Positions 1 through 64,000 of a stretch of DNA of 64,000 nucleotides are shown piece by piece. A program made the position numbers and the translations under genes. The stretch covers positions 4,015 to 68,014 of the forward strand of contig JAUYBG010000006.1 in assembly GCA_030693205.1 (NCBI GenBank), given 5' to 3'. Position 1 is the stretch's first letter, and each line of letters begins with the position of its first letter. The stretch comes from a bacterium. Lineage in GTDB: Bacteria; Patescibacteriota; Minisyncoccia; JAHIHE01. The notes beneath the pieces are model-generated. The model saw nothing but the letters and a program-made list of their open reading frames with translations, was not told where the DNA came from and ran no database searches.

Positions 1-1
1 T

Positions 2-3000
2 ATCACGATTATTCCGCCCAGTCCTACCCCGGTTTTAAACAACCCAAGCGCTTATTGTGAAAGTAATAAGTCAAAAATAGCGCTGGAATGGTCCCCTTCC
101 GACAACGCAATTTATTATACTCTTTATCGCAATGGCGCGGCGCTGATCAATTTGTCGAATACTTCTTATGTTGACGCCGGCGTGGAAAGCGGAATCAGTT
201 ACAATTATTTTGTGCGGGCGTATGGAAAAGCAGGAACAAGCACTTCAGCCAGCGATACCAAAAGCATTACGGCGGTAAGCTGTACTCCTCCGGTTGCGCC
301 AACTCTTACCTTAACCAAAAGTTGCAGTGTAAATATGCCTCAAGTCAATCTTTCATGGTCTGTAACCAGCGCCGAGAACATAGTTAATTATGAAATAAAG
401 CGAGGGTTGGCAGCCGGATCTTTGGCAACGAAAGCTATTGTCGACAAATCAGTTTATTCTAAAATTGATAATGATGGAATTAATCCATCCACCGCATATT
501 ATTATCAGATAATTGCCAATAGTGTTATCGGGGTTAATCCTTCTTTTTCTTCCGTCAAATCGATTACTACCGATTCGTGTTTGCCAACCACTCCGGCGGT
601 TACTTTGAGCACTTATTGCGAGAGTGGCAATGCAAAAGTAAAAGTTAGCTGGACATCGGATAAGGCAAATACGGATCATTTTGAAATTTTTAGGCAAGAT
701 CTTAATGGCGGAACTATACCGATTGCGACAGTTGCCCTTGGCGGTACAAGTTATTCGTGGGTGGACACAAATCCTACCGCCCAAACAACAGCGTATAGTT
801 ACAAGGTGGTTGCTGTCGGCCAGTTAAACACCAAAACATCCACTCAAGGATTTAAGCCGATCACAACTTATAACTGCGCTATTCCCAGCGGTTTTACTTT
901 AACTAATCCTCCAAATATTTTTTGCCAAGGTTCATATCCAAGATCTGGTCTGAATTGGTCGCCAAGCAGTAATTCCACGTCTTATGATCTTTTTCGCAAT
1001 CGTTTAAACGCCGATGATTCTGTCGCTGAAACTAATACTTTTATTAACGCAACTTCGCCATATTCGGATATAGGATTCGGTAACGCTTTGAATTTTAATG
1101 GAAGCAGTTCCGTTGATTTTGGATTGACAAGCATGCCGCTTACCGGAGATCTGACCATAGAATTTTGGGCAAATCCATCCAGTGTTTCTTCGCCTTCAAG
1201 GCAAAATCCGATTTGTAAATCTTATGGCGGCGAATTTTGTTTAACTATGGAAATAAGCGGACAGCTTAGCTATTACCATGGTTCAGCGGGCGGCAACAAT
1301 TCGCCATATATGAGTTTTAACACTCCGAATGTTTTTGAAAACAATAAGTGGGTTCATGTGGTTATAACCAGAAATAAAGCAACAAGAACGATGAAATCCT
1401 ACAAGAACGGAAGCCCTGCAAGCTCTGGTACTTGGACGAGCAGTTATGATCCTTCGGTGAGCACATACAATTTATTCGCAGGAGAGGGATATGTTAATAA
1501 TTTTAAAGGATTAATAGACGAGGTCAGGATTTATAACAGGGTTTTAAGCAATACGGAAGCGTTGGAGCATTATGGCGGAATTTATAGCAATGAAAGTAAC
1601 TTGATTGGGTTATGGCATTTTGATGAAGGAAGCGGTCAAACTGTTTCCAATAGTTTTAATAACAGCAATAATGGCGTCTTGGGAGCTAGCATTGCTGTTG
1701 ACCTCGAAGATCCTTCCTGGACAAGCAATGGTTTGCAAACCGGCAATAAATACAATTGGCAAGTCAGGGCAAATGGCCCGGGTGGAGTTGTTTTATCCAA
1801 TCTTACTTCTTCTACAGTAATACCTGTTTGCGAACCGACAAAATTAGGTTTGGAGGCAAATACTTTTTGCCAAGGAAGCGTAAAATCTTCCGTGAGATTA
1901 AAATGGTCTTACTCTATCAATACCGATAAGTATGAAATTTATCGCGACAGCGCATTGATCAAAACGGTTTATAAAGCGGATTCCGAATATTTATCCAGAA
2001 CATGGGATGATAATAATAATGGTTTAGGGCTTAATTCGGGAGTTTCATATTCTTATTATATTAAAGCTGTCGGTCCGACTGGTCTAACCAATCAAAGCAA
2101 TTTTAGATCAGTAAACGCTTTACTCTGTGTTCCTCCGGATACTATTTCCAGCCTGACAGCAACTCCTTCCTGTTCCGGTTCTTATCCGAGAGTAAATCTT
2201 AACTGGGCAGATATTGTGAATACTGATTATTACACGGTTTACAGAAACGGCAGTCCTTTAACGCCCAATGCGACAATTTCGTCTTTTACGGATACAACAG
2301 TGGCGGTTAATACTTATTATACCTATCAAGTAACCGCTTATGGCCCAGGCGGTCCAAGCGAGCCGTCTAATAATGCGATAATTGATCCCGCTGTATCGCT
2401 TAATAATAATTATTGCACGCCTTCCGTGCCTGTAATTACTTCAGTTAACGGAGCTTGTACATCTGGTATTCCTTATAATACGGTTAATTGGTCGGACGCA
2501 ACAACTTATAATACCCAACAATATAAAATTTACAGAAACACTGAAAATAATTTTAGCACGGCGACTCTGACAAGAACTATAGATAAAAGCACGGAACCGG
2601 CGTTATTTAATTCCCGGTCATGGCAAAACTCCGGCCTTTTGGATGATACCGTGTATTATTATTGGATCAAAGCGATTGGTCCGGTGGGCGGGCTGGAAAG
2701 CGCTGTGTCTGTAGTGGCCAGCCGAAGAACCAATATTTGCACTTTACCTTCTGCGCCAAGCATAAGCTTAAGCAACATTTGTTCCAGCTACAATGATCCT
2801 GTTACGGTTTTAAATTGGAATAAAACAGCCAATACTACGGATTATACCATTTATAAAAATACCGTTTTAATGAAGACGATCAATTCGAATAGCAACGGTT
2901 ATATTAAAAATTGGCTGATAATCGGAGGGTTTACATATTCTCACGCGGGGTCTACGCCTACTGCCGCGGAAATCAATACGGCTTTAGCCGCTGATTATTT

Positions 3001-4957
3001 GGGAGGAGAGACAAGTGTAAAGCCGAGAGCGGGAAAAATATATGGCGGGAAAACCTGGTTTGAATATAGCGTGCCGTCAAGCAATCTCACCGATTTTACT
3101 CTTACTTCCGCTCCGATGTCCGCCTTGACTCCAAAAACTTACGCGAGCGCTTATGCTTTTGCTTATTTCTATAGTCCGGTGGCGCAGTCGGCGCAATTAC
3201 GTATTGGCAGCGATGATGGCGTAAAAGCTTTTGTAAACGGAGCGTGGGTTTACACAAATGCAACGCAACGAGGCGCTTCTCCTGATCAGGATACTAAAAA
3301 TATTAATCTTATCGCGGGAATCAATACTTTATTGATAAAAGTCCAGCAAGGAACGAGCGGCTGGGGTTTGTACGCGCGTATTACGGATGCGAGCGGCAAT
3401 GATATTTTAAATAATATTACCGCCTGGGACTCGGCAGCCGCGACAGGCGTAAGCAAGGATTATAATGTCTCTTCGATCGGTCCCGGGGGAACAAGCATTC
3501 CCACATCCAACATGGCAAGTTCCGCTCCGCTGAATTGCAATCCCTTAACGCCGGAGGTGACTTTAACGTCCGGATGCGATGGCGCTAATACGCAAATGAC
3601 TGTTTCTTGGCTTGCCGATTCGAATACTTATTATTGGAATATTTATAAGAAACGCAGCACAGACGTGAGCTTTATATTATTAAATCCTCCGGGAAGTATT
3701 GCCAGTTCTTCCTATGTGGATATGAATGTGGCAAGCAACGTCAGTTATGATTATTTTGTCAGGGCTTTTGGCAGCGGTGGAATAACCCGAACTTCGGATA
3801 TACAGACTGCGCTTGTTTTAACTTGCTATAACGCACCGATAAAACCGGTAATTGCAACTGCGCCGCAATGCGCCGGAATGACTTCGAGAATAAATATAAT
3901 ATGGTCGCCATACGATAATACCAAAACACTTTCATTCAATGTTCTTCGCAAAGATATTACAGCGGGCGAATCGGGTTACGCTAATATTTTTGAAAATCTA
4001 TCGCCGTCTTCCATAACAGAATATTCCGATGGCAGTGTTATCACCGGACATACCTATTCATATAGAATTGAAGCGGTTGGGTCAGGCGTGGATAATCATG
4101 CAATTTCGGACATAACTCCCGCCGGTGAAGGCGAGGCAATTGATTGCCTAAATACTCCTCCTTTTGATCCCCCGACACTGAATCTTAATTTTTCTGCCTA
4201 TACTGTTGTAACTGGCGGTTCGGTCTCATTAAGGTGGACAGATACTCAAAATGAAACTAAATATAAAGTTTTCAGAAGGATTAAGGGCGAGACGGAATTT
4301 GCTTATCAAAAACAAAATGGCTGGCTGGATTATTTAAAAAGTATTTTTGGAAAAATATCCAATGCGGCTTATGATAATCCTGTTGTAATAATGCTTGCGG
4401 GCGTAGATTATGTCGATCCTCCGATTTCCGGTCTCGTTAATTATATTGATAATACGGTTAGCGAAAATAGAACATATGAGTATCAAATTTTAGCCATAAA
4501 TAATGCGGGCGGCGGCGATGCGGGCATAACTTATTCAAACATTATTTCTCCTGTTTATGTTCCGATCGCGCCGCCTGTCGCTTCCGTGGTTTCTTCCGCC
4601 GTTTTTGGTCCGGGGAAAACCAGGATTCATTGGGTGCGGCCAAACCCGACGCTGGGTAATGAATATACGAATGCCGGAAAACCCCCGTTGTATGAAGTTC
4701 AAAGATCATCCACTCGAGATTTTATTGCCGGCACTTTTTCCGTTCTCGGTACAATATGTTCGGATATTATCAATAATGGTCCGGCGCGCGCATGCGGAAC
4801 AGAAGTTCTTGATGCCGAATTAGAATATATTGACAATAATGCTTCCGTGGCGGAAAAATATTATCGAGTTATAACCGAAAATTACGGCGGAAGAGCGGCG
4901 TCCACGTCTATCGTCGGTTATTCTAATTTGAAATGGAAAGAAGTGATACCGAGATAA
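2..4957 (+). CDS. Giant secreted/surface protein, 5' partial (the frame is open back to the window start). It has at least 12 FN3/Ig-like ~95-aa modules plus a LamG (concanavalin-A-like lectin) domain and a PA14 domain.
   Basis: The 1601-aa ORF continues upstream without a stop. Repeated modules carry a conserved C...NW...Y.IYRN...YYY..A.G pattern. A LamG-like segment is LTGDLTIEFWANP...VDEVRIYNRVLS. A PA14-like segment is GGFTYSHAGS...LRIGSDDGVKAFVNGAWVY. A hairpin terminator follows at 5016-5048. Confidence 0.75.
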   Translation: MTIIPPSPTPVLNNPSAYCESNKSKIALEWSPSDNAIYYTLYRNGAALINLSNTSYVDAGVESGISYNYFVRAYGKAGTSTSASDTKSITAVSCTPPVAPTLTLTKSCSVNMPQVNLSWSVTSAENIVNYEIKRGLAAGSLATKAIVDKSVYSKIDNDGINPSTAYYYQIIANSVIGVNPSFSSVKSITTDSCLPTTPAVTLSTYCESGNAKVKVSWTSDKANTDHFEIFRQDLNGGTIPIATVALGGTSYSWVDTNPTAQTTAYSYKVVAVGQLNTKTSTQGFKPITTYNCAIPSGFTLTNPPNIFCQGSYPRSGLNWSPSSNSTSYDLFRNRLNADDSVAETNTFINATSPYSDIGFGNALNFNGSSSVDFGLTSMPLTGDLTIEFWANPSSVSSPSRQNPICKSYGGEFCLTMEISGQLSYYHGSAGGNNSPYMSFNTPNVFENNKWVHVVITRNKATRTMKSYKNGSPASSGTWTSSYDPSVSTYNLFAGEGYVNNFKGLIDEVRIYNRVLSNTEALEHYGGIYSNESNLIGLWHFDEGSGQTVSNSFNNSNNGVLGASIAVDLEDPSWTSNGLQTGNKYNWQVRANGPGGVVLSNLTSSTVIPVCEPTKLGLEANTFCQGSVKSSVRLKWSYSINTDKYEIYRDSALIKTVYKADSEYLSRTWDDNNNGLGLNSGVSYSYYIKAVGPTGLTNQSNFRSVNALLCVPPDTISSLTATPSCSGSYPRVNLNWADIVNTDYYTVYRNGSPLTPNATISSFTDTTVAVNTYYTYQVTAYGPGGPSEPSNNAIIDPAVSLNNNYCTPSVPVITSVNGACTSGIPYNTVNWSDATTYNTQQYKIYRNTENNFSTATLTRTIDKSTEPALFNSRSWQNSGLLDDTVYYYWIKAIGPVGGLESAVSVVASRRTNICTLPSAPSISLSNICSSYNDPVTVLNWNKTANTTDYTIYKNTVLMKTINSNSNGYIKNWLIIGGFTYSHAGSTPTAAEINTALAADYLGGETSVKPRAGKIYGGKTWFEYSVPSSNLTDFTLTSAPMSALTPKTYASAYAFAYFYSPVAQSAQLRIGSDDGVKAFVNGAWVYTNATQRGASPDQDTKNINLIAGINTLLIKVQQGTSGWGLYARITDASGNDILNNITAWDSAAATGVSKDYNVSSIGPGGTSIPTSNMASSAPLNCNPLTPEVTLTSGCDGANTQMTVSWLADSNTYYWNIYKKRSTDVSFILLNPPGSIASSSYVDMNVASNVSYDYFVRAFGSGGITRTSDIQTALVLTCYNAPIKPVIATAPQCAGMTSRINIIWSPYDNTKTLSFNVLRKDITAGESGYANIFENLSPSSITEYSDGSVITGHTYSYRIEAVGSGVDNHAISDITPAGEGEAIDCLNTPPFDPPTLNLNFSAYTVVTGGSVSLRWTDTQNETKYKVFRRIKGETEFAYQKQNGWLDYLKSIFGKISNAAYDNPVVIMLAGVDYVDPPISGLVNYIDNTVSENRTYEYQILAINNAGGGDAGITYSNIISPVYVPIAPPVASVVSSAVFGPGKTRIHWVRPNPTLGNEYTNAGKPPLYEVQRSSTRDFIAGTFSVLGTICSDIINNGPARACGTEVLDAELEYIDNNASVAEKYYRVITENYGGRAASTSIVGYSNLKWKEVIPR

Positions 4958-5015
4958 GAAAAAGCTGAAAGCTCGAAGCGGGGCATTGAAAAAAATATAA
5001 TAAAGAGTATAATTA

Positions 5016-5048
5016 AAACAGTAAGAAATTTACTGTTTTAATTTATTC
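5016..5048 (+). terminator. Rho-independent terminator after the giant surface-protein gene.
   Basis: 9-bp stem aaacagtaa/ttactgttt with a 5-nt loop, followed by a T-rich tract. Confidence 0.55.
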
Positions 5049-5050
5049 AT

Positions 5051-5341
5051 ATGAAATTAACCGGCTTAGAAGTGCAGCGTATCGCTGATTTAGCCAGGAT
5101 TGAGTTGACCGGCCGAGAAAAAGAAAAATATGCCGAAGAGCTTTCGGCGGTTTTAGGTTTTATTGAACAGCTGTCAAAAGTGAATACCGATAATGTTGTT
5201 CCGACCAGTCAGGTTACCGGTTTGGTTAATGTTGTCCGGGAAGATAAGACGGAGGATTGCAACGAAGACACTCGTAAACAGATCTTTAAGGCCGCGCCGC
5301 TGGCAGAAGGGGAATATTTTAAAGTTAAGGCGGTGTTATAG
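5051..5341 (+). CDS. gatC: Asp/Glu-tRNA(Asn/Gln) amidotransferase subunit C.
   Basis: 96 aa with the GatC signature (LARLEL..EE.EK.....IL..VE.L..V.T..V.PT). Confidence 0.8.
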   Translation: MKLTGLEVQRIADLARIELTGREKEKYAEELSAVLGFIEQLSKVNTDNVVPTSQVTGLVNVVREDKTEDCNEDTRKQIFKAAPLAEGEYFKVKAVL

Positions 5342-5352
5342 AAAATAAAATT

Positions 5353-5427
5353 GATTTATGAAATATGATTTAAGATTTATGAATAATTATAATTTTCCCG
5401 TAAATCGTAAATCGTAAATCGTAAATC
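5353..5427. repeat. Heptamer-built palindromic intergenic element, copy 1. The left arm gatttatgaaatatgatttaagatttatgaat is followed by a spacer and then a gtaaatc x4 tandem.
   Basis: The left arm is near-identical to the 34-bp arms at 12337 and 36621. The right arm is the reverse-complement heptamers (taaatcN) and can pair with the left arm. Confidence 0.7.
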
Positions 5428-5575
5428 TGAGCAATTCTTTTGCGGTTTCAATGTATTTATCCGAATTAATCCCCCACCCATGTAATAAAATAATTGGAAT
5501 ATTTCCATCGCCAATTTGTTTATAATTTACATTCAAATCGTCAATTTTAATTTGTTTTTCCTGCATATTTAACAT
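5387..5575 (-). pseudogene. N-terminal remnant of an alpha/beta-hydrolase. Its reading frame runs into the heptamer repeat element.
   Basis: Only 62 aa, with the alpha/beta-hydrolase N-terminal motif IPIILLHGWG. The C-terminal residues (DLRFT DLRFT) are translated from the gtaaatc tandem, so the rest of the gene is missing. Confidence 0.55.
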
Positions 5576-5579
5576 ACAT

Positions 5580-5987
5580 CTACTTTTTTCTCAACTTCGA
5601 CGACTTATATATTTCCGGATGAAAAGGGTTTAATTTAATTATTTGCGTCTTGACAAGGTCAAACGCAGTCAATTTTTCCTTTAACTCTTCAAGCATTACT
5701 TCCTGATCATATCCTAAACAAATCATATCTGGTTTGTATTTCTGAATCACTTTATATTTATCATCCAAATCTCCCAAAACTACCAAATCTGCTAATTTGC
5801 TTTCGGATATTGTTTTTTGCCTGGCAAGCTCATTATTTTTTAGCAACCCGCTTTTTACCTTAAAAACATTCTTGTCTCTGGCAACAATAATAATTAAAAA
5901 GTCTCCGTATTCTTTGGCCTGCCTCAAAAAATCCCTGTGACCCTCGTGGAATATATCAAATGTCCCAAACACCATTACTTTTTTCAT
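5580..5987 (-). CDS. Cytidylyltransferase-like nucleotidyltransferase (TagD / RfaE domain-II family).
   Basis: FGTFDIFHEGH is an HxGH nucleotidyltransferase motif. The ~135-aa size matches glycerol-3-phosphate cytidylyltransferase-like proteins. It overlaps the lysS start by 4 nt. Confidence 0.6.
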   Translation of the reverse strand: MKKVMVFGTFDIFHEGHRDFLRQAKEYGDFLIIIVARDKNVFKVKSGLLKNNELARQKTISESKLADLVVLGDLDDKYKVIQKYKPDMICLGYDQEVMLEELKEKLTAFDLVKTQIIKLNPFHPEIYKSSKLRKK

Positions 5988-7447
5988 TTCTTTATCTTAA
6001 TTTCTTTCGGTCGCATCAATGGAAATATCTGACATTCTTTAATCGGCTTATCCATTAAAAAAGAAAATAATCGTTCACTGAAGCCATGTCCGCAAGTCGG
6101 CGGCATACCGTATTCCAGCGCTTCAACAAAATCATAATCTGCCATTTGCGCTTCTTTGTCGCCGGCATCTCGAAGTTTTTGTTGATTTTCAAATCTTTCT
6201 CTTTGATCGACTGGATCATTAAGTTCGCTATACCCTTGGCCGACTTCCGAGCCAGCAATAATAAAATGGAATCTCTCGGTAATATTTGGATTGCTCGACA
6301 ATACTTTTGCTAATGGAGAAGTAAATTTTGGTTCATTAATCAATATAGCGGGTCCCCCGATATTTTTACGGCAATATTTCCATAACGCATCCACCATACG
6401 GACGCGATTATTTGCTTCTGATTTAATTTTCAATTCGTATAATTTTTCCTGTATTTTTTTATCATTATCTTGCCAAATATCTATGCCTGTTTCTTTTTTG
6501 ACAGTTTCGGTATAATCAATAATTGGCCAATCGGCGCCCAAATCAACATCAAATCCTCTAATTTTGAATCCAAGGGTGCCAAAAGTTTTTTGCGCCACAA
6601 AACGATAGCAATCACGTAAAAATTTATACATATCTTCAAAGTTTCCGTATGCCCAATATGCTTCGCATTGAGTATAGTCTTGAAGATGTTCGGTAGATAC
6701 TCCCTCGTTTCTAAAAATCCTGCCTATTTCAAATGTTTTTTCAAAGCCAGCCACCATCAAACGTTTTTGCCATAATTCGCCGGCAGAGATGCGTAAATAG
6801 ACATCCGTATCAAAAGCGCTATGATGGGTTACAAAAGGATTAGCGTCAGCACCGCCGGTTGTATTTTCTAAAACAGGAGTTTCTACCTCTAAAAATCCGC
6901 GCTGCAAATGAAATTCTCGAACAGCATTCCAAAATACAGACTTTTTTTTAATCATCTCTTTAATTTCCGGATTAAATAAAATATCTAAATATCTTTTTCT
7001 CAGTCTTTCTTCCTCGTCCTGAAGCCCATGCCATTTTTCCGGCAAAGGCAAAAGTGATTTTGCCAAAATCCTGCAATTGGAAACCAAAAGGGTTTTTTCG
7101 CCCTTTTTTGTCGTAAAAATTTTTCCCGTAGCCTCAATAAAATCACCGACATCAAAATATCCGATCAAGTCCCATTGCGACGGAATAAGATCGTCTTTCT
7201 TGAAATAAATTTGAAAACTGCCCGAATCATCAGCGATATTGGCAAATATGGATCCTCCGTGACCCCGAATCGCCATTAACCGGCCGGCAAGGATGATCTC
7301 GGCTGATTCCTTTTCAAGTTTTTCCGCGTTTAAAATTGCTTCATTTGTTTTATGAGATCTCGCGGTTTTAGCCGGATATGGATCAATCCCGGCTTCAGCT
7401 ATTTTTTTCATTTTTTCCAAACGTACGCCGCGAATTTTATTAATCAC
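5984..7447 (-). CDS. lysS: Lysyl-tRNA synthetase, class II.
   Basis: 487 aa with an N-terminal anticodon-binding OB region and class II motifs (FRNEG..., GGADANPF...). There is overall LysRS colinearity. Confidence 0.85.
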   Translation of the reverse strand: MINKIRGVRLEKMKKIAEAGIDPYPAKTARSHKTNEAILNAEKLEKESAEIILAGRLMAIRGHGGSIFANIADDSGSFQIYFKKDDLIPSQWDLIGYFDVGDFIEATGKIFTTKKGEKTLLVSNCRILAKSLLPLPEKWHGLQDEEERLRKRYLDILFNPEIKEMIKKKSVFWNAVREFHLQRGFLEVETPVLENTTGGADANPFVTHHSAFDTDVYLRISAGELWQKRLMVAGFEKTFEIGRIFRNEGVSTEHLQDYTQCEAYWAYGNFEDMYKFLRDCYRFVAQKTFGTLGFKIRGFDVDLGADWPIIDYTETVKKETGIDIWQDNDKKIQEKLYELKIKSEANNRVRMVDALWKYCRKNIGGPAILINEPKFTSPLAKVLSSNPNITERFHFIIAGSEVGQGYSELNDPVDQRERFENQQKLRDAGDKEAQMADYDFVEALEYGMPPTCGHGFSERLFSFLMDKPIKECQIFPLMRPKEIKIKK

Positions 7448-7452
7448 AATAT

Positions 7453-7911
7453 TTAAATTATTTTTATTATTTTATACATATTCATTCCTTTGGGAGTTTT
7501 TACGGCTACTTTATCGCCGATCTTCTTGCCCAAAAAAGCGGCGCCAAGAGGAGATTCATTGGAGATCTTGCCGATAACCGGATTTGATTCATTGCGTCCC
7601 ACAATTGTGAAATTATGGCTTCCAGTGCCATTTTCCGCCTCTATGGTGGAACCGATCTGCACCACTCCGATTTTCTTTGGCTCCTCGATAATTGACGATT
7701 CTTTTAACATTTTTTCTATTTCTCCAACTCTTATTTCAGATTCCGCTTTTGCGTCTTTGGCTGCGGAATACTCGGCATTTTCACTCAAATCTCCAAGCTC
7801 TTTTGCCTCATGAATACGCCGGGCAATTTCTTGTCTTTTGGTGGTTTTTAAATAATCCAGCTCTTCTTTTAATTTCTTGAAGCCTTCTTCGGTTAAATAG
7901 GTTTTCGCCAT
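7453..7911 (-). CDS. greA: Transcription elongation factor GreA.
   Basis: 152 aa. The N-terminal coiled-coil LTEEGFKKLKEELDYLK...GDLSENAEY is characteristic of GreA. Confidence 0.85.
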   Translation of the reverse strand: MAKTYLTEEGFKKLKEELDYLKTTKRQEIARRIHEAKELGDLSENAEYSAAKDAKAESEIRVGEIEKMLKESSIIEEPKKIGVVQIGSTIEAENGTGSHNFTIVGRNESNPVIGKISNESPLGAAFLGKKIGDKVAVKTPKGMNMYKIIKII

Positions 7912-8026
7912 ATAAATATAATTTTATTGATTAAACTATGGTTTAAAAAAAATAGCGCTCCCGGAAGCAATACATGCCTATATATTAGCTTATTCGCGAA
8001 TTCATGTCAAACCTCATATTTTTATG

Positions 8027-9952
8027 CTATTTATCCTCAAAATACCAGCTCAAAACATCTTTTGCGACCGGAACCGCGTTTATACCGCCTTCTCCTCCAC
8101 CTTCTATTAAAATCGTTAGAACAATTTCCGGATCATCATATGGAGCAAAAGCCGTAAACCACGCGTGAGTCTTACCCGCATTGCCATATTCAGCGGTGCC
8201 GGTTTTTCCGGCTACTTTTACTTTTACATCCCTAAGCGATCCGCCTGACCCGCTCACGACAACCTCCCGCATACCGTCGCGGATAATATTAATATATTTT
8301 TGTTCGGCAATATTATCGTTAATTATCTGAGGCGCGAATTCTTTTGTTACACTGCCATCCTCGCTTGAAATTATTTTATCAACCAAATAAGGCTTGTAAA
8401 GCGTTCCACTATTGGCAAATACCGATGTCCATAAAGCGACTTGAAGCGGCGTAGTCAGAAGATAGCCTTGTCCAATAGAAATATGGTAGGTATTGCCGAT
8501 GGTCCATGGTTCATTCTTGCCTATATTGGCCAGTTTCCACTCTTTGGTCGGCACAAGGCCATTGGATTCATTGGGCAGATCAATGCCAAGTTTTTTTCCT
8601 AAATTAAACTTCCAAAAATATTCATCTATTTTTTCCACGCCAAGTCCGTTAAAATTTCCAAATCCTCCGCCAACCGTATAAAAGAAAATGTCCGAAGATT
8701 GCGCCATTGCGGAAATGATATTCATTGGCCCCAAACCTGAACGATTCCAACCATAAAAATCTTGATTATAAGCAGTGATCACGCCGCGATCTTCGATGAT
8801 CGTATTTTTATTTATAATTCCTTCGGATAGCGCAGCCGTGCCCATTACCGGTTTTATGGTCGAGCCCGGCGGATAAGTGCCGGATATTGCGCGATCAAAC
8901 ATCGGACTGAGCGGATCCTGGAAAATAGCGCTTATTTTATTTTTATTCGCGGGGTCCGCAAAAATATTATTATCATACGCCGGCAAACTCACCAATGCCA
9001 AAATTTTTCCATTCCGGGGATCCATCGCGATCGCTGCCGCGGCGCCGTTATTCTTTTCTTTAATTTTTATTTTTTTGGACATCTCGGCTAAAGTATCCTG
9101 AAGTTTTTTTTGCAAGTTTCCGTCTAAAGAAAGAATTAAATTACCGCCAGTTTTGGTTTCGGTTTTATTTAAAGTGAAAATAACTCGCCCGTTGGCATCA
9201 ATTTCCAAACTTTCTTTTCCTTTTTCGCCGCGCAAATATTTTTCATAATAAGCCTCAAGGCCTCCTTTCCCGATAAAATCGGCTGTTTCATAAGAATCAT
9301 CCGAACTTAGATCTTTTTGATTGACGCGTCCCGTATAACCGATTATATTTGAAAAATATTTCGCGTCCGGATACTCCCGTATAGCATTATTTTTTATTTC
9401 AAAACCGGGTATTTTTTCACCCAAAGATTCAATCGCCATCGCGCTCGTAATATCCAAATTATCCAGTATAAGTTCTGCTTTATAAGACGTACGGTCAATT
9501 TTTTCTAAATTACCACTGATCTCAGCGGGATCTCTTTTGGTAATTTTCGCGATATTTTCTACGATTTGCTTTAATTCATTTGCGTCGCGAGTAACCTCTT
9601 TGGGAATTGCCACTAAATCAAAGATCGCTTTATTTTTAACTAAAAAATTTTTATTTTTATCATAAATAATTCCCCTGTCAGCGTGGAAAGTAACTTCTTT
9701 TAAACGGTTATTTTCGGCTAAAATAGCAAAATTATTCGCGTCAATAACCTGAAGCTTGAATGTCTGCAAACTTAATACTCCGATCAAAACAATAATAATA
9801 GATATCGTGAATTTTGAATAAACACTAACCCGCTCGTTGCTGCCTAATATTTTTTCACCGCTATTGTGAATAAAAGGAGTAGTCTCTTCAAACTCCAAGT
9901 CGCTTGAAGTTTTTTTCTTAAGACGATATTTTGATGTTCCGGGCAAAACCAT
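8027..9952 (-). CDS. mrdA: Penicillin-binding protein 2 (transpeptidase).
   Basis: 641 aa with an N-terminal TM helix. Transpeptidase motifs are STIKP (SxxK), SSD (SxN) and KTGT. It sits downstream of mreBCD. Confidence 0.8.
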   Translation of the reverse strand: MVLPGTSKYRLKKKTSSDLEFEETTPFIHNSGEKILGSNERVSVYSKFTISIIIVLIGVLSLQTFKLQVIDANNFAILAENNRLKEVTFHADRGIIYDKNKNFLVKNKAIFDLVAIPKEVTRDANELKQIVENIAKITKRDPAEISGNLEKIDRTSYKAELILDNLDITSAMAIESLGEKIPGFEIKNNAIREYPDAKYFSNIIGYTGRVNQKDLSSDDSYETADFIGKGGLEAYYEKYLRGEKGKESLEIDANGRVIFTLNKTETKTGGNLILSLDGNLQKKLQDTLAEMSKKIKIKEKNNGAAAAIAMDPRNGKILALVSLPAYDNNIFADPANKNKISAIFQDPLSPMFDRAISGTYPPGSTIKPVMGTAALSEGIINKNTIIEDRGVITAYNQDFYGWNRSGLGPMNIISAMAQSSDIFFYTVGGGFGNFNGLGVEKIDEYFWKFNLGKKLGIDLPNESNGLVPTKEWKLANIGKNEPWTIGNTYHISIGQGYLLTTPLQVALWTSVFANSGTLYKPYLVDKIISSEDGSVTKEFAPQIINDNIAEQKYINIIRDGMREVVVSGSGGSLRDVKVKVAGKTGTAEYGNAGKTHAWFTAFAPYDDPEIVLTILIEGGGEGGINAVPVAKDVLSWYFEDK

Positions 9953-10445
9953 AAATTTTACTGTTTTTATAATATTTTATAAGACGATATCCAAAAACAC
10001 TAAGCGCGAAATTAAACAATATCTCTCCTGCTAAATTAATATCCATCAATTTGAAAATTCCCGCGTAACCCGTCGAGGCTTTCAAAAAAACATTCGCGAT
10101 CCCCAATAAAAAGTAAAACGCGGAAAAAGTGATCAAGCTGTTCAGTAAAAAATCCGAAAACCTTCCCCCTTTCAGGACATTTTCTCTTAAATAAAAACTT
10201 AACGAGTACGCGCCCAAAGCGGCTAAAGAAGTTGAACCAAAACTTACCGAGCTGACCAGATCTATCGTTATTCCCCCGACTATCGTTAAAATTAACATTT
10301 TTTCAAACGATAAAAAATAACATAATAAAAACAAAACAACGAGCGATAAATTGGGTGCAAATAAAAAAAAATCAAATAACCGGATAAAGCTTGTCTGGAT
10401 AATTACGCTTAAAATTAAAATTAAAATAGCATATGTAAGCTTCAT
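9918..10445 (-). CDS. mreD: Rod shape-determining protein MreD (polytopic membrane protein).
   Basis: 175-aa hydrophobic protein immediately after mreC. It overlaps mrdA. Confidence 0.6.
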   Translation of the reverse strand: MKLTYAILILILSVIIQTSFIRLFDFFLFAPNLSLVVLFLLCYFLSFEKMLILTIVGGITIDLVSSVSFGSTSLAALGAYSLSFYLRENVLKGGRFSDFLLNSLITFSAFYFLLGIANVFLKASTGYAGIFKLMDINLAGEILFNFALSVFGYRLIKYYKNSKIYGFARNIKISS

Positions 10446-10450
10446 TGAAA

Positions 10451-11245
10451 TTAATTTAATAAAATAAAAACTTTTTCTATTTTTTTCATATCGGCTAATG
10501 GAGAAAGAATGACCTTTTGGAATGTTTTGTTCGGATATTTTTCAACTGAAACAATTTTTGCCAGTGGAAATGCGGCAATACTGCCGCTGACCGGCAAAGT
10601 AACCAAAATATCATCCGCGTTGACTTCGGCATCCTGCAAAACCATATCGAAATACAACCCGATATTTTGATCATTTTTTACCAAACCTTGAACCCGAGTA
10701 TTTTGATCGATCGCGCTAATAACGCTTCGCCTATCGGTAAACAAAAGAACCCCGGCGGTATTTGCCGAAACATTGATTATCCTGCCGATATAAAAACCGT
10801 TTTGATCGATTACCGCCATATCCTTGCCAATCCCCGCTTCACTGCCCAAATTTATCAGTAAATAATCTGAAAAATTATAAGGATCTTTTCCAATAATCGT
10901 ACCGTCAACAAAAGAATGCTCTTTAATTAAAGGGAGACTAAGAATATTTCTTAACGTTTTATTTTCATTATTTACTTCCTTCAGATCAGAAATTTGCTTA
11001 CGCAGCTTATTATTTTCATCCATTAACAGAACTTTATCGTCGTATGCATTTCTTATTTCAAAGATCAAACGCAAAGAATCTTTTACGGAAAAATTTATTT
11101 TTGAAATAATAATTTCGGGATAATAAAAAAAATAGGAAAGTTTATTTTTAAATGCCTCCAAATAATTTTTATTGTTTAAAAAAATAATTATCACAATAAA
11201 AAAAATAGCGGCAAAAAATTTGATATTACGTTTAATCGGCCTCAT
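10451..11245 (-). CDS. mreC: Rod shape-determining protein MreC.
   Basis: N-terminal TM helix, a coiled-coil (LKEVNNENKTLRNIL) and beta-rich C-terminal domains. It lies between mreB and mreD. Confidence 0.7.
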   Translation of the reverse strand: MRPIKRNIKFFAAIFFIVIIIFLNNKNYLEAFKNKLSYFFYYPEIIISKINFSVKDSLRLIFEIRNAYDDKVLLMDENNKLRKQISDLKEVNNENKTLRNILSLPLIKEHSFVDGTIIGKDPYNFSDYLLINLGSEAGIGKDMAVIDQNGFYIGRIINVSANTAGVLLFTDRRSVISAIDQNTRVQGLVKNDQNIGLYFDMVLQDAEVNADDILVTLPVSGSIAAFPLAKIVSVEKYPNKTFQKVILSPLADMKKIEKVFILLN

Positions 11246-11277
11246 TTTACATTATCTGTTAAAACAATGGCTTAATT

Positions 11278-12330
11278 CTACGTTGGCACTTTTTCATCTT
11301 CAATTGAAACCAGAACCTCTCGCAAAGTATCGATGTTTTCAATAATAATACCGGTTCCCCTTACAACTGCGGTTAGGGGATCGTCGGCTATCCGCACCGG
11401 CATCTGAATTTCCTGATTAATTAATTTATCAATGCCTCTTAAAAGGCTTCCTCCTCCGACCAGAATAATACCTTGCCCCATGATATCCGCCACCAGCTCC
11501 GGCGGGGTTTCTTCGATCGTATTTTTAATATTTGAAACGATTATTCGCACGGAACGATTGATCGCTTTTCTTATCTGCTCATCGCTCACAATAACTTCTT
11601 TTGGCAATCCGGTAACCAGATCGCGCCCCCTGATCGGAACCTTGATAGTTTCCCCAAGCGGCCAAGCGGAACCGGATAAAATTTTAATTTCTTCCGCGGT
11701 TTTTTCACCAACCAAAAGATTAAATTCGTCCCGCGCATATTGAACGATATCATCATTCATTTCATCTCCCGCTACCCTTAAACTCCTGGAGGTCACGATG
11801 CCGCCCAAAGAAATGACCGCAATCTCGGTAGTTCCGCCCCCCATATCAACGATCATATTTCCAATCGCCTCTTGTACGGGAAGCTTAACTCCGATCGCCG
11901 AAGCCATCGGCTCTTCAACTAAAAAAACTTCTTTGGCGCCCGCCGAAAGCGCTGCGTCTCGCACCGCTTTTTTTTCAACCTGAGTTACTCCGCAAGGAAT
12001 TCCAATTACGACCGTGGGACGCGAAATAAAAGAAAAAAATTTTTCTGACGCCTTGTCGATAAAATATTTCAACATTTGCTCCGTAACTTCGAAATCGGAA
12101 ATCACGCCATCTTTAAGAGGCCTGATCGCGGTAATATATCCGGGAGTCCGCCCGACCATTATTTTTGCCTCACTCCCGACAGCCAATACTTGATTGGTTT
12201 TTTTATTTATCGCGACAACCGATGGTTCATTGATAACAATTCCTTTGCCGCGGACATAAACCAAAGTATTGGCCGTACCCAAATCTATGCCAATATCTCG
12301 CGAAAAAAATTTAAAAAAATCTTTGAACAT
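11278..12330 (-). CDS. mreB: Actin-like rod shape-determining protein MreB.
   Basis: 350 aa. GIDLGTANTLVYV and the phosphate-1/2 and adenosine motifs of the MreB/actin ATPase fold are present. Confidence 0.9.
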   Translation of the reverse strand: MFKDFFKFFSRDIGIDLGTANTLVYVRGKGIVINEPSVVAINKKTNQVLAVGSEAKIMVGRTPGYITAIRPLKDGVISDFEVTEQMLKYFIDKASEKFFSFISRPTVVIGIPCGVTQVEKKAVRDAALSAGAKEVFLVEEPMASAIGVKLPVQEAIGNMIVDMGGGTTEIAVISLGGIVTSRSLRVAGDEMNDDIVQYARDEFNLLVGEKTAEEIKILSGSAWPLGETIKVPIRGRDLVTGLPKEVIVSDEQIRKAINRSVRIIVSNIKNTIEETPPELVADIMGQGIILVGGGSLLRGIDKLINQEIQMPVRIADDPLTAVVRGTGIIIENIDTLREVLVSIEDEKVPT

Positions 12331-12336
12331 ATCAGA

Positions 12337-12429
12337 ATGATTTATGAATTATGATTTAAGATTTATGAATTTAACGCTGATTTATTCTTAAATCATAAAT
12401 CGTATATCGTATATCGTATATCTTAAATC
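12337..12429. repeat. Heptamer-built palindromic element, copy 2. It fills the whole mreB-proS intergenic region and starts 7 nt upstream of the mreB ATG.
   Basis: The 34-bp arm atgatttatgaattatgatttaagatttatgaat is identical to the copy at 36621. The right arm ttaaatcataaatcgtatat x3 is partly its reverse complement. Confidence 0.75.
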
Positions 12430-12441
12430 TTTGCCTAAATA

Positions 12442-13683
12442 TCATTTATCTATCAATTTGACTGCTTCTTCCAAACTCATTAATTTCACTTCTTCTCTGC
12501 CTCTTTCTTTTACTTCAATCTTACCCTTATTTCTCTCGCTTACCACCAATCTAAGCGGAATTCCAATGAGATCGCTGTCTTTAAATTTCATTCCCGCCGA
12601 TAAATTTCGGTCATCAAATAATACCTCAATATCGGCTTTTTGTAAAGACGCGTAAATATTTTCCGCTTCTTTCTTTGCGTTTTTATCATCCGGGTTGATC
12701 AGGATAAGATGCACGCGGAAAGGCGCAATGCTAGAGGGCCAGATAATGCCATTTTTGTCATTGCATACTTCAACCACCGTTCCCATCAAGCGATCAAGTC
12801 CAATGCCATAGCAACCCATAATAACAGTCTTTTCTTTTCCATCCTGATCTTTAAAACGCAAATTGAACGGCGCGCTATATTTCGTGTTCAGCTTAAAAAT
12901 ATTTCCCACCTCGATCGCTTTTTTAATTTCAAATTCCTCGCTTTGGCATTCCGGACAAACCGGGTTTATGTCAGCCAATATTTCTTTGTTGATCGACAAG
13001 TGGCATTTTTTGCAGATATAAATAACATCTTCCCCGGCTTCCGTAATTGTCTGAAATTCATGCGAGTATTTCGAAAAAGTTCCGCCGCTTGCCAAGGTCA
13101 AATAAGTTTTTCCCTTAATTCCGACTCTCTCAAAAATTTTCCAATATGTATCTTTTATTTTTTCATAAAATTCATTCAAATCTTTTTCATCCGCGTGAAA
13201 TGAATACATATCCTTCATCAAAAACTGCCGGCCCCGCAAAATTCCGCTCTTTGCCCGTTTTTCATTGCGAAACTTGGCCTGAATCTGATAAACCGACACA
13301 GGCAGATCTTTGTAAGAAGAAATGGACTTTCCAAGCAAGGGCACAACCACTTCTTCATGAGTGGCTCCGAGAGCGTATTCTTTGCTGTCATCGCCCTTAA
13401 GCTTAAACAAAACATCCAGCTCGTCCCAGCGGCCGGTTATCTGCCAATTCGCTTTTGGCTGAAGCGCCGGCATCAAGATCTCCTGCCCGCCTACCGCGTT
13501 CATTTCCTCGCGAATTATATTTCCAATCTTATTTATAACTCGAAGCCCCAGAGGCAAGTGCATATATATGCCGGCGGCCAGCTTGTCAATAAAACCCGCT
13601 CTCGTCAAAAGCCGCGCGTTCAGGCTTTTTTCCTCGGCTGAAATATTTTTAGTTGTTTTGGTAAATAATTGTGATTGGCGCAT
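12442..13683 (-). CDS. proS: Prolyl-tRNA synthetase, bacterial type, short form lacking the INS editing domain and carrying a Zn-ribbon insert.
   Basis: The N-terminus aligns with bacterial ProRS (QLFTKT...RAGFI.KLAAGIY..LPLGLRV..K...IIREEM). The class II core and the anticodon-binding C-terminus are present. It is 413 aa, against about 570 aa for typical bacterial ProRS. Confidence 0.8.
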   Translation of the reverse strand: MRQSQLFTKTTKNISAEEKSLNARLLTRAGFIDKLAAGIYMHLPLGLRVINKIGNIIREEMNAVGGQEILMPALQPKANWQITGRWDELDVLFKLKGDDSKEYALGATHEEVVVPLLGKSISSYKDLPVSVYQIQAKFRNEKRAKSGILRGRQFLMKDMYSFHADEKDLNEFYEKIKDTYWKIFERVGIKGKTYLTLASGGTFSKYSHEFQTITEAGEDVIYICKKCHLSINKEILADINPVCPECQSEEFEIKKAIEVGNIFKLNTKYSAPFNLRFKDQDGKEKTVIMGCYGIGLDRLMGTVVEVCNDKNGIIWPSSIAPFRVHLILINPDDKNAKKEAENIYASLQKADIEVLFDDRNLSAGMKFKDSDLIGIPLRLVVSERNKGKIEVKERGREEVKLMSLEEAVKLIDK

Positions 13684-13705
13684 AAAATAATGCTAATTTA
13701 AAAAA

Positions 13706-14824
13706 TTATAAAAAACTGCTGATTTTTTGCCAAATATGATAAGTTCCAAAATCTTTATATGTCACCAGCGCCATCAATAAGAGCAAAATGGCCATCCCCG
13801 CAAAATGAAACTTTCCTTCCGTTTCGGCGCTGACCCGGCTGCCTTTGATTTTTTCGATCAAGAGAAATAATATTCTTCCGCCGTCAAGAGCCGGAAATGG
13901 CAAGGCGTTGATAATGGCCAAATTTACCGACAAAAGGCCCATAAATTGCAAAACATAAGAAAGACCAAGCTGTGTCGCCTGCCCGACCATAACCGCTATT
14001 CCGACAAGACCGGATAACTGACCTGAAGTTTTTCCCGTCGTAAATAATTCTTTAAGAAGAGTAAACAAGGTAATGATTATGTAAGTTCCGACATCCCAAG
14101 TTTTTTTAATTCCCTGCCAGATGGATTCATACCAATTATACGAGACGATGCTTACCTCGCCCAGCGAAACCCCCACCGCGCCTTGATCCGCTGGAGCATC
14201 TTTCCGCGCCATCGCTTTTAATTCAAGATTATTATCTCCGCGCTTAATATTAAAAATTATGTTTCCCCCAAGATTATCATTGATAAATCCCTGGACTTCC
14301 GCGATATTTTTGGGTTCAACCGTTTTATTGTTCTCTGCGGTTTTCAGCGACAAGATCATGTCTCCCGGATTGATTCCGGCGACTTGTGCCGGCGAGCCGG
14401 CAACTACTTCCATGATCATCACGGATAATCCTTTTACATTATTGGCTGTTCCTGTTTCGTGAATATACGGGAAACCCATATAAGCGACCATGCTAAAAAG
14501 AATAATTGCCAAAAGAATATTGGCTGTTACTCCCGCAGCTAATATCTGAAATCTCTGCCAAATGGTTTTTGAGGCAAAACTTCTGTTGTCATCTTTGCCA
14601 TCGCCGTTTTCACCGACAATATTCACAAAACCCCCGACAGGAATCAAATTTATTGAATATATTGTTTCTCCTTTTTTAACGCCAAAAATCCTCGGCGGAA
14701 AACCAAAGCCAAATTCTTTCACCTTTGCTCCAGCTCTTTTGGCCATGATAAAATGGCCAAGTTCATGAAAGAAAACTAAAATTCCCAAAGTAATTACAAA
14801 AACCAATATAGTTACAATTGTCAT
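13706..14824 (-). CDS. rseP: Site-2 protease / RseP family M50 zinc metalloprotease with a PDZ domain.
   Basis: HELGHFIMAK is an HExxH motif within a TM helix. A PDZ segment and the C-terminal LDGG motif are present. Confidence 0.8.
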   Translation of the reverse strand: MTIVTILVFVITLGILVFFHELGHFIMAKRAGAKVKEFGFGFPPRIFGVKKGETIYSINLIPVGGFVNIVGENGDGKDDNRSFASKTIWQRFQILAAGVTANILLAIILFSMVAYMGFPYIHETGTANNVKGLSVMIMEVVAGSPAQVAGINPGDMILSLKTAENNKTVEPKNIAEVQGFINDNLGGNIIFNIKRGDNNLELKAMARKDAPADQGAVGVSLGEVSIVSYNWYESIWQGIKKTWDVGTYIIITLFTLLKELFTTGKTSGQLSGLVGIAVMVGQATQLGLSYVLQFMGLLSVNLAIINALPFPALDGGRILFLLIEKIKGSRVSAETEGKFHFAGMAILLLLMALVTYKDFGTYHIWQKISSFL

Positions 14825-14853
14825 AAAATAAAATTAAATATTTATCGTTTTTT

Positions 14854-15408
14854 TTATATCGTCATTATCTGTTTTTCCTTCTTCTCGACGATATCCGCGA
14901 TTTGTTCATTGCAACCATCAACCGCTTTTTGAATCTCTTTATCCAGGCGGAATTTTTCATCCTCGCCGATCTCTTTGTTTTTTTCCTGAGTTTTTACGAT
15001 ATCCCTCTGCCCTTCCCTGAAAATTCTTACGGAAACTTTTGCTTTTTCCGCGCGCTGATGCATTGATTTTACCGTTTTTATTCTTTCTTCCTCATTAAGC
15101 GGAGGAAAAACCAACTTTAGAGTCACGCCATCGCTTACCGGATTTACTCCCAGGTTAGCCGCGGAAATTGCCGCCACTACGTCTTTCATATTTTCCTTAA
15201 CCCAAGGCTCAACGATGATCAGCCTGGCATCAGGAACCGTGATATTAGCGGCTTGCTTCAGGGGAACTTTTGTGCCATAATAATCAACTAAAATGTTTTC
15301 AACCAAAATCGCGGAAACATGCCCGGTTCTCATTGCCTTTACATCTTCATTGAATTTGCTTACGATCTTGCCTAACTCGCTTTTTACTTCGTTGATATTT
15401 ATACTCAT
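14854..15408 (-). CDS. frr: Ribosome recycling factor.
   Basis: 184 aa with full-length RRF similarity (VRTGRA..L.V.YYG...PL.Q.A.I.VPDAR). Confidence 0.85.
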   Translation of the reverse strand: MSININEVKSELGKIVSKFNEDVKAMRTGHVSAILVENILVDYYGTKVPLKQAANITVPDARLIIVEPWVKENMKDVVAAISAANLGVNPVSDGVTLKLVFPPLNEEERIKTVKSMHQRAEKAKVSVRIFREGQRDIVKTQEKNKEIGEDEKFRLDKEIQKAVDGCNEQIADIVEKKEKQIMTI

Positions 15409-15425
15409 TTTATTATTATAAAAAA

Positions 15426-16541
15426 TTAAAACATCTTTTTTTTCGCCGGAGGAGGAACCGTGCCGGCATAAATAACTTTTGAATTATTGGGATCGATCGT
15501 CAGCGCGGTGATAACTCTTATTGTAGGCAAATTGCGCACCAGCCAATTTGACTCCGCTCCGTTGTTCGTAAAATAAACCTGCGAATCGATCGTGTAATAA
15601 ATGCTTTTTGAATCTTTCTGGCTGACAACCAAAGAATTCATCGGTAAGATCGCTGACGGAGTAATGATATTAACTGTCGACCATTTTATGCCTCCGTCGC
15701 TGGATTTCAACATACCGTTCAAAAAACCAATATAGATTATGTTTGGATCTGCCGGATCCACCGCGATCACATTTATAGCGTTGTTATAAGCCGGTATCTT
15801 GGTTAAATTATCCTTGAGAGACTCCCAGTCGTTGCCTTTATTAACAGACTTGAACAAGCCCTCCGACACACTGGTGGCGTAAAGTATCCTGGTGTCTTTC
15901 GGACTAATTACGAAATTATTGATTATTGCCGTCAAGCGATTTAGCACTGTCCAGCTTCGCCCGTAATTGGCGCTCTGAAAAATTTGCCCCTTGGTGGTAG
16001 TGATATATACGATGCTGGTATCATAAGAATCGATTTCGATCCTATTCACTAATTCTCCGGCGGTTAACGTCACGTATACTTCCTGCCAAGTCAATCCTTC
16101 ATCCTCGCTTTTCATAATCCTTCCTTTGCCATAGTCGCTTACTCCGGCCAAATACATATTTTTTATATTCTTATGATCAATGGCAACATAGTAAACCGCG
16201 GCTTGAAGAGAAAGGCCTGTTCCATTATACGAATCCCAGCTCTCGCCGGCATCTTTTGTCTGATACAAACCATTGGCCGCACTGCCGGCATAAATAATAT
16301 TGCTATCATTCGGATTAATAGCGAAGCTTAAAAAATTTATTTCAGACAGGTCCGTTTTTACCTTGGCGTCTGCCGGAAGAATCAATTGCAATTTCCTTTC
16401 CCAGGTCAGACCCCCGTCGATAGATTTAAAAACCCCCGCATCTTTTGGCACGGCGCTGGACGAACACCCCGGAAATGCGGCTCCAAAAAATAAAAACGCG
16501 GCAATGGCTAAAAATATAAATTGCTTTTTATTTTTTATCAT
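15426..16541 (-). CDS. BNR/Asp-box repeat (Ycf48-like beta-propeller) lipoprotein.
   Basis: A lipobox (AAFPGC) follows the signal peptide. There are six S-x-D-x-G-x-(T/S)-W Asp-box repeats (SIDGGLTWE, TKDAGESWD, SEDEGLTWQ, SANYGRSWT, SVNKGNDWE, SSDGGIKWS). Confidence 0.7.
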   Translation of the reverse strand: MIKNKKQFIFLAIAAFLFFGAAFPGCSSSAVPKDAGVFKSIDGGLTWERKLQLILPADAKVKTDLSEINFLSFAINPNDSNIIYAGSAANGLYQTKDAGESWDSYNGTGLSLQAAVYYVAIDHKNIKNMYLAGVSDYGKGRIMKSEDEGLTWQEVYVTLTAGELVNRIEIDSYDTSIVYITTTKGQIFQSANYGRSWTVLNRLTAIINNFVISPKDTRILYATSVSEGLFKSVNKGNDWESLKDNLTKIPAYNNAINVIAVDPADPNIIYIGFLNGMLKSSDGGIKWSTVNIITPSAILPMNSLVVSQKDSKSIYYTIDSQVYFTNNGAESNWLVRNLPTIRVITALTIDPNNSKVIYAGTVPPPAKKKMF

Positions 16542-17530
16542 ATTTCTAAAGCTAAAATTTCAAGCGCCAGGCGCTTGTTAATATTAGAGCTATTAATTAA
16601 ATTTAATATTATAACTAAATTATTAATAAAATCCACCGTTTTTTTTAGTCCGCCTTCGGTTTGCATCGCGCCGTTCGCAACGCCTCCCGATAAATATTTC
16701 TCTAAAATTTTTTTCCTCAAGCATAACAGCCAAAACCTCAAAACATCGCTGATATTTTCCCCTTTCTCTTCATTCTTGGATAAATTTTCCAGAAAAATTA
16801 TTTTTTCCGATAAGTTCGATGCAAAAAAATTCCAAAAAATTTCTTCTTTCTTGTAATGATCCTCGATCTTTTGCTCGTTTTTTAAAAACTCTATCGCCAG
16901 TCCGGGTTTGCCGGAAGAAATTGCGCTGATAGTTTTTGCTTTTTGCACCGGCGCTTTGCGGCTAACAAGAAAATTTTCAATTGTTTCGTCTTTCAAAGGC
17001 CAAAAACGGATTACCTGAGTCCGGGAAATCAAGGTTTTTAGCAAAAATTTGCTGTCGTCCGCGACAAGAATAATAATAGAATTGCCTTTTGGCTCCTCAA
17101 GCGTTTTCAAAAAAGCATTTACCGCTTCAACTGTAAACTTATGCGCTTCGTTGATGATCGCGATCTTGTATTTTGAATTATAGGGAAAAAGGCTTAAATG
17201 ATGCTCGAGTACCCTGATCTCATCGATCGAAATTGATTTTTTTTCTTCCCCGTCCTTGTCTAATATCTTATTTTTTGACGAATTTATGAACAAAACATCC
17301 GGATCGGTCTCATTTTCAATTGTCAGGCATCTGGGACATACGCCGCAAGCATTCCCAAATGTGCCGTTTTGGCAAGACAGATTTTTTGCAAATTCTTTAG
17401 CCAGCAAAAATTTTCCTAAATTTTCCACGCCAATGAATAAATAGCTATGCGCGATCTTTTTATTTCTAAGCGCCGCTGACAAAAGTTTTTTGGCGTTCTC
17501 GTGCCCGGCAACATTTAAAAAACTGTCCAT
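16538..17530 (-). CDS. holB: DNA polymerase III delta-prime subunit (clamp loader, AAA+).
   Basis: HSYLF.G motif, a Walker-A-like GKF motif, and the Zn module C..C...C..C (CQNGTFGNACGVCPRC) typical of delta-prime/tau. Confidence 0.75.
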   Translation of the reverse strand: MDSFLNVAGHENAKKLLSAALRNKKIAHSYLFIGVENLGKFLLAKEFAKNLSCQNGTFGNACGVCPRCLTIENETDPDVLFINSSKNKILDKDGEEKKSISIDEIRVLEHHLSLFPYNSKYKIAIINEAHKFTVEAVNAFLKTLEEPKGNSIIILVADDSKFLLKTLISRTQVIRFWPLKDETIENFLVSRKAPVQKAKTISAISSGKPGLAIEFLKNEQKIEDHYKKEEIFWNFFASNLSEKIIFLENLSKNEEKGENISDVLRFWLLCLRKKILEKYLSGGVANGAMQTEGGLKKTVDFINNLVIILNLINSSNINKRLALEILALEI

Positions 17531-17590
17531 ATTGCATTATATAACCCTTAATATAGTTATGATAACACAACAAAAGACCGTTAGCAAGAA

Positions 17591-18730
17591 CTAAAAATCG
17601 CTTTTTTCTTGACCGATTATCTTCCGGACATAATCTTTAATTTCGGTTTCAAACCTTTCCCGCGAAAATTTTTCCGCATGGCGGACGATTATTTCCCGGT
17701 TATATTTTTTTTCATTTTCAACAAACCGAACGACTGCTTCGGCGATGAGCGGCGCCACCGAATGATCAAAAAAATCTCCGGTCACGCCCTCAATAATTGT
17801 TTCTTTAGCGCCTCCTTTTCGGAGCGCGATAACCGGCGTACCTTCGCTCATTGCTTCAACAGGCGCAATTCCAAAATCATCCTCTCCGGGAAAAATCAAC
17901 GCCCGGGCATTTTGATAATAACCCGGCAACTCATCCCTTTTGACAAAACCCAAAAATTTTATATTCTTTCCGGCAATGCTTTCCAAATACTCTTTCTGTT
18001 CTCCGTCTCCGATAATATACAGCGGCCAATCCAGCTTATTAAAAGCCTCAATCGCGTTATCGATCTTTTTATACGCGCTTAATCTTGAAACTATCAAAAA
18101 ATACGTGTCCTTCGAAGCTTTAGCGAAGGAGGAATCTTCGGATTTTAATGCTCTGAATTTATGCGTATCAACAGGCGGATAGATCACATCGGATTTCGCT
18201 CGATAAAACTTTGCGATCCTTTTTTGCGTTGCCAGAGAATTGGCAATAAAATAATCAACCCTGTCAGCCACTGATTTATCCCACATTCTTAAATAATGCA
18301 AGATCGGTATGACAAATAATTTTTTAATTGCCCCCAATTCGTTTTCCCTTAAATATTCAAAATACCAATCCCATAAAAATCTGGTTGGCGTATGGCAATA
18401 AGAAATATGGATCGTCTTGGGCTTGACAATTATCCCTTTGGCAAAAGAAGAAGACGATGAGATCACCAGATCAAAATCTTTCAGATCGATGGTTTCCGGC
18501 GCAATGCCCGCCAATGGCAAGATATATTTTTTATGCCGGCGCAAAAAATTCGGAAATTTTTGCAAAAATGAAGCTTTGATCTTCGCGTCGGGAAAATATT
18601 CCTTGACGATTTTTTCATCGTAAAGCAATGTATAAATCGGCGCGTCGGGCCAAATGCGATGAAAAGAAAGCAATACTTGCTCGGCGCCTCCCCAGTAAGT
18701 TAGAAAATCATGGACAATTGCTATTTTCAT
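17591..18730 (-). CDS. Glycosyltransferase family 4 (GT-B, group 1).
   Basis: The C-terminal EDDFGIAPVEAMSEGTPVIA (E-x7-E) motif is characteristic of GT4 enzymes. Confidence 0.75.
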   Translation of the reverse strand: MKIAIVHDFLTYWGGAEQVLLSFHRIWPDAPIYTLLYDEKIVKEYFPDAKIKASFLQKFPNFLRRHKKYILPLAGIAPETIDLKDFDLVISSSSSFAKGIIVKPKTIHISYCHTPTRFLWDWYFEYLRENELGAIKKLFVIPILHYLRMWDKSVADRVDYFIANSLATQKRIAKFYRAKSDVIYPPVDTHKFRALKSEDSSFAKASKDTYFLIVSRLSAYKKIDNAIEAFNKLDWPLYIIGDGEQKEYLESIAGKNIKFLGFVKRDELPGYYQNARALIFPGEDDFGIAPVEAMSEGTPVIALRKGGAKETIIEGVTGDFFDHSVAPLIAEAVVRFVENEKKYNREIIVRHAEKFSRERFETEIKDYVRKIIGQEKSDF

Positions 18731-18807
18731 AGATGAATTTATATGATATTATCTTTATTTATAGCATACTTTGGGAATAAAAAAAAGAGGAAATGTCAAT
18801 TTTCCCC

Positions 18808-19209
18808 TTACTCCAAAATTTTCCTGATCTCTTTGCTTGTGTGAGCAATTTTTATTTTTGTCCAGATATTGTATTTTGAGATATTGAAAGCAAGCAATGT
18901 GTCGGGATTTATTTCTCCAATAATTATATCCGAGATTTTTCCTTCAATAATCACACCTTCATGCATCTCATTGATCTGCTCATTGTAGAGAGATATGCTT
19001 ATTGAAAATAATTTTGCGATACGATCCGCTATTGAAAAAATAATTCTGGGTTCTGGCTCAAGTATGCTTTTTGCCTCCGTTGAAACAATCGGCAAGCCAG
19101 TACGATATAGCACTATTACCCACCCCGCTCCCAGGTCTTTTTTAAGCAAGATTATTTTTTCTTGAATTTCTTTGATTCTATCAACCGCTAATTTTTCTCT
19201 ATCTTTCAC
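18808..19209 (-). CDS. Hypothetical protein (possible roadblock/LC7-like fold). It flanks the island's left border.
   Basis: 133-aa ORF with no confidently recognisable motif. Confidence 0.3.
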   Translation of the reverse strand: MKDREKLAVDRIKEIQEKIILLKKDLGAGWVIVLYRTGLPIVSTEAKSILEPEPRIIFSIADRIAKLFSISISLYNEQINEMHEGVIIEGKISDIIIGEINPDTLLAFNISKYNIWTKIKIAHTSKEIRKILE

Positions 19210-19327
19210 TTTTTCACCTTCCTTTAAAGAGCTAAGTCAATATTAAGGTATTTAAAAATTTTGTCAATATATATTAAACTAATTTAAAAAATACAATTTT
19301 TATATACCACTATAATTCTATATAGAA

Positions 19328-19618
19328 TCAGATTCTATTTCCGCCGCCAATTCCGCCAAAACTCCTTCCGGTGTCGACGCAATCGGTTTCGCGCATTTTT
19401 CCATCAGAAGCAATCAATTTCAACTGTCGACAAATTGTCGATGGTTCAAATCCATCTTCTTCTTTAACTCTAATTTTCATTTTAAACCAATAATCATTTG
19501 GATCTACGCTGTCAGTCAATGCCTGAACAACATCTATGACCGAAAACCACCATTCATTATTATAGATTATTTTTCTAATTTTCTTACCTTTAAACAAAGC
19601 AATTTTTACAGTTTCCAT
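19328..19618 (-). pseudogene. BRO-N (phage antirepressor / DinD-like) N-terminal domain fragment. Its 3' end runs through the island's left direct repeat.
   Basis: The BRO-N signature is KIRKIIYNNEWWFSVIDVVQAL. It is only 96 aa, against about 250 aa for typical BRO/DinD proteins. An alternative frame over the repeat reads TPEGVLAEL, paralleling the C-terminus of the ORF at 29115. Confidence 0.55.
19348..19377. repeat. Left copy of the 25-bp perfect (29/30) direct repeat bounding the accessory island.
   Basis: caattccgccaaaactccttccggtGtcg at 19348-19377 versus caattccgccaaaactccttccggtAtcg at 29145-29174. Confidence 0.8.
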
Positions 19619-19635
19619 AATATTTATCTTATCCC

Positions 19636-19703
19636 TTGATTAAATCTTTGGAAAATTTTGCGGCGGGATTTTTAATATGAATTGATTTTTAGGATTTTTT
19701 GAA
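19636..19703. repeat. 68-bp direct repeat, copy A (its mate is at 20531-20598, about 88% identical). It lies upstream of the BRO-N start.
   Basis: ttgattaaatctttggaaaattttgcggcgggatttttaatatgaattgatttttaggattttttgaat versus the copy at 20531. Confidence 0.7.
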
Positions 19704-19729
19704 TTTCGAGAACAGTTCTCGGCAGGATT

Positions 19730-20447
19730 TCATTTTAAAAGCTGAGTTACTAGCGCCACCATCTGATCTTTTTCTTTCGGCTTGCTTTCGGCGATAAGAA
19801 TCGCCAAGGCCGTTAAAGCGTTGTCGTTGATTTTTCTTTCTCCGTTTTCCCGATACAAATAATCGTTTTTATCCAAAAAATAAACAAACATAAAAGAGCC
19901 GATGCGCTTGTTGCCATCGGAAAACGGATGGTCTTTCACGGTTAAATACAAAAGATGCGCCGCTTTTTCTTCGGTGCTGAAAATCAATCGCGCTCTGTAA
20001 TTCTTTGAATTTGCTTTTAGCTTCCAAAAGTCGTTTTTCATTTACAGCATAACCCTTAATCAAATAATCTTTAACTATCTTAGTCGCCCAAATTCTGAAT
20101 TGAGTAGCTCTTTCCGAATTTATGCGATAACCGACGGAAATAATTGCATCAAGATTATAAAACTGGGTTTTATAGATTTTTCCATCGGCGGCAGTATGTT
20201 CCAAAATGGAACTAACTGAATTTTTATTTAGCTCGGCAGTTTTAAAGATATTGCGGAGATGCTTGGTAATTGCCGGCCTTTGCGTGCCAAAAAGCAAAGC
20301 AATTTGAGATTGCGTTAACCAAATAGTTTCATTATCAAGTTTTACTTCAATTTGAATATCGCCGCCTTTGGGCTTATAGATGACAATTCCGCCTCTGTTG
20401 AATTGTTCGAGTTTTTTCTTTTTTAGCATAGTTTTTATGACTCGCAT
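19730..20447 (-). pseudogene. RhuM-family N-terminal domain fused to a Doc/Fic-type toxin domain. The gene is interrupted by a frameshift (ORFs 19869-20447 and 19730-20041 overlap in different frames).
   Basis: The N-terminal part aligns with the full-length RhuM at 28057-29061 (WLTQ..IA.LF...R..I..HL.NI, VGYR..S...TQFR.WAT). The C-terminal ORF carries the Doc-type motif HPFSDGNKRIG. The two frames overlap by about 170 nt. Confidence 0.55.
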
Positions 20448-20530
20448 TATCTTCCGTCTAATCTCTCTTCAATTTAAAATTTAATTCTCGCGAAAGATTC
20501 GCTTGAAAATTATCTCCGGCGATTTTGGGT

Positions 20531-20598
20531 TTGATTAGATCTTTGGAAAATTTTGGGTCCGGATTTTCAATATGAATTGATTTTAAAGATTTTTTAAA
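20531..20598. repeat. 68-bp direct repeat, copy B (mate of 19636-19703). It lies upstream of the RhuM/Doc gene.
   Basis: See copy A. Confidence 0.7.
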
Positions 20599-20660
20599 TC
20601 TTGTAAGCAATTCTCAAAAATATTAAAAAGCGCTTAGTGCCTCATTTCCACTTTATATTA

Positions 20661-23600
20661 TTAAGAAATAATTTTTATAATATCCTTAGTAACTAATTTT
20701 CTATCACGCTTTTCACTAATCCAATCGCTATATTTAACTCTGTAAAATACCCACCCTGCAGCTTCAAGTACACGCTGGCGTTCTTCGTCGCTTTCAATAT
20801 GAATACCGTACGCCTCGTCTATTTCGTCTTTGAAATGAGAAGGGCCATCGCACTCAACCGCAATACGCTTACCCGTATTTGTATTACTCACAACAAAATC
20901 AATCTTGAAACCGCAACTTTCAACTTGATTCTGAATTTTATAGCCGCGTTTTAGATTTGCACGCATAAGATTGAAAAATTCTTCCTCAAAATATGAATCA
21001 AATGGCTTGAGATCGGTTGAATAAAACGCAACTTCTCCATTTTCTTGCACATACTCAAGATATTTCTTGAGCCAGATTTTTTCTGGCATTTCTTGCGTAG
21101 ACAAACTAACGAAACAATGCACCTGTAATCTTGCGCGCGAAAAAGCGACATTAACTCTGCCTTTGTTTATATCGGCGCGTATATCTCCGCCCTCACCAGT
21201 TAGCGGAACATATTTGTTTTTTTGTTCAGGCGTCCTAATAACAAATGAATAAATTACAATATCTTTCTCGTCGCCTTGAATGCCCTCAATAATACTCACC
21301 TTGTAATTGTCGTCTTCTTCCTTAAAACCTTCCTTCTCAAAGAGATTGCGAATATAAGTCGCTTGAGCATTAAAGAAAGATAAAATGCCGATAGATTTAT
21401 CGCGATAGCGTTCGTCATCCCGCAACTCTTTGAATAGGTTTAATATCGCCTTTGCTTCAGCGATATTTACATTATCTGAAAATTCCTCGCTCCAATCTGA
21501 TTTTATTTCATGAACAAGCATTATGCGGTTTGTGTCTTTGTAGGTTAGATAATTACTATTGATTGAAATTAATTCTTTACCTTTAGGTTTATAAAAATAT
21601 TTATTACTAAAGCCAATCAATTCTACCGCAGAACGATAATGGTAATGTAAGGGTTTTTCCATAAAACCACGATTTTTTGCAATATCTAAAACGGACTGAA
21701 CGGCATCGCCTGTCGCTTTGATTTGTTTATCTACTGGTATTTTATATGTATGCGCGAGTTGATCAAAAAACTTATTTGATTTAAACATTATCGTACTATC
21801 GCGCATTTGCTCGCTATCGCCAACAAATAAAACTCTATTTGTGCGATACATAACCGGTAAAGTGTAAGCAACGTTGCATTGCGATGCTTCGTCTAAAATT
21901 ACGTAGTCAAAAATTCCGGCTTCAAGCGGAATAATACGGCTTGCGTCATCAAGTTCCATAATCCAAACGGGAATTAAATCCAAAATTGCATTAAAATTAT
22001 TTACATCTTTTCGGAGATTATCAAACGTCTTAAACGCTTTTTTTGATTTTCCGAAAGCTTTTGCTAACTTGTTAACTATTTGCCTAATTGTTATCCCTTC
22101 TTTCCATTTTTTAAGAATTCCTTCATTGATAATATTCTGGATATAAAGTCCAACGCGCTTAACCCGTTCCTGTTCGGTGTGCTTTAACGCAGAACCTATT
22201 TTATTAATACTGTCTGTTTTTGCCAATTTCTGTAATTCCGATTTAATTTCCTGTGTTCGTAAGATTTTATTTTTAATTTCTTCTAAATTGGCAATTGCGG
22301 TGTTGTCAATTTTTCTATCTAAAATTTCAAACTCATCATCAGAAACTCCGCAAGTACTCAATTTTTGTCGCAATTTTTCCTCGGCATTTTCCAAACATTG
22401 AATATTTTCATAGTAACAACAATGATTATAAAGACAATCGAGCGTTTTTGCTTGTTCATTCCGCGACATACTACTTATCAAAATTTTATCTATGTAATCG
22501 ATAATTTCTCGTGGCAATTTTTTTCGAACATTACCAAGCCGAAAATTGCGACTAACATTGTTAATCTTGCGAAAAAAGTTTGAATGTCGATCGTATCCAG
22601 TTTTCGCAACATCATCTCTTAATTTCCCTATGGCCTCGGCAAAATGTTCGCCATTTAGATTAAGGACAGAAAGAAGATGGTCAAGTTCTTTTTTTTCGTC
22701 GCTTCGCTCATATTTTCTGATAATTTTGCCGATTGTTTCTATCTCTGCTTTTGCATTTTTAATTTCTCGCCATTCGTCAGATGAAAAACTTCTTGCAAAA
22801 CATCCAAAATCAGAAATATCTATATCGTATTCTTTAAGTTGTAATAACTCTTGATGAAGTTGGTATATTTTTCTTTGAATAGTGATAATTTCATTAAGAG
22901 CTTCCCGATTTTTTTCTTTTTCCCCAACAATTTGATCAATTGCCGGAATTGATATGTTTTTTCCACTATATTCTACTAAATGCCTTCTTGCGTTAAATTT
23001 ATAACCAAGTTTTTCAATATGGGAACCGAGTGCACTTAATTGTGGCGCTATTCCATCTGCTTCGTCTTCTTCCCCAATTTGTGCTGAATTTGGATTGGGC
23101 AGATAGCCGAATAAATATTTTACATCAAGCTTTTTGAGTTTATCTTTTACAACTTTGAGAGCTTGCGCTTTTTGACTAACAAAAAGCACGCGATTGCCAG
23201 TAGCGGCAAGATGACAAAGTATATTTGAAATTGTTTCTGACTTACCGGTTCCAGGTGGCCCTTGAATAATCGCCCCTTTATTGCCAAGAATTGAAAGAGT
23301 GGAAAGTTGGTATTTGTCGTAGAGAAATGGAAAATATAAATCTTTTTCATGGGGAGTTTCACCCTCAACGTTTAACTCATCGTTTTGTGTCCAGCTCGTA
23401 AGTGCGGTTTTAGCAAGTTCTTCTTCTGTTAGCTGGGAGAGTTTGGCTAAATCTTCAGCAAGAAAATAATTCGCCTTTGGGCTTAAGGCAATTTTAATTT
23501 CTTCAAGCGAAAAAGATTTTTCATCAAAATTAGCGTTTTTAAGTCGTAATTGGGCTTTTATTTTGTGCCAAATTTCTTTAAAAATTAATAAATCAGTTAT

Positions 23601-24233
23601 GGGCAAAGAAAATTGCCCTTCAATTTCATATTTACCCATTTCTTCCAAAAGCTGAAAATATAAATCCTCGCCAAGTATTGGTTCCAACATTCCTATATTT
23701 ACTTGGACTTCTGGATCAACAAAATAAATAGAGTACTCTTTAGCGCCAGTTTTTTTGTTAAATTCTTGTTCTATTTTTACTGGCAATGAAAAAAGTGGAT
23801 AACGGTCAATTTTAGTTTTAACTGGTTTTTCTTCCACATTTTCCTCTTGTTCTTCTGATGAAATAATATCGCCATTGCTTTCAATGGGAATTTCAATTTC
23901 AAAATACCCAAAACTTAATATGATCTGCTTTGTGTATTGATCATTTTTATATTTGCTATAAATATCGTCTATTTTATTTGCCAGCTCTTTTTCCTTTTCG
24001 TACTCGTCCATTTCATCTTTGGGAACATCCTTTGGATCATATTTGTAAAAAGTTTTTAGATCAATCAATTCTGCGATTTTTTCATCCGTGTCTCCGTTCA
24101 ATAAACCAAGTAATCCAAAAAGTTCTGCTGGTAGAATAACAGAATATTTTTGCTGTGCCAATATCGTATGTGCTCGGGTTAATTTTATATAACCAAGACA
24201 ATACTTAATGAAATTTGAAAGGTTATTGTCCAT
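20661..24233 (-). CDS. SF1 (Upf1/DNA2-like, AAA_11/AAA_12) helicase with an N-terminal DUF4011-like region and a C-terminal DUF559-type PD-(D/E)xK endonuclease domain. Putative defence helicase-nuclease.
   Basis: LYFPF...IIQGPPGTGKSETISNI is a DUF4011-to-Walker-A junction. A long coiled-coil insert follows. Motif II is YVILDEASQ, and helicase C-terminal motifs are present. The last ~110 aa read KIDFVV...KRIAVECDGPSHF...AGW.FYR, the DUF559/Vsr-like nuclease signature. Confidence 0.75.
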   Translation of the reverse strand: MDNNLSNFIKYCLGYIKLTRAHTILAQQKYSVILPAELFGLLGLLNGDTDEKIAELIDLKTFYKYDPKDVPKDEMDEYEKEKELANKIDDIYSKYKNDQYTKQIILSFGYFEIEIPIESNGDIISSEEQEENVEEKPVKTKIDRYPLFSLPVKIEQEFNKKTGAKEYSIYFVDPEVQVNIGMLEPILGEDLYFQLLEEMGKYEIEGQFSLPITDLLIFKEIWHKIKAQLRLKNANFDEKSFSLEEIKIALSPKANYFLAEDLAKLSQLTEEELAKTALTSWTQNDELNVEGETPHEKDLYFPFLYDKYQLSTLSILGNKGAIIQGPPGTGKSETISNILCHLAATGNRVLFVSQKAQALKVVKDKLKKLDVKYLFGYLPNPNSAQIGEEDEADGIAPQLSALGSHIEKLGYKFNARRHLVEYSGKNISIPAIDQIVGEKEKNREALNEIITIQRKIYQLHQELLQLKEYDIDISDFGCFARSFSSDEWREIKNAKAEIETIGKIIRKYERSDEKKELDHLLSVLNLNGEHFAEAIGKLRDDVAKTGYDRHSNFFRKINNVSRNFRLGNVRKKLPREIIDYIDKILISSMSRNEQAKTLDCLYNHCCYYENIQCLENAEEKLRQKLSTCGVSDDEFEILDRKIDNTAIANLEEIKNKILRTQEIKSELQKLAKTDSINKIGSALKHTEQERVKRVGLYIQNIINEGILKKWKEGITIRQIVNKLAKAFGKSKKAFKTFDNLRKDVNNFNAILDLIPVWIMELDDASRIIPLEAGIFDYVILDEASQCNVAYTLPVMYRTNRVLFVGDSEQMRDSTIMFKSNKFFDQLAHTYKIPVDKQIKATGDAVQSVLDIAKNRGFMEKPLHYHYRSAVELIGFSNKYFYKPKGKELISINSNYLTYKDTNRIMLVHEIKSDWSEEFSDNVNIAEAKAILNLFKELRDDERYRDKSIGILSFFNAQATYIRNLFEKEGFKEEDDNYKVSIIEGIQGDEKDIVIYSFVIRTPEQKNKYVPLTGEGGDIRADINKGRVNVAFSRARLQVHCFVSLSTQEMPEKIWLKKYLEYVQENGEVAFYSTDLKPFDSYFEEEFFNLMRANLKRGYKIQNQVESCGFKIDFVVSNTNTGKRIAVECDGPSHFKDEIDEAYGIHIESDEERQRVLEAAGWVFYRVKYSDWISEKRDRKLVTKDIIKIIS

Positions 24234-24344
24234 AATATTACTTCTTTTTCCTTCTTAAGCTTTATTAATCGCAATCTTACCCCAATTTGGGCTTAAAATT
24301 AATGAAAAAACGGCTGAAGAGCAAAGTTACGGATTTTCTCGTAT

Positions 24345-24529
24345 TTTTCCACCAGCGCTTTAATTTTTTCTTTGGCTTGTTGTTGCGTAATTGTTTTCCT
24401 TAAACTAAACTTCTACATTATCTTACCCCAAAACCTCCATAAAATCAAATAAAAAAATCCGGCGAATTTAATATTTCACCGGCTTGTCTTTTGGCAAATA
24501 ATTCATTTCTTGCCTTTTTTCAAAATCTT
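24345..24529. repeat. ~185-bp direct repeat, copy 1 (about 98% identical to 27896-28082). It carries a TTGATT-N17-TAAGAT promoter pointing at the helicase gene, and it also encodes the C-terminus of the ATPase fragment.
   Basis: Alignment of 24345-24529 with 27896-28082 shows only about three mismatches. Confidence 0.85.
24410..24438 (-). promoter_or_regulatory. Sigma70-like promoter (TTGATT-17-TAAGAT) inside repeat copy 1, about 180 nt upstream of the helicase-nuclease ATG.
   Basis: Minus-strand read: TTGATTttatggaggttttggggTAAGAT. The same module sits upstream of the rhuM ATG (29090-29118), and with TATAAT upstream of murC. Confidence 0.5.
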
Positions 24530-24722
24530 GCCTTTGCACTACTTCGTTCATCTGTAAATATCTTTGGGCTGAAATTCTTTTTGTAGGACTATTTACCTGT
24601 TCAAGCTTTGACCCGAATCTGGTTTTACCAGCCCCGTTTGCACCAATAATTACCATATTTTTTTCAATTATTATAGTTTCTTGTTCGCTACTATTAGATT
24701 TTGGAATTTGAATATTTTTCAT
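24468..24722 (-). pseudogene. Truncated N-terminal fragment of an AAA_15/AAA_21-type ATPase (Walker A only).
   Basis: IIGANGAGKTRFGSKLEQ is a P-loop, followed by about 40 aa and then a stop. The last ~20 codons are read from the 185-bp repeat, in a different frame from the RhuM copy. A full ATPase would exceed 350 aa. Confidence 0.55.
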
Positions 24723-24867
24723 ATCTTTTTATTTTCTATAATCTTAATTTCCTCTTCTGTCAACCCATACAGCTCATAAACTTTTTGGTCAATTCTTTTT
24801 AAATTAATATTTTTAATTCGACACTCAATTTTTAAACATAATCTATTTTATACTATCATCCTAAATT

Positions 24868-25626
24868 TTATTTTGACAGTTTAATTAAAATTTTAATAAT
24901 TTCTATAATATCGTGGTTATGCCTCTTAGAACACATGGCAAAAATTTTCATTATGTCAAACAACACATCCGCATTATTTTTGTTTATTATATATTCTAGT
25001 ATATCACTATTTTTCGAAGAATGTCCTATCAAACCGGAATAATTGCTAAATGATTTAATTGGTATGCAAAAATATACCATCGGTTGAACACCCGTTGCAT
25101 ATTGTTGTTTTTGTATAGATACCTCTACTTGCGTATTGTCGGCCGTTTGAATCATAAAAAGAGTTGGCAGTTTTATACTTGTTTCTTCAAAATTCATTCC
25201 ATTAAGAACTATTTTTGAGTTATGTTCAATTGCAATTTTTTTGTCATCTATAAAATCATTATATTTTTTAATTTCCTCCAATAACTTAGTAATTTTTTCA
25301 ATTGATACCAAGCCAACTTGTATTCCATCATAAATAAGTTCGGAAAGTTCATAAAGATATTTTGTTTTGCCGTTAGCGCCGATAAAAGTTAATCGTTTTA
25401 ACCTTGTGTCTTTTTTGCCATTCACAACATCATTTACAACAGCATCGTAGCCGATTTGCCATTCAAGATATACACTCTCGTCAAAATTTCTTGTTCTAGC
25501 GGCAAAAGTATCGCCAAACTGCAAATTATTCTTTCTCGTCTTAAATCTAAATTTTCCAGAATTTGATGCGGGAATTTTTATAATTATTTCCTTATTTTTT
25601 GTAATATAATCCATATATATTTTCAA
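24868..25626 (-). CDS. Hypothetical 252-aa protein (ORF-A). A candidate restriction endonuclease or effector partner of the adjacent methyltransferases.
   Basis: No recognisable motif. It is co-directional with ORF-B with a 4-nt overlap, and divergent from the two MTase genes. Confidence 0.35.
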   Translation of the reverse strand: MKIYMDYITKNKEIIIKIPASNSGKFRFKTRKNNLQFGDTFAARTRNFDESVYLEWQIGYDAVVNDVVNGKKDTRLKRLTFIGANGKTKYLYELSELIYDGIQVGLVSIEKITKLLEEIKKYNDFIDDKKIAIEHNSKIVLNGMNFEETSIKLPTLFMIQTADNTQVEVSIQKQQYATGVQPMVYFCIPIKSFSNYSGLIGHSSKNSDILEYIINKNNADVLFDIMKIFAMCSKRHNHDIIEIIKILIKLSK

Positions 25627-25970
25627 TAATTAATTGCTTTATTTATTATTTTTTTAAATTCTTTTGTAATGTCCTTAACGGAATTGATTTTTATACTATA
25701 ATTTATTCCCGGATATTGCATATAGCTAGCACTAACAAAACCGGGCATGTTCGGTTTATCTTTTAGCGAAAAACCGACATCAAGCTGAATTCCTGATAGT
25801 GTTTTACCTCTATAATATATAACAAAAACCATTTTGTCTTCTATGAAATAGCTAACATAAATTGGAAAAACCCGATAATCTATACTGGGGCTGCTAAACA
25901 TAATAATTTGATGTAATTTATCAAAGACTAGCCATTTGTCGCCCATTTTTTTTCTTAAATCTTCCAACAT
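25623..25970 (-). CDS. Hypothetical 115-aa protein (ORF-B), translationally coupled to ORF-A.
   Basis: ATGA overlap with ORF-A. A TAAGAT -10-like box lies 12 nt upstream of its ATG. No known domain was recognised. Confidence 0.35.
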   Translation of the reverse strand: MLEDLRKKMGDKWLVFDKLHQIIMFSSPSIDYRVFPIYVSYFIEDKMVFVIYYRGKTLSGIQLDVGFSLKDKPNMPGFVSASYMQYPGINYSIKINSVKDITKEFKKIINKAINY

Positions 25971-26035
25971 ATAGTTATTTTATCTTAATCTTGCCTAAAA
26001 ATCTATTAAGCCATTTTCTCAATTGATTTTCTTAA

Positions 26036-26064
26036 TTGATTTTTTGCTTAATATTTGATATTAT
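26036..26064 (+). promoter_or_regulatory. Sigma70-like promoter TTGATT-17-TATTAT for the MTase operon, preceded by an 11-bp direct repeat (caattgatttt x2) that may be an operator.
   Basis: TTGATTttttgcttaatatttgaTATTAT lies 49 nt before the 26113 ATG. The direct repeats are at 26019-26030 and 26032-26043. Confidence 0.45.
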
Positions 26065-26112
26065 AAGTATAGAGCAGATTTTCATATTCTGCAATAATAG
26101 GGTAAAAATTTC

Positions 26113-26751
26113 ATGCAAAGTAATATTTTAAATACAATTCAAAACATTGATTGTTTGGAGGGATTTAAAATAATTCCCGACAGCTCAATTGATCTTATTT
26201 TAACAGACCCGCCCTATGGATTAAATAAAACTGGGATAAAAAATGACCACGACCTAAGTTTATTTTATTTGTCTTTGCCAGAAAGCCATAGAGTATTAAA
26301 AAATGATTCTTTTTATATCACTTTTTTTAGCACAAAATTTTTACCGGATATTTTCAAAAATAATCCTTTTCGGTATTTTTGGAATTTCATTTTATACTGT
26401 CCGAACGGAAGTGTAATGTCACCTATTGGTTTTACTAAATATATGTCCTGCGTTGTTTTTAAAAAAGGTAATCCTAAGTTGATCAAAAGAGGTAAAGATA
26501 TTTTTCTAGACACACCGGGCAGAATGATTGAACCAGATGAAGGATTCATAAACCACCCTACGCCAAAACCCAAAACATTCATAAAAGAATTACTAATGCT
26601 TTTTTCAAAAGAAAATGACATTATCCTTGATCCGTTTATTGGAAGCGGAAGTACGGCAGTCGCTTGTAAACAATTGAAAAGAAATTATATAGGTTTTGAA
26701 ATTAGCAATGATTATTGCAACTTAGCAAACGAGAGATTAAAAAAATTTTGA
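26113..26751 (+). CDS. DNA N6-adenine / N4-cytosine methyltransferase, beta-class (motif IV precedes motif I).
   Basis: DLILTDPPYG (motif IV, DPPY) appears near the N-terminus. LDPFIGSGSTAVAC (motif I, FxGxG) appears near the C-terminus. 212 aa. Confidence 0.8.
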   Translation: MQSNILNTIQNIDCLEGFKIIPDSSIDLILTDPPYGLNKTGIKNDHDLSLFYLSLPESHRVLKNDSFYITFFSTKFLPDIFKNNPFRYFWNFILYCPNGSVMSPIGFTKYMSCVVFKKGNPKLIKRGKDIFLDTPGRMIEPDEGFINHPTPKPKTFIKELLMLFSKENDIILDPFIGSGSTAVACKQLKRNYIGFEISNDYCNLANERLKKF

Positions 26752-26752
26752 T

Positions 26753-27883
26753 ATGAATAATAAACAAGAAATTTTAGGCCAATATTTTACCAAAATTGAA
26801 ATTGTCAGAAATTTGGTAGATTTAGTTTTATCAAACAAACATTATAAAAATAGCATTAAAATACTTGAACCTTCTTTCGGAACCGGAAATTTTATCAAAG
26901 CACTAAAAGAGAAGAATCTTTCCAATATTGAAGGCTGTGAAATTGACGAAGAGTTAACCAAAAATCCGTCAGATTTTTTTAATATGCCTTTTGAGAAAAA
27001 ATACGACTTAATCATCGGCAATCCGCCTTTTAGTAAATATAATTTAAAAGAAAGCTACTTTAATATAAACAAACATCTTAAATTTAACGCATTAGCTTCT
27101 GTTTATTTAACAAAAAATGAGCTAAGAAAAGATAAAGAAAAAATTGAGAACATTTTTTTGCTCAAAAGCTTAAAACATTTACAAGATAATAATTCATCTA
27201 TTGGTTTTGTCTTACCCATCTCATTTTTTATAAAAAATAGAAATAAATCCATAAAAAATGAATTATTAAAATATTTTTCTACCATTATCATTTATCAAAA
27301 CGATAAGGTTTGGTTCGATAAAAATATTCCCTGTTGTTTTGCTGTTTTTACCAATTCCGACAAACTAAAAAATAAAATTGTTTTAATATATGAAAATGGT
27401 AAAAAAAATAAAGAAGTATTTAGCATAAATAATATCCATGAAGAATTAATTCCCCAAGTTGTTTATCATAAAAACAATGGGTATATAAAAAATGACATAG
27501 GAACGCCTTTGTCGGAATTTTTTGAAACAAAAAAGATAAATATAAAAAAATCATACGAGGAAAATAATATTTCGGCAAAAAATATTCTTGAAAAAAATAT
27601 AATTCCAGAAAATAAACTCACTGAAAATTATAAAATTGCTGTCGTGAGAGTCGGAAATTCCAGTGTCGGAAAGTGTGGTTTGATAAACGAAAAAGAAGAT
27701 ATTTTAAATGATATGTTTTATATCTTTGATGTAAAAAATCAATATATTAAAAATAAACAAATAAAAGAAAATATCTGTCGTCAAATAAATAAAAATATTG
27801 ATTATTTTAGAAATATAACTTGCCGAGTTGGGAGTAAATCAATTAAAAAAGAGGATATTTATAATTTTAAAGTTAGCATTTAA
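26753..27883 (+). CDS. DNA N6-adenine methyltransferase, gamma-class (TaqI-like) with a C-terminal target-recognition region.
   Basis: QYFT near the N-terminus, ILEPSFGTGNF (motif I) and IIGNPPF (motif IV, NPPF) in gamma order. It starts 2 nt after the upstream MTase stop. Confidence 0.75.
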   Translation: MNNKQEILGQYFTKIEIVRNLVDLVLSNKHYKNSIKILEPSFGTGNFIKALKEKNLSNIEGCEIDEELTKNPSDFFNMPFEKKYDLIIGNPPFSKYNLKESYFNINKHLKFNALASVYLTKNELRKDKEKIENIFLLKSLKHLQDNNSSIGFVLPISFFIKNRNKSIKNELLKYFSTIIIYQNDKVWFDKNIPCCFAVFTNSDKLKNKIVLIYENGKKNKEVFSINNIHEELIPQVVYHKNNGYIKNDIGTPLSEFFETKKINIKKSYEENNISAKNILEKNIIPENKLTENYKIAVVRVGNSSVGKCGLINEKEDILNDMFYIFDVKNQYIKNKQIKENICRQINKNIDYFRNITCRVGSKSIKKEDIYNFKVSI

Positions 27884-27895
27884 AGCAACAATGCC

Positions 27896-28082
27896 CTTTT
27901 TCCACCAGCGCTTTAATTTTTTCTTTGGCTTGTTCTTGCATAATTGTTTTCCTTAAACTAAACTTCTACATTATCTTACCCCAAAACCTCCATAAAATCA
28001 AATAAAAAAAATCCGGCGAATTTAATATTTCACCGGCTTGTCTTTTGGCAAATAATTCATTTCTTGCCTTTTTTCAAAATCT
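27896..28082. repeat. ~185-bp direct repeat, copy 2. It overlaps the last 8 codons and 3' flank of rhuM, and contains a promoter module plus the start of a short ORF (MQEQAKEKIKALVEK...).
   Basis: See copy 1. Confidence 0.85.
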
Positions 28083-29061
28083 TTTTCACTTCCCTGTCAA
28101 AATCGGAAATATAATTTTTATCCCGCTCTTGACGATATTTTTCATATTCTTGCAAAGCTTTATCTTCCGCCTGTTTCGCGCTCACTGTGCCAGCCGAATG
28201 CAATAACTTTTTCTCTGAAATAGTCAAAAATTCATCCAATTTTGTAATCCAATCCCGCATTTTCATCAATCGACCAGAAGCGGCCTGCAATTCCGCAAAA
28301 TCAATATAGAGCGAAACGATCAGATTTAATTGATTTATTTCCGATTCGGTCAAATAATTTTTCGCAACGACAATATCGTCAGTGGTAATATAATTTCTTT
28401 TAAAACTTGTAAGCCCCATCAAAGGTTTTTTACTATCGACTCGCTGAGTGATAATTTCTGCTGCCGTATGTCCATGCACGGCAAAATGCATTTTATTTTG
28501 CACGGTAGCGAAAAATTTTTGCGTCAATTCGGCATCAATCTTATAATCGATGCTTGTCGCATAAATATCAGTCACTTTCTGATAAAACATCCGCTCACTA
28601 CTACGAATATCCCGCACGCGCTGCAATAACTCTTGAAAATAACGCGCCCTGCCACCTGCCTGTTTGAGCCGTTCGTCATCTATTGTAAAACCCTTAATTA
28701 AATATTCCCGCAATCTTTCTGTCGCCCATTGGCGAAACTGCGTTCCCTGTTCAGACCGTACACGATAGCCAACCGCCAAAATAACATCAAGATTATAATG
28801 TTTAACATCACGCGCAACTTCTCGCAAAGCTTCTTTCTGAACTATCCGGAAATTCCGGATAGTTGAATTTTCATCCAGTTCTCGTTCTAAATAAATATTT
28901 GCTAAATGTTCATTAACAGTGCGTATATCGACATTAAAAAGTTCCGCAATTAGTTTTTGCGTCAACCAAACATTTTCATCTTCAATTCTAACGCGAATTT
29001 TTTGCTCATCGCCAAAGGTTTGATAAATAACAATTTGCGGTTTTTTAATTTCCTTTTTCAT
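28057..29061 (-). CDS. rhuM: RhuM-family (virulence protein RhuM / Fic-Doc-associated) protein, full length.
   Basis: 334 aa. The N-terminal half is a paralogue of the 19869-20447 ORF. The conserved VGYRV.S..GTQFR.WAT region is present. Confidence 0.7.
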   Translation of the reverse strand: MKKEIKKPQIVIYQTFGDEQKIRVRIEDENVWLTQKLIAELFNVDIRTVNEHLANIYLERELDENSTIRNFRIVQKEALREVARDVKHYNLDVILAVGYRVRSEQGTQFRQWATERLREYLIKGFTIDDERLKQAGGRARYFQELLQRVRDIRSSERMFYQKVTDIYATSIDYKIDAELTQKFFATVQNKMHFAVHGHTAAEIITQRVDSKKPLMGLTSFKRNYITTDDIVVAKNYLTESEINQLNLIVSLYIDFAELQAASGRLMKMRDWITKLDEFLTISEKKLLHSAGTVSAKQAEDKALQEYEKYRQERDKNYISDFDREVKKILKKGKK

Positions 29062-29089
29062 AAAATTTTCTTAAACTAAACTCTATCTA

Positions 29090-29118
29090 ATCTTACCCCA
29101 AAACTCGCTTAAAATCAA
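29090..29118 (-). promoter_or_regulatory. Sigma70-like promoter TTGATT-17-TAAGAT, about 29 nt upstream of the rhuM ATG.
   Basis: Minus-strand read: TTGATTttaagcgagttttggggTAAGATtagatagagtttagtttaagaaaattttATG. Confidence 0.55.
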
Positions 29119-29519
29119 ACGAAATTAACATCGCCATCTTCCTGCAATTCCGCCAAAACTCCTTCCGGTATCGGAACCGCCTCTCGCAGTTTGGAAATTC
29201 CCGGATAACGCCAAGCGGTAATTACGACTCGCCTTTCATTGCTAACTCCATCTTGAGTTATTTTTTTATCCTGATACATCACCCAAATCTCCTGCGGATT
29301 TTTCTTGGAACCGGATTTTTTCATCACGGCAACAGTATCCGGCGCGATACCCTGTTCTTCGCGATCATGGCGCGACAAAACACTCTTTACTTTTGCGGCG
29401 GACAAGCCATAAAACATCATTTTTCTCGCAATATGACGCGTCCAAGCCAGATAGCGAGTGTTTTTAGGCATTTTAAACCCCCACACTTTTGTGTTTGCCG
29501 CGTTTATTTTATTCGCCAT
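29115..29519 (-). CDS. Hypothetical 134-aa protein. Its last 8 codons form the island's right direct repeat.
   Basis: ORF with no recognised domain. The C-terminus ...IPEGVLAELQEDG is encoded by the repeat caattccgccaaaactccttccggt. Confidence 0.4.
   Translation of the reverse strand: MANKINAANTKVWGFKMPKNTRYLAWTRHIARKMMFYGLSAAKVKSVLSRHDREEQGIAPDTVAVMKKSGSKKNPQEIWVMYQDKKITQDGVSNERRVVITAWRYPGISKLREAVPIPEGVLAELQEDGDVNFV
29145..29174. repeat. Right copy of the island-bounding direct repeat. It is also the 3' end of the ORF at 29115-29519.
   Basis: See the left copy. Confidence 0.8.
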
Positions 29520-29590
29520 AATATTTCAAACTTAATCCCTTATTTTCTCCGACACTTTGTACGATAAGTGTGGGGGTAAATTGCATGAAA

Positions 29591-30688
29591 TTATTCTATC
29601 AATATTTTTAACGTCTCCCTCGCGCATTTTTCCCAAGAAAATCTTTTGGTATTTTCGTAGCCGGCTTGAATAAGATCCTGACGCAATGCTTCGTCGCTTA
29701 GCACTTTTTCCAGAGCCATCGTAATTTCCCTAGAATTTTTCGGATCGACAAAAACCGCGCCCGCGCCCGCAACTTCCGGCAAGCAAGAAGTATTAGATGT
29801 GATAACCGGAACTCCAGCCGCTTGCGCTTCCAGCACCGGCAAACCAAATCCTTCATAAAACGACGGGAAAAGAAAAACCGAGGAATTTTTCAACAAATCA
29901 TTCTTTTCGCTTTCCGTCACATATCCTTTCAAAACAATATCCTTTTTAAATGCTGAGGCGTTTATTGCGCTGGCGATTTTTTCGAAACCAAAACCCGTCC
30001 CGCCGACCAAAATCAGTTTATTTGAAAATTGCAAATTTTTTTGCCTAAATTTATTATACGCTTCGATAATTCCCAAAATATTTTTCTTCATTTCGATCCG
30101 CCCGATATATACAATAGAACCCCTTTTATTATTTTCTGGATCTTGACTCATAATTTTTGGCTCCTGCCCTATCCCATGATAAACTACACTAATTTTTTGT
30201 ACATTTCCGCCATATAATTTCATTAGATCTTTCTTAGTATTCTCTGAAACCGCAATAATTCTCGCGGCAGTTTTGAGTGCGTATTTCGTTGACCATCGCA
30301 AATACAGACGATGCCAAAAAGGATAAAGCTCCGGAAAATATTCATATTCCAGCCCGTGAAGCGCGACAACTGATCTTTTCGGATGGATCAGGGGCAAAAT
30401 ATGCACCGGGATAAACAAAACATCAATCTTGGAATTCAACATCTCCCAGGCCAGTCTTATTTGCGTCCAGCCAAAAGGAAAAGACAAAAATTTAAGCTCA
30501 AAATTTTCCGGCAACGTTTGCAGTTCTTTTAAACGCCCGGACCTAAGCCGCGGATTCAGATATAAAATAAAGCGATGAGCCCGAGATTCCGGGATCACCG
30601 CCAAATGTTTAATAAGTTGAAAAACATATTCTTCCACTCCGGTGGGATTTTCTTTTAAAGCCGCGGAAGTATTAATGCCGATGATCAT
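29591..30688 (-). CDS. Glycosyltransferase family 4 (GT-B).
   Basis: EGFGLPVLEAQAAGVPVITS (E-x7-E) motif. 365 aa. Confidence 0.75.
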   Translation of the reverse strand: MIIGINTSAALKENPTGVEEYVFQLIKHLAVIPESRAHRFILYLNPRLRSGRLKELQTLPENFELKFLSFPFGWTQIRLAWEMLNSKIDVLFIPVHILPLIHPKRSVVALHGLEYEYFPELYPFWHRLYLRWSTKYALKTAARIIAVSENTKKDLMKLYGGNVQKISVVYHGIGQEPKIMSQDPENNKRGSIVYIGRIEMKKNILGIIEAYNKFRQKNLQFSNKLILVGGTGFGFEKIASAINASAFKKDIVLKGYVTESEKNDLLKNSSVFLFPSFYEGFGLPVLEAQAAGVPVITSNTSCLPEVAGAGAVFVDPKNSREITMALEKVLSDEALRQDLIQAGYENTKRFSWEKCARETLKILIE

Positions 30689-30691
30689 AAT

Positions 30692-31693
30692 TTACGATTT
30701 TATACTCCGTTTATAGGCATCCAGATTATCAAGCGCCACCCCTGTTCCTTTTGCCACGCAAAGCAACGGCTCTTCCGCGACACAGCAAGATACGCCCGTA
30801 ACGGTAGAAATTAAAATATCCAAGTTTTTCAACAATGCCCCGCCTCCCGACAATACCATGCCTTTGTCTATTATATCCGCCGCCAGTTCCGGAGGAGTAT
30901 CGGAAAGAACCAGTTTTATAACCTTGATGATCTCTCTTAATTCGTCGGAAATTGCTTCGGTTACTTCATTGGAATTAATTGCAATTGTTTTCGGAAGACC
31001 GCTGATCAGATCTCTTCCCTTAACTTCAAACTCGATGGGTTCTTTAACAGGAATGGCACTGCCGATCGTTATTTTAATTTCTTCGGCCGTTTGTTCGCCA
31101 ATCGCCAAATTATGTTTTTTCTTGACATAATCAGCAATAGACTGATCCAGTTTGTCTCCGCCGATTCTTACTGACGATGACGAAACAATGCCTCCCAGCG
31201 ATATCACGGCTACCTGGCTTGTGCCCCCGCCAATATCAATGATCATATTGCCGGAAGGAGTATTAATCGGTATTCCCGCGCCAATGGCCGCCAAAATCGG
31301 CTGTTTGACGATATAAGCGGCTTTTGCGCCCGCATTCATCGCCGCATCGATAACCGCGCGCCTTTCGGTGGAAGTAATTCCTGCCGGCACTCCCACCATT
31401 ACTTCCGGACGAAAAAACTGAATACGGCCGCAAGTCTTATTGATAAAATATCGGAGCATAGCTTCAATAATCCGATAATCAGCTATAACGCCATCTTTCA
31501 TGGGACGCGAAGCGATTATGGTTTCTGGGGTCTTTCCCAACATTTCCTTTGCTTTGCTTCCAACCGCCAAGATCTTATTATCATCTAAAGAAACCGCCAC
31601 TACTGTCGGTTCGTTTATCACAATGCCTTTTCTGGGAACAAAAACCAAAGTATTGGCCGTACCCAGATCAATGCCAATTTTTTTAATAAACAT
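30692..31693 (-). CDS. mreB: Second MreB-like actin-family ATPase (paralogue). The start was chosen at the internal Met that aligns with MreB N-termini; the ORF-track start at 31816 adds 41 poorly conserved residues.
   Basis: MFIKKIGIDLGTANTLVFV... followed by the full set of MreB motifs. It is a clear paralogue of the 11278-12330 gene but not identical. Confidence 0.8.
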   Translation of the reverse strand: MFIKKIGIDLGTANTLVFVPRKGIVINEPTVVAVSLDDNKILAVGSKAKEMLGKTPETIIASRPMKDGVIADYRIIEAMLRYFINKTCGRIQFFRPEVMVGVPAGITSTERRAVIDAAMNAGAKAAYIVKQPILAAIGAGIPINTPSGNMIIDIGGGTSQVAVISLGGIVSSSSVRIGGDKLDQSIADYVKKKHNLAIGEQTAEEIKITIGSAIPVKEPIEFEVKGRDLISGLPKTIAINSNEVTEAISDELREIIKVIKLVLSDTPPELAADIIDKGMVLSGGGALLKNLDILISTVTGVSCCVAEEPLLCVAKGTGVALDNLDAYKRSIKS

Positions 31694-31825
31694 AAATTTA
31701 CTTACAAAAACTTTCTTACTTTCTTTTAAAATCATAGCAGTAATCAAAAAGCAAGTCAACCTTAAAAGACTTTCAAAATAACTGAAATATGTTATAATGG
31801 CATAAACTGAACTCATTTAAAGTTT

Positions 31826-31902
31826 TGTCATGCTGAACTTGTTTCAGCATCTAAGGTAAGCTAAAAATTAGTAATAGATTCCGAAACAAGTTCGGGATGA
31901 CA
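31826..31902. repeat. Composite inverted repeat. The 28-bp arms tgtcatgctgaacttgtttcagcatcta and tagattccgaaacaagttcgggatgaca flank a 21-bp centre. Each arm carries an internal hairpin with an AAACAAGTT core.
   Basis: The arms are reverse complements at 23 of 28 positions. An equivalent arm pair occurs at 58071-58178. It sits in the divergent mreB2 / membrane-protein intergenic region. Confidence 0.7.
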
Positions 31903-32024
31903 CAAATGGCATATTTTGGCTTAAAATAATATTTATTGGGAAAAACTTAAAATAACTTAACTCATACTAACTAATATTGCCTGCCAGTATTTAAATAACC
32001 GCCAGTATGCTAAAATAATTTTCT

Positions 32025-33434
32025 ATGAAACTGATAACCAGAAGAATTCTTTTTTGTTTTTGCATTATTTTGTTCTTGATCAGCTCGCCGCTGGTTATCC
32101 TATACGCGTTTGGATTCCGCTATGACTTCGCGGAAAAAAAACTGATGCAAACGGGCATAATCTACTTAACACCCAATATTCAGGATAATATAAAGATCTT
32201 GATCAACGACAAAAAAGAGTCGGGCAAAATAAATATCAAAGGTATTTTTAAAAAAGACTTTGTGCTCTATAATTTGATGCCAAAAACCTACAACATCAAG
32301 ATCGACAAGGAAAATTACCATCGTTGGGAAAAAAATCTTGTCGTTTCGCCGGGACTTATTACCTACGCTCAGCCTTTATTATTGCCGTCCGATCCTAAAA
32401 ATAATTTGATATTCAGCGACACTGATATTGCTCTCTGGTCAATTTCCGACAAGTTTAAAAAAATATTTTATCTAAAAAGCAACGATGAAAAAACATCCGC
32501 CAATATCTATGATTTTTCAAAAAAAACATTGAGCACCTTTCCCGTTGACGCGCTTGGCGATCAATCAAAAAAATCAAGCATTGTTTCCGAAGGCTCAAGG
32601 ATCTTTTTTGCCCCTGACGGAAAAAAATTCGGCTTTATTCTGCCGGAAGAGAACAACAGAATTGTTCTATTGAATTCCGCTGAAAAAAGCATCTTGTCAA
32701 TTGCAGATTTTATTTCAAATAATAAAATCTTGGATGAGCGCTGGGATGATTCCAGCCGTTATTTCCTTTATTTAAACGATAAAGAAGAGCTTAATTTATA
32801 CGATACGACAAACGGAAAACCGAAAAAAATTCTCGAAAATATACTGGGCTTTGCCCTGAAAAACGAAAATATTTATTATCTGGATCGGAATAATCTTTTC
32901 TTTTACCGATCCTCGATCAATAATCCGCTTGAAAAACAACAGCTCTCTTACGTCCCTATGTCCATTGCTCAAAAAGCCCAAAGAATGGAAATATTGATCT
33001 CCGCTAAAAATACTTTGGCTGTAATTACCCCGGAAAAAAATCTTTTTATCGTTGATAAAAACGGCACCCCTCTCAATATTGGAAACGATATAGAAGCGGC
33101 TATATTTTCCAAAGACGGCGAAAATCTCGTTTTTAATTCCTCCAATGAAATTTTTACCTATACGCTAGGCGGCGGCCAAAAAAATCTTGTCACCCGCTTA
33201 TCTCAAAAGATCTCTAATGTCAGCTGGTATAGCGATTACGCTCATATTTGGTATTTGGCAAATCAAATTATAAAGAATATCGAACTGGACTCGCGGCCTA
33301 CTCCGAACATTATTGATTTTATCAATATTCCCAAAAACCCTGCCAATATCATCTATACTGATTCAAATAACATTTACTACGACCAGCTGGAAAATAACGC
33401 TTTATCGATTTATCAGGTTGAAATACAAAAATAA
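32025..33434 (+). CDS. Membrane-anchored hypothetical protein (N-terminal TM helix, PEGA-like beta segment, C-terminal beta-propeller-like region).
   Basis: A hydrophobic N-terminus, then a large soluble domain. No catalytic motif was seen. Confidence 0.35.
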   Translation: MKLITRRILFCFCIILFLISSPLVILYAFGFRYDFAEKKLMQTGIIYLTPNIQDNIKILINDKKESGKINIKGIFKKDFVLYNLMPKTYNIKIDKENYHRWEKNLVVSPGLITYAQPLLLPSDPKNNLIFSDTDIALWSISDKFKKIFYLKSNDEKTSANIYDFSKKTLSTFPVDALGDQSKKSSIVSEGSRIFFAPDGKKFGFILPEENNRIVLLNSAEKSILSIADFISNNKILDERWDDSSRYFLYLNDKEELNLYDTTNGKPKKILENILGFALKNENIYYLDRNNLFFYRSSINNPLEKQQLSYVPMSIAQKAQRMEILISAKNTLAVITPEKNLFIVDKNGTPLNIGNDIEAAIFSKDGENLVFNSSNEIFTYTLGGGQKNLVTRLSQKISNVSWYSDYAHIWYLANQIIKNIELDSRPTPNIIDFINIPKNPANIIYTDSNNIYYDQLENNALSIYQVEIQK

Positions 33435-33470
33435 AACCCCAGTCCAAGAAAACAAATAAACTTCAAACAT

Positions 33471-33500
33471 AAAAACACCCGCCATTTCGGCGAGTGTTTT
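33471..33500. terminator. Bidirectional hairpin terminator between the convergent 32025 gene and rpsI.
   Basis: aaaaacacccgcc-atttc-ggcgagtgtttt: a 9-bp stem with one mismatch, flanked by A- and T-tracts. Confidence 0.55.
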
Positions 33501-33522
33501 CGAACATACTGTAAAATAATCC

Positions 33523-34023
33523 TTAGCGTTTCTGCCACTGTGGTGCGCGACGGGCTTTCTTGAGACCCGGCTTCTTTCGCTCTTTCTTCCTGGCGTCCCT
33601 GGTCAAGTACCCGATTCGTTTTAGAGGTTTCTTAAAAATAGGATTCGCCTCAATAAGCGCCCGGGAAATGCCAAGCCGAATCGCTCCGGCCGAGGAAGGC
33701 ACTCCGCCGCCGCTGACAATACAACTGATCTTAAACCTGTTCTGCAAATGCAATAAATTGACCGGCGAGACAACAACTTCCTGCAATTTTTTTAAAGGAA
33801 AATATTTTTTGTATTCCATGCCGTTTATGGTCATCTCGAGCGTTGTCTCTTCGCTTTTTCTTTGCGGATACAGCCTCACCTGCGCGGTAGAAGTTTTTCT
33901 TCGGCCTATGCCTAAAAAATACTTTTCGCTCTTTTTGGCAATATCCGGCACTTCTGCTTTTTCCATCAAAGGTTTTTCTTTAATAACTTCTTTTTTTATA
34001 TGTTTTTTAATAGCTGTTTTCAT
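33523..34023 (-). CDS. rpsI: 30S ribosomal protein S9 (with an N-terminal extension of about 35 aa).
   Basis: YFLGIGRRKTSTAQVRL... and the C-terminal KKARRAPQWQKR match the S9 signature. Confidence 0.85.
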   Translation of the reverse strand: MKTAIKKHIKKEVIKEKPLMEKAEVPDIAKKSEKYFLGIGRRKTSTAQVRLYPQRKSEETTLEMTINGMEYKKYFPLKKLQEVVVSPVNLLHLQNRFKISCIVSGGGVPSSAGAIRLGISRALIEANPIFKKPLKRIGYLTRDARKKERKKPGLKKARRAPQWQKR

Positions 34024-34051
34024 TACGAGTAATATTAATATTTATATGAAT

Positions 34052-34519
34052 TTACTTTTTAATTTTATCGCCATAGGGATGCTTATCGCCTTTAAACATC
34101 TTCAGTCTTAATATTTTCTTATCCCGAAGCTTATTTTTTGCGATCATGCCCCACAACGCCGCTTTTAAAACCAATCCGGAATCTTTTTTAAATAAAGTTT
34201 TATATTTGGTTTCGCTTAATCCGCCCGGAAATCCTGAAAAATGAAAATAGTTCTTCTGATCAGCCTTAGCGCCGCTTACTTTCAAGCCATCAGTATTGAT
34301 TACAACCGCGTAATCACCCGCGTCAATATGCGGAGTAAATGTAGGCTTATGCTTACCCATTAATACTTTTGCTATTTTTGTCGCGAACCTTCCGAGATAT
34401 TGATCTTTTGCGTCAAATAAATACCATTCTCTCGCAATGCCGTCTTGCTCGTCTTGCTTTTTTTGTCCGGGTTTTTGCTCATTATCGCCAGCTAGCCCTG
34501 TAGAATTTTTTTTAACCAT
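34052..34519 (-). CDS. rplM: 50S ribosomal protein L13 (with an N-terminal extension).
   Basis: WYLFDAKDQYLGRFATKIAKVLMGKHKPTFTPHIDAGDYAVVIN matches L13. Confidence 0.85.
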   Translation of the reverse strand: MVKKNSTGLAGDNEQKPGQKKQDEQDGIAREWYLFDAKDQYLGRFATKIAKVLMGKHKPTFTPHIDAGDYAVVINTDGLKVSGAKADQKNYFHFSGFPGGLSETKYKTLFKKDSGLVLKAALWGMIAKNKLRDKKILRLKMFKGDKHPYGDKIKK

Positions 34520-34563
34520 ATTTATTTATTATATATAAAAGGGAAATATTATTCCAATAAAAC

Positions 34564-34914
34564 TTATTTCAGCAATTCAACGACAACTAATTCCGCTTTG
34601 TCGTGCTGGCGTCTGCCGATCTTAGTCAAACGAGTATAGCCGCCGTTCCTTGAAGCGTAACGAGGCGCTATTTCGGAGATCAGTTTTTTTACGAATAAAG
34701 CGGGGATAAATCTTAAAAGATATCTTTCGGCGGCCAGATCTTTTTTCTTAGCGCGCGTTATCAATCTTTCGACATGAGGAGCAAGCGCTCTTCCTTTGGC
34801 TTTTGTCGTAATAATTTTTTCAGCATCAATCAATGAGCCTGTTAAACTTTTTAACAAAGCTTTTCTTTGAGATGCGGATCGATCCAGTTTTTTTACCTTA
34901 TTTAAATGTCTCAT
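34564..34914 (-). CDS. rplQ: 50S ribosomal protein L17.
   Basis: MRHLNKVKKLDRSASQRKALL... and GGYTRLTKIGRR match L17. Confidence 0.85.
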   Translation of the reverse strand: MRHLNKVKKLDRSASQRKALLKSLTGSLIDAEKIITTKAKGRALAPHVERLITRAKKKDLAAERYLLRFIPALFVKKLISEIAPRYASRNGGYTRLTKIGRRQHDKAELVVVELLK

Positions 34915-34926
34915 AGCTCGTTTTTA

Positions 34927-35913
34927 TTATTGTTTTAAGACTAAACCCAATTTACCCAGTTCTTTTTTAATTTCTTTCACGCTAACCGCGCCCATTTTTG
35001 GCATTTCCAGAAGACTCGCTTCGGATTTCTTCGAAATAGCGCCGGCTGTTTTTAATTTATTTTCTTTCAGCGCCGCTATTGTTCTGGCGGAAAAATTCAT
35101 ACTCTCAACTGATTTCAATAAAACTGATTCGTCTTTTTGCGGCTCTTTTGCGACTTCTTTAACTTTTTTCTTTTCTTTTTCGGGTACTACCGCGTCAGAA
35201 ACAACGTCTTCTTTCTTGGCAATCTTGCCGCTGATCAACCTTATCGCCTCAAATTGCTTAATTAAAATTTCCGCGGACTGACTGAGAGCGTCTTCCGGAT
35301 CAATGCTTCCGTCCGTCTCAATTTCAAATATTATCTTATTATAATCGGTTCTCTGTCCGACACGGGCGTTTTCCACTTCATAACCAACTTTTCGAACGGG
35401 AGAAAAAATCGCGTCAATAGCAATCACACCGGTTTCTTTCTTGCCTTTTGCTTGCTGTTCGATGGTTAAATATCCCAACCCTTTTTCAACCGTTAATTCA
35501 ATGTTTAATTCTGCATTTTTATTGGTAAGAGTGGCGATCGGAGCGTTTTTATTTATAACTTCGATCTGGCTATTGGGCTTAATATCGGAAGCAACTACAC
35601 TGCGCTCCCCTTTGGCGGAAATAGTGACTTTTACCGGTTCATCGCCAAATAATTTAAACCTCAATTGCTTTAAATTCAAAATGATTTCTACTATATCTTC
35701 CTTGACGTGAGGCAATGTCGAAAATTCATGCGAAACATTTCTGATCTTAGCCGATGTCACAGCCGCGCCTTGCAAGCTGGAAAGCATAACTCTCCGCAAA
35801 GCATTCGCCAGGGTAACTCCATATCCGGGATAAATATCGTCTATTTCAAAAATTCCCAAGTTTCCCTCTTTTTTAATTAATTTTGGCGGTTTTGGTAATG
35901 TAATAATATTCAT
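34927..35913 (-). CDS. rpoA: DNA-directed RNA polymerase alpha subunit.
   Basis: N-terminal dimerisation domain (GYG.TLANALRRVMLSS) and a C-terminal alpha-CTD. It follows rpsD. Confidence 0.85.
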   Translation of the reverse strand: MNIITLPKPPKLIKKEGNLGIFEIDDIYPGYGVTLANALRRVMLSSLQGAAVTSAKIRNVSHEFSTLPHVKEDIVEIILNLKQLRFKLFGDEPVKVTISAKGERSVVASDIKPNSQIEVINKNAPIATLTNKNAELNIELTVEKGLGYLTIEQQAKGKKETGVIAIDAIFSPVRKVGYEVENARVGQRTDYNKIIFEIETDGSIDPEDALSQSAEILIKQFEAIRLISGKIAKKEDVVSDAVVPEKEKKKVKEVAKEPQKDESVLLKSVESMNFSARTIAALKENKLKTAGAISKKSEASLLEMPKMGAVSVKEIKKELGKLGLVLKQ

Positions 35914-35983
35914 TTTATTTTTTCCCCTCGCACTTTTCCGTTTAAAACGGAAAAGATCGGAGCGGTTAATAAATTAATAATAA

Positions 35984-36613
35984 TTATCGAGAATAAAACT
36001 CGATCACCGGCTTGATATCTGCAGAGAGCCCTGCTTCCAATAATGACGGCGCTGCCATTATCTTAACTTCCATTTTTTCAAGATTAAACGCCATCCAAGA
36101 AGGAGCCTTCTTCTGTTTCAAAGCCTCGGTAATATTTTTAAAATAATTCTTTTTCTTGCTTTTTTCCTGTATAGAAATTACATCTCCGATCTTTACCCGA
36201 TATGAAGGAATATTCACTTTTTTGCCGTTAACGTTAAAATGGTCGTGATTGACAAGCAAACGCGCTTCGCTTCTGGAAGAAGCCAAGCCTGAGCGATAAA
36301 CAATATTATCCAAACGAAACTCAAGCATATTAAGCAAGATTACCGCCGTATCGCCTTTTATGCCCACGGCTTCATTGAGATACTTGACAAATTGTCTTTC
36401 GAGCACTCCGTAAGTCTTTCGAACTTTTTGTTTTTCCCTTAGCTGAGAGCCGTATTCGGTCAACCTAACCCTGGCATTCTTTCCGAGATGTCCTGGCGGA
36501 TAAGCGCGCCTGGTTAAAGCGCATTTTACCGTATTGCAACGCTCGCCTTTTAGAAAAAGCTTATCGCCGACTCTCCGACATACCTTACATTTTGCTGAAT
36601 TATATACTGCCAT
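35984..36613 (-). CDS. rpsD: 30S ribosomal protein S4 (zinc-ribbon type).
   Basis: CKVCRRVGDKLFLKGERC...C Zn-ribbon and an S4 RNA-binding domain. Confidence 0.85.
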   Translation of the reverse strand: MAVYNSAKCKVCRRVGDKLFLKGERCNTVKCALTRRAYPPGHLGKNARVRLTEYGSQLREKQKVRKTYGVLERQFVKYLNEAVGIKGDTAVILLNMLEFRLDNIVYRSGLASSRSEARLLVNHDHFNVNGKKVNIPSYRVKIGDVISIQEKSKKKNYFKNITEALKQKKAPSWMAFNLEKMEVKIMAAPSLLEAGLSADIKPVIEFYSR

Positions 36614-36620
36614 ATTTGCT

Positions 36621-36717
36621 ATGATTTATGAATTATGATTTAAGATTTATGAATATAATTTTCTCCGTTTCTTCCAACATTTTCTTCGTAAATCATAAAT
36701 CGTAAATCTTAAATCAG
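36621..36717. repeat. Heptamer-built palindromic element, copy 3. It begins 8 nt upstream of the rpsD ATG and sits inside the ribosomal alpha operon between rpsK and rpsD.
   Basis: The 34-bp arm is identical to copy 2. The right arm cgtaaatcataaatcgtaaatcttaaatcag is its near reverse complement. Confidence 0.75.
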
Positions 36718-36778
36718 TTTTCTTTTAAATAATATCTATCTTAACCCAATGTTAAATATTTAAATAATTATATTAAAC

Positions 36779-37237
36779 TTATATGCGCCGCGGTTTGGGC
36801 GGACGGCATCCGTTGTGCGGCACAGGAGTCACATCTTTGATGGCATTGATCGTCAAGCCTTGCTGCGCCAAAGATCTTATCGCTGAGTCTCTTCCTGAAC
36901 CGATCCCTTTTACGAACACATTCACTTCTTTTAATCCCAGCTTCTTCACTTTTTCAACAACATTTTTTACGATCAGTGAAGCGGCGTAAGGAGTGGATTT
37001 CTTAGTGCCTTTAAAACCAATTGATCCCGCGCTGGACCAAGCTAAAACTCTACCGGTATCATCAGCCAAAGTAACAATTGTATTATTATAGGTAGACTGA
37101 ATATAAGCCTGGCCTTTGACAACCATCTTTTTCAAATTTTTTGCCGCTCCGGAAGATTTTACCGCCGCAACTTTGTTCTTTACATCTTCACTTTCCTGAG
37201 CCGATACTCCAATTGTTAATACGCGTTTTTTTCCCAT
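36779..37237 (-). CDS. rpsK: 30S ribosomal protein S11 (with an N-terminal extension).
   Basis: AYIQSTYNNTIVTLAD..G..L.WSSAG and the C-terminal GCRPPKPRR match S11. Confidence 0.85.
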   Translation of the reverse strand: MGKKRVLTIGVSAQESEDVKNKVAAVKSSGAAKNLKKMVVKGQAYIQSTYNNTIVTLADDTGRVLAWSSAGSIGFKGTKKSTPYAASLIVKNVVEKVKKLGLKEVNVFVKGIGSGRDSAIRSLAQQGLTINAIKDVTPVPHNGCRPPKPRRI

Positions 37238-37263
37238 AGAATAAAATTAAATTTCTGTTTAGA

Positions 37264-37653
37264 TTATGTCTTGTTTAATCCCTTGATTCTGCCGCTACCC
37301 GCAGTTCGGCGGACATTTCCGCGAACCGTCCGGGAGTTGGTTTTTGTTCTTTGACCGCGAACCGGCAAGTGTTTGGCGTGCCGAATTCCTCTGTAAGCGC
37401 CAACATCTTTTAATCTCTTTATATTGAACATGATCGCCCGGCGCAACTCTCCTTCTACCTTATATTCTTTTTCAATGATCTGCCTCAAACGATTGAGCTC
37501 TTCCGGGCTTAACTCGCTGGTTCTTTTATCTTTATCGACATTTGCCTGCAATAAAATCTTACAAGATAAAACGTGGCCTATTCCATAGATATAGGGCAAA
37601 GCAAATTCAATTTTTTTATTATCGGGTATTGTTACCCCAGCAAGTCGTGCCAT
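37264..37653 (-). CDS. rpsM: 30S ribosomal protein S13.
   Basis: MARLAGVTIP..K.I..AL..IYGIG and GIRH..HLPVRGQRTKTNSRT match S13. Confidence 0.85.
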   Translation of the reverse strand: MARLAGVTIPDNKKIEFALPYIYGIGHVLSCKILLQANVDKDKRTSELSPEELNRLRQIIEKEYKVEGELRRAIMFNIKRLKDVGAYRGIRHAKHLPVRGQRTKTNSRTVRGNVRRTAGSGRIKGLNKT

Positions 37654-37734
37654 AATTTTTTATTTCTAAGTTTCAATATTAAATGAAAATTTTTGAATTT
37701 TTATATTAATCGCGCTTTTAAATCCGTGCTCGGC

Positions 37735-37848
37735 TTATCCTTGTCTTTGCTTATGTTTCGGGTTAGTACAGATTACAAAAAGCACTCCTTTGCGCTTGAC
37801 AAATTTGCATTTCTCGCACCTTTTTTTAATTGATGGGGTTACTTTCAT
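37735..37848 (-). CDS. rpmJ: 50S ribosomal protein L36. Not in the supplied ORF track because it is under 60 aa.
   Basis: Manual translation gives [37 protein letters not shown] (37 aa) with a TAA stop. It sits between infA and rpsM, as in the canonical operon. Confidence 0.85.
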
Positions 37849-37862
37849 ATGTCTAATATTAT

Positions 37863-38075
37863 TTAAAATCTTCTTGTGATCCGCCCTTTAGTTTTATCAA
37901 ACGGACTCATTTCCACTAAAACCTTGTCACCGGCTGAAATTCTTATCGAATGCATCCTCATTTTTCCTGATAAATAGCCAATAATCTCATCCCCGTTTTC
38001 AAGTTTTATTTTAAAAGTTGCGCTGGGCAAAGCCTCTAAAATAGTACCCTCGGTTTGAATAACTTTTTTTTCCAT
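37863..38075 (-). CDS. infA: Translation initiation factor IF-1.
   Basis: 70 aa; [32 protein letters not shown]...GDKV.VE.SPFD..KGRIT matches IF-1. Confidence 0.85.
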
Positions 38076-38306
38076 ATTTCAATAAGATCAATGTAAATAC
38101 TTTAAAAAGCGCAATATAAATAAAATAAAATAAAAGTATCCTACGCCTATTGCTTAGCGTTGGTACTTTATTAAATAAATGCGCTAATTATATTAATTGT
38201 TTCCAAGTAAATTAGCTATCTAATACCACTGTTCCAAGTATATATTATATAATATATAATGTCAACTTTCTAAAAAATTATTCAAGATTACAACTTTTAT
38301 ATATTA

Positions 38307-39965
38307 TCATTCCCCGTGCGGAATGTCAAGGGTTATACTCACGTTCTTTTCTATGCTTGGTATTTTTTTGACCCAAAACGGCCACAAATTAACACTGACC
38401 TTGTTTATATCAGGATAGTTATTTTTAACATATTCCTCCAATTCTTCCTTGCTCTTTCCGACTATTTTTGCGCGCATCTCGCTTTCGTTGATCAAATTGA
38501 ACGCATTGGCATGCGATTGAGCGGATAATTTGATCGTATCCGAACCGATTATCAGGGCATCTCCATATTCTAATCCGTTATCAATAAGGACAAAATTTTT
38601 CTTTTCTTCGTTTATTTCTTTCAAAATGCTCTTGGCAATTTCTTTAACATCGTTTAAATTAAACAGGAAAGCGATCGCGGATATTTTCAAACTTGCTTTA
38701 AATTTATTCGCTGGCTGATCAATGCTAAGCGGGGAAATCAGCTCTCCGCTTTTTACGCTTATCGCCTGATCGATCATTGTCAGATCGGATGGTTTTTTAT
38801 CATTCAATTGGGAAACAATATCTTTTTTTGCCTCTTCTTCTAGGAAGTCTTTTGCTTTTTTAAAATCATCCGCGGATATTACCGTTGTAAACCCCGAAGC
38901 GCCTCCGGAAGTGGCCGTTACGGACTTCGCGTATATTTTAATATATTTCGCAGTGCCTTTAAATCCCGGAATAGTAAAATCAGCAGGTTCAATATTGTAA
39001 TCGGGACCGGATTCGGAAGCGACTATCGGCACATCGATCTTTCCCGGAACATCGCTGCCCGCTTCATCTCTAATAAATCCCGGCACTGTTACGCTGTCTG
39101 TTATTTTAAATATCTTGCCGTCAGTGGTAGAAAGCCTGGTGTTTTCCACCAATTTCTGGGGAAACGAAGACCATTCATTGTAAATGGTTACTGTACCGGT
39201 AGCATTGCTTGTTATCTGCTTTTTGCCTGTAGCTGTGAATTGTCCGTCCTTTTCAATATTAGCGGATATTACTGTCGCGGGAATTTTCTTATTTTCGATA
39301 TCCACTTCTTTGACGTTTCTATCGATTATAAAATCAAAACTTGTGTTGATCGGATTGGCTTTGGGAGTAATTACTATTTTTGCTGTCGGCAACAGAACAT
39401 ACCCCGCTACCCCCACCGCTATGATCACCATTATAATAAATGCTATAAAAATGTTTCTGCTTGTCCGGGGAACTTGAAATTTTACCGCCTCTTCTTCGAG
39501 TTTTTCAGTTTCATCGAATTCTTCAAATCTTTTTTCCATCTTAGGAGGCAACGGCTCCTCTAAGATTTCCGGCGCTTGTTTCCGGGGAAGTTCGCGTTGA
39601 TAAGATAAATCTACCGGACCCTTGCTCCAGACAATTGAATCAACCAGTCTTGGTTTATGCGTAAAACTATTGGCATTAACGGCGTATTTTGCTTTAGTTT
39701 CATCGCCACTGTCCTTTTTCTCGGCTACCTTTAGATTTATTCCGGAATTTTCAACTAATATTTTTACCGCTTCATCGACAGTGGAAACCGATATGCTCTT
39801 ATTGAGATTCTCGGCGATCTTCTTGAACATCTTTAGGTTTACAACGCTTAAAACAGGAACGGTTCTTGATAAAACCAATAAATTAATTTCTTTTTCCTGG
39901 CTCGACTTAATTTTTCCGGCAATGATATCAACAGTATCCTCATTGCTTAAATAAATTGTTTGCAT
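38307..39965 (-). CDS. Hypothetical 552-aa protein with a single internal TM helix (lineage-specific).
   Basis: Hydrophobic segment IFIAFIIMVIIAVGVAGYVLL in mid-protein. No recognised domains. Confidence 0.3.
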   Translation of the reverse strand: MQTIYLSNEDTVDIIAGKIKSSQEKEINLLVLSRTVPVLSVVNLKMFKKIAENLNKSISVSTVDEAVKILVENSGINLKVAEKKDSGDETKAKYAVNANSFTHKPRLVDSIVWSKGPVDLSYQRELPRKQAPEILEEPLPPKMEKRFEEFDETEKLEEEAVKFQVPRTSRNIFIAFIIMVIIAVGVAGYVLLPTAKIVITPKANPINTSFDFIIDRNVKEVDIENKKIPATVISANIEKDGQFTATGKKQITSNATGTVTIYNEWSSFPQKLVENTRLSTTDGKIFKITDSVTVPGFIRDEAGSDVPGKIDVPIVASESGPDYNIEPADFTIPGFKGTAKYIKIYAKSVTATSGGASGFTTVISADDFKKAKDFLEEEAKKDIVSQLNDKKPSDLTMIDQAISVKSGELISPLSIDQPANKFKASLKISAIAFLFNLNDVKEIAKSILKEINEEKKNFVLIDNGLEYGDALIIGSDTIKLSAQSHANAFNLINESEMRAKIVGKSKEELEEYVKNNYPDINKVSVNLWPFWVKKIPSIEKNVSITLDIPHGE

Positions 39966-39990
39966 AGCTCTATTATACTACAAAAATGAT

Positions 39991-41892
39991 TTATTCCAAA
40001 ATCGCCTTGATTCTCCGCACTCCCGCGGAGCTGGCTTCTTCTTTTTTTATTTTGAATTTGCCCAAAACTCCGGTATTGGCCGCGTGCGGACCGCCGCAGA
40101 TCTCGCGCGAGAATATGCCGGTTCTCTCGTCGCCGATCGTATAAACTTTTACCCGCTCGCCGTATTTGATTTCAAAAATACCCATTGCGCCAAGCCGTTT
40201 CGCGTCTTCCAGGCTCATTTCTTCTAAGCCGACAAGAAGATTTTTTTGTATTTGCTCATTCACAATATCTTCCACTTTTTTAATTTCTTCCTTAGTCATT
40301 TTTTCCGAATGCGAAAAATCAAAGCGCATTCTTTCGGCCGTGATATTGCTTCCGCGCTGATAAATATTCTCGCCCAAAACTTTTCTCAAAGCAGCGAGTA
40401 AAAGATGCGTCGCAGTATGATATTTGGCAGTTTGCTCGCTATGATCAGCCAAACCGCCTTTGAATTTTCCAGCCGAAGCGGTGCGGGAAAGACTCTGATG
40501 CTTTTTAAACTCTTCGTCAAATTCTTCTTTATTATACGTCATCTGATAGTGCGCCAATTCTTCTTTAACTAATTCCGGGGGGAAACCGTAGCTCTGGTAT
40601 AGGTCAAAAGCGTCTTTCCCCGGAATCATGCTGACAAAATCGGTATTATTATCCTTGAGAATTTTGGCGATTCCCGAGGTACAACTTTTTTCTTTTTTTG
40701 ATACATATTCTTTCAATTTTCTTAATCCCGTTTCCAAAGTTTTTTCAAATTTCTCTTCTTCGTTTTTTATTTCATCCAGCATCTTGTTTTTACTCTTTTT
40801 TAAATCCGAATAATTTTCTTTGTAAATATTGTTTACCGCTTCTGCCAATGGCGTAAGAAAGTTTGCTGGCATTTCCAGCGTTTTGCCATGCCTAATCGCC
40901 CTTCTTAATAATCTTCTTAAAATATACCCTCTTTCAACGTTTAACGGCACAACTCCGTCAGAGATCATAAATACCGAAGCACGAATATGGTCAGCGATTA
41001 TTCTGAACTCTTTTTTATAATCTTGATAATTTTTACCGGAAATCTCTCCAATTTTTCCAATAAGCGGAATAAACACATCAGTCTCATAAACATTGCTGTA
41101 TCCGTTCAAAATCGCCAGTGTCCGCTCCATTCCCATTCCTGTATCGACATTTTTCTGCGCCAGCGGCACGAACTTTCCTTCCGCGGTTTTGTTGTACTGC
41201 ATAAAAACATTATTCCAAATTTCCACATATCGGCCGCATTTGCAGCCGGGACGGCAATCATCTCCACTGGGACATTTTTCAAGATTAACCGGCTTTTCCA
41301 GATCAATAAAAATCTCCGTATCCGGCCCGCAAGGCCCGGTAATGCCTGCCGGTCCCCACCAATTATCTTCTTTGGGCAATGGAAAAATTCTCGCAGTTTT
41401 GGCGTTTTTGTCTTCCTTCGCGTAAACTTCAGCCTTTATCTTGAACTTTTCAAAACATTCCTGCCAAATTTTGATCGATTCATCGTCTCTTGGAGCGTCT
41501 TTATCCCCTTCGAAAACCGTGACTTTTATTCTTTTAGGATCGATCCCCAGCCATTTTTTATCAGTCAAAAATTCCCAGCTCCAGCGAATTGATTCGTCCT
41601 TAAAATAATCTCCCAGCGACCAATTTCCCAGCATCTCAAAAAAAGTATTGTGCGTGCTGTCGCCCACATCATCAATATCGCCCGTCCTGACGCATTTTTG
41701 CACATTCACGAGCCTCTTGCCTGCCGGATGATTTTCCCCCAGCAAATAAGGCACCAGCGGATGCATTCCCGCGGTGGTGAATAAAACAGTCGGATCGTTT
41801 TCCGGCACAAGCGAAGCTGAAGGTATTTCCACGTGCCCTTTGCTTTTGAAAAATTCTATATATTTTTTCCTTAAATCTTTTGAGGTGATCAT
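39991..41892 (-). CDS. alaS: Alanyl-tRNA synthetase, short form with catalytic and editing domains and no C-Ala/DHHA1 domain.
   Basis: The N-terminus FTTAGMHPLVPY...F.MLGNWS.GDYFK is the AlaRS core. The editing-domain HTATHLL...CGGPH motif is present. It is 633 aa against about 870 aa for typical bacteria. Confidence 0.85.
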   Translation of the reverse strand: MITSKDLRKKYIEFFKSKGHVEIPSASLVPENDPTVLFTTAGMHPLVPYLLGENHPAGKRLVNVQKCVRTGDIDDVGDSTHNTFFEMLGNWSLGDYFKDESIRWSWEFLTDKKWLGIDPKRIKVTVFEGDKDAPRDDESIKIWQECFEKFKIKAEVYAKEDKNAKTARIFPLPKEDNWWGPAGITGPCGPDTEIFIDLEKPVNLEKCPSGDDCRPGCKCGRYVEIWNNVFMQYNKTAEGKFVPLAQKNVDTGMGMERTLAILNGYSNVYETDVFIPLIGKIGEISGKNYQDYKKEFRIIADHIRASVFMISDGVVPLNVERGYILRRLLRRAIRHGKTLEMPANFLTPLAEAVNNIYKENYSDLKKSKNKMLDEIKNEEEKFEKTLETGLRKLKEYVSKKEKSCTSGIAKILKDNNTDFVSMIPGKDAFDLYQSYGFPPELVKEELAHYQMTYNKEEFDEEFKKHQSLSRTASAGKFKGGLADHSEQTAKYHTATHLLLAALRKVLGENIYQRGSNITAERMRFDFSHSEKMTKEEIKKVEDIVNEQIQKNLLVGLEEMSLEDAKRLGAMGIFEIKYGERVKVYTIGDERTGIFSREICGGPHAANTGVLGKFKIKKEEASSAGVRRIKAILE

Positions 41893-42161
41893 TTTTTTGC
41901 TATATATGCTCTTTTTTGCCGCATTGCATTTTGATTTAGATCGAATTCTTCTGTTTTTAAAACTTTCAACCGCGTCTCTGCCGCTTCAAGAGCCATTTTA
42001 GCCCTTGAAAAATCTTGCTGAAATTTCCTGATCTGAATGTTCAAGTTTAAAATTTCATTCCTTACCCGGCGCAAACCCTCATCGGTTTGCTGCAAGTCTA
42101 TCTGCATCCTAAGCTTTGAGCTTAAAGCTTCGTCTTTATCATCAATAATGTCATCATTCAT
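41889..42161 (-). CDS. Small coiled-coil protein; its 3' end overlaps the alaS start by 4 nt.
   Basis: 90 aa, predicted all-helical with heptad periodicity. Function unknown. Confidence 0.3.
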   Translation of the reverse strand: MNDDIIDDKDEALSSKLRMQIDLQQTDEGLRRVRNEILNLNIQIRKFQQDFSRAKMALEAAETRLKVLKTEEFDLNQNAMRQKRAYIAKK

Positions 42162-42228
42162 AAGTATATTTTATGCAAAATTATGTAGATTATTACCATT
42201 ATATCTTTTTTCTTAAAAACTAACAAGT

Positions 42229-44256
42229 TTAGTTTACTTTATAAATTTTTATATCGCCTTCCTGAAAAACCACTGGATAATTTTCTGTAAAAAATTGCTC
42301 GTTAAAATTCGGCATAGATCTTTCGGCAGCGCCGATAAAAATATAACTAACGGAGTACTTTTTTAACAAATCTTTCGTGCCGGCTGAACCGCGATAAATT
42401 TCCATAATATCTTTTTCCCGCGCCTGATATTTGATCCCGTGCGACCAAAGCCAGCCGGGATACCCCATCACGACAGGCCTGCCGGCCAAAGAATTCACCG
42501 GATTTAAATGAGAAGTGCCGGTTAAAATTATATCATTTGATAAAGTATTATTTATAATCCATTCCGCCGCCTTTTGCTCTTTAGCGCCAAAAATCTCGTA
42601 AAACGGCGGTCCGGCGAATGAAGATCGCGAAAAGGTATCAATTAAGCCGACAAAAATCATAAAAAATGTCAAAATAACTGCAATAAGTTTGTTAAACTTA
42701 AATTTCCATTGCTCAAAAAAATAAACAATGATTACGCTTCCCAACAAATAAAAATAACCAAAGATCTTACCGTTATCATAATCCCACGGCTGGAATTTTA
42801 TTGTATTTACAACAATAAAAATAAAAAACCCGCTAAAGATCAGCCCGAACACAGAATCTTTTTTCCGCCAAAGATCATTTTTTTTGTAAATAAAATAAAT
42901 TATTGCGGCGATCAAAAGCGGAAAAAACAAACCGAAATTTTCCCACAAATAAGAAATCCAGGCGCCTACCGGTGAACCGCCTGCCGGATTATACTGTATA
43001 GAGCCGATTCCTCCCGACTCACTCATCCATCCTAGTCGAAAAGTTAAAAAATTCACTCCAGAAGAAAAATCAAGAATAAAAAAATATGATATCAGAAACC
43101 CAATTATTGTGCCGGTTAAAATCGTATTAAATAAATTTTTCGCCAAAGATTTTTCGCGAATAAAAATTTTCCAAACATAAAAACCAAAAACAATAAGCAA
43201 AATCGCGATAAAACTATGCATGTGAATTAAAGGCAGAAATCCGATCAAAAGTCCAATGAAATAAAAATATTTTTTATGTCCATTTTTAAGCGCCTCACTC
43301 AAAACATATAAAATCATCGCACCTGCCGCAAAGCCAAAAAAGAATGATCTTTGGTGCGTAAGAAACATGGTCGTAAAACTTGACCAAATATTATTTTGCG
43401 CCGGAAAAACCGCATTATAAAAAACCACGATCGGATACGGAAGATGCAAAATATAATTAATTATCCCTCCAATACTGCTTTTTTCCCAAAGCAAGCTATC
43501 TTGAAAAATTTTTATAAATTCCGCTCCCGAACCAAGAAACATAATCAAAAAAGCCAAGATCCGCATCGCGACAGTTTTAATAAACGCGGAAATAAATTTA
43601 TAAATAAAGAAAAAGCCCGTAAAAAACAAAATGTACGAAGGTAAATTAAAAGATAAAATATAATTGCCGCTTAAAACATAAAAAACGCCGCTCAAAAGAT
43701 TAATTAAAAAAGCGTAAACAAGCTTACTGCCTAAATAAATCGGTTCCTCAAGCGCAAATGGATTGTTATGGATAAAATAGCTAACCTCGGCCATATGAAA
43801 CGGTATATCTCCGTATCCCGCAAACGCAACTTTATAAGCACCATCCTGGTAAACTATTGTTTTGGAAAATATATCAAAGAAAAATAATAGAAATAATAGA
43901 AAAAAAATTATTTCCGGCCAAGAAATTTCTTTTAGCTTTCCAATCAAAAAACTCGTATTTAATTCTTTGGAACTTATCGCGCTTTTTAGTTTTTTAAAAT
44001 TTATAAATCCGAAATATACGCTATAAATCCCGCCTAACGCCATAAAGATCCATACAGCGGTGGCGAAATTACCGGTTAAAATGCTTGCGAATAAAATAAA
44101 ATATCCCATCACTACCAGCCCAACAACAAAAGCCATTGGTAAAATTTCAATTTTTTTTGCTTTATCCGCAAGAAAAAAAATACCAATCGAATAACCGGTT
44201 ATAAATACTATAATTAAAGCGATAAAAATAAAAAACATAAACAAAAAATTACTCAA
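42229..44256 (-). CDS. Polytopic membrane protein, likely a GT-C family glycosyltransferase (PMT/ArnT/YfhO-like) with a C-terminal soluble domain.
   Basis: More than 12 predicted TM helices over about 520 aa, then a soluble C-terminal domain of about 150 aa. This is the general architecture of GT-C enzymes. There is no motif-level proof. Confidence 0.35.
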   Translation of the reverse strand: MSNFLFMFFIFIALIIVFITGYSIGIFFLADKAKKIEILPMAFVVGLVVMGYFILFASILTGNFATAVWIFMALGGIYSVYFGFINFKKLKSAISSKELNTSFLIGKLKEISWPEIIFFLLFLLFFFDIFSKTIVYQDGAYKVAFAGYGDIPFHMAEVSYFIHNNPFALEEPIYLGSKLVYAFLINLLSGVFYVLSGNYILSFNLPSYILFFTGFFFIYKFISAFIKTVAMRILAFLIMFLGSGAEFIKIFQDSLLWEKSSIGGIINYILHLPYPIVVFYNAVFPAQNNIWSSFTTMFLTHQRSFFFGFAAGAMILYVLSEALKNGHKKYFYFIGLLIGFLPLIHMHSFIAILLIVFGFYVWKIFIREKSLAKNLFNTILTGTIIGFLISYFFILDFSSGVNFLTFRLGWMSESGGIGSIQYNPAGGSPVGAWISYLWENFGLFFPLLIAAIIYFIYKKNDLWRKKDSVFGLIFSGFFIFIVVNTIKFQPWDYDNGKIFGYFYLLGSVIIVYFFEQWKFKFNKLIAVILTFFMIFVGLIDTFSRSSFAGPPFYEIFGAKEQKAAEWIINNTLSNDIILTGTSHLNPVNSLAGRPVVMGYPGWLWSHGIKYQAREKDIMEIYRGSAGTKDLLKKYSVSYIFIGAAERSMPNFNEQFFTENYPVVFQEGDIKIYKVN

Positions 44257-44330
44257 AATATTTTATTAACGATGCCCCCATTAGATTTTAAAGCGCATTT
44301 TGGCGATTCAACGCTGAAAAAAACTACAAA

Positions 44331-45470
44331 TTACAAACTAATTATTCCGCCACCCAGCGCTTCTTCTCCTTTATAAAAAACCACCGACTGTCCGGACGTC
44401 ATAGCACGCTGAGGAACAGCGAACTTCACTTCATACTTCCCCTTTTCTAGCGGCTTCACTATTGCCTCTTCCAGCTTATGCCTATAGCGAATTGTCGCTT
44501 GGCATTTTGCCGAGCTCGAAGGCATTTTACCGCTTATCCAGTTGACGCTTTCGGCTATCAAATCTTTCCGATACAGCAATTTATCCTCGGTATCAGAAGT
44601 TACGATAAGCTCGTGCGTTTTATAATCCATCTTTACCGCATAATACGGCTTTCCCCCGCCAATACCCAAACCATGCCGCTGGCCGACAGTAAAAAGCGGC
44701 AAACCCGAATGTGTTCCGAGAACTTTTCCGGCGGTATCGATAATCTTTCCCGGAGTCAAATCAAGATATTCGCTAATAAATCTTCTTACATCGTTGTCCG
44801 ATATAAAACATATTTCCTGGCTCTCGGGCCGATTCCACACAGGAAGATCAAGTTTCTTCGCCATTTTCCTAACATCGGTTTTTAAATGATCGCCAATGGG
44901 AAATAAATACTTGGCCAATTGCGCTTGCGTTAGATTATACAAGAAATAACTCTGGTCTTTGTTCCTGTCCTTCGCCTTAAGTAATTTATAAACTGGAATT
45001 TGGTTTTTGTTTGGGATTTGGGATTTGGGATTTGGGATTTCCCGCTTTATGCGCGCATAGTGCCCTGTCGCCACGGCATCCGCGCCAAAACTTTCCGCTT
45101 TTTCCAGCAAAAGCTTGAATTTTATTTCCTTATTGCAAACCACGCAAGGATTGGGCGTAGCGCCTTTTTTTAATTCGCTTAAAAAATGATCAACCACCGC
45201 TTTTTTAAATTCTTCGGCAACATTCAGCGTGTAAAACGGAATACCGATTTTTTCGCATACCCCGCGCGCCATTTTTTCCGCTTCCAGCGAACAGCAGCGA
45301 TTTACAAATTCATCCAGTTTTTGCCCGTCTTTCGGCGTTTCAAACCAAAAATGCATAAATACTCCCATAACGTCATAACCCTGCTTTGCGAGCAGGGCGG
45401 CAGCCACGGAACTATCCACGCCGCCGCTCATCGCGACGGCAATTTTAATTTTTTTCTTAGTTAAATTCAT
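44331..45470 (-). CDS. mnmA: tRNA-specific 2-thiouridylase MnmA. The start was chosen at MNLTKKK; the ORF track extends to 45548.
   Basis: IAVAMSGGVDSSVAA is the PP-loop SGGxDS motif. The catalytic-cysteine regions are present and the C-terminus is KDQSYFLY. It contains an in-frame heptamer-encoded insertion (see repeat at 45003). Confidence 0.85.
   Translation of the reverse strand: MNLTKKKIKIAVAMSGGVDSSVAAALLAKQGYDVMGVFMHFWFETPKDGQKLDEFVNRCCSLEAEKMARGVCEKIGIPFYTLNVAEEFKKAVVDHFLSELKKGATPNPCVVCNKEIKFKLLLEKAESFGADAVATGHYARIKREIPNPKSQIPNKNQIPVYKLLKAKDRNKDQSYFLYNLTQAQLAKYLFPIGDHLKTDVRKMAKKLDLPVWNRPESQEICFISDNDVRRFISEYLDLTPGKIIDTAGKVLGTHSGLPLFTVGQRHGLGIGGGKPYYAVKMDYKTHELIVTSDTEDKLLYRKDLIAESVNWISGKMPSSSAKCQATIRYRHKLEEAIVKPLEKGKYEVKFAVPQRAMTSGQSVVFYKGEEALGGGIISL
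45003..45043. repeat. Degenerate tandem heptamer (gggattt x4, with decayed flanks) inside the mnmA coding sequence. It encodes an in-frame IPNPKSQIPNKNQIP insertion.
   Basis: tttgggatttgggatttgggatttgggattt. The peptide EIPNPKSQIPNKNQIP sits between the conserved HYAR and KDQSYFLY blocks of MnmA. Confidence 0.7.
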
Positions 45471-45477
45471 TTTTTTA

Positions 45478-45747
45478 TTACTTCTTCCAATATTCGTCCG
45501 CTTCTTTCTCAAGCTTTTCCAAGCGCGTATAATAATCAGAAAACTCATTAAGATGAGCGAGAGCGATCTTGCCAGTTATGATCGGGTCGTCGTCCGTAAC
45601 ATTTGTTTTTGGATCCACTAATCCATGCTCAAGCTCGACGTCGAGTCCCATTCGAAACTGCTCAACATTATATTTATCCCATTTAATACCAAAGCTTTCA
45701 CCAATGGTTTTTGCTTCCTCGGTTGTAAAATGTTTGTTATCTGGCAT
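45478..45747 (-). CDS. Hypothetical small protein with an ELEHG motif. The internal Met start was chosen to avoid overlap with the next gene.
   Basis: MPDNKHFTTEEAK...FRMGLDVELEHG...ALAHL..F.DYY. The domain was not assigned. Confidence 0.4.
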   Translation of the reverse strand: MPDNKHFTTEEAKTIGESFGIKWDKYNVEQFRMGLDVELEHGLVDPKTNVTDDDPIITGKIALAHLNEFSDYYTRLEKLEKEADEYWKK

Positions 45748-45754
45748 ATTATAA

Positions 45755-46021
45755 TTATTTATTTTTTTCAAAACTATAGCCGCATTTTTCGGGCGTGATC
45801 CATTCTTGCTTGGTGCGCGGATATTTTCGGCACTGTAAAAACCGATATTTCCAGATCGCGCAATAACTTTTTCCTTTCCCGTCAAAACGCAAAAAAAGAC
45901 ATTTCACCGGCAACTGGCAACACGCGCCGCAATTAGCGCATTCACCCCGCCGATTTTCCGCCACCGAAAAAAAAGACATTATCGACCGATACAGTTTGCT
46001 CTTAAAATTATTTTGCATCAT
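45755..46021 (-). CDS. YkgJ/UPF0153-family putative Fe-S or zinc cluster protein.
   Basis: The ECANCGACCQ (CxxCxxCC) cluster motif is typical of the YkgJ family. Confidence 0.55.
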   Translation of the reverse strand: MMQNNFKSKLYRSIMSFFSVAENRRGECANCGACCQLPVKCLFLRFDGKGKSYCAIWKYRFLQCRKYPRTKQEWITPEKCGYSFEKNK

Positions 46022-46076
46022 AAACCAATAAAATTTAAATCACTAAGATTAACGTAATACTACTTCCGGGTTTTAT

Positions 46077-46526
46077 TTAAAACTTCTCTTTCCCTCTTTT
46101 CCCTTTCCTAAATTCATTTTTAAGCCACGCCAACGGCGAAAGTCCTTTTATTTTTTTCCAAATCAGCGCTGCCCGATGCTTTCTCGAAATAAAACCTTTT
46201 TTCTGGCTTTCTATGTTCATTTCAAGCTTATCGCGCACCTCATCGATCGCTTGATATAAATCTTCCGCCTGCGCTTCCGCTCTGATAAGATGCTTGGGAA
46301 AAGTTAAAGTTGCCATAGCGATAAAAATCTTCCCGCTTTTGTGATGATGCGTCAAAACACCGACTTCCACATCAGCAATTGATACCGAATGGCTGCTGCT
46401 TTCTTCTTTTTCCCCGGTAGAACCGCCCAAAATGGAGAATTTTTCCAATCCGCCGATTTTGTTATTAATGTAATCTTTTATTGTCTCGGTTAATTCTAAA
46501 TTCTTGCCTCTGATGGTAATGCGCAT
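46077..46526 (-). CDS. hpf: Ribosome hibernation promoting factor (RaiA/HPF family).
   Basis: MRITIRGKNLELTETIKDYI... and the beta-alpha-beta-beta-beta-alpha fold signature of sigma54-modulation protein/HPF. Confidence 0.8.
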   Translation of the reverse strand: MRITIRGKNLELTETIKDYINNKIGGLEKFSILGGSTGEKEESSSHSVSIADVEVGVLTHHHKSGKIFIAMATLTFPKHLIRAEAQAEDLYQAIDEVRDKLEMNIESQKKGFISRKHRAALIWKKIKGLSPLAWLKNEFRKGKRGKEKF

Positions 46527-46565
46527 ATTTTCAGGTTAAAAATTAAAGATTAAAAGTGTAAAATT

Positions 46566-47522
46566 TTAGAACCCCACATATTGTATTTCCTCCTCAAGCT
46601 GTATGCCAAAATTAACACGAATTTTCTGTTTAATCAAGCTTATCAGCATTATTACGTCTTCGGCTTTAGCCCCGCCAGTATTAATAATAAAATTCCCATG
46701 CTCCTTGGAAACCATTGCTCCGCCGATTTTTTTGCCCAGCAAGCCATATTCTTCAATCAACCACCCTGCCGGTATTTTTTCTATTGCTTTAAATTCTTCC
46801 AATTCAGGATATCGTTCAGTTAATTTCTCGAAAACTCTTTGATTTTCCTTTATTAGCGGATTTTTAAACACGCTACCGGCGCTTGGACCGGCAGGATGCC
46901 TTCCTTGCCGTTTCGCAACATATTCTTTTATTATTTTTTCACTCTCCAGTTTATCGCCTTTTTTCAGTTTTAAAACCGCGCTTAAAATAATATATTTTTT
47001 TTCTTTGAACGCACTGCTGCGATAATCAAACTTGCATTCCTCTCCGGCCAAAACCTCTTCCTTCAAATTATCAGAATTAAGGACTTTTACGCTTTTCACA
47101 AATTCACCAATCGAATGATTAAACGCCCCGGCATTACCATAGATCGCTCCGCCAATTGTTCCCGGAATCCCTATCAAACACTCCAGCCCGATTAATTCAT
47201 TTTTAACGGTTTCATTCACTATTTTTCCCAAAGGAACTCCGCTCTCGCAAATAACTTCTTCAGCTTGTATCTTATGATCGGTATTTTGCAGTTTGATCAC
47301 CAATCCGTCAAACCCTTTATCTGAGACCAAAATATTGCTTCCACTTCCTATTACATAATAAGGTAGTTTTAATCCTTTGGCAAATTGCATCGCTTGTTTG
47401 ATTTCCAAGGCGGTTTTTGCCGCATAAAAATATTTTGCCGGTCCGCCGATCTTAAAAGTGGTATATGGCGCCAGTGGAATATTTTCTTGAACATTTTTTA
47501 ATAAATTTTTAATAACAGTCAT
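46566..47522 (-). CDS. murB: UDP-N-acetylenolpyruvoylglucosamine reductase. The start was chosen at MTVIKNLL; the ORF track extends to 47597.
   Basis: LAPYTTFKIGGPAKYF is the FAD-binding N-terminus. GSGSNILVSD and a C-terminal substrate domain are present. Confidence 0.8.
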   Translation of the reverse strand: MTVIKNLLKNVQENIPLAPYTTFKIGGPAKYFYAAKTALEIKQAMQFAKGLKLPYYVIGSGSNILVSDKGFDGLVIKLQNTDHKIQAEEVICESGVPLGKIVNETVKNELIGLECLIGIPGTIGGAIYGNAGAFNHSIGEFVKSVKVLNSDNLKEEVLAGEECKFDYRSSAFKEKKYIILSAVLKLKKGDKLESEKIIKEYVAKRQGRHPAGPSAGSVFKNPLIKENQRVFEKLTERYPELEEFKAIEKIPAGWLIEEYGLLGKKIGGAMVSKEHGNFIINTGGAKAEDVIMLISLIKQKIRVNFGIQLEEEIQYVGF

Positions 47523-47583
47523 GGTCTGTTTCTTTACTTTTAAAATTATCTCACAATTGTAATAAAGTTTCAATAAAACAGTA

Positions 47584-49362
47584 TTATTCTCCCTCAACTT
47601 CTCCCAAGCTCTGCAAACTGAATAATCTATAATACAAACCCCGCTTTTTGATCAGGGCGCTATGTTTGCCTGATTCGACGATCCTTCCTTTGTCCAGCAC
47701 TAATATCTTATCCGCGTGCTGAATCGTACTCAAGCGGTGCGCGATAACAAAAGTGGTCCTGCCTTTGATCAATTTTTTAAGCGCTCTTTGCACCAGTAGC
47801 TCGCTTTTGGAATCCAGCGCCGAAGTCGCCTCGTCTAAGATCAATATCTTCGGATTTTTCAAGATCGCGCGGGCGATCGCCACTCTTTGCTTTTGTCCGG
47901 TGGATAATTTTACCCCTCTTTCTCCGACTTGCTGCGCGAGCTTATCGGGAAAATTATTTATGAACTCATCCGCGTGCGCCGCTTCGGCCGCCCGCCATAT
48001 TTCCGCGTCCGTCGCATCAAGTTTTCCGTAAATAATATTATTTTTCAGCGTATCGTTGAACAAGCTGATCTCCTGCGGCACAATGGCGATCTGGCTCCGC
48101 AAACTTTTTAAATCCAGATCTTGAACATCTGTTCCGTCAAGCATTATTTTCCCGCTGGCAGGAATATTGTAGCGCGAGATCAGATCCACCAATGTCGATT
48201 TCCCGACCCCGCTTTCACCGACCAAAGCGATCACTTGACCCGGCCTGGCTTTAAAATTTATATCTTCCAGCACCGGATTTCCTTTATTATAATTAAAATC
48301 CACGTCTTTAAATTCTATTTGGCCTTTGATCTTATTCAAAACTATCGCTCCTGATTTTTCATATGGTTCCAGGGGCTCATTAAATAATTTTAAAGCTTTT
48401 TTAACGACGCCTACCGAGCGCTTGAACCGTTCAAGATTTTGTGAAATTCGCCGCAAAGGATTAAAAATCAAGCTGCTGTACCCGATAACCGTAACTATCT
48501 CACCGATTGAAATCAAGCTGCGGTCTTTTAATAAAATCAAAACCCCGAATAATAAAATAGTGGTAATGCTAATAATGACCTGCTGATAAGAATCAAGCGC
48601 GCTCCACGCGTTAATAAAATCTTTATACCTCGCGTAGCTGGTATTTAAAGATTTTTTCGCTTTTTCGGTTTCGTATTTTTCATTCACATTCGTTTTTACA
48701 ACTTGAATATTGGCGATGGAATCATGCATAATCGCATCCCCTTCTTCATAAGAGCTGATCATCTTAAGCAGCGCGCCGCTAATGCTATTGATTCTGCTCA
48801 AAGTGATCCAAAGGTAAAAAACAATGGCCAGTCCCAAAAATAAAGCGATCCTCCATTCTATATTTAATATCACCAAATACACCAAAACGACTGTCAAAAG
48901 ATCGGAGCCAAAAACAAAAACTATATCCGTAATGATTGACTCCAAAAAATCGGATGCTCTTATGTATTTTGAAGCGAGTTTTCCCGTCTTTTGAGTTTTA
49001 TGAAAACTTAACCTCAAACGCATCACATAACTGTTCAGGTCGGCGATCAGATCAACCGCGCATTTTACGCTGATTTTTCCCCCTTCGCGCACCACATACC
49101 GATGAGCCCAGTCTTTAATAAAGCTTAAAACCAGCCAAATAAACAAAATCAGGGCAAAAACCGATATCCCTTCACCGTTGATGATCAAATCAATGATTTT
49201 TCCATAAATATAAGGAACAGCGGCTTCGATGGCGGAAGCAAAAAATGCCACGCAAAAAATGATATAAACCTCGCGCTTATATTTCGCTAAAAACCTCCAA
49301 ACGATTTTCAAATCATCAGCGAACTCCATAAAAAAATATTTTTTATTTTTTAACCAATTCAT
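47584..49362 (-). CDS. ABC transporter, fused permease/ATPase (MsbA/lipid-exporter type), embedded in the mur cluster.
   Basis: Six TM helices, then GESGVGKST (Walker A), LSTGQKQR (signature) and ILILDEATSALD (Walker B). Confidence 0.8.
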   Translation of the reverse strand: MNWLKNKKYFFMEFADDLKIVWRFLAKYKREVYIIFCVAFFASAIEAAVPYIYGKIIDLIINGEGISVFALILFIWLVLSFIKDWAHRYVVREGGKISVKCAVDLIADLNSYVMRLRLSFHKTQKTGKLASKYIRASDFLESIITDIVFVFGSDLLTVVLVYLVILNIEWRIALFLGLAIVFYLWITLSRINSISGALLKMISSYEEGDAIMHDSIANIQVVKTNVNEKYETEKAKKSLNTSYARYKDFINAWSALDSYQQVIISITTILLFGVLILLKDRSLISIGEIVTVIGYSSLIFNPLRRISQNLERFKRSVGVVKKALKLFNEPLEPYEKSGAIVLNKIKGQIEFKDVDFNYNKGNPVLEDINFKARPGQVIALVGESGVGKSTLVDLISRYNIPASGKIMLDGTDVQDLDLKSLRSQIAIVPQEISLFNDTLKNNIIYGKLDATDAEIWRAAEAAHADEFINNFPDKLAQQVGERGVKLSTGQKQRVAIARAILKNPKILILDEATSALDSKSELLVQRALKKLIKGRTTFVIAHRLSTIQHADKILVLDKGRIVESGKHSALIKKRGLYYRLFSLQSLGEVEGE

Positions 49363-50917
49363 CCGCCACCTTATAAATATCTCCCGCGCCCATGATCAAT
49401 AAAACATCACCGGGTTTGATTTTTTCATCGATCAATTTTCGAACTTCATCCAAATTTTTGGCATAAAAAATAGAATCGGATTGCAAAAAAACATTATTAT
49501 TGTCATTGCGAGCCCCGCTTGTCGGGGCGTGGCAATCTCTCAACTTGTTTGATAATCTGGCATTAGCCAGAGATTGCTTCGTCGCTTCGCTCCTCGCAAT
49601 GACAGCTTTTATATCTTCCGCCAGTCTTTGCGAGCTCACATTTTGATCTTTTTTTTCTTCTCTTCCTGCAACATCGAAAATTTTCGCCAAAACCAAAACA
49701 TTCGCGCTGTCAAAACTCTTCAAAAAATCATCGTAGAGCATTTTCGTCCGATTATGCTGGTGCGGCTGAAAAACCGCGACAATTCTTCGTTCGGGATAAA
49801 ATTCCCGTGCCGCTTCAATCGTCGACCTCACCGCTGTCGGATGATGCGCGTAATCGGAAATTACCGTTGCGCCGCGATATTCGCCTTTTATCTCAAATCT
49901 CCGCCAAATTCCGCCAAAATCAGCTAAGGATTTTTTTATTTTTTCCGCATCAATTTTCAAATGCAAGCCTGTTGCTATTGCGGCTAACGCGTTATAAACA
50001 TTGAATTTCCCGGGAAGTTTAATCACAAACTCGCCCAAATCTTTATCTCTATAATTTACTTTGAATTTTGTTTTCCCGTTCTCGGTTTTAAAATCATACC
50101 CCCTTACATCATTATTCTCGCCGAGACCAAATTGTATAATTTTCAGCTTTGCATTCGGACTTTTAACTTTTAACTTTAAACTTTCAACTTGCTTGTCGTC
50201 TCCATTCAAAATCAAAACTCCATTATCCGGCAAATGTCCAATAAATTCCTCAAAGGCGCTTCTGAAGTCTGCAATATCTTTATAGTAATCCGTATGGTCA
50301 AGCTCGATATTATTCAAAACGATAATTTTCGGATAATATTCCAAAAAATCACGCTTGTATTCGCAAGCTTCCGCAATAAAATAATGTTCACTGTTTATCG
50401 AGTTGCCAATTCTCAAATTTCCATCAAATTCCGGCACTTTACTCCCTACCACGACACTCGGATCCAATCCGCCGCCTGCCAAAACAAGGCCAACCATTGA
50501 AGTCACAGTTGACTTGCCATGCGTTCCGCAAACAGCAACACCAAATTTATCATTCAATAAAAACCCCAAAGCTTCCGGATAGCTCATAAGAGGTATCCTG
50601 TTTTCTTTAGAGGCTATCATTTCAACATTATCGTAAGCTATCGCAGGCGTATAAATAGCCAGATCCGCGTCCTTCGGCACATTTTCTTTTTTTTGGCCGA
50701 TAAAAATTTTTGCTCCCATTTTTTCTAGCTTTGCCGTAATATCGGATTCACCCAGATCTGAACCGCTAACCTTCTTGCCTTGCGCAAGCATAAGCTTGGA
50801 TATCGCAGAAATGCCAATTCCGCCAATTCCAATAAAATGAATTTTTTTTATTTTATCAAAATCTATTTTTTTCAACCCGTTAAAAATTCCCATATTTATG
50901 CTATCGTTTATTGCCAA
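49343..50917 (-). CDS. murC: UDP-N-acetylmuramate--L-alanine ligase. It contains a 34-codon in-frame palindromic insertion.
   Basis: GIGGIGISAIS (N-terminal Rossmann) and GTHGKSTVTSM (Mur ligase P-loop). The C-terminal domain is interrupted by ARSEATKQSLANARLSNKLRDCHAPTSGARNDNN. Confidence 0.85.
   Translation of the reverse strand: MAINDSINMGIFNGLKKIDFDKIKKIHFIGIGGIGISAISKLMLAQGKKVSGSDLGESDITAKLEKMGAKIFIGQKKENVPKDADLAIYTPAIAYDNVEMIASKENRIPLMSYPEALGFLLNDKFGVAVCGTHGKSTVTSMVGLVLAGGGLDPSVVVGSKVPEFDGNLRIGNSINSEHYFIAEACEYKRDFLEYYPKIIVLNNIELDHTDYYKDIADFRSAFEEFIGHLPDNGVLILNGDDKQVESLKLKVKSPNAKLKIIQFGLGENNDVRGYDFKTENGKTKFKVNYRDKDLGEFVIKLPGKFNVYNALAAIATGLHLKIDAEKIKKSLADFGGIWRRFEIKGEYRGATVISDYAHHPTAVRSTIEAAREFYPERRIVAVFQPHQHNRTKMLYDDFLKSFDSANVLVLAKIFDVAGREEKKDQNVSSQRLAEDIKAVIARSEATKQSLANARLSNKLRDCHAPTSGARNDNNNVFLQSDSIFYAKNLDEVRKLIDEKIKPGDVLLIMGAGDIYKVADELVKK
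49504..49605. repeat. 102-bp palindromic element inserted in-frame within murC. It has 11-bp terminal inverted repeats gtcattgcgag/ctcgcaatgac and nested hairpins.
   Basis: TIR at 49504-49514 versus 49595-49605. Inner palindromes are ccccgcttgtcgggg, and gcaatctct...agagattgc. The length is 102 bp, 34 codons with no stop. The core ctcaacttgtttga resembles the AAACAAGTT motif of the intergenic elements. Confidence 0.7.
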
Positions 50918-50979
50918 ACCGCATTAAAAATAATTTGCATATTTCTAGCGGGTTAAATATTTTTATCATTGCTTATTAA

Positions 50980-51008
50980 ATTATACCCCAAAACAAGTTT
51001 AAAATCAA
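50980..51008 (-). promoter_or_regulatory. Near-consensus sigma70 promoter TTGATT-17-TATAAT for murC.
   Basis: Minus-strand read: TTGATTttaaacttgttttggggTATAAT, about 60 nt upstream of the murC ATG. The spacer ends in the same TTTTGGGG seen in the island promoters. Confidence 0.55.
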
Positions 51009-51011
51009 AAT

Positions 51012-51040
51012 AAAAAGAGCCGGCTTACAGCGCTCTTTTT
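51012..51040 (-). terminator. Hairpin terminator after murG.
   Basis: Minus-strand aaaaagagc-gctgtaagccg-gctcttttt, i.e. a stem plus a U-tract. Confidence 0.45.
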
Positions 51041-51049
51041 ATTAAAAAT

Positions 51050-52156
51050 CTATTTTCCCAGTCTTATAATCTCCTCAGCGATCAATTGCGCCGCATCGAG
51101 CGACATTAATTGCCTGGCGGCGCGAATCATCTGAACTTGCTTTGATTTATTGTCCAATATTCCAAAAATAGCGTCATAAAGCATATTGGGCGTCAGGTTA
51201 GTTTCATCCAGCAACAACGCCGCGCCTTTGCTGCTGTAATAATAAGCGTTTTTTAATTGATGGGCGCCGGCAGAATTCGGAAGAGGAACTAAAACCACCG
51301 GCTTATTCAAATTGATTATTTCCGAAATATTATTTGCTCCGGCCCTGCTGACGACCAGGTCGCTTATGGCATAAGCATCCTTAAGATTGTCTAATAAAAA
51401 AGGATAAGGATGATAATCTTCAATGTTTGTCAGGCCAAAATCGGAAATTGTTTTTTTTACATCTTCATAATTATCAATCCCGCATACATGTATGACCTGA
51501 GCCTTCGTAACGATCTTAACTAGCGCCTCCAGCACTATATTATTAATTTTTTGCGCTCCTTGGCTTCCCCCTAATATCAAAAGCGTGGGTAAATCTCTTT
51601 TCAAGCCAAATTCTTCTATTGCCCGCTCTTTATCGCCCTGAAAAATCTCCTGGCGAACCGGATTGCCCGTAAGAATTATTTTCTTCCTGCTAAAATAATT
51701 TCCCGCCTCGGCAAAAGAAACCGCGATCCTGTTGGCCAATTTTCCTTCAATGGTATTTGCCAATCCCGCCACCGAATCAGATTCATGAATAATTATCGGG
51801 ATGCGGAAAAACCAGGCCGCTAGCACGACTGGAAAAGACGCATATCCGCCTTTTGAAAATACCACATCGGGCATAAACGAATAGACTTGGAAAAAAGCCT
51901 GAATTGCGCCAATCGGCAAGTTTATCAAATCAATAATATTATCAATTGACCAATATCTGCGCAGTTTATACGCCTTAATGGTCTTAATCGGGATACCGGA
52001 AATAGCGATAACTTCATTAAACGGACTATCACTGCCTATAAACAGAAAATTTGGTATTTCGTGAAGCGTACTTAATATTTCTTTTACTTTTGCGGCTACT
52101 GCGATAATAGGCATAATATGCCCTCCTGTTCCGCCGCCGGTAAATAATACTCTCAT
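51050..52156 (-). CDS. murG: UDP-N-acetylglucosamine--N-acetylmuramyl-(pentapeptide) pyrophosphoryl-undecaprenol GlcNAc transferase.
   Basis: MRVLFTGGGTGGHIMP is the GT28 N-terminal G-loop. There is a C-terminal UDP-GlcNAc binding region. Confidence 0.85.
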   Translation of the reverse strand: MRVLFTGGGTGGHIMPIIAVAAKVKEILSTLHEIPNFLFIGSDSPFNEVIAISGIPIKTIKAYKLRRYWSIDNIIDLINLPIGAIQAFFQVYSFMPDVVFSKGGYASFPVVLAAWFFRIPIIIHESDSVAGLANTIEGKLANRIAVSFAEAGNYFSRKKIILTGNPVRQEIFQGDKERAIEEFGLKRDLPTLLILGGSQGAQKINNIVLEALVKIVTKAQVIHVCGIDNYEDVKKTISDFGLTNIEDYHPYPFLLDNLKDAYAISDLVVSRAGANNISEIINLNKPVVLVPLPNSAGAHQLKNAYYYSSKGAALLLDETNLTPNMLYDAIFGILDNKSKQVQMIRAARQLMSLDAAQLIAEEIIRLGK

Positions 52157-52250
52157 GGTAATAAGATAGTTAACATGCTTCTTTAACTACGAACAAGCAG
52201 AAAGCTTATCTCTAAAACTCTCTGCTTTTTTTGGGAATTTATTAGTTATT

Positions 52251-52607
52251 CTATTTCTTCTTGCTCGTTTTAATTTTTTTAGCCGCACGAGAAATATTTT
52301 TCCAATGTGATTTCATTTCTTCCGCAAACGTTGATAGTTCGGCCGCGCTAATATCTTTTGCGGCTTCATATTTTGGCTTAACTTCATCAATAATTTGATT
52401 GTACTTTTCCTCCGTCAAATCCTGGACTTTCTGGACTTTTTCAGCGGTTTCTTTTTGCATTTCCGCCATCCAGCTTTTAATTTTTTTTGCGGCTTTTTTC
52501 CTGTCTTTAGGCGAAGTTAAAAGATAAGCTGCTAGGGCTGCACCGGCTACTAATCCGGCTCCGACTAAAATTTTCTTTGTGTTGTCGCTATTTTGCGTCT
52601 TTACCAT
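52251..52607 (-). CDS. YtxH-like small membrane-anchored helical protein.
   Basis: N-terminal TM helix (GAGLVAGAALAAYLL), then a charged helical region. 118 aa. Confidence 0.45.
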   Translation of the reverse strand: MVKTQNSDNTKKILVGAGLVAGAALAAYLLTSPKDRKKAAKKIKSWMAEMQKETAEKVQKVQDLTEEKYNQIIDEVKPKYEAAKDISAAELSTFAEEMKSHWKNISRAAKKIKTSKKK

Positions 52608-52624
52608 ATTTTTAATTTAATTAA

Positions 52625-52867
52625 TTATTTTTTTAAAAACTTGCCGACACCTTTAACAATTCCTTTTATTATTTTTCCGCTTGTAAGAGTCAGGTCATTC
52701 TCGAGCACTGTCAGTTTTTCTTCCAAACTGCCTTCGAGAGATTTCACTCGTTTTATAATAATAACCGCGTCCTGCAAAAAAATTATCGCGTAATATAAAA
52801 CCATGCTTAGTTCAACGGCTAATATAAGCAACAAAACCGCAATAAATAATAAAAGAAAATCTTGCAT
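52625..52867 (-). CDS. Small membrane protein (DUF948/YtxH-like).
   Basis: 80 aa with an N-terminal TM helix and a charged helix. Confidence 0.35.
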   Translation of the reverse strand: MQDFLLLFIAVLLLILAVELSMVLYYAIIFLQDAVIIIKRVKSLEGSLEEKLTVLENDLTLTSGKIIKGIVKGVGKFLKK

Positions 52868-52959
52868 ACGGCGCTAATAACGGTTAAATAAATACTTTAT
52901 AATTATACCGCATTTCTAAAATTAGTAAAGCCCTTAATTATTAGTCCGCTATTTCTTTC

Positions 52960-53166
52960 CTAGATCCCTATCCCCCTAGCCCAGCCGAAGATGTTCTCGA
53001 ATTGGTTGATGATCATCTGGATGATGGATTGGCGTTTGACCGGCGAGAGGACCGTGTAGTCGGAGGAGATGATGGTGTTGCCGAACTTGTCAGTGGAAGC
53101 GACGCGGAAGCGGTAGACGGTGCCGGGTTTGAATTGGGTAAGGACCACGATGTGGTTCGTGCCCAA
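52960..53166 (-). pseudogene. High-GC gene fragment encoding the C-terminal strands of an FN3/Ig-like domain, embedded in the low-GC dcw region.
   Basis: About 52% GC over about 200 bp, against a background near 35%. Codon choice is ggc/acc/gtc/cgc/ttc-rich. The peptide is ...TQFKPGTVYRFRVASTDKFGNTIISSDYTV... with no start codon and no N-terminal part. Confidence 0.5.
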
Positions 53167-53289
53167 ACCTAAAAATTTACATTTTTTCTTTCTTTTTTAA
53201 TTATACTACTTTTTCAGAATTATGCCAAGCATCACTTTATAGTTTTAGCTATCTCTTTTGAAAAATATTTTCCATATAAGATTTTATGT

Positions 53290-54399
53290 TTAATGAGATT
53301 TTCTTGGAGTATGGCTTGAAACATTCAATATTATCCCAACCCCGAACAAAGCAGTTGCTAGCGCAGACCCGCCATAGCTGATAAAAGGCATAGGAACTCC
53401 CGTCATCGGTATAAATTGCGTAATCGCGGCAATATTCATAAAAAACTGAATAACAAGAATAAAAGTAATTCCGGAAACCAATAATTTCCCAAAATTATCC
53501 GGCGCGTTCTTGGCTATGATAAAACACCGCCAAACAAATATTAAAAATAAAATGATCAACGCCAAAAGTCCCGCGAAACCCAGCTCTTCTCCGGTAATAG
53601 CAAAAATAGAATCGCCGAAAGGCTCGGGCAAATAATTATATTTTTGCCGGCTCTGTCCCAAACCCAGGCCGAATAATCCGCCTGAACCTATGGCAATTAC
53701 CGCTTGATTGATCTGATAGCCGGTATTCAACAAATCCGCCTTCGGATCCAAAAAAGTCACAAAACGTTGCAATCGATAAGGTTCAGTTTTAATAAAAACC
53801 GCCAAAGCGGAAATCCCCAAAATTATTAACGAAAAAACGTGAATTATTTTTGCTCCGGAAACATAATAAAGTGCCAGGGCGGACAGCGTAACAATGCCAA
53901 GCATTCCCAGGTTCGGCTGAGCAATAATAAGAACGCTTAAAATCGCTACGATGGCCAAAAATGGAAAAAGCGTCGCTTTGATATCGTTTATCTTGCTGCC
54001 TTTTTTATCAAGCCATGCCGCCAAATAAATAATAAAAAACATCTTAACAAACTCAGACGGCTGAAGCGTATAGGAACCAATAGTGATCCATCTTGCCGCT
54101 CCGCCATGATAAAAGCCCAGAGACGGGATAAGAACAACAACTAAACCAATAACGCTAACAACAAAAAGAATTGGGGATAATTTTATCCACCGGCGATAAT
54201 AAAATTTTAAAGCGAAAAGAAAAAAAATAATTCCCGGAATAATTCCGTAAATAAGCTGATGCTTGGCGTAGTAATAGCGATCGCCAAATTCCTGAAACCC
54301 TTTAATGACGCTAGCGCTGGCCACCATTATCAAACCAAACAGCAATAAAAGCAATACTGTTCCGATTAAAACGTAGTCTGGCCTGTAAGATTTAATCAT
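53290..54399 (-). CDS. ftsW: SEDS-family peptidoglycan glycosyltransferase (FtsW by dcw context).
   Basis: Ten TM helices. GSGGLFGLGLGQS..K..YLPE..DSIFA is the SEDS signature. Its position between murD and murG supports the FtsW call. Confidence 0.8.
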   Translation of the reverse strand: MIKSYRPDYVLIGTVLLLLLFGLIMVASASVIKGFQEFGDRYYYAKHQLIYGIIPGIIFFLFALKFYYRRWIKLSPILFVVSVIGLVVVLIPSLGFYHGGAARWITIGSYTLQPSEFVKMFFIIYLAAWLDKKGSKINDIKATLFPFLAIVAILSVLIIAQPNLGMLGIVTLSALALYYVSGAKIIHVFSLIILGISALAVFIKTEPYRLQRFVTFLDPKADLLNTGYQINQAVIAIGSGGLFGLGLGQSRQKYNYLPEPFGDSIFAITGEELGFAGLLALIILFLIFVWRCFIIAKNAPDNFGKLLVSGITFILVIQFFMNIAAITQFIPMTGVPMPFISYGGSALATALFGVGIILNVSSHTPRKSH

Positions 54400-55820
54400 A
54401 AAACAGTCAGCTTTAATTTATCATAGACTTCCCGAATAATTAATTCGGCATCCGCCGTAAGATGATAATCAGCTGAAACAAACGACCCCGTAGATTCAAC
54501 TCGAGCCGCTTCGCTTTCCGGTTTTATCTTTCTCCCCTTTGCCGCCGCCAGAACAATAAGCTCATTTGGCGATTTTAAATCAAGAACAGAATACCCTGGC
54601 CGCAAAAAATTCAACTTGTCATTTTCAAGACAATAAACTCCTGCTTTTAATTCGCTGCTTGGAGCACACACCATTTTTTCTTTATTCCTTAAAACCAGCT
54701 GTGAACCGGAAATGGCTAAAACATTCTTGTTGGATAGATCTTTGGCTCTGGGATCAACATCATATTTTTCTCCTAAAAATTCAAGAAAATGCAAAGCGAT
54801 CATGGGAATTGCTAAATTTTTAATTTCCAGTTTTGTGTAAAAAGGTATGGAAGCGACAAATCGCGGATTGATCTCGATTAAATAAACATCTTCGTTTTTT
54901 TCGCTTATGATAAAATCCAAGCCAAAAATCCCTTTATATCCTTTTCCTTTAAGATACATCCCTATTTTTTTACCAATTCCGTTCATTTCATCCAGTGCCT
55001 TGGCTGAAACAGAAAGGACTCCCCAATCGTTTCCGCAAGTTGTGCCGAGATTATTCGTGCATAATTCTTCGCCGGTAATCTGATAGCACGGCTTACCCAC
55101 ATAAGCCCCCGATGAAGTAACACAAGCATTAACCGTTGCAGGAATGCCGCGAATAAACTTCGAAACTTTTACCATAAAAGATTTTTTGCCGGACGGATTG
55201 CGAAAAAAAGTATCCATTAACCTGCCGTAGTCATCTTTGCTTCTGATAAAAAAAGTGGAACTGCCGGCATAACCGCTTTTAAGCTGAATGACGAAATAAT
55301 CGTAATATTTTTTCAACTCCCAATAACTGATGCGCCCGAAATCTATCGTTTCCGCGTCGGGAGTTCTTATGTGCAAACTTTTGGCGATAAACAAGAAATT
55401 GAACTTATCCTCGATCTCTTTCGACAAAACTGTCGTGTTGTTCAAAAATTTCCAATTATTTTCCAAAGCGATCTTTTCGGCCGCCAGTGACGGCTTGAAT
55501 ACGACCACTGCCGCTTGCACGCCCGGCGGAGTGTTTTCCTTTATATATTTTTTAACCGATTCTTGGCCCAGCAATATCGCGGAACTCCTAAGGATCACGT
55601 TCTTCTTGCCAAATTCTTTTTCCAGACAAAAAATTTTTGCGCCCGCCTTTTCCAGATAGTCCACTTCGTCATCATAATCAATGCAAATAATGTGGTAGTT
55701 GGGAATAATATTCTCCAAACCTATGCCTCTGTCAACAACGTTTGAAACATAAAAAATCGGAGTTTTTGAACCCTCAAAAATCTTTTTTATGTCAGCTAAA
55801 TTGTTTATTGTATATGCCAT
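54396..55820 (-). CDS. ATP-grasp family carboxylate-amine ligase of unknown specificity, translationally coupled to ftsW.
   Basis: GLDFIISEKNEDVYLIEINPRF is the ATP-grasp Mg/ATP motif. It is 474 aa with a 4-nt overlap with the ftsW start. Confidence 0.6.
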   Translation of the reverse strand: MAYTINNLADIKKIFEGSKTPIFYVSNVVDRGIGLENIIPNYHIICIDYDDEVDYLEKAGAKIFCLEKEFGKKNVILRSSAILLGQESVKKYIKENTPPGVQAAVVVFKPSLAAEKIALENNWKFLNNTTVLSKEIEDKFNFLFIAKSLHIRTPDAETIDFGRISYWELKKYYDYFVIQLKSGYAGSSTFFIRSKDDYGRLMDTFFRNPSGKKSFMVKVSKFIRGIPATVNACVTSSGAYVGKPCYQITGEELCTNNLGTTCGNDWGVLSVSAKALDEMNGIGKKIGMYLKGKGYKGIFGLDFIISEKNEDVYLIEINPRFVASIPFYTKLEIKNLAIPMIALHFLEFLGEKYDVDPRAKDLSNKNVLAISGSQLVLRNKEKMVCAPSSELKAGVYCLENDKLNFLRPGYSVLDLKSPNELIVLAAAKGRKIKPESEAARVESTGSFVSADYHLTADAELIIREVYDKLKLTVL

Positions 55821-55919
55821 ATATTAAATTATATGAATATTGATATTCTATCATTTTTTTAGGAAAAAAACAAAAAATGCGCGAAAACTAAAATTAACCT
55901 GCAAATTAAAAAAGCGGCC

Positions 55920-56381
55920 CTAAAAGAAAATTTTTAACGCGCCCAAAGTAACTCCCAGCACCAAAAATCCAGCGATAATAATTCCCGCGCTGATTAAAGC
56001 CAGCGCCCGACAAAAAGGAATTCCGAAAAGAAACGCGATTATCGCGGCTGTCCATGCGCCAGTCATAGGCAGCGGAATCGCCACAAACATAACTAAAGCC
56101 AAACTGCCCCAATTCTCGTGTTTTTTATAATAATTCTTTCTCGTTTTCAAAAGAACTTTCCATAAAAACCGCTTTAAAAAAGGCAAACGCCTCGTTAAAA
56201 TTTTTACCGCAGGACATAAAAAGCGAATAAGCAGCACCGCAATGGCGATATTGCCTGATATTGACCAAAACAGCGCGTTCGCCGGCGACATTTTATACAC
56301 GCCAATAGCCAGCGGTATAGCCGCGCGCAGTTCGCCTATCGGCGTCATTGCTGTTAAAAATGTAGCTAACTCCTGATTCAT
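55920..56381 (-). CDS. Small integral membrane protein (COG2426-like).
   Basis: 153 aa with four predicted TM helices. Confidence 0.35.
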   Translation of the reverse strand: MNQELATFLTAMTPIGELRAAIPLAIGVYKMSPANALFWSISGNIAIAVLLIRFLCPAVKILTRRLPFLKRFLWKVLLKTRKNYYKKHENWGSLALVMFVAIPLPMTGAWTAAIIAFLFGIPFCRALALISAGIIIAGFLVLGVTLGALKIFF

Positions 56382-56484
56382 AAAATAAAATATTAATGAT
56401 CAAGTTGCGAAATGAATTGCATTATACTATCGAATAATAATTATGCGGTCATGGAATTACTTTAAATAAGTCTAAATTTTAAAT

Positions 56485-57564
56485 TTAGACTTTAAAATTA
56501 AACTCCAGCCTTTTAAATACTTCTTCAACTTCATCTATATTCTCCGCTCTAAAAATATTCCTGCTTTCAATATCCTCTATTTTACCATTTGTTTTCTTTC
56601 CTGTCAGCAACACTACGACTTTCTTGCCTTTCACTTTTTCTCTAAGTTTTATCGCGCCGGCAAAACCGGCCGCGCTTTCATAGCCTGTTTCAATATTATT
56701 TTTTTCTAAAATTTTACTTGCTTCCGTAATATCGACATCAGCCACTACCGCTCCTCCGCCGGCGGAATTTTTAATCACCATCAAAATATTTACTAATTTT
56801 TCTTCCGGAATATTTTTTGCCACGATCCCGCGCGCCAAACTTTCATTTCCGCCTATAAATTTTTTGTCAAAATGCCCGGCGATCGGATGAACTTTGGCGG
56901 TCTGCACCACGTATATGGCAGGAATTTTTTTAATCTCTCCGGATTGCGCCAAATCATCAAAGGCTTCAGCAATAGCAATTACCGTGCTGGCGCTGGAAGT
57001 AGGAATAAAAATCGCATCAATCTCGCCGCAGTGTTCAAAAATCTCAAAAGCGATTGATTTTAATCCGTAATAAGATTTTTCATCCGCGCCTGGCCGGAGA
57101 TTCCTGATTTTAAACTTTTTAGAAGCCAGATCCGCCAAAGTGAGCGCGTGTTTGGAAATTATTATTTTTGCGCCGCACCCCGCCATTTTAATTAATTTTT
57201 CTTTATCGATCTTGGGCGAAACAAATATAAAAAGTTTTATGCCGGCTAGCTGGCAATAAGCCGCAGCGGATACTGCCGCGTTGCCGGAAGAAGAAATGAT
57301 CAATACTTTTTCTCCGTTCTCTTTGGCGCGTGAAACTTGATAAGCAAGCAATCTGTCTTTGTGTGAACCATTGGGATTAAGATCTTCACGCTTAAAAATC
57401 AGCTCTTTAAAACCTAGCTCTTTGGCAATATTCGGCATACTGATCTCCGGCGTATTTCCCTCATTCAAAGTCAGCCGATTTTCTTTTTTGATCATCGGAT
57501 AAAAACCAGCGTAACGCCAGACATTTTTTAACTCAGAATTAATTTTTGATCGAAAAATTGACAT
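56485..57564 (-). CDS. thrC: PLP-dependent fold-type II enzyme, threonine synthase-like.
   Basis: VWRYAGFYP...LNEGNTP is the ThrC N-terminal motif. LNPNGSHKDR carries the PLP lysine. There is a glycine-rich loop SSGNAAVS. Confidence 0.55.
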   Translation of the reverse strand: MSIFRSKINSELKNVWRYAGFYPMIKKENRLTLNEGNTPEISMPNIAKELGFKELIFKREDLNPNGSHKDRLLAYQVSRAKENGEKVLIISSSGNAAVSAAAYCQLAGIKLFIFVSPKIDKEKLIKMAGCGAKIIISKHALTLADLASKKFKIRNLRPGADEKSYYGLKSIAFEIFEHCGEIDAIFIPTSSASTVIAIAEAFDDLAQSGEIKKIPAIYVVQTAKVHPIAGHFDKKFIGGNESLARGIVAKNIPEEKLVNILMVIKNSAGGGAVVADVDITEASKILEKNNIETGYESAAGFAGAIKLREKVKGKKVVVLLTGKKTNGKIEDIESRNIFRAENIDEVEEVFKRLEFNFKV

Positions 57565-57608
57565 TTTAAAATTTTATGTTAAAGTTAAAGAAAAATAGGA
57601 GGTAAAAA

Positions 57609-57821
57609 ATGGGTGACTTAATCGATCTTTTAAAAATGTTTTCCGCGCCGACTATTGTTCCGGTATTGATAATGTTAGCGCTTGTAAAGATCCATATTGC
57701 ACTTTTTGGCACAGCTGCACTTTTTAATCCGCTATCGCAAGTAATCATTGTCATAATTGCTTGTATAGCAATATTAACAGTTTGGAAATACATGTTAAAA
57801 GATGTAGATATGAGCTTATAG
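57609..57821 (+). CDS. Small hydrophobic membrane protein (70 aa).
   Basis: A strong RBS (aggagg, 8 nt upstream), two predicted TM helices, and a hairpin terminator after it. The overlapping minus-strand ORF 57566-57793 was rejected. Confidence 0.5.
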   Translation: MGDLIDLLKMFSAPTIVPVLIMLALVKIHIALFGTAALFNPLSQVIIVIIACIAILTVWKYMLKDVDMSL

Positions 57822-57848
57822 GACTCGCTTGGGTCCTTTTTTTATTTG
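57819..57848 (+). terminator. Rho-independent terminator.
   Basis: aggac-tcgcttgg-gtcct followed by tttttttatttg. Confidence 0.55.
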
Positions 57849-57909
57849 ACTCAAAAGCTGATTTTAGATATTATAATACTAGAATTTTAACATTTTAACA
57901 TGTAAATAT

Positions 57910-58065
57910 ATGTCTTCACAATGCGATGTTTGTAAAAAAGATATTTTAGCCGATGATTTTCCTAATATCACCATCGGAGATGTTATCAGCTGCCCTCACT
58001 GCGGGTGCGAACTGGAAGTGATAAGCATCGAACCTCTGGAAGTGCAAGCGCTGGAAGAAAAATGA
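57910..58065 (+). CDS. 51-aa zinc-ribbon protein (CxxC...CxxCGCELEV) resembling LysW/ArgW amino-group carrier proteins. Not in the ORF track because it is under 60 aa.
   Basis: Manual translation: MSSQCDVCKKDILADDFPNITIGDVISCPHCGCELEVISIEPLEVQALEEK. The CPxCGxELEV...PL spacing is LysW-like, but the terminal EDWGE is absent. Confidence 0.4.
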   Translation: MSSQCDVCKKDILADDFPNITIGDVISCPHCGCELEVISIEPLEVQALEEK

Positions 58066-58070
58066 CCTTT

Positions 58071-58178
58071 GGTCATCCCGAATTTATTTCGGGATCTTTA
58101 ATGCTTGTTTCTATTTTCATAGATTCTATTGTGCAATATAGTAGTTCCTATAGATCCTGAAACAAGTTCAGGATGACA
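58071..58178. repeat. Second composite inverted repeat of the AAACAAGTT family. Arms ggtcatcccgaatttatttcgggatctt and tagatcctgaaacaagttcaggatgaca flank a 52-bp centre.
   Basis: The second arm is 26/28 identical to the reverse complement of 31826-31853. Both arms end in TGTCAT/ATGACA-like termini. It overlaps the murD 3' end. Confidence 0.65.
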
Positions 58179-59667
58179 GATTAAACTTTTCCACAATTAA
58201 ATTCCTTATCGGTTTTTTAAGAATATCAATGTACCTCGCTTGAAAATGCGCCGAGGCAGGCGAAATTAATACAATATCGCCTGTTTTTATTTGCTCTTTT
58301 AATAGATCCAGCGCCTCTAAAAAATCATTATATTCAAAAAGTTTCATTTTTTGACATTCGGCGTTTATAATTTGGTTTTTAATAATATCACTTCCTGTTC
58401 CCGGCAATAAAATCAAGATATCCACCTTGCCGACAATCTCTTCCGTCATCCCTGCATAATCCATCCCTTTATCGTCCCCGCCCATAATTAAAATCATTCT
58501 TGACTCTTGGCTCTTGATCCTTAACTCATTCAGCGCTTTTATCGCCACGATCGTAGAATCAGGGTTGGTAGAAGCCAGATCATCATAAAATTTTACCCCA
58601 TTATATTCACCGATAAATTCGATTCGATGCGGAAGGCCTTGAAAATCCTGAATTGTTTTTTTTATTTCTTCCGGCTCCGCGCCCGCCAAAGAACCAACCA
58701 ATGCTGCGGCTAAAACATTCTCTATATTATGTTCACCTAGAAGCTTAATATCCCTCAAATCGCAAATCTCTTTTTTATCACTTTTAATTTTTACAAAAAT
58801 TTTTCCGTTTTCCACGCAAGCTCCGCTTTTAACTTCACTTTTTCTGCTGAAGAAAAAAACTTTTATGCCTCGCGTAATCAATTCTTCGCCAATTTTTTTT
58901 GTAATTTCATTATCATAATTCAAGACTGCGACATTATCTTTTTTCGTATATTGAAAAAGGCTTTTTTTAACCGCAATGTATTTCTCAAAGCTGCCATGCT
59001 CATCAATATGATCAGGCGAAATATTGGTAATTATTCCGATATCAGGGCTTCTGCCCAAATCAATCGTTAGCTGGCGATTGCTTGTTTCCAATACTAAAAT
59101 ATTGTCTTTCCCCATTTTTGAAACCTTATCCGGCTCTTGCGCGCTTCGCCGGTCATTGCCCGCCAAATACACATTTTTCTTTTTGCCGGATTTTAATAAA
59201 ATTTCATAGATCAACCGCGAGGTAGTGCCCTTGCCTTTTGTGCCGGTAACAGAAATTATTTTTCCCTTAGCCATCTCAAAATATAATTTAGTCAGACTAG
59301 AAAATTCAATGCTTTTTTTCTTCGCATCTTCGAGTCCGGGGAAATTGGGTTTGTACAAATACCAAGATGACGGCACAAAAACAATATCCGCGCTATCCAC
59401 ACCTTCAAGATATTTATCCTTAAGTTTTAATTTTATCGGCAATTGTAAAAAATTTTCAAACGCTTTAATTTTTTCTTTTCCTTTCAGCCACAAATGCGTC
59501 TTAAAAAAATTATTTTTAAATTCTTCCTGATCCCGAGAAAAATCATGCGCCGTAATGCTTTTAATCCCGTTTTTAATGAAAAATTCCAAAACCGCGCTTC
59601 CTTCCGTTCCCGAAACGCCGACAATATGAATATTCTTGGTTTTAATTTTTTCTAAAAATTTATTCAC
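58168..59667 (-). CDS. murD: Mur ligase, most likely UDP-N-acetylmuramoylalanine--D-glutamate ligase.
   Basis: N-terminal Rossmann IHIVGVSGTEGSAV. The P-loop is ISVTGTKGKGTTSRL and the Mur ligase central and C-terminal domains are present. The position upstream of ftsW supports MurD. Confidence 0.65.
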   Translation of the reverse strand: MNKFLEKIKTKNIHIVGVSGTEGSAVLEFFIKNGIKSITAHDFSRDQEEFKNNFFKTHLWLKGKEKIKAFENFLQLPIKLKLKDKYLEGVDSADIVFVPSSWYLYKPNFPGLEDAKKKSIEFSSLTKLYFEMAKGKIISVTGTKGKGTTSRLIYEILLKSGKKKNVYLAGNDRRSAQEPDKVSKMGKDNILVLETSNRQLTIDLGRSPDIGIITNISPDHIDEHGSFEKYIAVKKSLFQYTKKDNVAVLNYDNEITKKIGEELITRGIKVFFFSRKSEVKSGACVENGKIFVKIKSDKKEICDLRDIKLLGEHNIENVLAAALVGSLAGAEPEEIKKTIQDFQGLPHRIEFIGEYNGVKFYDDLASTNPDSTIVAIKALNELRIKSQESRMILIMGGDDKGMDYAGMTEEIVGKVDILILLPGTGSDIIKNQIINAECQKMKLFEYNDFLEALDLLKEQIKTGDIVLISPASAHFQARYIDILKKPIRNLIVEKFNLSS

Positions 59668-59686
59668 GTTTTTTCTTTAAAAGATT

Positions 59687-60223
59687 TTATGCAATAAAAC
59701 TTCCGATCGCTTTGGCAATATCCTCGCCATTCTTATCCACTGCTATTTTAAACCATACCGTATAATTTCCGGAATTTTCTGAAATATCTTTTTTTAATTC
59801 GTCGAAATTGATCCATTTCCAGTCATCAGCCTCTTCCGGATTAATGCGCGGCTCGCCATCGAATCTTCCAATAAAAACATGATCAAATTCATGTTCCCAA
59901 AGCCCATGATCAAGCTTTGCCTTATAAATAAAACTAAAAATTTCTTTCATCTCGCAATCAAAGCCCATTTCTTCCTGAAGCCGCCGATGCACTGCCTCTT
60001 CAAATCTCTCTCCGCTTCCCGGGTGACTGCAACACGTATTGGTCCAAAGCCCGCCGGAATGGTATTTTGATCTGGCGCGTTGCTGCAACATCAATTCTCC
60101 TTTGGAATTAAAAATAAAAATTGAAAATGCGCGATGAAGCTTTCCTTCCTGGTGCACTTTTAATTTTTCTCCCAAACCTATCTCTTTATCGTTTTTGTCG
60201 ACAAGTATGATTTTTTCTTCCAT
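59687..60223 (-). CDS. idi: Isopentenyl-diphosphate delta-isomerase, type 1 (Nudix fold).
   Basis: HRAFSIFIFNSKGELMLQQRA..K.HSGGLWTNTCCSHP matches the IDI-1 active-site Cys/Glu region. Confidence 0.8.
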   Translation of the reverse strand: MEEKIILVDKNDKEIGLGEKLKVHQEGKLHRAFSIFIFNSKGELMLQQRARSKYHSGGLWTNTCCSHPGSGERFEEAVHRRLQEEMGFDCEMKEIFSFIYKAKLDHGLWEHEFDHVFIGRFDGEPRINPEEADDWKWINFDELKKDISENSGNYTVWFKIAVDKNGEDIAKAIGSFIA

Positions 60224-60249
60224 AATATTTTATTTATCGGAATCGCGTT

Positions 60250-60966
60250 TCACAACAATGCTACATCGTTGATTATCAGATCAAAATCATAACCTAAATA
60301 TTCAGCCGCACTGCGACAGTATGTCATTCGACCAGTAAATATTTCAAAATACTCGATTATGGGCACAAATTTCGTATCGATCTTAATGGTTAAAATTATT
60401 TTTTTCTTATCTTTGCTGACTTTTAAATGCGCTTCCGTGGTGGCGTAATTGACCCTATCATGAATGTCTTCCTTGATCTCGTCCAAATTTTTGGAAAAAA
60501 CTCTTTTTCTCGACACGTCGGATTTATCGGCCAGAACGACAATCGCTGAAATAATATTGGTAAAACGCATTTCTTCTTTGTCATGATTGGCAATCGCCTG
60601 CATTACCCGCGTTAAATCCTCCGGAGAAAGATCGGTGGAAAAAAACTGACTGAATAAAAGCGCCCCCCAATAATGATGGCTCGTTCTTCCGACAAAATTT
60701 CCAATATCATGGCAATAGCCGGCGATGGCGGCAAGCTCCATATCTTTTAATCCTAATCCCATATCTTGGGCAATATTGCGGGCTCGATCGGAAACCAACG
60801 TCGCGTGCCGCAAGCCGTGCTCGGTATACGAAAGCGCCTTTAAAGAAGCTTCTGACTGCTTGATAAATTCCAAAACCATCGGATGGCTTTTGATTTTTGC
60901 CAACAAATTAAAATTCGCTAAATTATTTTCCGGCCTATCCGATCCTAAATTTATTTTTTTTATCAT
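60250..60966 (-). CDS. HD-domain phosphohydrolase.
   Basis: H...HD motif (GLRHATLVS...GYCHDIGN). Confidence 0.65.
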   Translation of the reverse strand: MIKKINLGSDRPENNLANFNLLAKIKSHPMVLEFIKQSEASLKALSYTEHGLRHATLVSDRARNIAQDMGLGLKDMELAAIAGYCHDIGNFVGRTSHHYWGALLFSQFFSTDLSPEDLTRVMQAIANHDKEEMRFTNIISAIVVLADKSDVSRKRVFSKNLDEIKEDIHDRVNYATTEAHLKVSKDKKKIILTIKIDTKFVPIIEYFEIFTGRMTYCRSAAEYLGYDFDLIINDVALL

Positions 60967-60991
60967 TTTTGTTCCTTTCTTATTATTGAAT

Positions 60992-61990
60992 TTATTTTTT
61001 AATTAAAACCTGTTTAATTATTCTTCGGACAGAAATCAAATTATAAAACTTTAAAATATCGGGCAAATCTTCGATCGCGACTCCTCCGATTTCCCGCCGG
61101 GCATTTAGAATTAAAATGCTGTTAGAAGTCTGGCGTTTGGCTTTTGGCGTTTTGAATTTTTCCACAACTATGCCGATGTGCGCAACTTTTGTCGCCTTGC
61201 GGCGCAAAAACACCAGATCGCCGAAGTGCGCCGCGCTCAGCTCGATTTTTTCGCCGCAAAGCGCTTGATCGCTGGAATGTCGCGGCAAAAGAATTCCAAA
61301 AATATCCGAATAAAATTTCTGCGTCAATCCCGAGCAGTCAATGCTTTGTCCGGTCATACCTCCCAATAAATACTGAGCATTCAAATATTTTTCCAAAAAA
61401 CGAAGGAACTTGCTCTGAATATTTTTTGCCAAACGCTTTCTGACCACCTCGCCCGCCCTTACCCTTTTTGTTTTTATCCATTCTTTCTTTATTATTTCCC
61501 ACTTGCTAAGTGCTATCCGGGAAGAATCCACCCAGCCGATCGTCAGATCGCGAGTTTGCGCCAGATACCAAATACCTTCTTTGAGTAATATTCTCACAAA
61601 ATCACCTTTCATCGCCTGGCTAGCCAACCCGCCTAGACTCGATTTATTCGAGGCTGGTGATTCTCCGGTTGTATTTTTTTTATCTGACAATTTTACCCGC
61701 ATATCGGCAACATCGGCCGTAATTATACCCCATCCGATTTCCAAATCATCTTTCGGATCGCTTAAAACCCTGATGCTGTTCTTAACTCTATTGTTTTTTA
61801 TGATTTCTTTTACGGTTACAAAAACTTCATTTTTCTGTTTCTCTGACAAAACCGCGCCCTCGAGAATAATAAAATCGTTAAAACTTTTTACTTTTACGTC
61901 AAAAAATACCGCGCCGTACTTTTTTTTATAGCGTGACTTAATATTTTTTATTTTTTTTTCCACCGATGATATCAAGATGCTTTTTATCAT
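60992..61990 (-). CDS. NlpC/P60 (C40) family cell-wall peptidase with N-terminal SH3-like domains.
   Basis: Catalytic triad context SIDCSGL...H.GDLVFL...HIGIV. Confidence 0.75.
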   Translation of the reverse strand: MIKSILISSVEKKIKNIKSRYKKKYGAVFFDVKVKSFNDFIILEGAVLSEKQKNEVFVTVKEIIKNNRVKNSIRVLSDPKDDLEIGWGIITADVADMRVKLSDKKNTTGESPASNKSSLGGLASQAMKGDFVRILLKEGIWYLAQTRDLTIGWVDSSRIALSKWEIIKKEWIKTKRVRAGEVVRKRLAKNIQSKFLRFLEKYLNAQYLLGGMTGQSIDCSGLTQKFYSDIFGILLPRHSSDQALCGEKIELSAAHFGDLVFLRRKATKVAHIGIVVEKFKTPKAKRQTSNSILILNARREIGGVAIEDLPDILKFYNLISVRRIIKQVLIKK

Positions 61991-62012
61991 TTTTTGTTTC
62001 TTAAATTAAAAA

Positions 62013-63071
62013 CTACCTTGCCACTGTCGCAATGATCAATCCTACCGCCGCGGCCATTCCGGAAATTATCCAAAATCGCATCGTTACTTTTGTTTCAGGC
62101 CAGCCCAAAGCTTCAAAATGATGATGGATCGGCGTACTCAAGAATATTTTCCTGCCCCAATATTTTTTTGAGATCGTCTGAATAATTACCGACCCGGACT
62201 CGATCACCAAAATGATCGCGATGATCGGCAATATAAAAACCGTATCAGTAAGCATTGCGATTATTCCGAGAGTTGTTCCCAGCGCCATCGAACCGGTATC
62301 GGTCATAAAAAACATCGCCGGATAAATATTATACCAGACAAAAGCAAGCAGCGTGCCCAAGATCGCCGCGATAAAAATAGTCAGTTCGATATTCCCTTGC
62401 ATAAAAGCGATCATCGCATAAGCGCCGAATGATGTCAAAGCTACGCCTCCGGCCAAACCATCAAGCCCGTCAGTTTCATTTAGAGAAAAAGATGTCGCTA
62501 CCACTACCAAAATAAAAAGCGGAATATACCATAAACCCAAATACACCTCGCCCAATCCGGGAATACTGATCGCGTTCCATTCAAGCTTATAGTAAAGCCA
62601 CCATGCTCCGCCGACAGCAACCAGCGTATAAAGCAATAGCCTGATCTTCACGCTTAACCCTCCGCCATTCGGACCGATCTTAAAAATATTCAGAATATCG
62701 TCAAGCGCCCCGATAATTCCGGCGATAACCATTGCGCCGATCGGAAGCCATGTCTTCTCACGGCTTAAAAAATTCAATCGATCGAATATTGAGTCCGAAA
62801 AAATATGCGCTAAAAAAGCAAAACCTAGGGCGAGCGCCAAGACCGGCACCCAGATTATCAGACCGCCCATTGTCGGAGTGCCTGTTTTTTTTTGATGAAG
62901 CGCGGTAAAAACCGGCGTATTGCCCTCGGCGCGAATACTTTTGCCTAATTTATGGCGAATTAAAAACCTGATAAATGCCGGCGTGATCGCCCAAGCGGCA
63001 ATAAACGCAATTATAAAAACGATTAAAACTCCGATTATTTCTCGCGAATAAAACATAAGTTTAATTTTCAA
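62013..63071 (-). CDS. mraY: Phospho-N-acetylmuramoyl-pentapeptide transferase.
   Basis: Ten TM helices. LNETDGLDGLAGG and TPTMGGLIIW are MraY motifs. Confidence 0.85.
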   Translation of the reverse strand: MKIKLMFYSREIIGVLIVFIIAFIAAWAITPAFIRFLIRHKLGKSIRAEGNTPVFTALHQKKTGTPTMGGLIIWVPVLALALGFAFLAHIFSDSIFDRLNFLSREKTWLPIGAMVIAGIIGALDDILNIFKIGPNGGGLSVKIRLLLYTLVAVGGAWWLYYKLEWNAISIPGLGEVYLGLWYIPLFILVVVATSFSLNETDGLDGLAGGVALTSFGAYAMIAFMQGNIELTIFIAAILGTLLAFVWYNIYPAMFFMTDTGSMALGTTLGIIAMLTDTVFILPIIAIILVIESGSVIIQTISKKYWGRKIFLSTPIHHHFEALGWPETKVTMRFWIISGMAAAVGLIIATVAR

Positions 63072-63084
63072 TTTTTAATTATTT

Positions 63085-63960
63085 TTATTTCCATTCATAA
63101 GAATCCCAGATCCATTTTACCAATTTTTCCATTTCCGAGAATCTGCCATTAGCGCCGATCACCACAGCCACTATTCGATGCTGACGCGTTGAATCTTCGA
63201 CTACCAAAAGCAAGCTCTCTCCCGCCTCATCCGTATATCCTGTTTTTCCGCCGATTATTCCGGGCAAATTCCCCAAAAGTTTATTGGTATTTTTTATAAA
63301 ATGATCGTTCTTGCCGTCAGCTGATCTTATATTTATCTTATCAATTATGGTTATGCTAAAAATTTCCGGATAGTCATTGAGAAGGCCTCTTGATAACGTC
63401 ACGACATCTTTCGCCGTAGAATAATTATCTCTTTCATCAACGCCATCAGGATTGGTAAAATGAGTGCCGGTCAATCCCTCTTTTTCCGCGAAATTATTCA
63501 TTAATCCGACGAAGTAACGGATTCCTTGCTCTTTTGAATTATTTTTTTTCGTAATATCTTCCGCGATCGCGCGGGCGGCGCCATTGCTTGAAGCGATAAG
63601 CATTATTTTTAAAAGATCGCCGACTTTTATTTTTTCGCCAATTAATAAATAACCGCTGTCTCCTTCAGCCCCAAGCGCTGTTTTGCTTATCTCCACGATC
63701 TCACTAAAATTATAATTCCCTGCCTTAATTATCAAATTAGAATTCTCGGTTTTAATAAAATCCAGCATAGCGCTGGCCGTCGCAAGCTTGGTAAGGCTGG
63801 CGATCTTAACTTTTTGCTCCGCGTCTTTTTCATAAAGCGTCTGGCCGCTAAAATCATCAACCGCCAAAACCGATTTGGCATTAATTAAAATATCATTTTT
63901 CCCCTCTTTTCTAACCGGCACTAAAATTTTCTCAAACGGCAAAACATAATTTTGACGCAA
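63085..63960 (-). CDS. dacA: D-alanyl-D-alanine carboxypeptidase (class-A low-MW PBP, S11 family).
   Basis: SLTK (SxxK), SSN (SxN) and KTGYT (KTG) motifs are in the correct order and spacing. Confidence 0.75.
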   Translation of the reverse strand: MRQNYVLPFEKILVPVRKEGKNDILINAKSVLAVDDFSGQTLYEKDAEQKVKIASLTKLATASAMLDFIKTENSNLIIKAGNYNFSEIVEISKTALGAEGDSGYLLIGEKIKVGDLLKIMLIASSNGAARAIAEDITKKNNSKEQGIRYFVGLMNNFAEKEGLTGTHFTNPDGVDERDNYSTAKDVVTLSRGLLNDYPEIFSITIIDKINIRSADGKNDHFIKNTNKLLGNLPGIIGGKTGYTDEAGESLLLVVEDSTRQHRIVAVVIGANGRFSEMEKLVKWIWDSYEWK

Positions 63961-64000
63961 AAAAAATGTATTTTTCCCGGTTTCCGGCCATTTTGGCGCA

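Follow-up and report, generated by a model that had tools for sequence, protein, structure and literature searches.

A PabI-family restriction-modification unit between 186-bp direct repeats in a patescibacterial defence island, probably inserted with duplication of its target

A predicted PabI-family restriction-modification (RM) unit lies between two nearly identical direct repeats in the defence island of an uncultured, reduced-genome bacterium of the Patescibacteria (CPR), and we consider it probable (roughly 0.6) that a composite segment bearing this unit was inserted with duplication of a 186-bp target, an event of the 'long target duplication' kind. The rearrangement is of an ordinary, well-documented defence-gene kind and not promoter-guided cassette swapping, and it reveals no new mechanism and no new system. 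Its value is as a base-level record of defence-island remodelling, in which an RM unit from a clade-wide housekeeping locus appears to have jumped into a graveyard of other defence genes. The locus adds a CPR example to RM mobility, which has been described mainly in Helicobacter, Haemophilus and related genera, and it suggests that direct repeats in defence islands need not signal homologous cassette exchange. The features are given below in coordinates of the window (the whole 64,000-nt stretch of DNA that was analysed).

20661–24233, minus strand: SF1 helicase-nuclease, 1190 aa (AAA_11/AAA_12 plus MTES_1575 nuclease; PDC-S37/ProA/Hhe-like)
24234–24310, minus strand: helicase-nuclease promoter-like element (TTAATT…TTGGGGTAAGAT, 24274–24310) and 5'UTR
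24299–24343, minus strand: native continuation of the type IIG stub, codons 16–21 (YEKIRN), then degenerate sequence and a stop
24344–24529, minus strand: repeat copy 1, content as copy 2 (terminator 24459–24482; promoter-like element 24420–24448; stub start ACG 24386–24388)
24518–24529: joint J1, 12-nt microhomology AAGATTTTGAAA (minus strand), common to the ATPase gene and the rhuM 3' end
24530–24722, minus strand: first 64 codons of an AAA_21/DUF4435 ATPase, with Walker A (PADLOC AriA/PtuA/GajA N-terminal matches)
24719–24820, minus strand: 3'-terminal fragment of a type IIG RM gene, ending …IDQKVYELYGLTEEEIKIIENKKI and a stop that overlaps the ATPase start (ATGA)
24825–27896 (about), both strands: PabI-family RM unit
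24868–25614, minus strand: R.PabI-like REase (Pfam RE_R_Pab1, 6.6e-23; PF09522, 81.5 bits vs cutoff 25)
25623–25970, minus strand: ORF115
26113–26751, plus strand: N6_N4 MTase (N6_N4_Mtase, 9.5e-30)
26753–27883, plus strand: 376-aa MTase-like ORF, ORF376 (PADLOC MTase_II, 1.4e-20)
27897–28083, minus strand: repeat copy 2, with rhuM 3' end, terminator hairpin (28013–28036), promoter-like TTGATT-N17-TAAGAT (27973–28001), 5'UTR and stub start
27897–27941, minus strand: ATG and 15 codons of the type IIG stub ("G"), in copy 2
28057–29061, minus strand: rhuM, 334 aa, intact (Pfam Virulence_RhuM, 1.9e-111; PADLOC PDC-S05)
29062–29126, minus strand: rhuM promoter-like element and 5'UTR (26/30 positions of the module core)

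The two repeat copies (186 and 187 nt) are 98.4% identical: they carry different bases at 24382 (G vs C) and 24387 (G vs A), and an A-run is one base longer in one of them (A7 vs A8); the initial annotation had recognised the repeat, with coordinates off by one base. Both copies carry a terminator-like hairpin, CCGGTGAAATATTAAATTCGCCGG, followed by a T-run, and both carry TTGATT-N17-TAAGAT, with the last eight rhuM codons and stop (28057–28083) lying inside copy 2. A short ORF beginning MQEQAKEKIKALVEK starts with ATG in copy 2 and, as had been reported, with ACG in copy 1. Of the module's contents as first described, the last rhuM codons, the promoter-like element and the ORF start are all there, whereas the ORF is no independent gene and is better read as the stub of a type IIG gene. 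The description of a recent-looking duplication within a defence island also holds; the island (18732–29153) is absent from the closest relative (L004). The rest of the 64-kb window contains no further full copy of the repeat, and pattern scans of genome and metagenome collections turned up no additional one.

The insert between the copies spans 3,367 bp and consists of an intact PabI-family RM unit, which the initial annotation missed, and a 295-bp scrap made of a type IIG 3' end and an ATPase 5' end. Homologues of both the R and the M genes lie within the repeat-flanked segment; the MTase genes adjoin the REase gene and are divergently transcribed, and the same four-gene layout is seen in L084 and L086. 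The unit has a conserved home in relatives: it sits between gyrB and a ygjP-like gene in 8/8 contigs from related genomes (L084–L093, drawn from at least five MAGs and several read sets), at 85–88% nucleotide identity, while core genes compared with the same MAG are mostly 82–89% identical (73% for GT4/ORF134). Homology of the unit to these relatives ends at 27888–27895, which is the repeat border. At the other end it stops at 24825–24857, where the relatives have the ygjP-like gene, and on this ground we rejected a joint transfer of ATPase fragment and RM unit out of the gyrB/ygjP site. GC content is 27% in the RM unit, 30% in the scrap and 40% in the core. These comparisons suggest that the unit came here from a different place on the chromosome; with the genome's own gyrB/ygjP locus lying outside the window, the gain of a second copy would fit equally well.

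Comparison with relatives also identifies the short ORF in the repeat as what is left of the 5' end of a type IIG RM gene, roughly 900 aa when complete and here decayed. In L111 a type IIG 5' stub and 3' end are fused in one ORF, at 96% and 80% nucleotide identity (the latter between 24735–24799 and the 3' half of the fused stub), and P0247, a 60-aa fused stub, matches proteins of 876–1071 aa, mostly about 900–950 aa, at both the N- and the C-terminus. Among six of these proteins that were scanned, Eco57I and HSDR_N were found in all six and TaqI_C in five, and the C-terminal motif of the 3' fragment recurs in HSDR_N+Eco57I+TaqI_C proteins of 900–950 aa. The view that the short ORF and the '…LYGLTEEEIKIIE' fragment are unrelated was dropped when a chimeric query showed them to be both ends of one type IIG family. 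The window lacks the type IIG nuclease and methylase domains, and the gene is therefore not functional.

As judged from these alignments, the outer junctions of the duplication are native and the inner ones novel. The rhuM C-terminus, DFDREVKKILKKGKK, agrees with that of homologues, so the junction between rhuM and the repeat is native. On the helicase side, contigs from relatives (L107–L110, L111 and L112) match copy 1 past the repeat border to 24330–24339, at 94–96% nucleotide identity, and match copy 2 no further than 27897; stub codons 16–21 after copy 1 agree with P0263, P0291 and P0247 as well, which makes the outer junction of copy 1 native too. In L112 the G stub is present once; a homologous promoter-like element and the orthologous helicase come next, and neither an RM nor an ATPase gene intervenes (72–96% nucleotide identity to the window; 81% for the helicase-nuclease 5' end against L112 7336–7501). 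Since L112 shares it, the stub-promoter-helicase order probably came before the duplication. None of the relatives offered a true empty site, L004 lacking the whole island and L112 lacking the rhuM/terminator/promoter part of the repeat. RhuM homologues were useless as a route to one because the family shows about 88% identity throughout a large number of unrelated genomes, with the exact protein seen in this sample only; the Fic protein of L112 is no RhuM homologue.

The inner junction at copy 1 cuts through the ATPase gene. The initial annotation had called a truncated P-loop ATPase with its C-terminus read from copy 1 in a different frame, and the alignments bear this out: the gene ends exactly at the repeat border, and its 84-codon ORF (24468–24722) takes its last 20 codons from copy 1, one base off the rhuM frame. 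The fragment is 83% identical at the nucleotide level to full-length genes of 500–503 aa in L094 and L095. The start of such full-length homologues overlaps, by the same ATGA, a specificity-bearing RM gene that precedes them; in L095 rhuM is also found upstream. By blastn, ATPase homology extends 12 nt into the repeat. When the joint in the window is aligned together with the ATPase genes of L094 and L095 and with the 3' end of rhuM, it falls inside the 12-nt microhomology, which argues for an illegitimate joint and against homologous exchange between modules.

The promoter-like elements form a diverged family. TTGATT-N17-TAAGAT scores under threshold in a generic sigma-70 scan, and sigma-70 promoter-like matches in the region are not enriched over shuffles, so it is by conservation alone that the element is read as a promoter. 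The element upstream of rhuM, first described as a third partial copy of the module, does exist, although the match is far poorer (84% over 55 nt, 29066–29119); because the same family is found upstream of the helicase (24274–24310), of radC in L004 (27/30) and of Fic in L112, it is a diverged member that stands outside the recent duplication. Nor is the suggestion supported that the module promoter now drives the helicase-nuclease: the stub-promoter-helicase order is found in L112 too, and some 40 nt before its ATG the helicase-nuclease gene has a promoter-like element of its own, homologous to the one between stub and helicase in L112. The exact module promoter pattern, TTTGATTTTAWGNNNGTTTTGGGGTAAGAT, returned nothing in the genome-contig and metagenome-contig collections.

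An independent k=31 assembly from SRR13727537 bears on the concern that the duplication might be an assembly artefact. It breaks exactly 30 nt inside each repeat border into three contigs (rhuM side, insert and helicase side), and with contig ends inside the repeat, all four junctions are present in the reads; the linkage across the 186-bp repeat is that given by the original assembler. No second RM context and no full-length ATPase allele is visible in this assembly.

We propose that the resident order before the event would have been rhuM, module, type IIG stub, promoter and helicase-nuclease, the type IIG gene having already decayed. One end of the incoming segment would have been joined by illegitimate recombination in the 12-nt microhomology, bringing ATPase codons ~64–68 to rhuM codons ~326–329, and on the opposite side stub codon 15 would have been joined to the RM unit's 3' flank. 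As the two joints are staggered, the target between them would come to lie on both sides of the insert. The donor was probably a related allele or strain with the RM unit inside a full type IIG-ATPase operon; the presence of a type IIG 3' end in the insert and a type IIG 5' stub in the target hints at such a shared history and not at unrelated DNA. Physically, the segment may have entered through a homologous crossover paired with an illegitimate one, or a fragment may have circularised and then integrated by a single crossover. The redundant copy-1 stub would have lost its start codon afterwards, in the order of events that we infer.

An in-situ tandem duplication, which we initially favoured, now seems unlikely. 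An ancestral array of rhuM, module, full type IIG gene and ATPase would have doubled, by way of the 12-nt microhomology, a unit of about 3 kb that began at rhuM codon ~326 and ended at ATPase codon ~64; the PabI unit would later have replaced the type IIG body in the upstream copy, and the downstream copy would have been truncated and joined to the helicase. Given the rhuM…ATPase order in L095, the joint between the ATPase 5' part and the rhuM 3' end does resemble the novel joint of a tandem duplication, and the RM unit falls exactly between the type IIG 5' stub (codon 15) and 3' end that are fused in L111. However, the stub-helicase joint would have to postdate the duplication, whereas the arrangement shared with L112 looks older than the nearly identical copies, and it was this that led us to downgrade the idea; four separate events would be required, against two or three for insertion with target duplication. 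Very improbable, in our judgement, is the model of the initial annotation, in which promoter or 3'-end modules recombine homologously and swap cassettes, one exchange having removed the bulk of the ATPase gene. In its favour, four related promoter-like elements (TTGGGGTAAGAT cores) lie within 5 kb of the island, with only one near-match elsewhere in the 64 kb; in relatives, promoters of this type precede genes of a defence kind; and the type IIG 5' stub turns up in several settings at 94–96% nucleotide identity. Yet the ATPase gene has no module and is joined through microhomology, the border on the opposite side is just where the relocated RM unit stops, and uninterrupted identity between the diverged promoters reaches no more than about 15 nt, less than efficient RecA-type exchange needs. 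Of that proposal, the move of a defence unit into the site is supported, but the mechanism is not.

It is decidedly unlikely that a mis-linked assembly or a population mixture joins two molecules here, a chromosome with a single module (rhuM-module-helicase) and a separate 3.55-kb circular or tandem module-RM molecule. The three-contig k=31 graph fits either path, and homologous excision at the 186-bp direct repeat would yield exactly these two products, but the copies differ at three positions that the deposited contig resolves consistently; both inner joints are in the reads on either path, so the module duplication and the rearrangement are real regardless. That the module and RM segment form a minimal mobile RM element of 3.55 kb, looping out as a circle via the repeats, we regard as quite improbable. 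Such an element could re-enter any genome with the conserved promoter and type IIG stub, a sequence seen at 94–96% identity in no fewer than four contexts of this clade. In Patescibacteria, stub and promoter would then offer defence cassettes a 'landing pad' that needs no integrase. Site-specific integration by an integrase (attL/attR) was rejected: the island ORFs gave no integrase, transposase or recombinase match in Pfam, NCBIfam or PADLOC, the window gave no tRNA or Rfam match, and the borders are a microhomology joint and the end of an RM unit.

Microhomology-mediated illegitimate recombination in bacteria includes homology-facilitated illegitimate recombination and tandem-duplication joints. 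The novel joint likewise falls within a 12-nt identity of otherwise unrelated genes, and the other side of our favoured insertion may have been anchored by true homology; the difference is that anchor and joint are staggered in the 'wrong' order, so that the anchor region was duplicated instead of replaced. RM gene insertion with long target duplication was reportedly described by Nobusato et al. in 2000. As in such insertions, the R and M genes lie in a short segment (<20 kb), the direct repeats (>30 bp) far exceed transposon target duplications, no integrase or transposase is present, the insert is lower in GC and the outer junctions are native. Counting against a clean fit, 295 bp of non-RM DNA, part of another defence operon, separates the RM unit from copy 1; the insert is therefore composite, only one repeat adjoins the RM unit, and the locus departs somewhat from the classical picture. 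The present case differs further in having no empty-site genome, a demonstrable microhomology joint at one border and a CPR host. There is published precedent for RM units with direct repeats of more than 30 bp on either side (Furuta, Abe & Kobayashi 2010, PMC2853133).

PabI-family units (Kojima & Kobayashi 2015, PMC4615327) show long-term inheritance at one locus, yet also insert elsewhere or replace other RM genes. The present unit resembles those described there in the tight linkage of an R.PabI homologue to methyltransferase gene(s), in the retention of one orthologous locus with occasional insertion elsewhere, replacement of another RM gene included, and in the decayed copies in relatives. 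The family would be expected to show GTAC-specific DNA glycosylase activity and GTAC methylation, of which the sole indirect hint is that GTAC is moderately under-represented, with 44 occurrences observed vs 65 expected. The unit differs from those described in having two MTase-type ORFs and a 115-aa ORF, and in having moved within one CPR clade to a place beside or within the remains of a type IIG gene, where a duplication of 186 bp flanks the insert; a search by term in that paper found no comparable flanking duplication.

The 10.4-kb island at 18732-29153 is missing from L004, the MAG JAHILZ01, as alignment of the two sequences reveals, and its borders are thereby defined; the source organism is a Patescibacteria (CPR) bacterium, and its MreB shares 95% identity with the MreB of this MAG. 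The island is flanked by a conserved 134-aa ORF on one side and a GT4 glycosyltransferase gene on the other. The spacing between these two genes is about 150 nt in L004, the closest relative.

Island elements in minus-strand order
28057-29061, minus strand: rhuM
27897-28083: repeat copy 2
24825-27895: restriction-modification (RM) unit of four genes (plus strand: ORF376, 212-aa N6_N4 methyltransferase; minus strand: ORF115, R.PabI-family enzyme)
after the RM unit: 84-codon P-loop ORF
24344-24529: repeat copy 1
after copy 1: SF1 helicase-nuclease, 1190 aa, PDC-S37/ProA/Hhe-like
after the helicase-nuclease, to the end of the island order: frameshifted rhuM/Fic-like gene and small ORFs

The two repeat copies are 186 and 187 nt long in the window sequence and 98.4% identical, differing by two substitutions (24382 and 24387) and one A7/A8 indel; the rest of the 64-kb window holds no further match to the full module. 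The start codon of the short ORF within the module is ATG in copy 2, whereas copy 1 has ACG at this place. On rechecking coordinates and content, we found that the initial annotation had described the repeat correctly, to within one base.

Content of each repeat copy, all on the minus strand
first part: rhuM 3' end, last 8 codons and stop
after the rhuM stop: terminator-like hairpin, then a T-run
after the hairpin: TTGATT-N17-TAAGAT element
after that element: 5'UTR
last part: first 15 codons of the short ORF

Homologues of the flanking genes indicate which of the four junctions are original. The rhuM C-terminus encoded in copy 2 (DFDREVKKILKKGKK) agrees with RhuM homologues, so the junction between rhuM and copy 2 is original. 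Beyond copy 1, the short ORF reads YEKIRN…, a continuation shared with the small ORFs P0263 (…KALVEKYEKIRDSG), P0291 (…KALVEKYEKIKSSGKMKSYTES) and P0247, and loci L107-L112 of related genomes match copy 1 at 94-96% nucleotide identity past the repeat border to 24330-24339, whereas their match to copy 2 stops at 27897; the junction between copy 1 and its downstream sequence is thus original as well. Judged by these comparisons, the novel junctions are the two inner ones of the repeat-flanked segment.

Most of that segment is the RM unit, which is 85-88% identical to a four-gene counterpart located between gyrB and a ygjP-like gene in all of L084-L093 (eight contigs in total, taken from read-set assemblies and from at least five MAGs of related organisms). 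Core-genome comparison with the same MAG gives mostly 82-89% (73% for GT4/ORF134), so the identity of the unit is near the core-gene level; the unit is long established in the clade, and its position in the window genome is new. Its GC content is 27% versus 40% for the core. The homology ends no more than 8 nt from the repeat border, at 27888-27895, and on the other side leaves out 24530-24824, a scrap that is not part of the gyrB/ygjP-like-gene unit. This scrap combines the 3' end of a type IIG gene with 64 codons from the start of an AAA_21/DUF4435 ATPase gene. Full-length relatives of the ATPase have 500-503 aa and are 83% identical in nucleotide sequence; each comes after a specificity-bearing RM gene and overlaps it in an ATGA, as in the window, and at one locus, L095, rhuM lies upstream.

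A chimeric query, joining the short ORF to the reading frame that ends directly before the ATPase start (…IDQKVYELYGLTEEEIKIIENKKI*), retrieved P0247, a 60-aa ORF in which both pieces are fused. Searched against 1.8 billion representative proteins, P0247 matched many proteins of 876-1071 aa, mostly about 900-950 aa, in two stretches: their extreme N-terminus and extreme C-terminus. Six of these large matches were scanned for domains and, by domain content, are type IIG RM enzymes, with an HSDR_N nuclease domain and Eco57I/N6_Mtase in 6/6 and TaqI_C in 5/6. It follows from the two-end match that the module holds a 5' stub left by a decayed type IIG gene, and that the 100 nt preceding the ATPase start represent the 3' end of a gene of this kind. 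The roughly 50-nt stub (…GCCAAAGAAAAAATTAAAGCGCTGGTGGAAAAATACGA…) is present, with 94-96% identity, in four or more genomic contexts (L107-L110, where it follows a Mur ligase gene; L111; L112; and window 24330-24390 and 27897-27945), at every site as a short remnant ORF. Its conservation exceeds that of the neighbouring helicase (81%).

The initial annotation had proposed homologous recombination between promoter modules, a mechanism that the data do not support. In an alignment of the window joint, the ATPase genes of L094 and L095 and the 3' end of rhuM, the sequence is …CAAAGGCAAGATTTTGAAAC… for the ATPase gene and …GTGAAAAAGATTTTGAAAAAAGG… for rhuM, and the crossover falls inside the 12-mer AAGATTTTGAAA (24518-24529) common to both. 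By its sequence this joint is illegitimate and microhomology-mediated rather than a product of exchange between homologous modules, which also accounts for the different frame in which the ORF of the truncated ATPase passes through the module. The 30-nt module core is matched at 26/30 by the rhuM promoter and at 27/30 by an element upstream of radC in L004; for the Fic-gene promoter of L112 the comparison was with the rhuM promoter, not the module, and gave 27/30. The supposed third copy upstream of rhuM is therefore a lineage-wide promoter type and not the product of the recent event, and its stretch of uninterrupted identity, at most 15 nt, is too short for efficient homologous exchange. Four occurrences of the core TTGGGGTAAGAT lie in the island; the rest of the window has a single one, with one mismatch.

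The order of genes in L112, a contig of a related MAG, argues against an in-situ tandem duplication with the helicase joining later. There, a single type IIG stub (96% nucleotide identity) is followed by a homologous promoter-like element, with the common motif …AAATTGGGrTAAGATT, and then by the orthologous helicase gene (81%), with neither RM unit nor ATPase fragment between stub and helicase, so the stub-promoter-helicase order probably predates the duplication. The assembly itself was compared with an independently made one of SRR13727537 (Logan, k=31), in which three contigs, 28054-31849 on the rhuM side, 24500-27926 for the insert and 20195-24373 on the helicase side, end exactly 30 nt inside the repeat borders; all four junctions are therefore present in the reads. 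The k=31 graph is compatible both with the integrated path and with a single-module chromosome accompanied by a 3.55-kb circle, and no other RM-unit context or full-length ATPase allele is visible in it.

The window data are consistent with insertion of a composite segment, in which the RM unit is joined to a scrap from a type IIG-ATPase operon, into a resident order of rhuM, module, stub and helicase. The two joints would be staggered by 186 bp, duplicating the target. This arrangement could have arisen through two crossovers, one homologous and the other illegitimate, with a related allele whose type IIG gene carried the RM unit as an interruption; alternatively, a fragment of such an allele, circularised through the 12-nt microhomology, could have integrated by a single crossover in the module. 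Operationally, the locus resembles the pattern that Furuta et al. named insertion with long target duplication (PMC2853133), and PMC4615327 describes PabI-family units as persisting at orthologous loci and also inserting into or replacing other RM genes. The rearrangement is genuine and well resolved, but of a known kind.

Among the counterparts of the RM unit, the 212-aa N6_N4 methyltransferase gene is deleted in L085, L090, L091 and L092, over the equivalent of window 26175-26735, and the R.PabI gene is intact (248 aa) in L090-L092 and truncated to 167-176 aa in L085-L089. Together, these states suggest decay of the unit in several lineages and a role for ORF376 as its cognate methylase, of the M.PabI type. 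The recognition site of the PabI family, GTAC, occurs moderately less often in the window than expected (44 observed versus 65 expected, ratio 0.68); the most avoided 4-nt palindrome is GGCC (0.55), and GATC is over-represented (1.29).

Several further features were observed. The second rhuM/Fic-like gene (19730-20447), downstream of the helicase, combines a RhuM N-terminal part (192-aa ORF) with a Fic C-terminal part (103-aa ORF) and is 70% identical in nucleotide sequence to rhuM of L095. Positions 1-128 and 7336-7513 of the 7.5-kb L112 contig are its two ends and match the flanks of the window's helicase gene at 20477-20591 and 24078-24243; either the body of the helicase was apparently left out of that assembly, or the region is repeated there. 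Downstream of the GT4 gene, L004 carries an island-type promoter and a radC-like gene (14025-14711) where the window, at about 17533, has a DNA polymerase III delta'-like gene. In L094, radC and the -10 core TTGGGGTAAGAT, lacking the -35 half, stand at the head of a type I RM operon whose last gene is the DUF4435 ATPase. This seems to be a second variable spot. A 41-nt stretch at 50984-51024 has 78% similarity to the promoter and T-run portion of the module and may be a further promoter of the module type. Window genes lie nearly all on the minus strand, with steadily negative GC skew, and an Rfam scan of the whole 64 kb returned no family, tRNAs included, at gathering score. Between mreB and a divergent ORF at 32025 lies an imperfect inverted repeat (31823-31905) with 31-nt arms that are 84% complementary and 21 nt apart.

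Follow-up and report, generated by a model that had tools for sequence, protein, structure and literature searches.

Restriction enzymes that act by base excision are, to our knowledge, the sole known exception to the phosphodiesterase rule, and almost all work on them concerns Pyrococcus, Helicobacter and Campylobacter. The described systems of this rare PabI family, among them PabI of Pyrococcus abyssi, HpyAXII of Helicobacter pylori and CcoLI of Campylobacter coli, are pairs of a restriction (R) and a methylase (M) gene, in which the adenine-type methyltransferase (MTase) adjoining R is a gamma-type homologue of M.PabI; the two genes are arranged tail-to-tail in archaea, and M lies upstream of R in bacteria. 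The key residues of R.CcoLI are the catalytic Y52, H222 and D225 (equivalent to R.PabI Y68, H211 and D214), the lyase residue K71, D53 and N67, and its GTAC recognition residues are K17, R19, E47, Q49, Y168, Q164, M166, I50, F215 and Q158 (PMC7806768). PabI-family systems have also been described as mobile units at rearrangement junctions, with decay of the R gene (PMC4615327).

The locus reported here lies in a window of 64,000 nucleotides, the whole stretch of DNA that was analysed, from an uncultivated, Patescibacteria-like metagenome-assembled genome (MAG). Two genes on the minus strand, ORF-B and ORF-A, are divergent from two MTase genes on the plus strand, M1 and M2, and the locus is very probably a mobile type II restriction-modification (R-M) cassette of the PabI (HALFPIPE) family, in which M2 and/or M1 protect GTAC and ORF-B may be an accessory. 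Compared with the described PabI systems, it has two MTases, the gamma one falling outside the M.PabI homologues; its M genes and R diverge, R is preceded by an additional DUF5655-like gene, and the host is uncultivated. All four ORFs are present at the coordinates originally predicted, which for ORF-A were those of a 252-aa frame (24868-25626), while two details of the junctions had to be corrected. The gap between M1 and M2 is 1 nt (position 26752) instead of 2 nt, and the junction of ORF-B and ORF-A, thought to be an ATGA overlap, reads TTGA, the 252-aa ORF opening at a TTG codon (25626). Since the homologues of ORF-A, of 245-250 aa, align from the ATG at 25614 and not from the TTG, this ATG is probably the start codon, giving a protein of 248 aa (24868..25614). 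It lies 8 nt past the stop of ORF-B (25623..25970, 115 aa), a gene that directly precedes R in the same orientation and is presumably co-transcribed with it; with the ATG start, the two genes are tightly linked with no overlap required.

ORF-A scores 81.5 bits against Pfam PF09522 (cut-off 25; 6.6e-23) and matches the PADLOC model REase_II at 1.7e-13. A phmmer search aligned residues 18-248 of the 252-aa frame with R.CcoLI (PDB 7cfa, 7e-27) and also retrieved the R.PabI structure 2dvy (1.2e-12). With the AF2 model of ORF-A (pLDDT 87.4), Foldseek found 16 matches in the PDB at E<=1e-3, all of them R.CcoLI or R.PabI chains; TMq/TMt against 7cfa_A are 0.78/0.82, and the next match reached only E=0.04. 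In the phmmer alignment, ORF-A is identical to R.CcoLI at the catalytic triad, at K71, D53 and N67, and at 10 of the 10 recognition residues. Eleven counterparts in TTG numbering (K25, R27, E55, Q57, I58, Y60, D61, N85, K89, H236 and D239) are invariant or near-invariant across 24 homologues, in which the triad Y60/H236/D239 corresponds to Y56 and H232 (both invariant) and D235 (at least 90%). Following its catalytic Tyr, ORF-A also has the mesophile-type beta-sheet insertion, 10 aa longer than that of R.CcoLI; fold, length, triad, AP-lyase Lys, insertion and GTAC residues are all shared with the described enzymes. The R gene is intact in the window, and more than 900 homologues exist, with PF09522 in all of them.

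By sequence, ORF-A is a complete restriction DNA glycosylase of the R.PabI/HALFPIPE family, which, to go by the biochemistry of the family, would excise bases and not cut the backbone; this identity explains why no classical nuclease motif was visible at first reading. The proposal of an R-M system with an unrecognisable nuclease has thus been borne out, as a restriction enzyme is present and every classical nuclease motif is missing. The accompanying statement that the two ORFs have no recognisable REase motif is right for classical nuclease folds and wrong for ORF-A in general, which Pfam detects well over threshold, and neither ORF-A nor ORF-B shows clear homology to housekeeping proteins. 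The recognition site is most likely GTAC, to judge from residue conservation alone. While GTAC is mildly depleted in the window (O/E 0.68), ACGT, CATG and CTAG are depleted about equally, and therefore site avoidance does not single out GTAC. If ORF-A behaves like its characterized relatives, a homodimer would unwind unmethylated GTAC, flip the adenines out and hydrolyse their N-glycosidic bonds in a metal-free reaction. The two closely opposed abasic sites would then give rise to a double-strand break through the lyase activity of ORF-A or through host AP endonucleases. Host GTAC sites would be shielded by N6-adenine methylation from M2 (gamma) and/or M1 (beta), and ORF-B might act as a DNA-binding regulator or accessory, a role proposed with low confidence.

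The four genes move together as a cassette of about 3.0 kb (24857-27895). DNA identity of 85-88% to three related loci, L004, L008 and L057, is confined to 24825/24857-27888/27895, the flanks being different, and the nearest copy is found in a Patescibacteria MAG. On either side lie direct repeats of about 186 bp, copy A (24344..24529) and copy B (27897..28083), which are about 98% identical (2 mismatches, 1 indel). Copy B starts 2 nt past the end of cassette homology to L004 (27895) and consists of the 3' end of a RhuM gene, a terminator-like hairpin that is shared by copy A, and about 115 bp further. Mobile as a unit of its own, the cassette sits in an insert that has a 186-bp target duplication on its two sides and belongs to a defence island; in composition, too, the region is an island, with a GC trough in the window at 24-28 kb (0.24-0.30, versus about 0.32-0.46 elsewhere). 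Both its mobility and the decay of R genes in related copies, as exemplified by the in-frame stop in the R gene of L008, are features that it shares with the known PabI-family systems.

The limits of the cassette also bear on the P-loop ORF that follows ORF-A on the same strand (24468..24722, 84 aa), which had been taken for a truncated ATPase and for the third member of a module (ORF-B, ORF-A, ATPase) linked to methylation in a modification-dependent defence system. The ORF is real, and its N-terminal region has weak AriA/PtuA-like similarity (AriAB 8e-8 and PtuA 3e-6, sub-threshold matches only), but homology to the cassette stops at 24825/24857, before the ORF is reached. Its N-terminus (about 64 aa) derives from inserted DNA that is unique, and the final 20 aa or so are encoded by repeat copy A, that is, by the duplicated RhuM flank. 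No counterpart was found by tblastn in the first 56 related loci (L001-L056), and the fragment is missing from L057. In three independent cassette copies, including L057, the gene after R encodes a YgjP-like metallopeptidase, and not an ATPase. R.PabI enzymes, moreover, are described as inhibited by methylation rather than dependent on it (PMC4357717). What had looked like a truncated ATPase is a passenger remnant of chimeric make-up, outside the system, and an ATPase-coupled, modification-dependent module is extremely improbable.

M1 (26113..26751, 212 aa) carries DPPY at residues 32-35, followed by F-I-G-S-G, and hence has motif IV before motif I, as in the beta class; it matches PF01555 at 9.5e-30 (104.6 bits, cut-off 26.7). 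M2 (26753..27883, 376 aa) is TaqI-like, with F-G-T-G in its FxGxG motif followed by NPPF, the gamma order. Its best PADLOC match is MTase_II (1.4e-20), and its only solved relative is M.TaqI (1.3e-4). The classes assigned in the original prediction are therefore confirmed by the motif orders read from the translations, with which the Pfam and PADLOC matches agree. In a linkage survey of 49 species-level loci, M1 homologues of 62-88% identity adjoin R.PabI homologues in 26, usually directly upstream of R and co-directional with it. By these comparisons, M1 is a member of a beta-MTase family that recurs with this environmental PabI clade; it also matches the structure of the H. pylori 'DpnA' enzyme at 3e-16, over the AdoMet-binding motif only.

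Assignment of M2 to the M.PabI/HpyAXII family was considered and rejected, as the catalytic core alone is in common and the target-recognition domain is unrelated. The M2 profile has no match at E<=10 in the canonical gamma family (L001M407, L049M383 and L013M394). In BLASTP comparisons, M2 is 28% identical over 178 aa, the catalytic core only, to the Campylobacter coli M gene adjoining R.Pab1, whereas the canonical gamma family is 40% identical to a C. coli plasmid M gene adjoining R.Pab1 over 336 aa, its full length (1e-70). The profile does match the gamma MTases of L068, L072 and L076 (1e-8 to 1e-10), which are related to MTases paired with Tsp45I-like REases, in operons led by ORF-B homologues; the nearest relatives of M2 pair with REases other than those of PabI type. 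Together with the tight and wide coupling of M1-type genes to this R clade, these affinities would fit a scenario in which M1 is the sole cognate methylase and M2, perhaps along with ORF-B, is a hitch-hiker from another type II system of different specificity, present as an orphan or second methylase. We consider this scenario unlikely. Seven independent loci retain M1 and M2 in tandem beside an R.PabI homologue (62-90% identity), a gamma MTase accompanies R wherever the contigs permit checking, and M1 is often missing. In L057, the single metagenomic contig from which an essential methylase partner can be inferred, M1 is internally deleted, and M2, ORF-B and the 248-aa R are intact.

Among the 49 loci, a pair of beta and gamma methylases occurs in 24. 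The Mbeta-R-Mgamma layout is found in 15 (+1) loci, R-Mgamma in 11 (+1), Mgamma-R in six and the M2/Mbeta types in five, and M2 is missing from more than 40 loci, that is, from most relatives. Either methylase can be missing in relatives with an intact R gene, and the beta and gamma pair appears, from its distribution, to be a recurrent design in the environmental PabI clade that does not point to an asymmetric site. The three-gene Mbeta-R-Mgamma layout was not found described in the published accounts of PabI systems that were examined.

Adjacent amino-MTases of different classes do occur in type IIS systems, and the close apposition of two such genes here had suggested a type IIS-like system in which each methylase modifies one strand of an asymmetric site. 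This is difficult to reconcile with ORF-A, which belongs to a family of homodimeric enzymes that read a palindrome (GTAC), has kept all the palindrome-reading residues and has no separate cleavage domain, the whole 248 aa aligning to R.CcoLI. In addition, there are PabI relatives that function with just one MTase; L057 dispenses with M1, and most relatives lack M2, as noted above. An asymmetric site is very improbable; the PabI identity of ORF-A makes the locus a type II R-M system, neither type IIS-like nor modification-dependent. Two methylases serve one palindromic site (GATC) in the DpnII, MboI and LlaDCHI systems. The locus resembles systems of the DpnII type in combining one REase with a pair of amino-MTases that differ in class, one being a small PF01555 enzyme of the beta class, but their enzymes and their site are unrelated to those found here.

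Type II systems regulated by controller (C) proteins, such as PvuII, BamHI, AhdI and Esp1396I, offer another point of comparison, C proteins being of the Xre-type HTH. As in these systems, the ORF-B gene is small, immediately precedes R in the same orientation and is divergent from M, and its family recurs across unrelated R-M systems. ORF-B differs from C proteins, however, in its predicted structure, and no HTH family matched it; its membership in the C-protein family is rejected, the Xre-type HTH being missing. The model has an alpha-beta4-beta-alpha topology, by which ORF-B is a putative 'double-wing' alpha-beta fold of the DUF5655/YjbR type, although in the Pfam comparison with MmcQ/YjbR (PF04237) and DUF5655 (PF18899) it scored 16.3 bits, under the cut-off of 24. 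Double-wing DNA binding has been described for YjbR and MotA (PMC7641849; PMC3424535). ORF-B is basic (pI 9.4), as are most members of its family. It is distinguished from MmcQ/YjbR, DUF5655 and CyaY-like proteins as a stand-alone protein of 115 aa that is tied to type II R-M genes. A literature search found no linkage of DUF5655 to type II R-M, DUF5655 being mentioned solely in an unrelated context.

The ORF-B family is small (about 38 cluster representatives among 1.8 billion proteins), and in every one of the 15 arrangements that could be resolved its members lie next to genes for type II R-M or for methylases. The REases in these arrangements are PabI-, EcoRV- and Tsp45I-like, and the MTases are of the alpha, beta and gamma classes. 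With low confidence, ORF-B may be seen as a DNA-binding protein that regulates or otherwise assists type II R-M operons, perhaps in the way of controller proteins. A broader proposal, which we put forward as tentative and somewhat doubtful, is that the family represents a class of accessory proteins of type II R-M, lacking an HTH, that has so far gone unrecognised: a double-wing DNA binder that controls or licenses the expression or activity of unrelated R-M systems, either as a functional analogue of C proteins or as a sensor of DNA state. Small HTH genes (HTH_3 or HTH_17) lie immediately upstream of the ORF-B homologue in four arrangements (L060, L062, L068 and L072), which weakens a simple reading of ORF-B as a C protein, and in L074 and in L077/78 the homologue closes the operon. 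The neighbouring HTH genes might then be the true controllers and ORF-B another kind of accessory, a reader of DNA state or modified bases or an enzyme partner. Such a role would be consistent with the occurrence of YjbR-like domains in fusion with nucleases and with EVE modified-base readers, and with the distant fold relationship to McrB-N, but the partners of ORF-B are unrelated in fold (HALFPIPE, EcoRV-like and Tsp45I-like REases, and MTases of three classes), which argues against a specific protein-protein partner, and we hold this alternative to be rather unlikely.

The divergent intergenic region (25971..26112, 142 bp) has been aligned with those of L004 and L008, which reveals a conserved block of about 60 nt; among the three close relatives, this block holds one imperfect inverted repeat. 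No operator-like (C-box) repeat common to the divergent loci was found, a further difference from C-regulated systems. A sigma-70-like match at 26036-26064 points to M1, such matches not being enriched relative to shuffled sequences, and a 13-bp tandem duplication (26013-26038) is specific to the window.

The locus and its approximately 50 relatives show a wide distribution of the PabI family across uncultivated phyla, among them Patescibacteria, Omnitrophota, Planctomycetota and Deltaproteobacteria-type MAGs, where the three-gene Mbeta-R-Mgamma arrangement is the usual layout. A second, beta-class methylase may be typical of PabI systems in uncultivated bacteria, possibly in a DpnA-like role. 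The methylase swap seen here, in which protection of the same enzyme presumably falls to a gamma MTase outside the canonical family, amounts to a natural experiment in specificity matching. For annotation, the lesson is that 'methylases plus unknown ORFs' may hide a restriction enzyme of the glycosylase type, and the ORF-B family offers a specific candidate, open to testing, for a regulator or accessory of R-M systems of a new kind.

ORF-A (24868-25626, minus strand, 252 aa counted from TTG in the six-frame ORF list) had been described as possibly part of a type IIS-like system with an unrecognisable nuclease. Fold, family match and residue identity together place its product in the HALFPIPE family of restriction DNA glycosylases, as judged from sequence and a predicted structure. 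The protein matches the Pfam family RE_R_Pab1 (PF09522) at 6.6e-23 and a type II restriction endonuclease model of PADLOC. In a search of solved structures, its residues 18-248 align to R.CcoLI of Campylobacter coli (7cfa) at 7e-27, and the R.PabI structures 2dvy and 3waz are matched at about 1e-12. HALFPIPE enzymes need no metal ion and carry no PD-(D/E)xK, HNH, GIY-YIG or PLD motif (PMC10273834), which explains why no nuclease motif had been seen. The absence of a classical motif thus stands, whereas the enzyme is recognisable, since PF09522 matches at 81.5 bits against a gathering score of 25. Structure prediction, proposed as a way to reveal one of those four folds, led to the PabI family instead: the AlphaFold model built with 24 homologues as input (pLDDT 87.4) gave 16 Foldseek matches in the PDB at E<=1e-3, all of them R.CcoLI or R.PabI chains, with TM scores of 0.78/0.82 to 7cfa and the next match at E=0.04.

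Functional residues are given in the R.CcoLI paper. The glycosylase triad Y68/H211/D214 of R.PabI corresponds to Y52/H222/D225 of R.CcoLI, in which the AP-lyase lysine, K71, is neighboured by D53 and N67 and positioned by a β-sheet insertion specific to mesophiles (PMC7806768). The bases of the site are read by K17, R19, E47, Q49 and Y168 (G), Q164 and M166 (T), I50 and F215 (A), and Q158 (C) (PMC7806768). In the alignment to 7cfa, whose chain numbering is offset by +3, the triad, the AP-lyase lysine, D53, N67 and all ten base readers are identical in ORF-A, where their equivalents include K25, R27, E55, Q57, I58, Y60, D61, N85, K89, H236 and D239 (TTG numbering); their columns are invariant or at least 90% conserved among the 24 homologues. 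The insertion that follows the catalytic Tyr in R.CcoLI is also present, 10 residues longer in ORF-A. ORF-A is therefore predicted, by residue identity, to excise adenine at unmethylated GTAC and then to nick the abasic site. Avoidance of GTAC was discarded as a check on specificity: the window holds 44 sites against 61±7 in shuffles, and ACGT, CATG and CTAG match the observed/expected ratio of GTAC, 0.68 under a Markov expectation. The kind of system is known, such proteins being already named by Pfam and NCBI, and at least two homologues, from Paceibacterota and Patescibacteria-group MAGs, bear the NCBI label 'R.Pab1 family restriction endonuclease'.

All four ORFs of the original prediction are present in the six-frame ORF list, with some differences at their junctions. 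On the plus strand, M1 (26113-26751, 212 aa) is followed by M2 (26753-27883, 376 aa), which begins one base after the M1 stop, not after a gap of 2 nt. On the minus strand, ORF-B (25623-25970, 115 aa) precedes ORF-A, and the ATGA overlap described for this pair is not found: the junction reads ...TAT TGA AAA TAT ATA TGG..., that is, a TTGA overlap if TTG is the start. The start of R is more probably the ATG at 25614, 8 nt past the ORF-B stop, because the homologues of ORF-A, 245-250 aa long, align from there. The GC content is 0.24-0.30 over 24-28 kb versus about 0.32-0.46 elsewhere in the window.

The motif orders proposed for the two methylases were borne out by translation, with DPPY before FIGSG in M1 (β class) and FGTG before NPPF in M2 (γ class). 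M1 matches PF01555 at 9.5e-30. M2 has no Pfam match above threshold; it matches type II methyltransferase models of PADLOC at 1.4e-20, and its sole solved relative is M.TaqI, at 1.3e-4 across the catalytic domain. One genome per GTDB species was screened by a pattern scan, which yielded 49 loci with ORF-A relatives of 28-91% identity (here and below, loci bear L numbers), in Patescibacteria/Saccharibacteria, Omnitrophota, Planctomycetota, Deltaproteobacteria-type MAGs, Atribacterota, Nautiliaceae and others. With neighbouring genes classed by phmmer, a three-gene operon, Mβ-R-Mγ, is the most frequent layout (15 loci and one variant), followed by R-Mγ (11 loci and one with a split R), Mγ-R (six loci, including the epsilonproteobacterial one of Nautiliaceae), which is the order published for bacteria, and R-Mγ-Mβ (two loci, and one with Mβ on the opposite strand). 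The Mβ proteins are of the M1 family and share 62-88% identity with M1, whereas Mγ denotes the canonical M.PabI/HpyAXII-type family. Its L001 representative has 40% identity over 336 residues (1e-70) with the M gene of a C. coli conjugative plasmid, which sits upstream of an annotated 'R.Pab1 family restriction endonuclease'.

Methylases of different classes side by side had been taken to indicate an asymmetric site. The same pairing surrounds a PabI-type enzyme in 24 of the 49 loci, and the β-γ pair is therefore a recurrent design of PabI systems, not a signature of asymmetric recognition. DpnII, MboI and LlaDCHI likewise have two methylases of different classes for one palindromic site, one of the two being a small β-class enzyme active on single-stranded DNA; by analogy, they may serve as a precedent for M1 and M2. 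Homologues of M.PabI have been described as γ-type only, in M+R pairs (Kojima and Kobayashi, PMC4615327), and text searching of a 2023 review (PMC10273834) brought up no second methylase.

M2 stands in for the canonical Mγ in the sub-lineage of the window (L004, L008, L011, L012, L014, L015, L057). The possibility that it is itself a M.PabI homologue was ruled out: an HMM of seven M2 sequences finds no match in the canonical family, even at E<=10, and BLASTP aligns M2 with the C. coli M gene in the catalytic core alone (28% over 178 aa). The profile does match the γ methylases of L068, L072 and L076 (1e-8 to 1e-10), which are related at about 1e-20 to methylases paired with Tsp45I-like endonucleases. 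A γ methylase accompanies R wherever contigs are long enough, M1 is frequently missing, and in L057 (3563-3830) M1 has cleanly lost an internal stretch of about 560 bp next to intact M2, ORF-B and a 248-aa R. From these observations we infer that M2 may be able to protect alone, with M1 as an accessory second methylase, although a single metagenomic contig does not prove it.

ORF-B belongs to a small family. A word-indexed search of 5.8 billion clusters found four relatives only, and a full HMMER profile search of 1.84 billion proteins found 38 cluster representatives of 100-140 aa; the metagenome scan used an alignment of 9 closer sequences as query. Nothing significant was found in the PDB by sequence, and tblastn against annotated plasmids and phages gave no match. 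The best structural match among viral proteins carries a DUF5655 annotation, and this Pfam family is matched by 14 of 35 ORF-B family members (best 2.6e-10), the window protein scoring 16.3 bits for a cut-off of 24. In the literature searched, DUF5655 appears in a single paper, on an unrelated matter. YjbR/MmcQ proteins are regarded as MotA-like 'double-wing' DNA binders, and in defence contexts they are found as fusions with EVE domains and nucleases (PMC7641849); McrB-N is distantly related in fold (PMC3424535). Most ORF-B family members are basic (pI 9-10), which is weak evidence in AT-rich genomes.

In all 15 resolved arrangements, an ORF-B homologue is the immediate neighbour, in the same orientation, of type II R-M or methylase genes. 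It precedes R.PabI with divergent M genes in the window, L004, L008 and L057, R.PabI and Mγ in L001, an R remnant and Mγ in L005, and R.PabI after an HTH_17 gene in L060; in L011 it heads Mβ and M2, convergent with R.PabI. Elsewhere it is followed by an EcoRV-family endonuclease after an HTH_3 gene, with a convergent D12 methylase (L062/63), by Mγ and a Tsp45I-family endonuclease (L064, L066), by an Mγ-like gene and a gene for a PD...E-x-K-motif protein (of 326 aa and after an HTH_17 gene in L068/69; with an unresolved upstream gene in L076), by an Mγ-like gene after HTH_17 (L072), or by a β (L070) or D12 (L079) methylase. It is the last gene in Mγ-R-B (L074) and R.EcoRV-like-M.D12-B (L077/78). 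From these differing contexts, the ORF-B family is an R-M-linked accessory, independent of enzyme fold.

The simplest reading is that ORF-B might regulate by binding DNA, with a position and distribution like those of C proteins; its lack of an HTH places it outside their family. This reading is a tentative one, on the doubtful side, because ORF-B is sometimes the last gene and HTH genes precede it in four arrangements. No conserved operator was found near ORF-B in 13 upstream regions, a three-locus alignment and a repeat search; this search for a C-box-like element brought up only a block shared by close relatives, and an 8-nt inverted repeat in the upstream region is specific to the window. 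Equally specific to the window is a 13-bp tandem duplication in the divergent intergenic region, at 26013-26038 (ATTTTCTCAATTG / ATTTTCTTAATTG), single copy in L004 and L008. Promoters were not assigned, because matches in a scan were not enriched over shuffles (28 versus 23±4.7).

In L062 (5976-7679, minus strand), a 567-aa fusion of a LexA DNA-binding domain, an S24 peptidase and a D12-class adenine methylase is convergent with the operon of HTH_3, ORF-B-like and EcoRV-family genes; a methylase that autocleaves like LexA would control R-M in an uncommon way. Downstream of ORF-B-like and γ-methylase genes, L068 (5445-6425) and L076 (1463-2446) encode a 326/327-aa protein with a PD...(x14)...E-H-K motif and no Pfam or PADLOC match, a candidate novel PD-(D/E)xK restriction enzyme; the element that carries the L068 copy also encodes a tyrosine integrase and a large serine recombinase.

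The four genes travel as a unit. In blastn, L004, L008 and L057 share 85-88% identity with the window, restricted to 24825/24857-27888/27895, and in these loci the cassette sits between gyrB and a YgjP-like metallopeptidase gene (PF01863, 1.7e-44). It lies directly downstream of gyrB in L008 (1522-3540) and L057 (267-2297). The PabI loci of H. pylori, H. acinonychis and H. cetorum likewise adjoin gyrB (PMC4615327), which is probably a coincidence. A Patescibacteria MAG copy (L008, 6001-6747) has an in-frame stop that divides R into 167 + 70 aa. In the window, direct repeats of about 186 bp (24344-24529 and 27897-28083) enclose the insert. They differ by two mismatches and one indel and take in the last codons of the RhuM gene (28057-29061) together with the same terminator-like hairpin, CCGGTGAAATATTAAATTCGCCGG, an arrangement that resembles an insertion which duplicated a long target. 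There are three copies, at 24274, 24420 and 27973, of a 37-nt motif that starts with ATCTTACCCCAA: two within the 186-bp repeats and an extra one upstream, 73% identical. Between the first repeat and the cassette lies a P-loop ORF (24468-24722, 84 aa), which had been proposed as the ATPase of a three-gene module. All its ATPase similarities are sub-threshold, unique inserted DNA encodes the first ~64 residues and the repeat the last ~20, and tblastn found no counterpart in 56 related loci (L001-L056); the ORF is a passenger remnant and not a third part of the system.

The neighbourhood of the cassette is a defence island. At 20661-24233 (minus strand), a 1190-aa SF1 helicase (AAA_11/AAA_12) with a C-terminal MTES_1575/DUF559 nuclease domain has PADLOC PDC-S37 (7e-75), NCBIfam ProA (1e-69) and Hhe (3.5e-49) as best matches, all far below equivalog cut-offs, and this neighbour of the cassette may be a defence gene in its own right. 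The island has RhuM genes on either side: an N-terminal RhuM-family ORF (192 aa) overlapping a C-terminal Fic/DOC ORF (103 aa) at 19730-20447 (minus strand), which looks like a frameshifted RhuM-Fic gene, and the separate, intact gene at 28057-29061 (minus strand, 334 aa, 1.9e-111). A PabI cassette also sits in a defence island in L001, where genes for a PDC-S42-like protein (3.5e-34), a HEPN_Cthe2314 protein and an SMC_N/AAA_15 ATPase occupy 8382-11490, downstream of B-R.PabI-Mγ; at tblastn 1e-3, this ATPase has no homology to the P-loop fragment of the window. Among tetranucleotides in the window, GATC is over-represented (O/E 1.26, z +5.4) and GGCC strongly under-represented (103 observed, 194 expected, O/E 0.53, z -8.6). 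The GGCC depletion may be a trace of exposure, past or ongoing, to a HaeIII-type system; the examined part of the window encodes none.

For the cassette itself, the sequence establishes the family membership and residue conservation of R, the classes of M1 and M2, the conserved linkage and the mobility. By published PabI-family biochemistry, an ORF-A dimer would unwind unmethylated GTAC, flip out the adenines and cut their glycosidic bonds without metal. The opposed AP sites would become hard-to-religate breaks through Lys-mediated β-elimination or host AP endonucleases, and N6-methyladenine in GTAC would block excision. We propose that M2 and/or M1 would supply this methylation, and that the divergent layout, with ORF-B heading the R transcript, may allow M and R to be controlled separately.

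No literature was found on R.PabI together with Patescibacteria. Relative to the literature searched, the composition of the cassette is new, a β methylase and a non-canonical γ methylase divergent from a DUF5655-like gene and R, as is the long duplication that flanks its insert. Equally new are an ORF-B family associated exclusively with R-M in the 15 resolved arrangements, and the prevalence of β-γ methylase pairs among environmental PabI systems.

Follow-up and report, generated by a model that had tools for sequence, protein, structure and literature searches.

What is the 102-bp palindromic segment that interrupts the C-terminal domain of an essential peptidoglycan ligase in a small-genome Patescibacteria lineage, and how does the gene come to carry it with its reading frame intact? 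The segment lies in a stretch of 64,000 nucleotides (64 kb, hereafter the window), and the original prediction had read it as an in-frame insertion of the kind known from Rickettsia (RPE). The features on which the question turns are the following, coordinates being those of the window.

49343..50917, minus strand: murC (UDP-N-acetylmuramate--L-alanine ligase), a 524-aa ORF with the Pfam domains Mur_ligase, Mur_ligase_M and Mur_ligase_C
49502..49603, no strand assigned: 102-bp dimer of TGTC-tagged units, head-to-head, in frame within murC between codon GCT (Ala438) and codon AAT (Asn473)
49572..49603, minus strand: unit 1 (5' in the reading direction of murC), (T)GTC-ATTGC-GAG GAGCGAAGCGAC GAA-GCAAT-C, with tail TC
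49538..49571, no strand assigned: 34-bp spacer containing two small hairpins
49502..49537, plus strand: unit 2, (T)GTC-ATTGC-GAG-CCCCG CTTGT CGGGG-CGTG-GCAAT-C
49469..49501, minus strand: right-hand flank, AAT AAT AAT GTT TTT TTG CAA TCC GAT TCT (NNNVFLQSDS)

The exact limits of the element are 49502-49603, so that the coordinates first given for it (49504-49605) were 2 nt too high. As predicted, exactly 102 bp are bracketed by perfect 11-bp inverted termini, GTCATTGCGAG at 49502-49512 (plus strand) and CTCGCAATGAC at 49593-49603 (minus strand), which reach 12 bp when the flanking T/A is counted (49501-49604). The nested hairpins that had been described inside were both located (GCAATCTCT/AGAGATTGC and CCCCG..CGGGG), and two of the six frames are open through the element, the murC frame being free of stop codons as had been claimed. 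The peptide encoded by the element is VIARSEATKQSLANARLSNKLRDCHAPTSGARND, residues 439-472 of the ORF: its length of 34 aa had been given correctly, but the residues quoted for it were shifted by two. The G+C content of the element is 53.9%, compared to 38.4% for the remainder of murC. A search of the window for 11-bp inverted repeats within 120 nt yielded 30 k-mer matches against 7.4 in shuffles; since such repeats are not rare here, the termini by themselves prove little. The decisive evidence comes instead from the single-stranded DNA fold of the element (-28/-29 kcal/mol compared to about -13 for shuffles; z = -6.7/-6.9), from the closest orthologue, which lacks the insert, and from the recurrence of the element across genomes and viral contigs.

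The units follow one plan: a GTC tag, a 5-bp stem starting A-T/T-A, an internal loop (GAG/GAA), a variable GC hairpin and a C after the stem. About 31 nt of unit 1 are identical to Bradyrhizobium units (L018); alone, this unit folds weakly, no better than shuffles (z = +1.0), and unit 2 has a single-stranded DNA fold of -10.9 kcal/mol (z = -3.5). The spacer comprises the hairpins TCAA-CTTGT-TTGA (49540-49552), which contains AACTTGTTT, and TGGC-ATTA-GCCA (49558-49569), and its sequence is kept in the sub-family copies L002, L128 and L129. We consider it likely that the insert is a non-autonomous palindromic repeat, made of two inverted hairpin units joined by this structured spacer, and that it belongs, at the superfamily level and by its described features, to the CGTC-tagged REP type, here with a TGTC tag.

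To which gene, then, does the insert belong, and was it inserted at all? PDB MurC chains match the window ORF at E = 1.6e-90, and an AF2 model of the protein has a target-normalised TM of 0.92 against Haemophilus influenzae MurC (1p31_A). The NCBI protein call (P0001) starts 8 codons later and has 516 aa. Columns that are invariant in a 35-sequence alignment are intact in the window MurC, which holds by definition as this protein is the first row. The closest orthologue (P0002/L001; 88.6% nucleotide and 86% amino acid identity over aligned columns) reads DIKKANGKLADNIFYA where the window protein has DIKA-(34 aa)-NNNVFLQSDSIFYA. Excising exactly 102 bp realigns the codons, AAA GCT/AAT AAT in the window facing AAA GCC/AAT GGT in L001 (the slash marks the junction). 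Empty sites are thus found in L001 (AAAGCC/AATGGT) and in L127 (TTAGCC/AACGGT); compared to the empty site the insertion is seamless, with no target-site duplication. The 34 residues are a true insertion.

A loop conserved in the lineage and palindromic by accident, or an assembly artefact, is hardly credible as an explanation. The exact window MurC sequence has a single recorded source, one contig of an NCBI MAG, as an artefact might, and a Logan assembly (run SRR13727537), in which two of the window proteins recur identically, gave contigs that do not span murC. Yet the nearest orthologue lacks the 34 aa, which refutes the conserved loop, the same DNA element occurs outside murC and across phyla, and related dimers occupy the murC site in four independent assemblies (JGI, Logan, NCBI).

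The loop that received the insert lies in the MurC C-terminal domain. In 120 orthologues the segment GREE..IFYA has between 19 and 80 residues, most often 25, and in this set the same loop also houses unrelated repeat families. The structure model, suggested as a check together with the original prediction, places the insert in this length-variable loop as a predicted helix extension followed by a disordered linker: helix 429-456 continues into the insert, residues 458-474 have pLDDT below 50 and the remainder matches MurC. Variation in length among orthologues and the model agree that the MurC loop tolerates extra residues. The dimer entered as one piece, exactly between two codons of a variable loop and with no target-site duplication, and it persists because the total insertion keeps the frame, the murC frame is stop-free and the loop is tolerant.

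Most of the 120 orthologues, including the closest relatives, are without the insert. At exactly the same right-hand junction, different dimers are present in five divergent orthologues, and all insert-bearing orthologues share, next to this common junction, an extra NxxVFLxSxx segment, the 'long-form' loop segment represented in the window by the right-hand flank. Within this flank, TTGCAATCC is possibly the relic of an older unit. The unit families combined at the murC site are ATTGC/ATTGC, ATTCC/ATTGC and ATTCT/ATCCT, in dimers of 102-135 bp. Related dimers at this site measure 119 and 110 bp, with flanks that restore the frame, so that a length divisible by three is not an intrinsic property; in the matches in 120 loci the dimer length classes modulo 3 = 0/1/2 number 57/45/35, with no clear bias. 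A sorting of these 120 loci into intragenic and intergenic copies by ORFs was dropped because of spurious long ORFs in high-GC genomes.

How did the same junction come to be occupied in divergent lineages? Instead of a transposition into murC in the present lineage, the insert-bearing long-form allele of the loop may have arisen once and moved among related Patescibacteria by homologous recombination (natural transformation), gene conversion from copies elsewhere in the genome refreshing the termini; we hold this possible, though doubtful. The shared junction and segment described above speak for it, and the window insert with its flank is closest to that of L002 (MurC identity only 68%): the block containing the aligned part of the insert and the 3' flank is 88% identical to L002, compared to 71.5% for the whole gene (codon alignment). 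Insert-bearing sequences are scattered in a neighbour-joining tree, each beside a short form (the tree bears no support values), and both competence and the retention of recombination genes are reported for Patescibacteria (PMC12455944). However, in a recombination test that set the window against L001 and L002/3/4, informative sites downstream of the insert number 17 for L001 and 8 for L002, against 299:54 overall, and comparable local site excesses occur elsewhere in murC, which makes the informative-site test a weak one. Moreover, the dimers in L003, L004 and L125 diverge in internal sequence, in length and in unit family (55-75% identity).

Alternatively, CGTC-type dimers could have a genuine landing site at the Ala/Asn codon boundary and have entered there independently, always at one phosphodiester bond, under the direction of a decayed unit downstream. 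We judge this unlikely. It would require separate entries in four or five lineages of Patescibacteria at the least, the guide would be a resident unit, now decayed, that lies a few nucleotides further on (GTCGTTTTGCAATC, seen in the empty long-form site of L127), and the same rule would set the tandem dimers that are spaced 10 nt apart elsewhere. If true, REP-type insertion would be seamless and directed to a site beside a tagged hairpin that is already present, with an Ssn cut (see below) as a plausible point of entry, and the landing site would offer an approach to how CGTC repeats move.

Copies elsewhere bear directly on the mobility of the element. Among the matches listed, dimers that share these termini and this architecture come from more than 120 genomes, which belong to many phyla and include the Rickettsiales loci L019, L050, L069 and L099; 87 predicted viral contigs have such dimers too. 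A scan with a spacer 21-mer added two copies, L128 and L129, which are intergenic and lie in unrelated contexts with the same spacer and unit layout. The whole dimer is therefore mobile, as judged from copies elsewhere; within the window the family has a single copy. Across 137 same-terminus dimers (274 ends), C occupies position -1 at 64% of the ends and T at 33%, and the tail after GCAAT is CCA in 43%, CTC in 29% and CCC in 10%. The stem pair covaries: ATTGC/GCAAT in the murC family, ATTCC/GGAAT in L002, L128 and L129, ATTCT/AGAAT and ATCCT/AGGAT in L125, and ATGCT/AGCAT at 31.8 kb. The GTC and the 3' C stay invariant while the stem pair covaries among copies and sister families, which indicates that the unit-level hairpins are conserved.

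These copies also make a classical MITE, that is, an IS deletion derivative moved in trans by a DDE transposase acting on 11-bp TIRs, very improbable. Perfect TIRs, small size and copies across many genomes would suit it. But in the 137 dimers, direct repeats of 2-5 bp in the flanks are no more frequent than expected by chance, so that a target-site duplication is absent there as at the murC copy; each terminus is itself a tagged hairpin, and some dimers mix units of different families (e.g., ATTCC with ATTGC). No IS bounded by GTCATTGCGAG termini was found in 1.8 Mb of loci, and CGTC repeats have been described as lacking a transposase association (Di Nocera et al., PMC3733652).

The window contains two further dimers:

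31827..31901, no strand assigned: intergenic sister-family dimer, GTCATGCTGAACTTGTTTCAGCATC ... GATTCCGAAACAAGTTCGGGATGAC, fold z = -6.6
58072..58177, no strand assigned: sister-family dimer, fold z = -4.9

The right unit of the second contributes the two final codons, together with the stop codon TGA, to a Mur-ligase ORF (58168-59667, minus strand), and both dimers adjoin cell-wall genes. Reading the 58.1-kb element as a solo unit was rejected, as the unit scan shows a full dimer. The original prediction had suggested a single family for both elements and the murC insert. They share AACTTGTTT and the superfamily, but not the family: the stems are ATGCT, ATCCC and ATCCT compared to ATTGC. AACTTGTTT is found in the window at 31836, 31884, 49542, 50991 and 58160 (5 matches, 1.25 expected), and its placement is not homologous, since it lies in the unit loop at 31.8 and 58.1 kb and in the inter-unit spacer in murC.

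A Pfam scan of 62 window ORFs hit 94 families, and no Y1 (RAYT) gene was among the 25 of them that were listed. Rfam gave no family at gathering score in the window; for the element and five related loci it returned sub-threshold chance matches only, including a weak SAH-riboswitch (26 bits compared to a gathering score of 37). A homologue search with the 40-aa peptide around the insert returned no match. An exhaustive search among representative proteins gave three: P0122 and P0123 are ORFs that read through arrays of the same repeats, and P0121 was set aside as an unrelated tandem-repeat protein. A literature search with the terminus string found unrelated PCR primers only. An intein, an intron and a CRISPR were rejected as well, because of the small size of the insert, which codes for no protein domain and does not form an array.

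Returning to the proposed palindromic repeat, what would recognise and move it? Work on Neisseria suggests a candidate. SsnA, a GIY-YIG nuclease, cuts the NTS (CGTCATTCCCGCG..GCGGGAATC) as single-stranded DNA; cutting depends on the three nucleotides 5' of the stem and binding on the C after it, and ssn genes are flanked by NTS-like motifs (Nat Commun 2025, 16:2388; PMC11893778). Both murC units have the same GTC 5' of the hairpin, a stem that starts and ends with AT and a C immediately 3', the stem being ATTGC compared to ATTCCCGC in NTS. The published SRM pattern, HGTCWYN(0-2)YYVSBRHN(0-5)WNVSBRGN(0-2)RNCYNB, has 0 matches in the window (0.06 expected in shuffles). Two small GIY-YIG genes lie directly between ATTGC-family dimers, in L087 (Lacinutrix; PF01541 E = 7e-18) and in L193 (IMG/VR), an arrangement that resembles NTS-ssnA-NTS; they are the only small GIY-YIG genes of such type in the 1.8 Mb of loci examined. 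Searching viral contigs for loci related to both proteins returned, apart from the locus already known, only three T5orf172-like genes, which are unrelated and lack units. As no GIY-YIG gene was found in the 64-kb window or in about 5.5 kb of extra flank (Logan contigs), a cognate nuclease in this genome is hypothetical. By analogy with Neisseria NTS/dRS3 and Rickettsia RPE-4/-6, a small Ssn-family nuclease of the GIY-YIG type probably recognises the unit as a hairpin in single-stranded DNA, and the repeat probably spreads via single-stranded intermediates and/or homologous recombination of the insert-bearing allele between related lineages.

Could the insert have been put to use? Its 34 residues might form an interaction surface, its structure in the dcw mRNA might tune translation, or the DNA might serve as an Ssn-cleavable limiter of recombination. 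The RNA fold (-45 kcal/mol, z = -6.2), termini that are perfectly kept in orthologues despite a murC DNA identity of only about 71%, the proximity of the two other window dimers to cell-wall genes and the modulation of Neisseria transformation by NTS repeats (PMC11893778) are in line with such co-option. We nevertheless find it improbable: the insert is absent from the closest relatives and from most orthologues, its peptide shows no conservation among the orthologues that carry one, the model has half of it disordered, and unrelated repeat families sit in the same loop. Nothing suggests that the predicted 34 residues have a function of their own.

How does the palindromic repeat compare with known systems? 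With REPIN/RAYT it has in common two inverted tagged hairpins and a spacer that move as a unit, no target duplication and a presumed recognition of single-stranded DNA hairpins; the tag, in contrast, is GTAG there and CGTC/TGTC here, and the gene seen with the present family encodes a GIY-YIG nuclease, not Y1. The murC insert also resembles the Rickettsia RPEs in being an in-frame, stop-free insertion in a gene left intact. Six-frame insert peptides had no match in NCBIfam and Pfam at E up to 10, which says nothing on RPE membership. RPE-1 is about 150 bp long and is not known to be related in sequence to the murC insert. The concept is the same: a selfish palindromic repeat in frame in essential genes, tolerated at the protein surface (Ogata et al. 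2000, Science 290:347).

The closest likeness is to the CGTC-tagged REP superfamily, which includes R. conorii RPE-4 (CGTC-4) and RPE-6 (CGTC-1) and Neisseria dRS3 (Di Nocera, De Gregorio & Rocco 2013, BMC Genomics 14:522; PMC3733652). These repeats have the tag CGTC (TGTC or CCTC accepted), complementary A and T at the first two stem positions and a 3-nt tail of consensus CCA; head-to-head dimers with structured spacers of 20-100 bp predominate, in-frame copies occur in housekeeping genes, and neither a transposase association nor a target duplication is seen (PMC3733652). The murC insert has TGTC at both ends, GTC-ATTGC...GCAAT-C in both units (the A/T start of the stem recurs in the 31.8- and 58.1-kb sister units), outward tags around its structured spacer and the tail CTC, both tails occurring in its family; this family likewise has no target-site duplication and no linked transposase. 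CGTC families 1-4 have a stem of 8-9 bp and a loop of 4-5 nt (PMC3733652), whereas the murC units combine a stem of 5 bp with an internal loop and a variable hairpin. Bradyrhizobium CGTC-1 has atypical loops (PMC3733652) and may be the ATTGC family of the murC insert. The RPE-like reading of the original prediction is therefore supported by the (C/T)GTC tag, the A-T/T-A stem start and the head-to-head dimer, the likeness to RPE-4 and RPE-6 being one of described CGTC features.

Several consequences follow. Identical 11-bp termini span very many bacterial phyla and predicted viral contigs. Two clues may help to understand how CGTC repeats spread: the small GIY-YIG genes between dimers of the ATTGC type, a variant not captured by the published SRM pattern, and the different dimers at one exact murC junction together with the tandem copies 10 nt apart. 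For annotation, repeat-derived peptides (VIARSEATKQS.., ..GARND, ..LAMT) in conserved enzymes should be read as insertions, not domains. Neither the host phylum nor the host gene is among those reported for CGTC REPs (PMC3733652). The murC insert is thus a known kind of repeat in a new phylum, Patescibacteria, and a new host gene, murC, which extends CGTC/RPE-type protein-coding palindromes to small-genome Patescibacteria and to an essential peptidoglycan ligase.

In the window, murC carries a 102-bp palindromic element, with the following coordinates:

49343-50917, minus strand: murC, with three Mur-ligase Pfam domains and a match to solved MurC chains at E = 1.6e-90
49502-49512 and 49593-49603: inverted termini of the element, GTCATTGCGAG, perfect over 11 bp

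The original prediction had described an element of exactly 102 bp with 11-bp termini; the span delimited by the termini has this length, but the predicted position, 49504-49605, was 2 nt too high. A flanking T and A lengthen the termini from 11 to 12 bp. Translation in the murC frame yields an in-frame peptide of the predicted 34 residues (439-472), VIARSEATKQSLANARLSNKLRDCHAPTSGARND, from which the peptide first quoted was off by two residues. Two of the six reading frames across the insert are open, and its G+C content is 53.9%, compared to 38.4% in the rest of murC. An 11-bp inverted repeat alone is not unusual for this AT-rich window, as a k-mer count found 30 such repeats vs 7.4 in shuffles. 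The whole insert, however, folds far better than shuffled sequences, both as single-stranded DNA (-28/-29 kcal/mol, z = -6.7/-6.9) and as mRNA (-45.1 kcal/mol, z = -6.2). The window insert is known from the NCBI MAG alone because the Logan contigs of SRR13727537 (L130 and L131) do not reach murC: they lie elsewhere in the window and end near position 53.1 kb. Two window proteins are identical in that assembly, and its population is probably the same as, or near-identical to, that of the window.

The 34 residues were compared with 120 MurC orthologues, and their proposed status as an insertion was borne out. The closest orthologue, P0002 (contig L001; 88.6% DNA identity), is devoid of the segment and reads DIKKANGKLADNIFYA, where the window MurC has DIKA, the 34 residues and then NNNVFLQSDSIFYA. 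Removal of exactly 102 bp from the window gene leaves AAA GCT^AAT AAT (^ marks the junction), against AAA GCC^AAT GGT in L001, so the element entered seamlessly at a codon boundary without duplicating its target site. PDB MurC chains aligned with HMMER show a break at this position, residues 436 to 483 of the query corresponding to 412 to 419 of 9ir5. The MurC loop hosting the insert is tolerant of extra residues: GREE and IFYA are separated by 19 to 80 residues over the 120 orthologues, most commonly by 25. In an AlphaFold2 model of the window MurC (mean pLDDT 81; target-normalised TM 0.92 on H. influenzae MurC), helix 429-456 reaches into the insert's first half and residues 458-474 have pLDDT below 50. 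Because of this modelled disorder and the natural length variation, the insert is predicted to form a surface loop. Other repeat-derived peptides were observed in the same MurC clade (orthologues P0012-P0102 of the MurC alignment, A1, and loci L125 and L126): an 'IPPLKKGxRGIS' family in the same loop of roughly 15-20 of the 120 orthologues, 'KPAAASKKLWRGK' after GEYK, 'IPPLLGGARGG' and 'ARLDSARQG'. Several unrelated repeat families thus decorate MurC at about four sites.

Dimers with the same termini are widespread. When one genome per species was scanned for two termini 62-92 nt apart, at least 120 loci were found, the matches listed including Bradyrhizobium and many other Alphaproteobacteria, Rickettsiales (incl. 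Tisiphia), Gammaproteobacteria, Bacteroidota, Desulfobacterota, Planctomycetota, Chloroflexota, Ignavibacteriota, Bacillota, Margulisiibacteriota, Zixiibacteriota and Patescibacteria; the same scan of IMG/VR predicted viral contigs gave 87 stretches with exact-terminus dimers (L132-L211). All copies share a unit, (C/T)GTC-ATTGC-GAG-(variable GC hairpin)-GAA-GCAAT-C(CA/TC), followed by a variable, often self-complementary spacer and an inverted unit. Over 137 dimers, C (64%) or T (33%) usually occupies position -1, CCA (43%) and CTC (29%) are the main tails 3' of GCAAT, and direct repeats of 2-5 bp on the flanks occur no more often than expected by chance. Within units, the stem pair covaries over copies and sister families:

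ATTGC/GCAAT: window murC copy
ATTCC/GGAAT: L002 (murC), L128 and L129
ATTCT/AGAAT and ATCCT/AGGAT: L125 (murC)
ATGCT/AGCAT and ATCCT/AGGAT: window elements at 31.8 and 58.1 kb

As GTC and the 3' C remain fixed, the conserved object is the tagged hairpin unit, beyond the pair of terminal repeats. The copies L128 and L129 came from a metagenome scan with the 21-mer TCAAACAAGTTGAGAGATTGC, which takes in the spacer hairpin and the first bases of unit 2. Both are intergenic, lie directly upstream of unrelated genes, and have a two-hairpin spacer and unit layout identical in kind to that of the window insert, with which they and the L002 murC copy form a sub-family; the window copy differs chiefly by a compensatory change in the left unit (ATTCC/GGAAT to ATTGC/GCAAT). 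The whole dimer moves as a unit. In other Patescibacteria, same-family dimers were observed at L014 (3703-3793), where one makes up the last 34 residues and the stop region of a membrane-protein ORF of 525 aa, and at L036 (7300-7386), just 5' of the probable start of a PBP1A-like gene.

Scanning the window for the pattern GTC-ATxyz...z'y'x'AT-C gave 7 matches (1.5 expected), five of which make up three dimers:

49502-49603: dimer within murC
31827-31901: intergenic sister-family dimer, 75 bp, TGTC...GACA, ssDNA fold z = -6.6
58072-58177: sister-family dimer, 106 bp

The second lies between the divergent ORFs 30692-31816 (minus) and 32025-33434 (plus). A 499-aa Mur-ligase ORF (58168-59667, minus) ends within the right unit of the third (GTCATCCTGAACTTGTTTCAGGATC, minus strand), which encodes its final Ser-Ser and its TGA stop. 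AACTTGTTT had been taken to unite the three elements in one family; it is the unit loop at 31.8 and 58.1 kb and part of the spacer in murC, and therefore marks a shared superfamily, not a single family. Elsewhere in the window, G+C falls to 0.27-0.29 at 24001-28000 (about 0.38 elsewhere), a region that may be a foreign island. Two ORFs of the window match the RhuM family.

Five murC genes (window, L002, L003, L004 and L125) bear CGTC-type dimers and share an identical right-hand junction, ATGAC^AAx, followed in all five by the long-form segment NxxVFLxSxx, although they are only about 71% identical. Their left-hand junctions are not the same, and the dimers (102, 119, 108, 135 and 110 bp, respectively) belong to different unit families with pairwise identities of 55-75%. 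The 119- and 110-bp dimers contradict the idea that intragenic copies are intrinsically multiples of 3 in length; it is selection on the gene that keeps the length divisible by 3. Repeated, precisely targeted insertion beside a resident hairpin might explain the shared junction. In a neighbour-joining tree (without support values) each insert-bearing MurC adjoins short-form relatives. L127 has the long form, no dimer and the site GCC^AAC, with GTCGTTTTGCAATC, perhaps a decayed unit, 6 nt downstream. The commonest spacing between neighbouring dimers elsewhere is exactly 10 nt, in 9 of 41 pairs, and 17 of the 41 are spaced by 8-12 nt (a few being same-contig duplicates from overlapping loci, e.g. 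L193/L219), with unrelated intervening sequences; such spaced dimers (..GCAATGAC-N-GTCATTGC..) occur in L141, L152, L159, L180, L193, L205 and L219. Alternatively, a single old insertion may have spread as an allele by homologous recombination, its termini being refreshed by conversion. Site-by-site comparison of the window murC with L001 and L002 does not discriminate between the two readings. Possible site-directed insertion is a side question of more interest than the murC insert itself.

SsnA, a GIY-YIG nuclease of 94 aa, binds and cuts the Neisseria NTS repeat, CGTCATTCCCGCG..GCGGGAATC, in its single-stranded hairpin form; the three bases 5' of the stem control cutting, a C 3' of the stem controls binding, and ssn genes in many bacteria have such motifs on their flanks (2025, PMC11893778). 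The window units have the same determinants. The published degenerate Ssn-related motif (SRM) pattern gave 0 hits to them. In place of 8-9 bp and a loop of 4-5 nt, their stem has 5 bp, beyond which come an internal loop and then a variable hairpin. A jackhmmer search of ~1.8 Mb of collected loci, seeded with the L087 protein (itself initially identified with E. coli YhbQ), turned up two genes for small GIY-YIG proteins of this kind:

L087 (Lacinutrix venerupis), region 1602-2021: GIY-YIG gene, 109 aa, PF01541 E = 7e-18
L193 (IMG/VR contig), region 5333-5993: GIY-YIG gene, 97 aa

The two single-domain proteins are 72% identical, and both genes are set directly between ATTGC-type dimers, as in NTS-ssnA-NTS. 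In L087, the start codon directly adjoins a full dimer, and a degenerate unit extends over the 3' end; in L193, two tandem dimers follow the stop, and a half-unit and another dimer lie just before the start. This arrangement suggests that an Ssn-type nuclease is cognate to the ATTGC family as well. The published SRM search pattern misses this repeat variant. No small GIY-YIG gene was found in the 64-kb window or the ~5.5 kb added by the Logan contigs; from the resemblance to Ssn substrates we infer that the window insert might be moved or cut by Ssn.

CGTC-tagged REPs carry a terminal CGTC, often TGTC, a stem opening with complementary A and T, and a 3-nt tail near CCA; head-to-head dimers with spacers of 20-100 bp predominate, intragenic in-frame copies are known and an associated transposase is absent (Di Nocera et al. 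2013, PMC3733652). They include RPE-6 (CGTC-1) and RPE-4 (CGTC-4) of R. conorii, and dRS3 (CGTC-1) of Neisseria (PMC3733652). No Rfam family matched the insert; nor did NCBIfam or Pfam in any frame, which says little on RPE membership because the presence of RPE models in them is unconfirmed. The comparison supports and sharpens the initial Rickettsia-RPE-like reading: the insert, with its TGTC tags, belongs to the CGTC-REP/RPE-4/-6/NTS superfamily and sits seamlessly and in-frame in a tolerant MurC loop. This kind of event is already known and its general interest is modest; the phylum, the host gene and the variant unit architecture are new.
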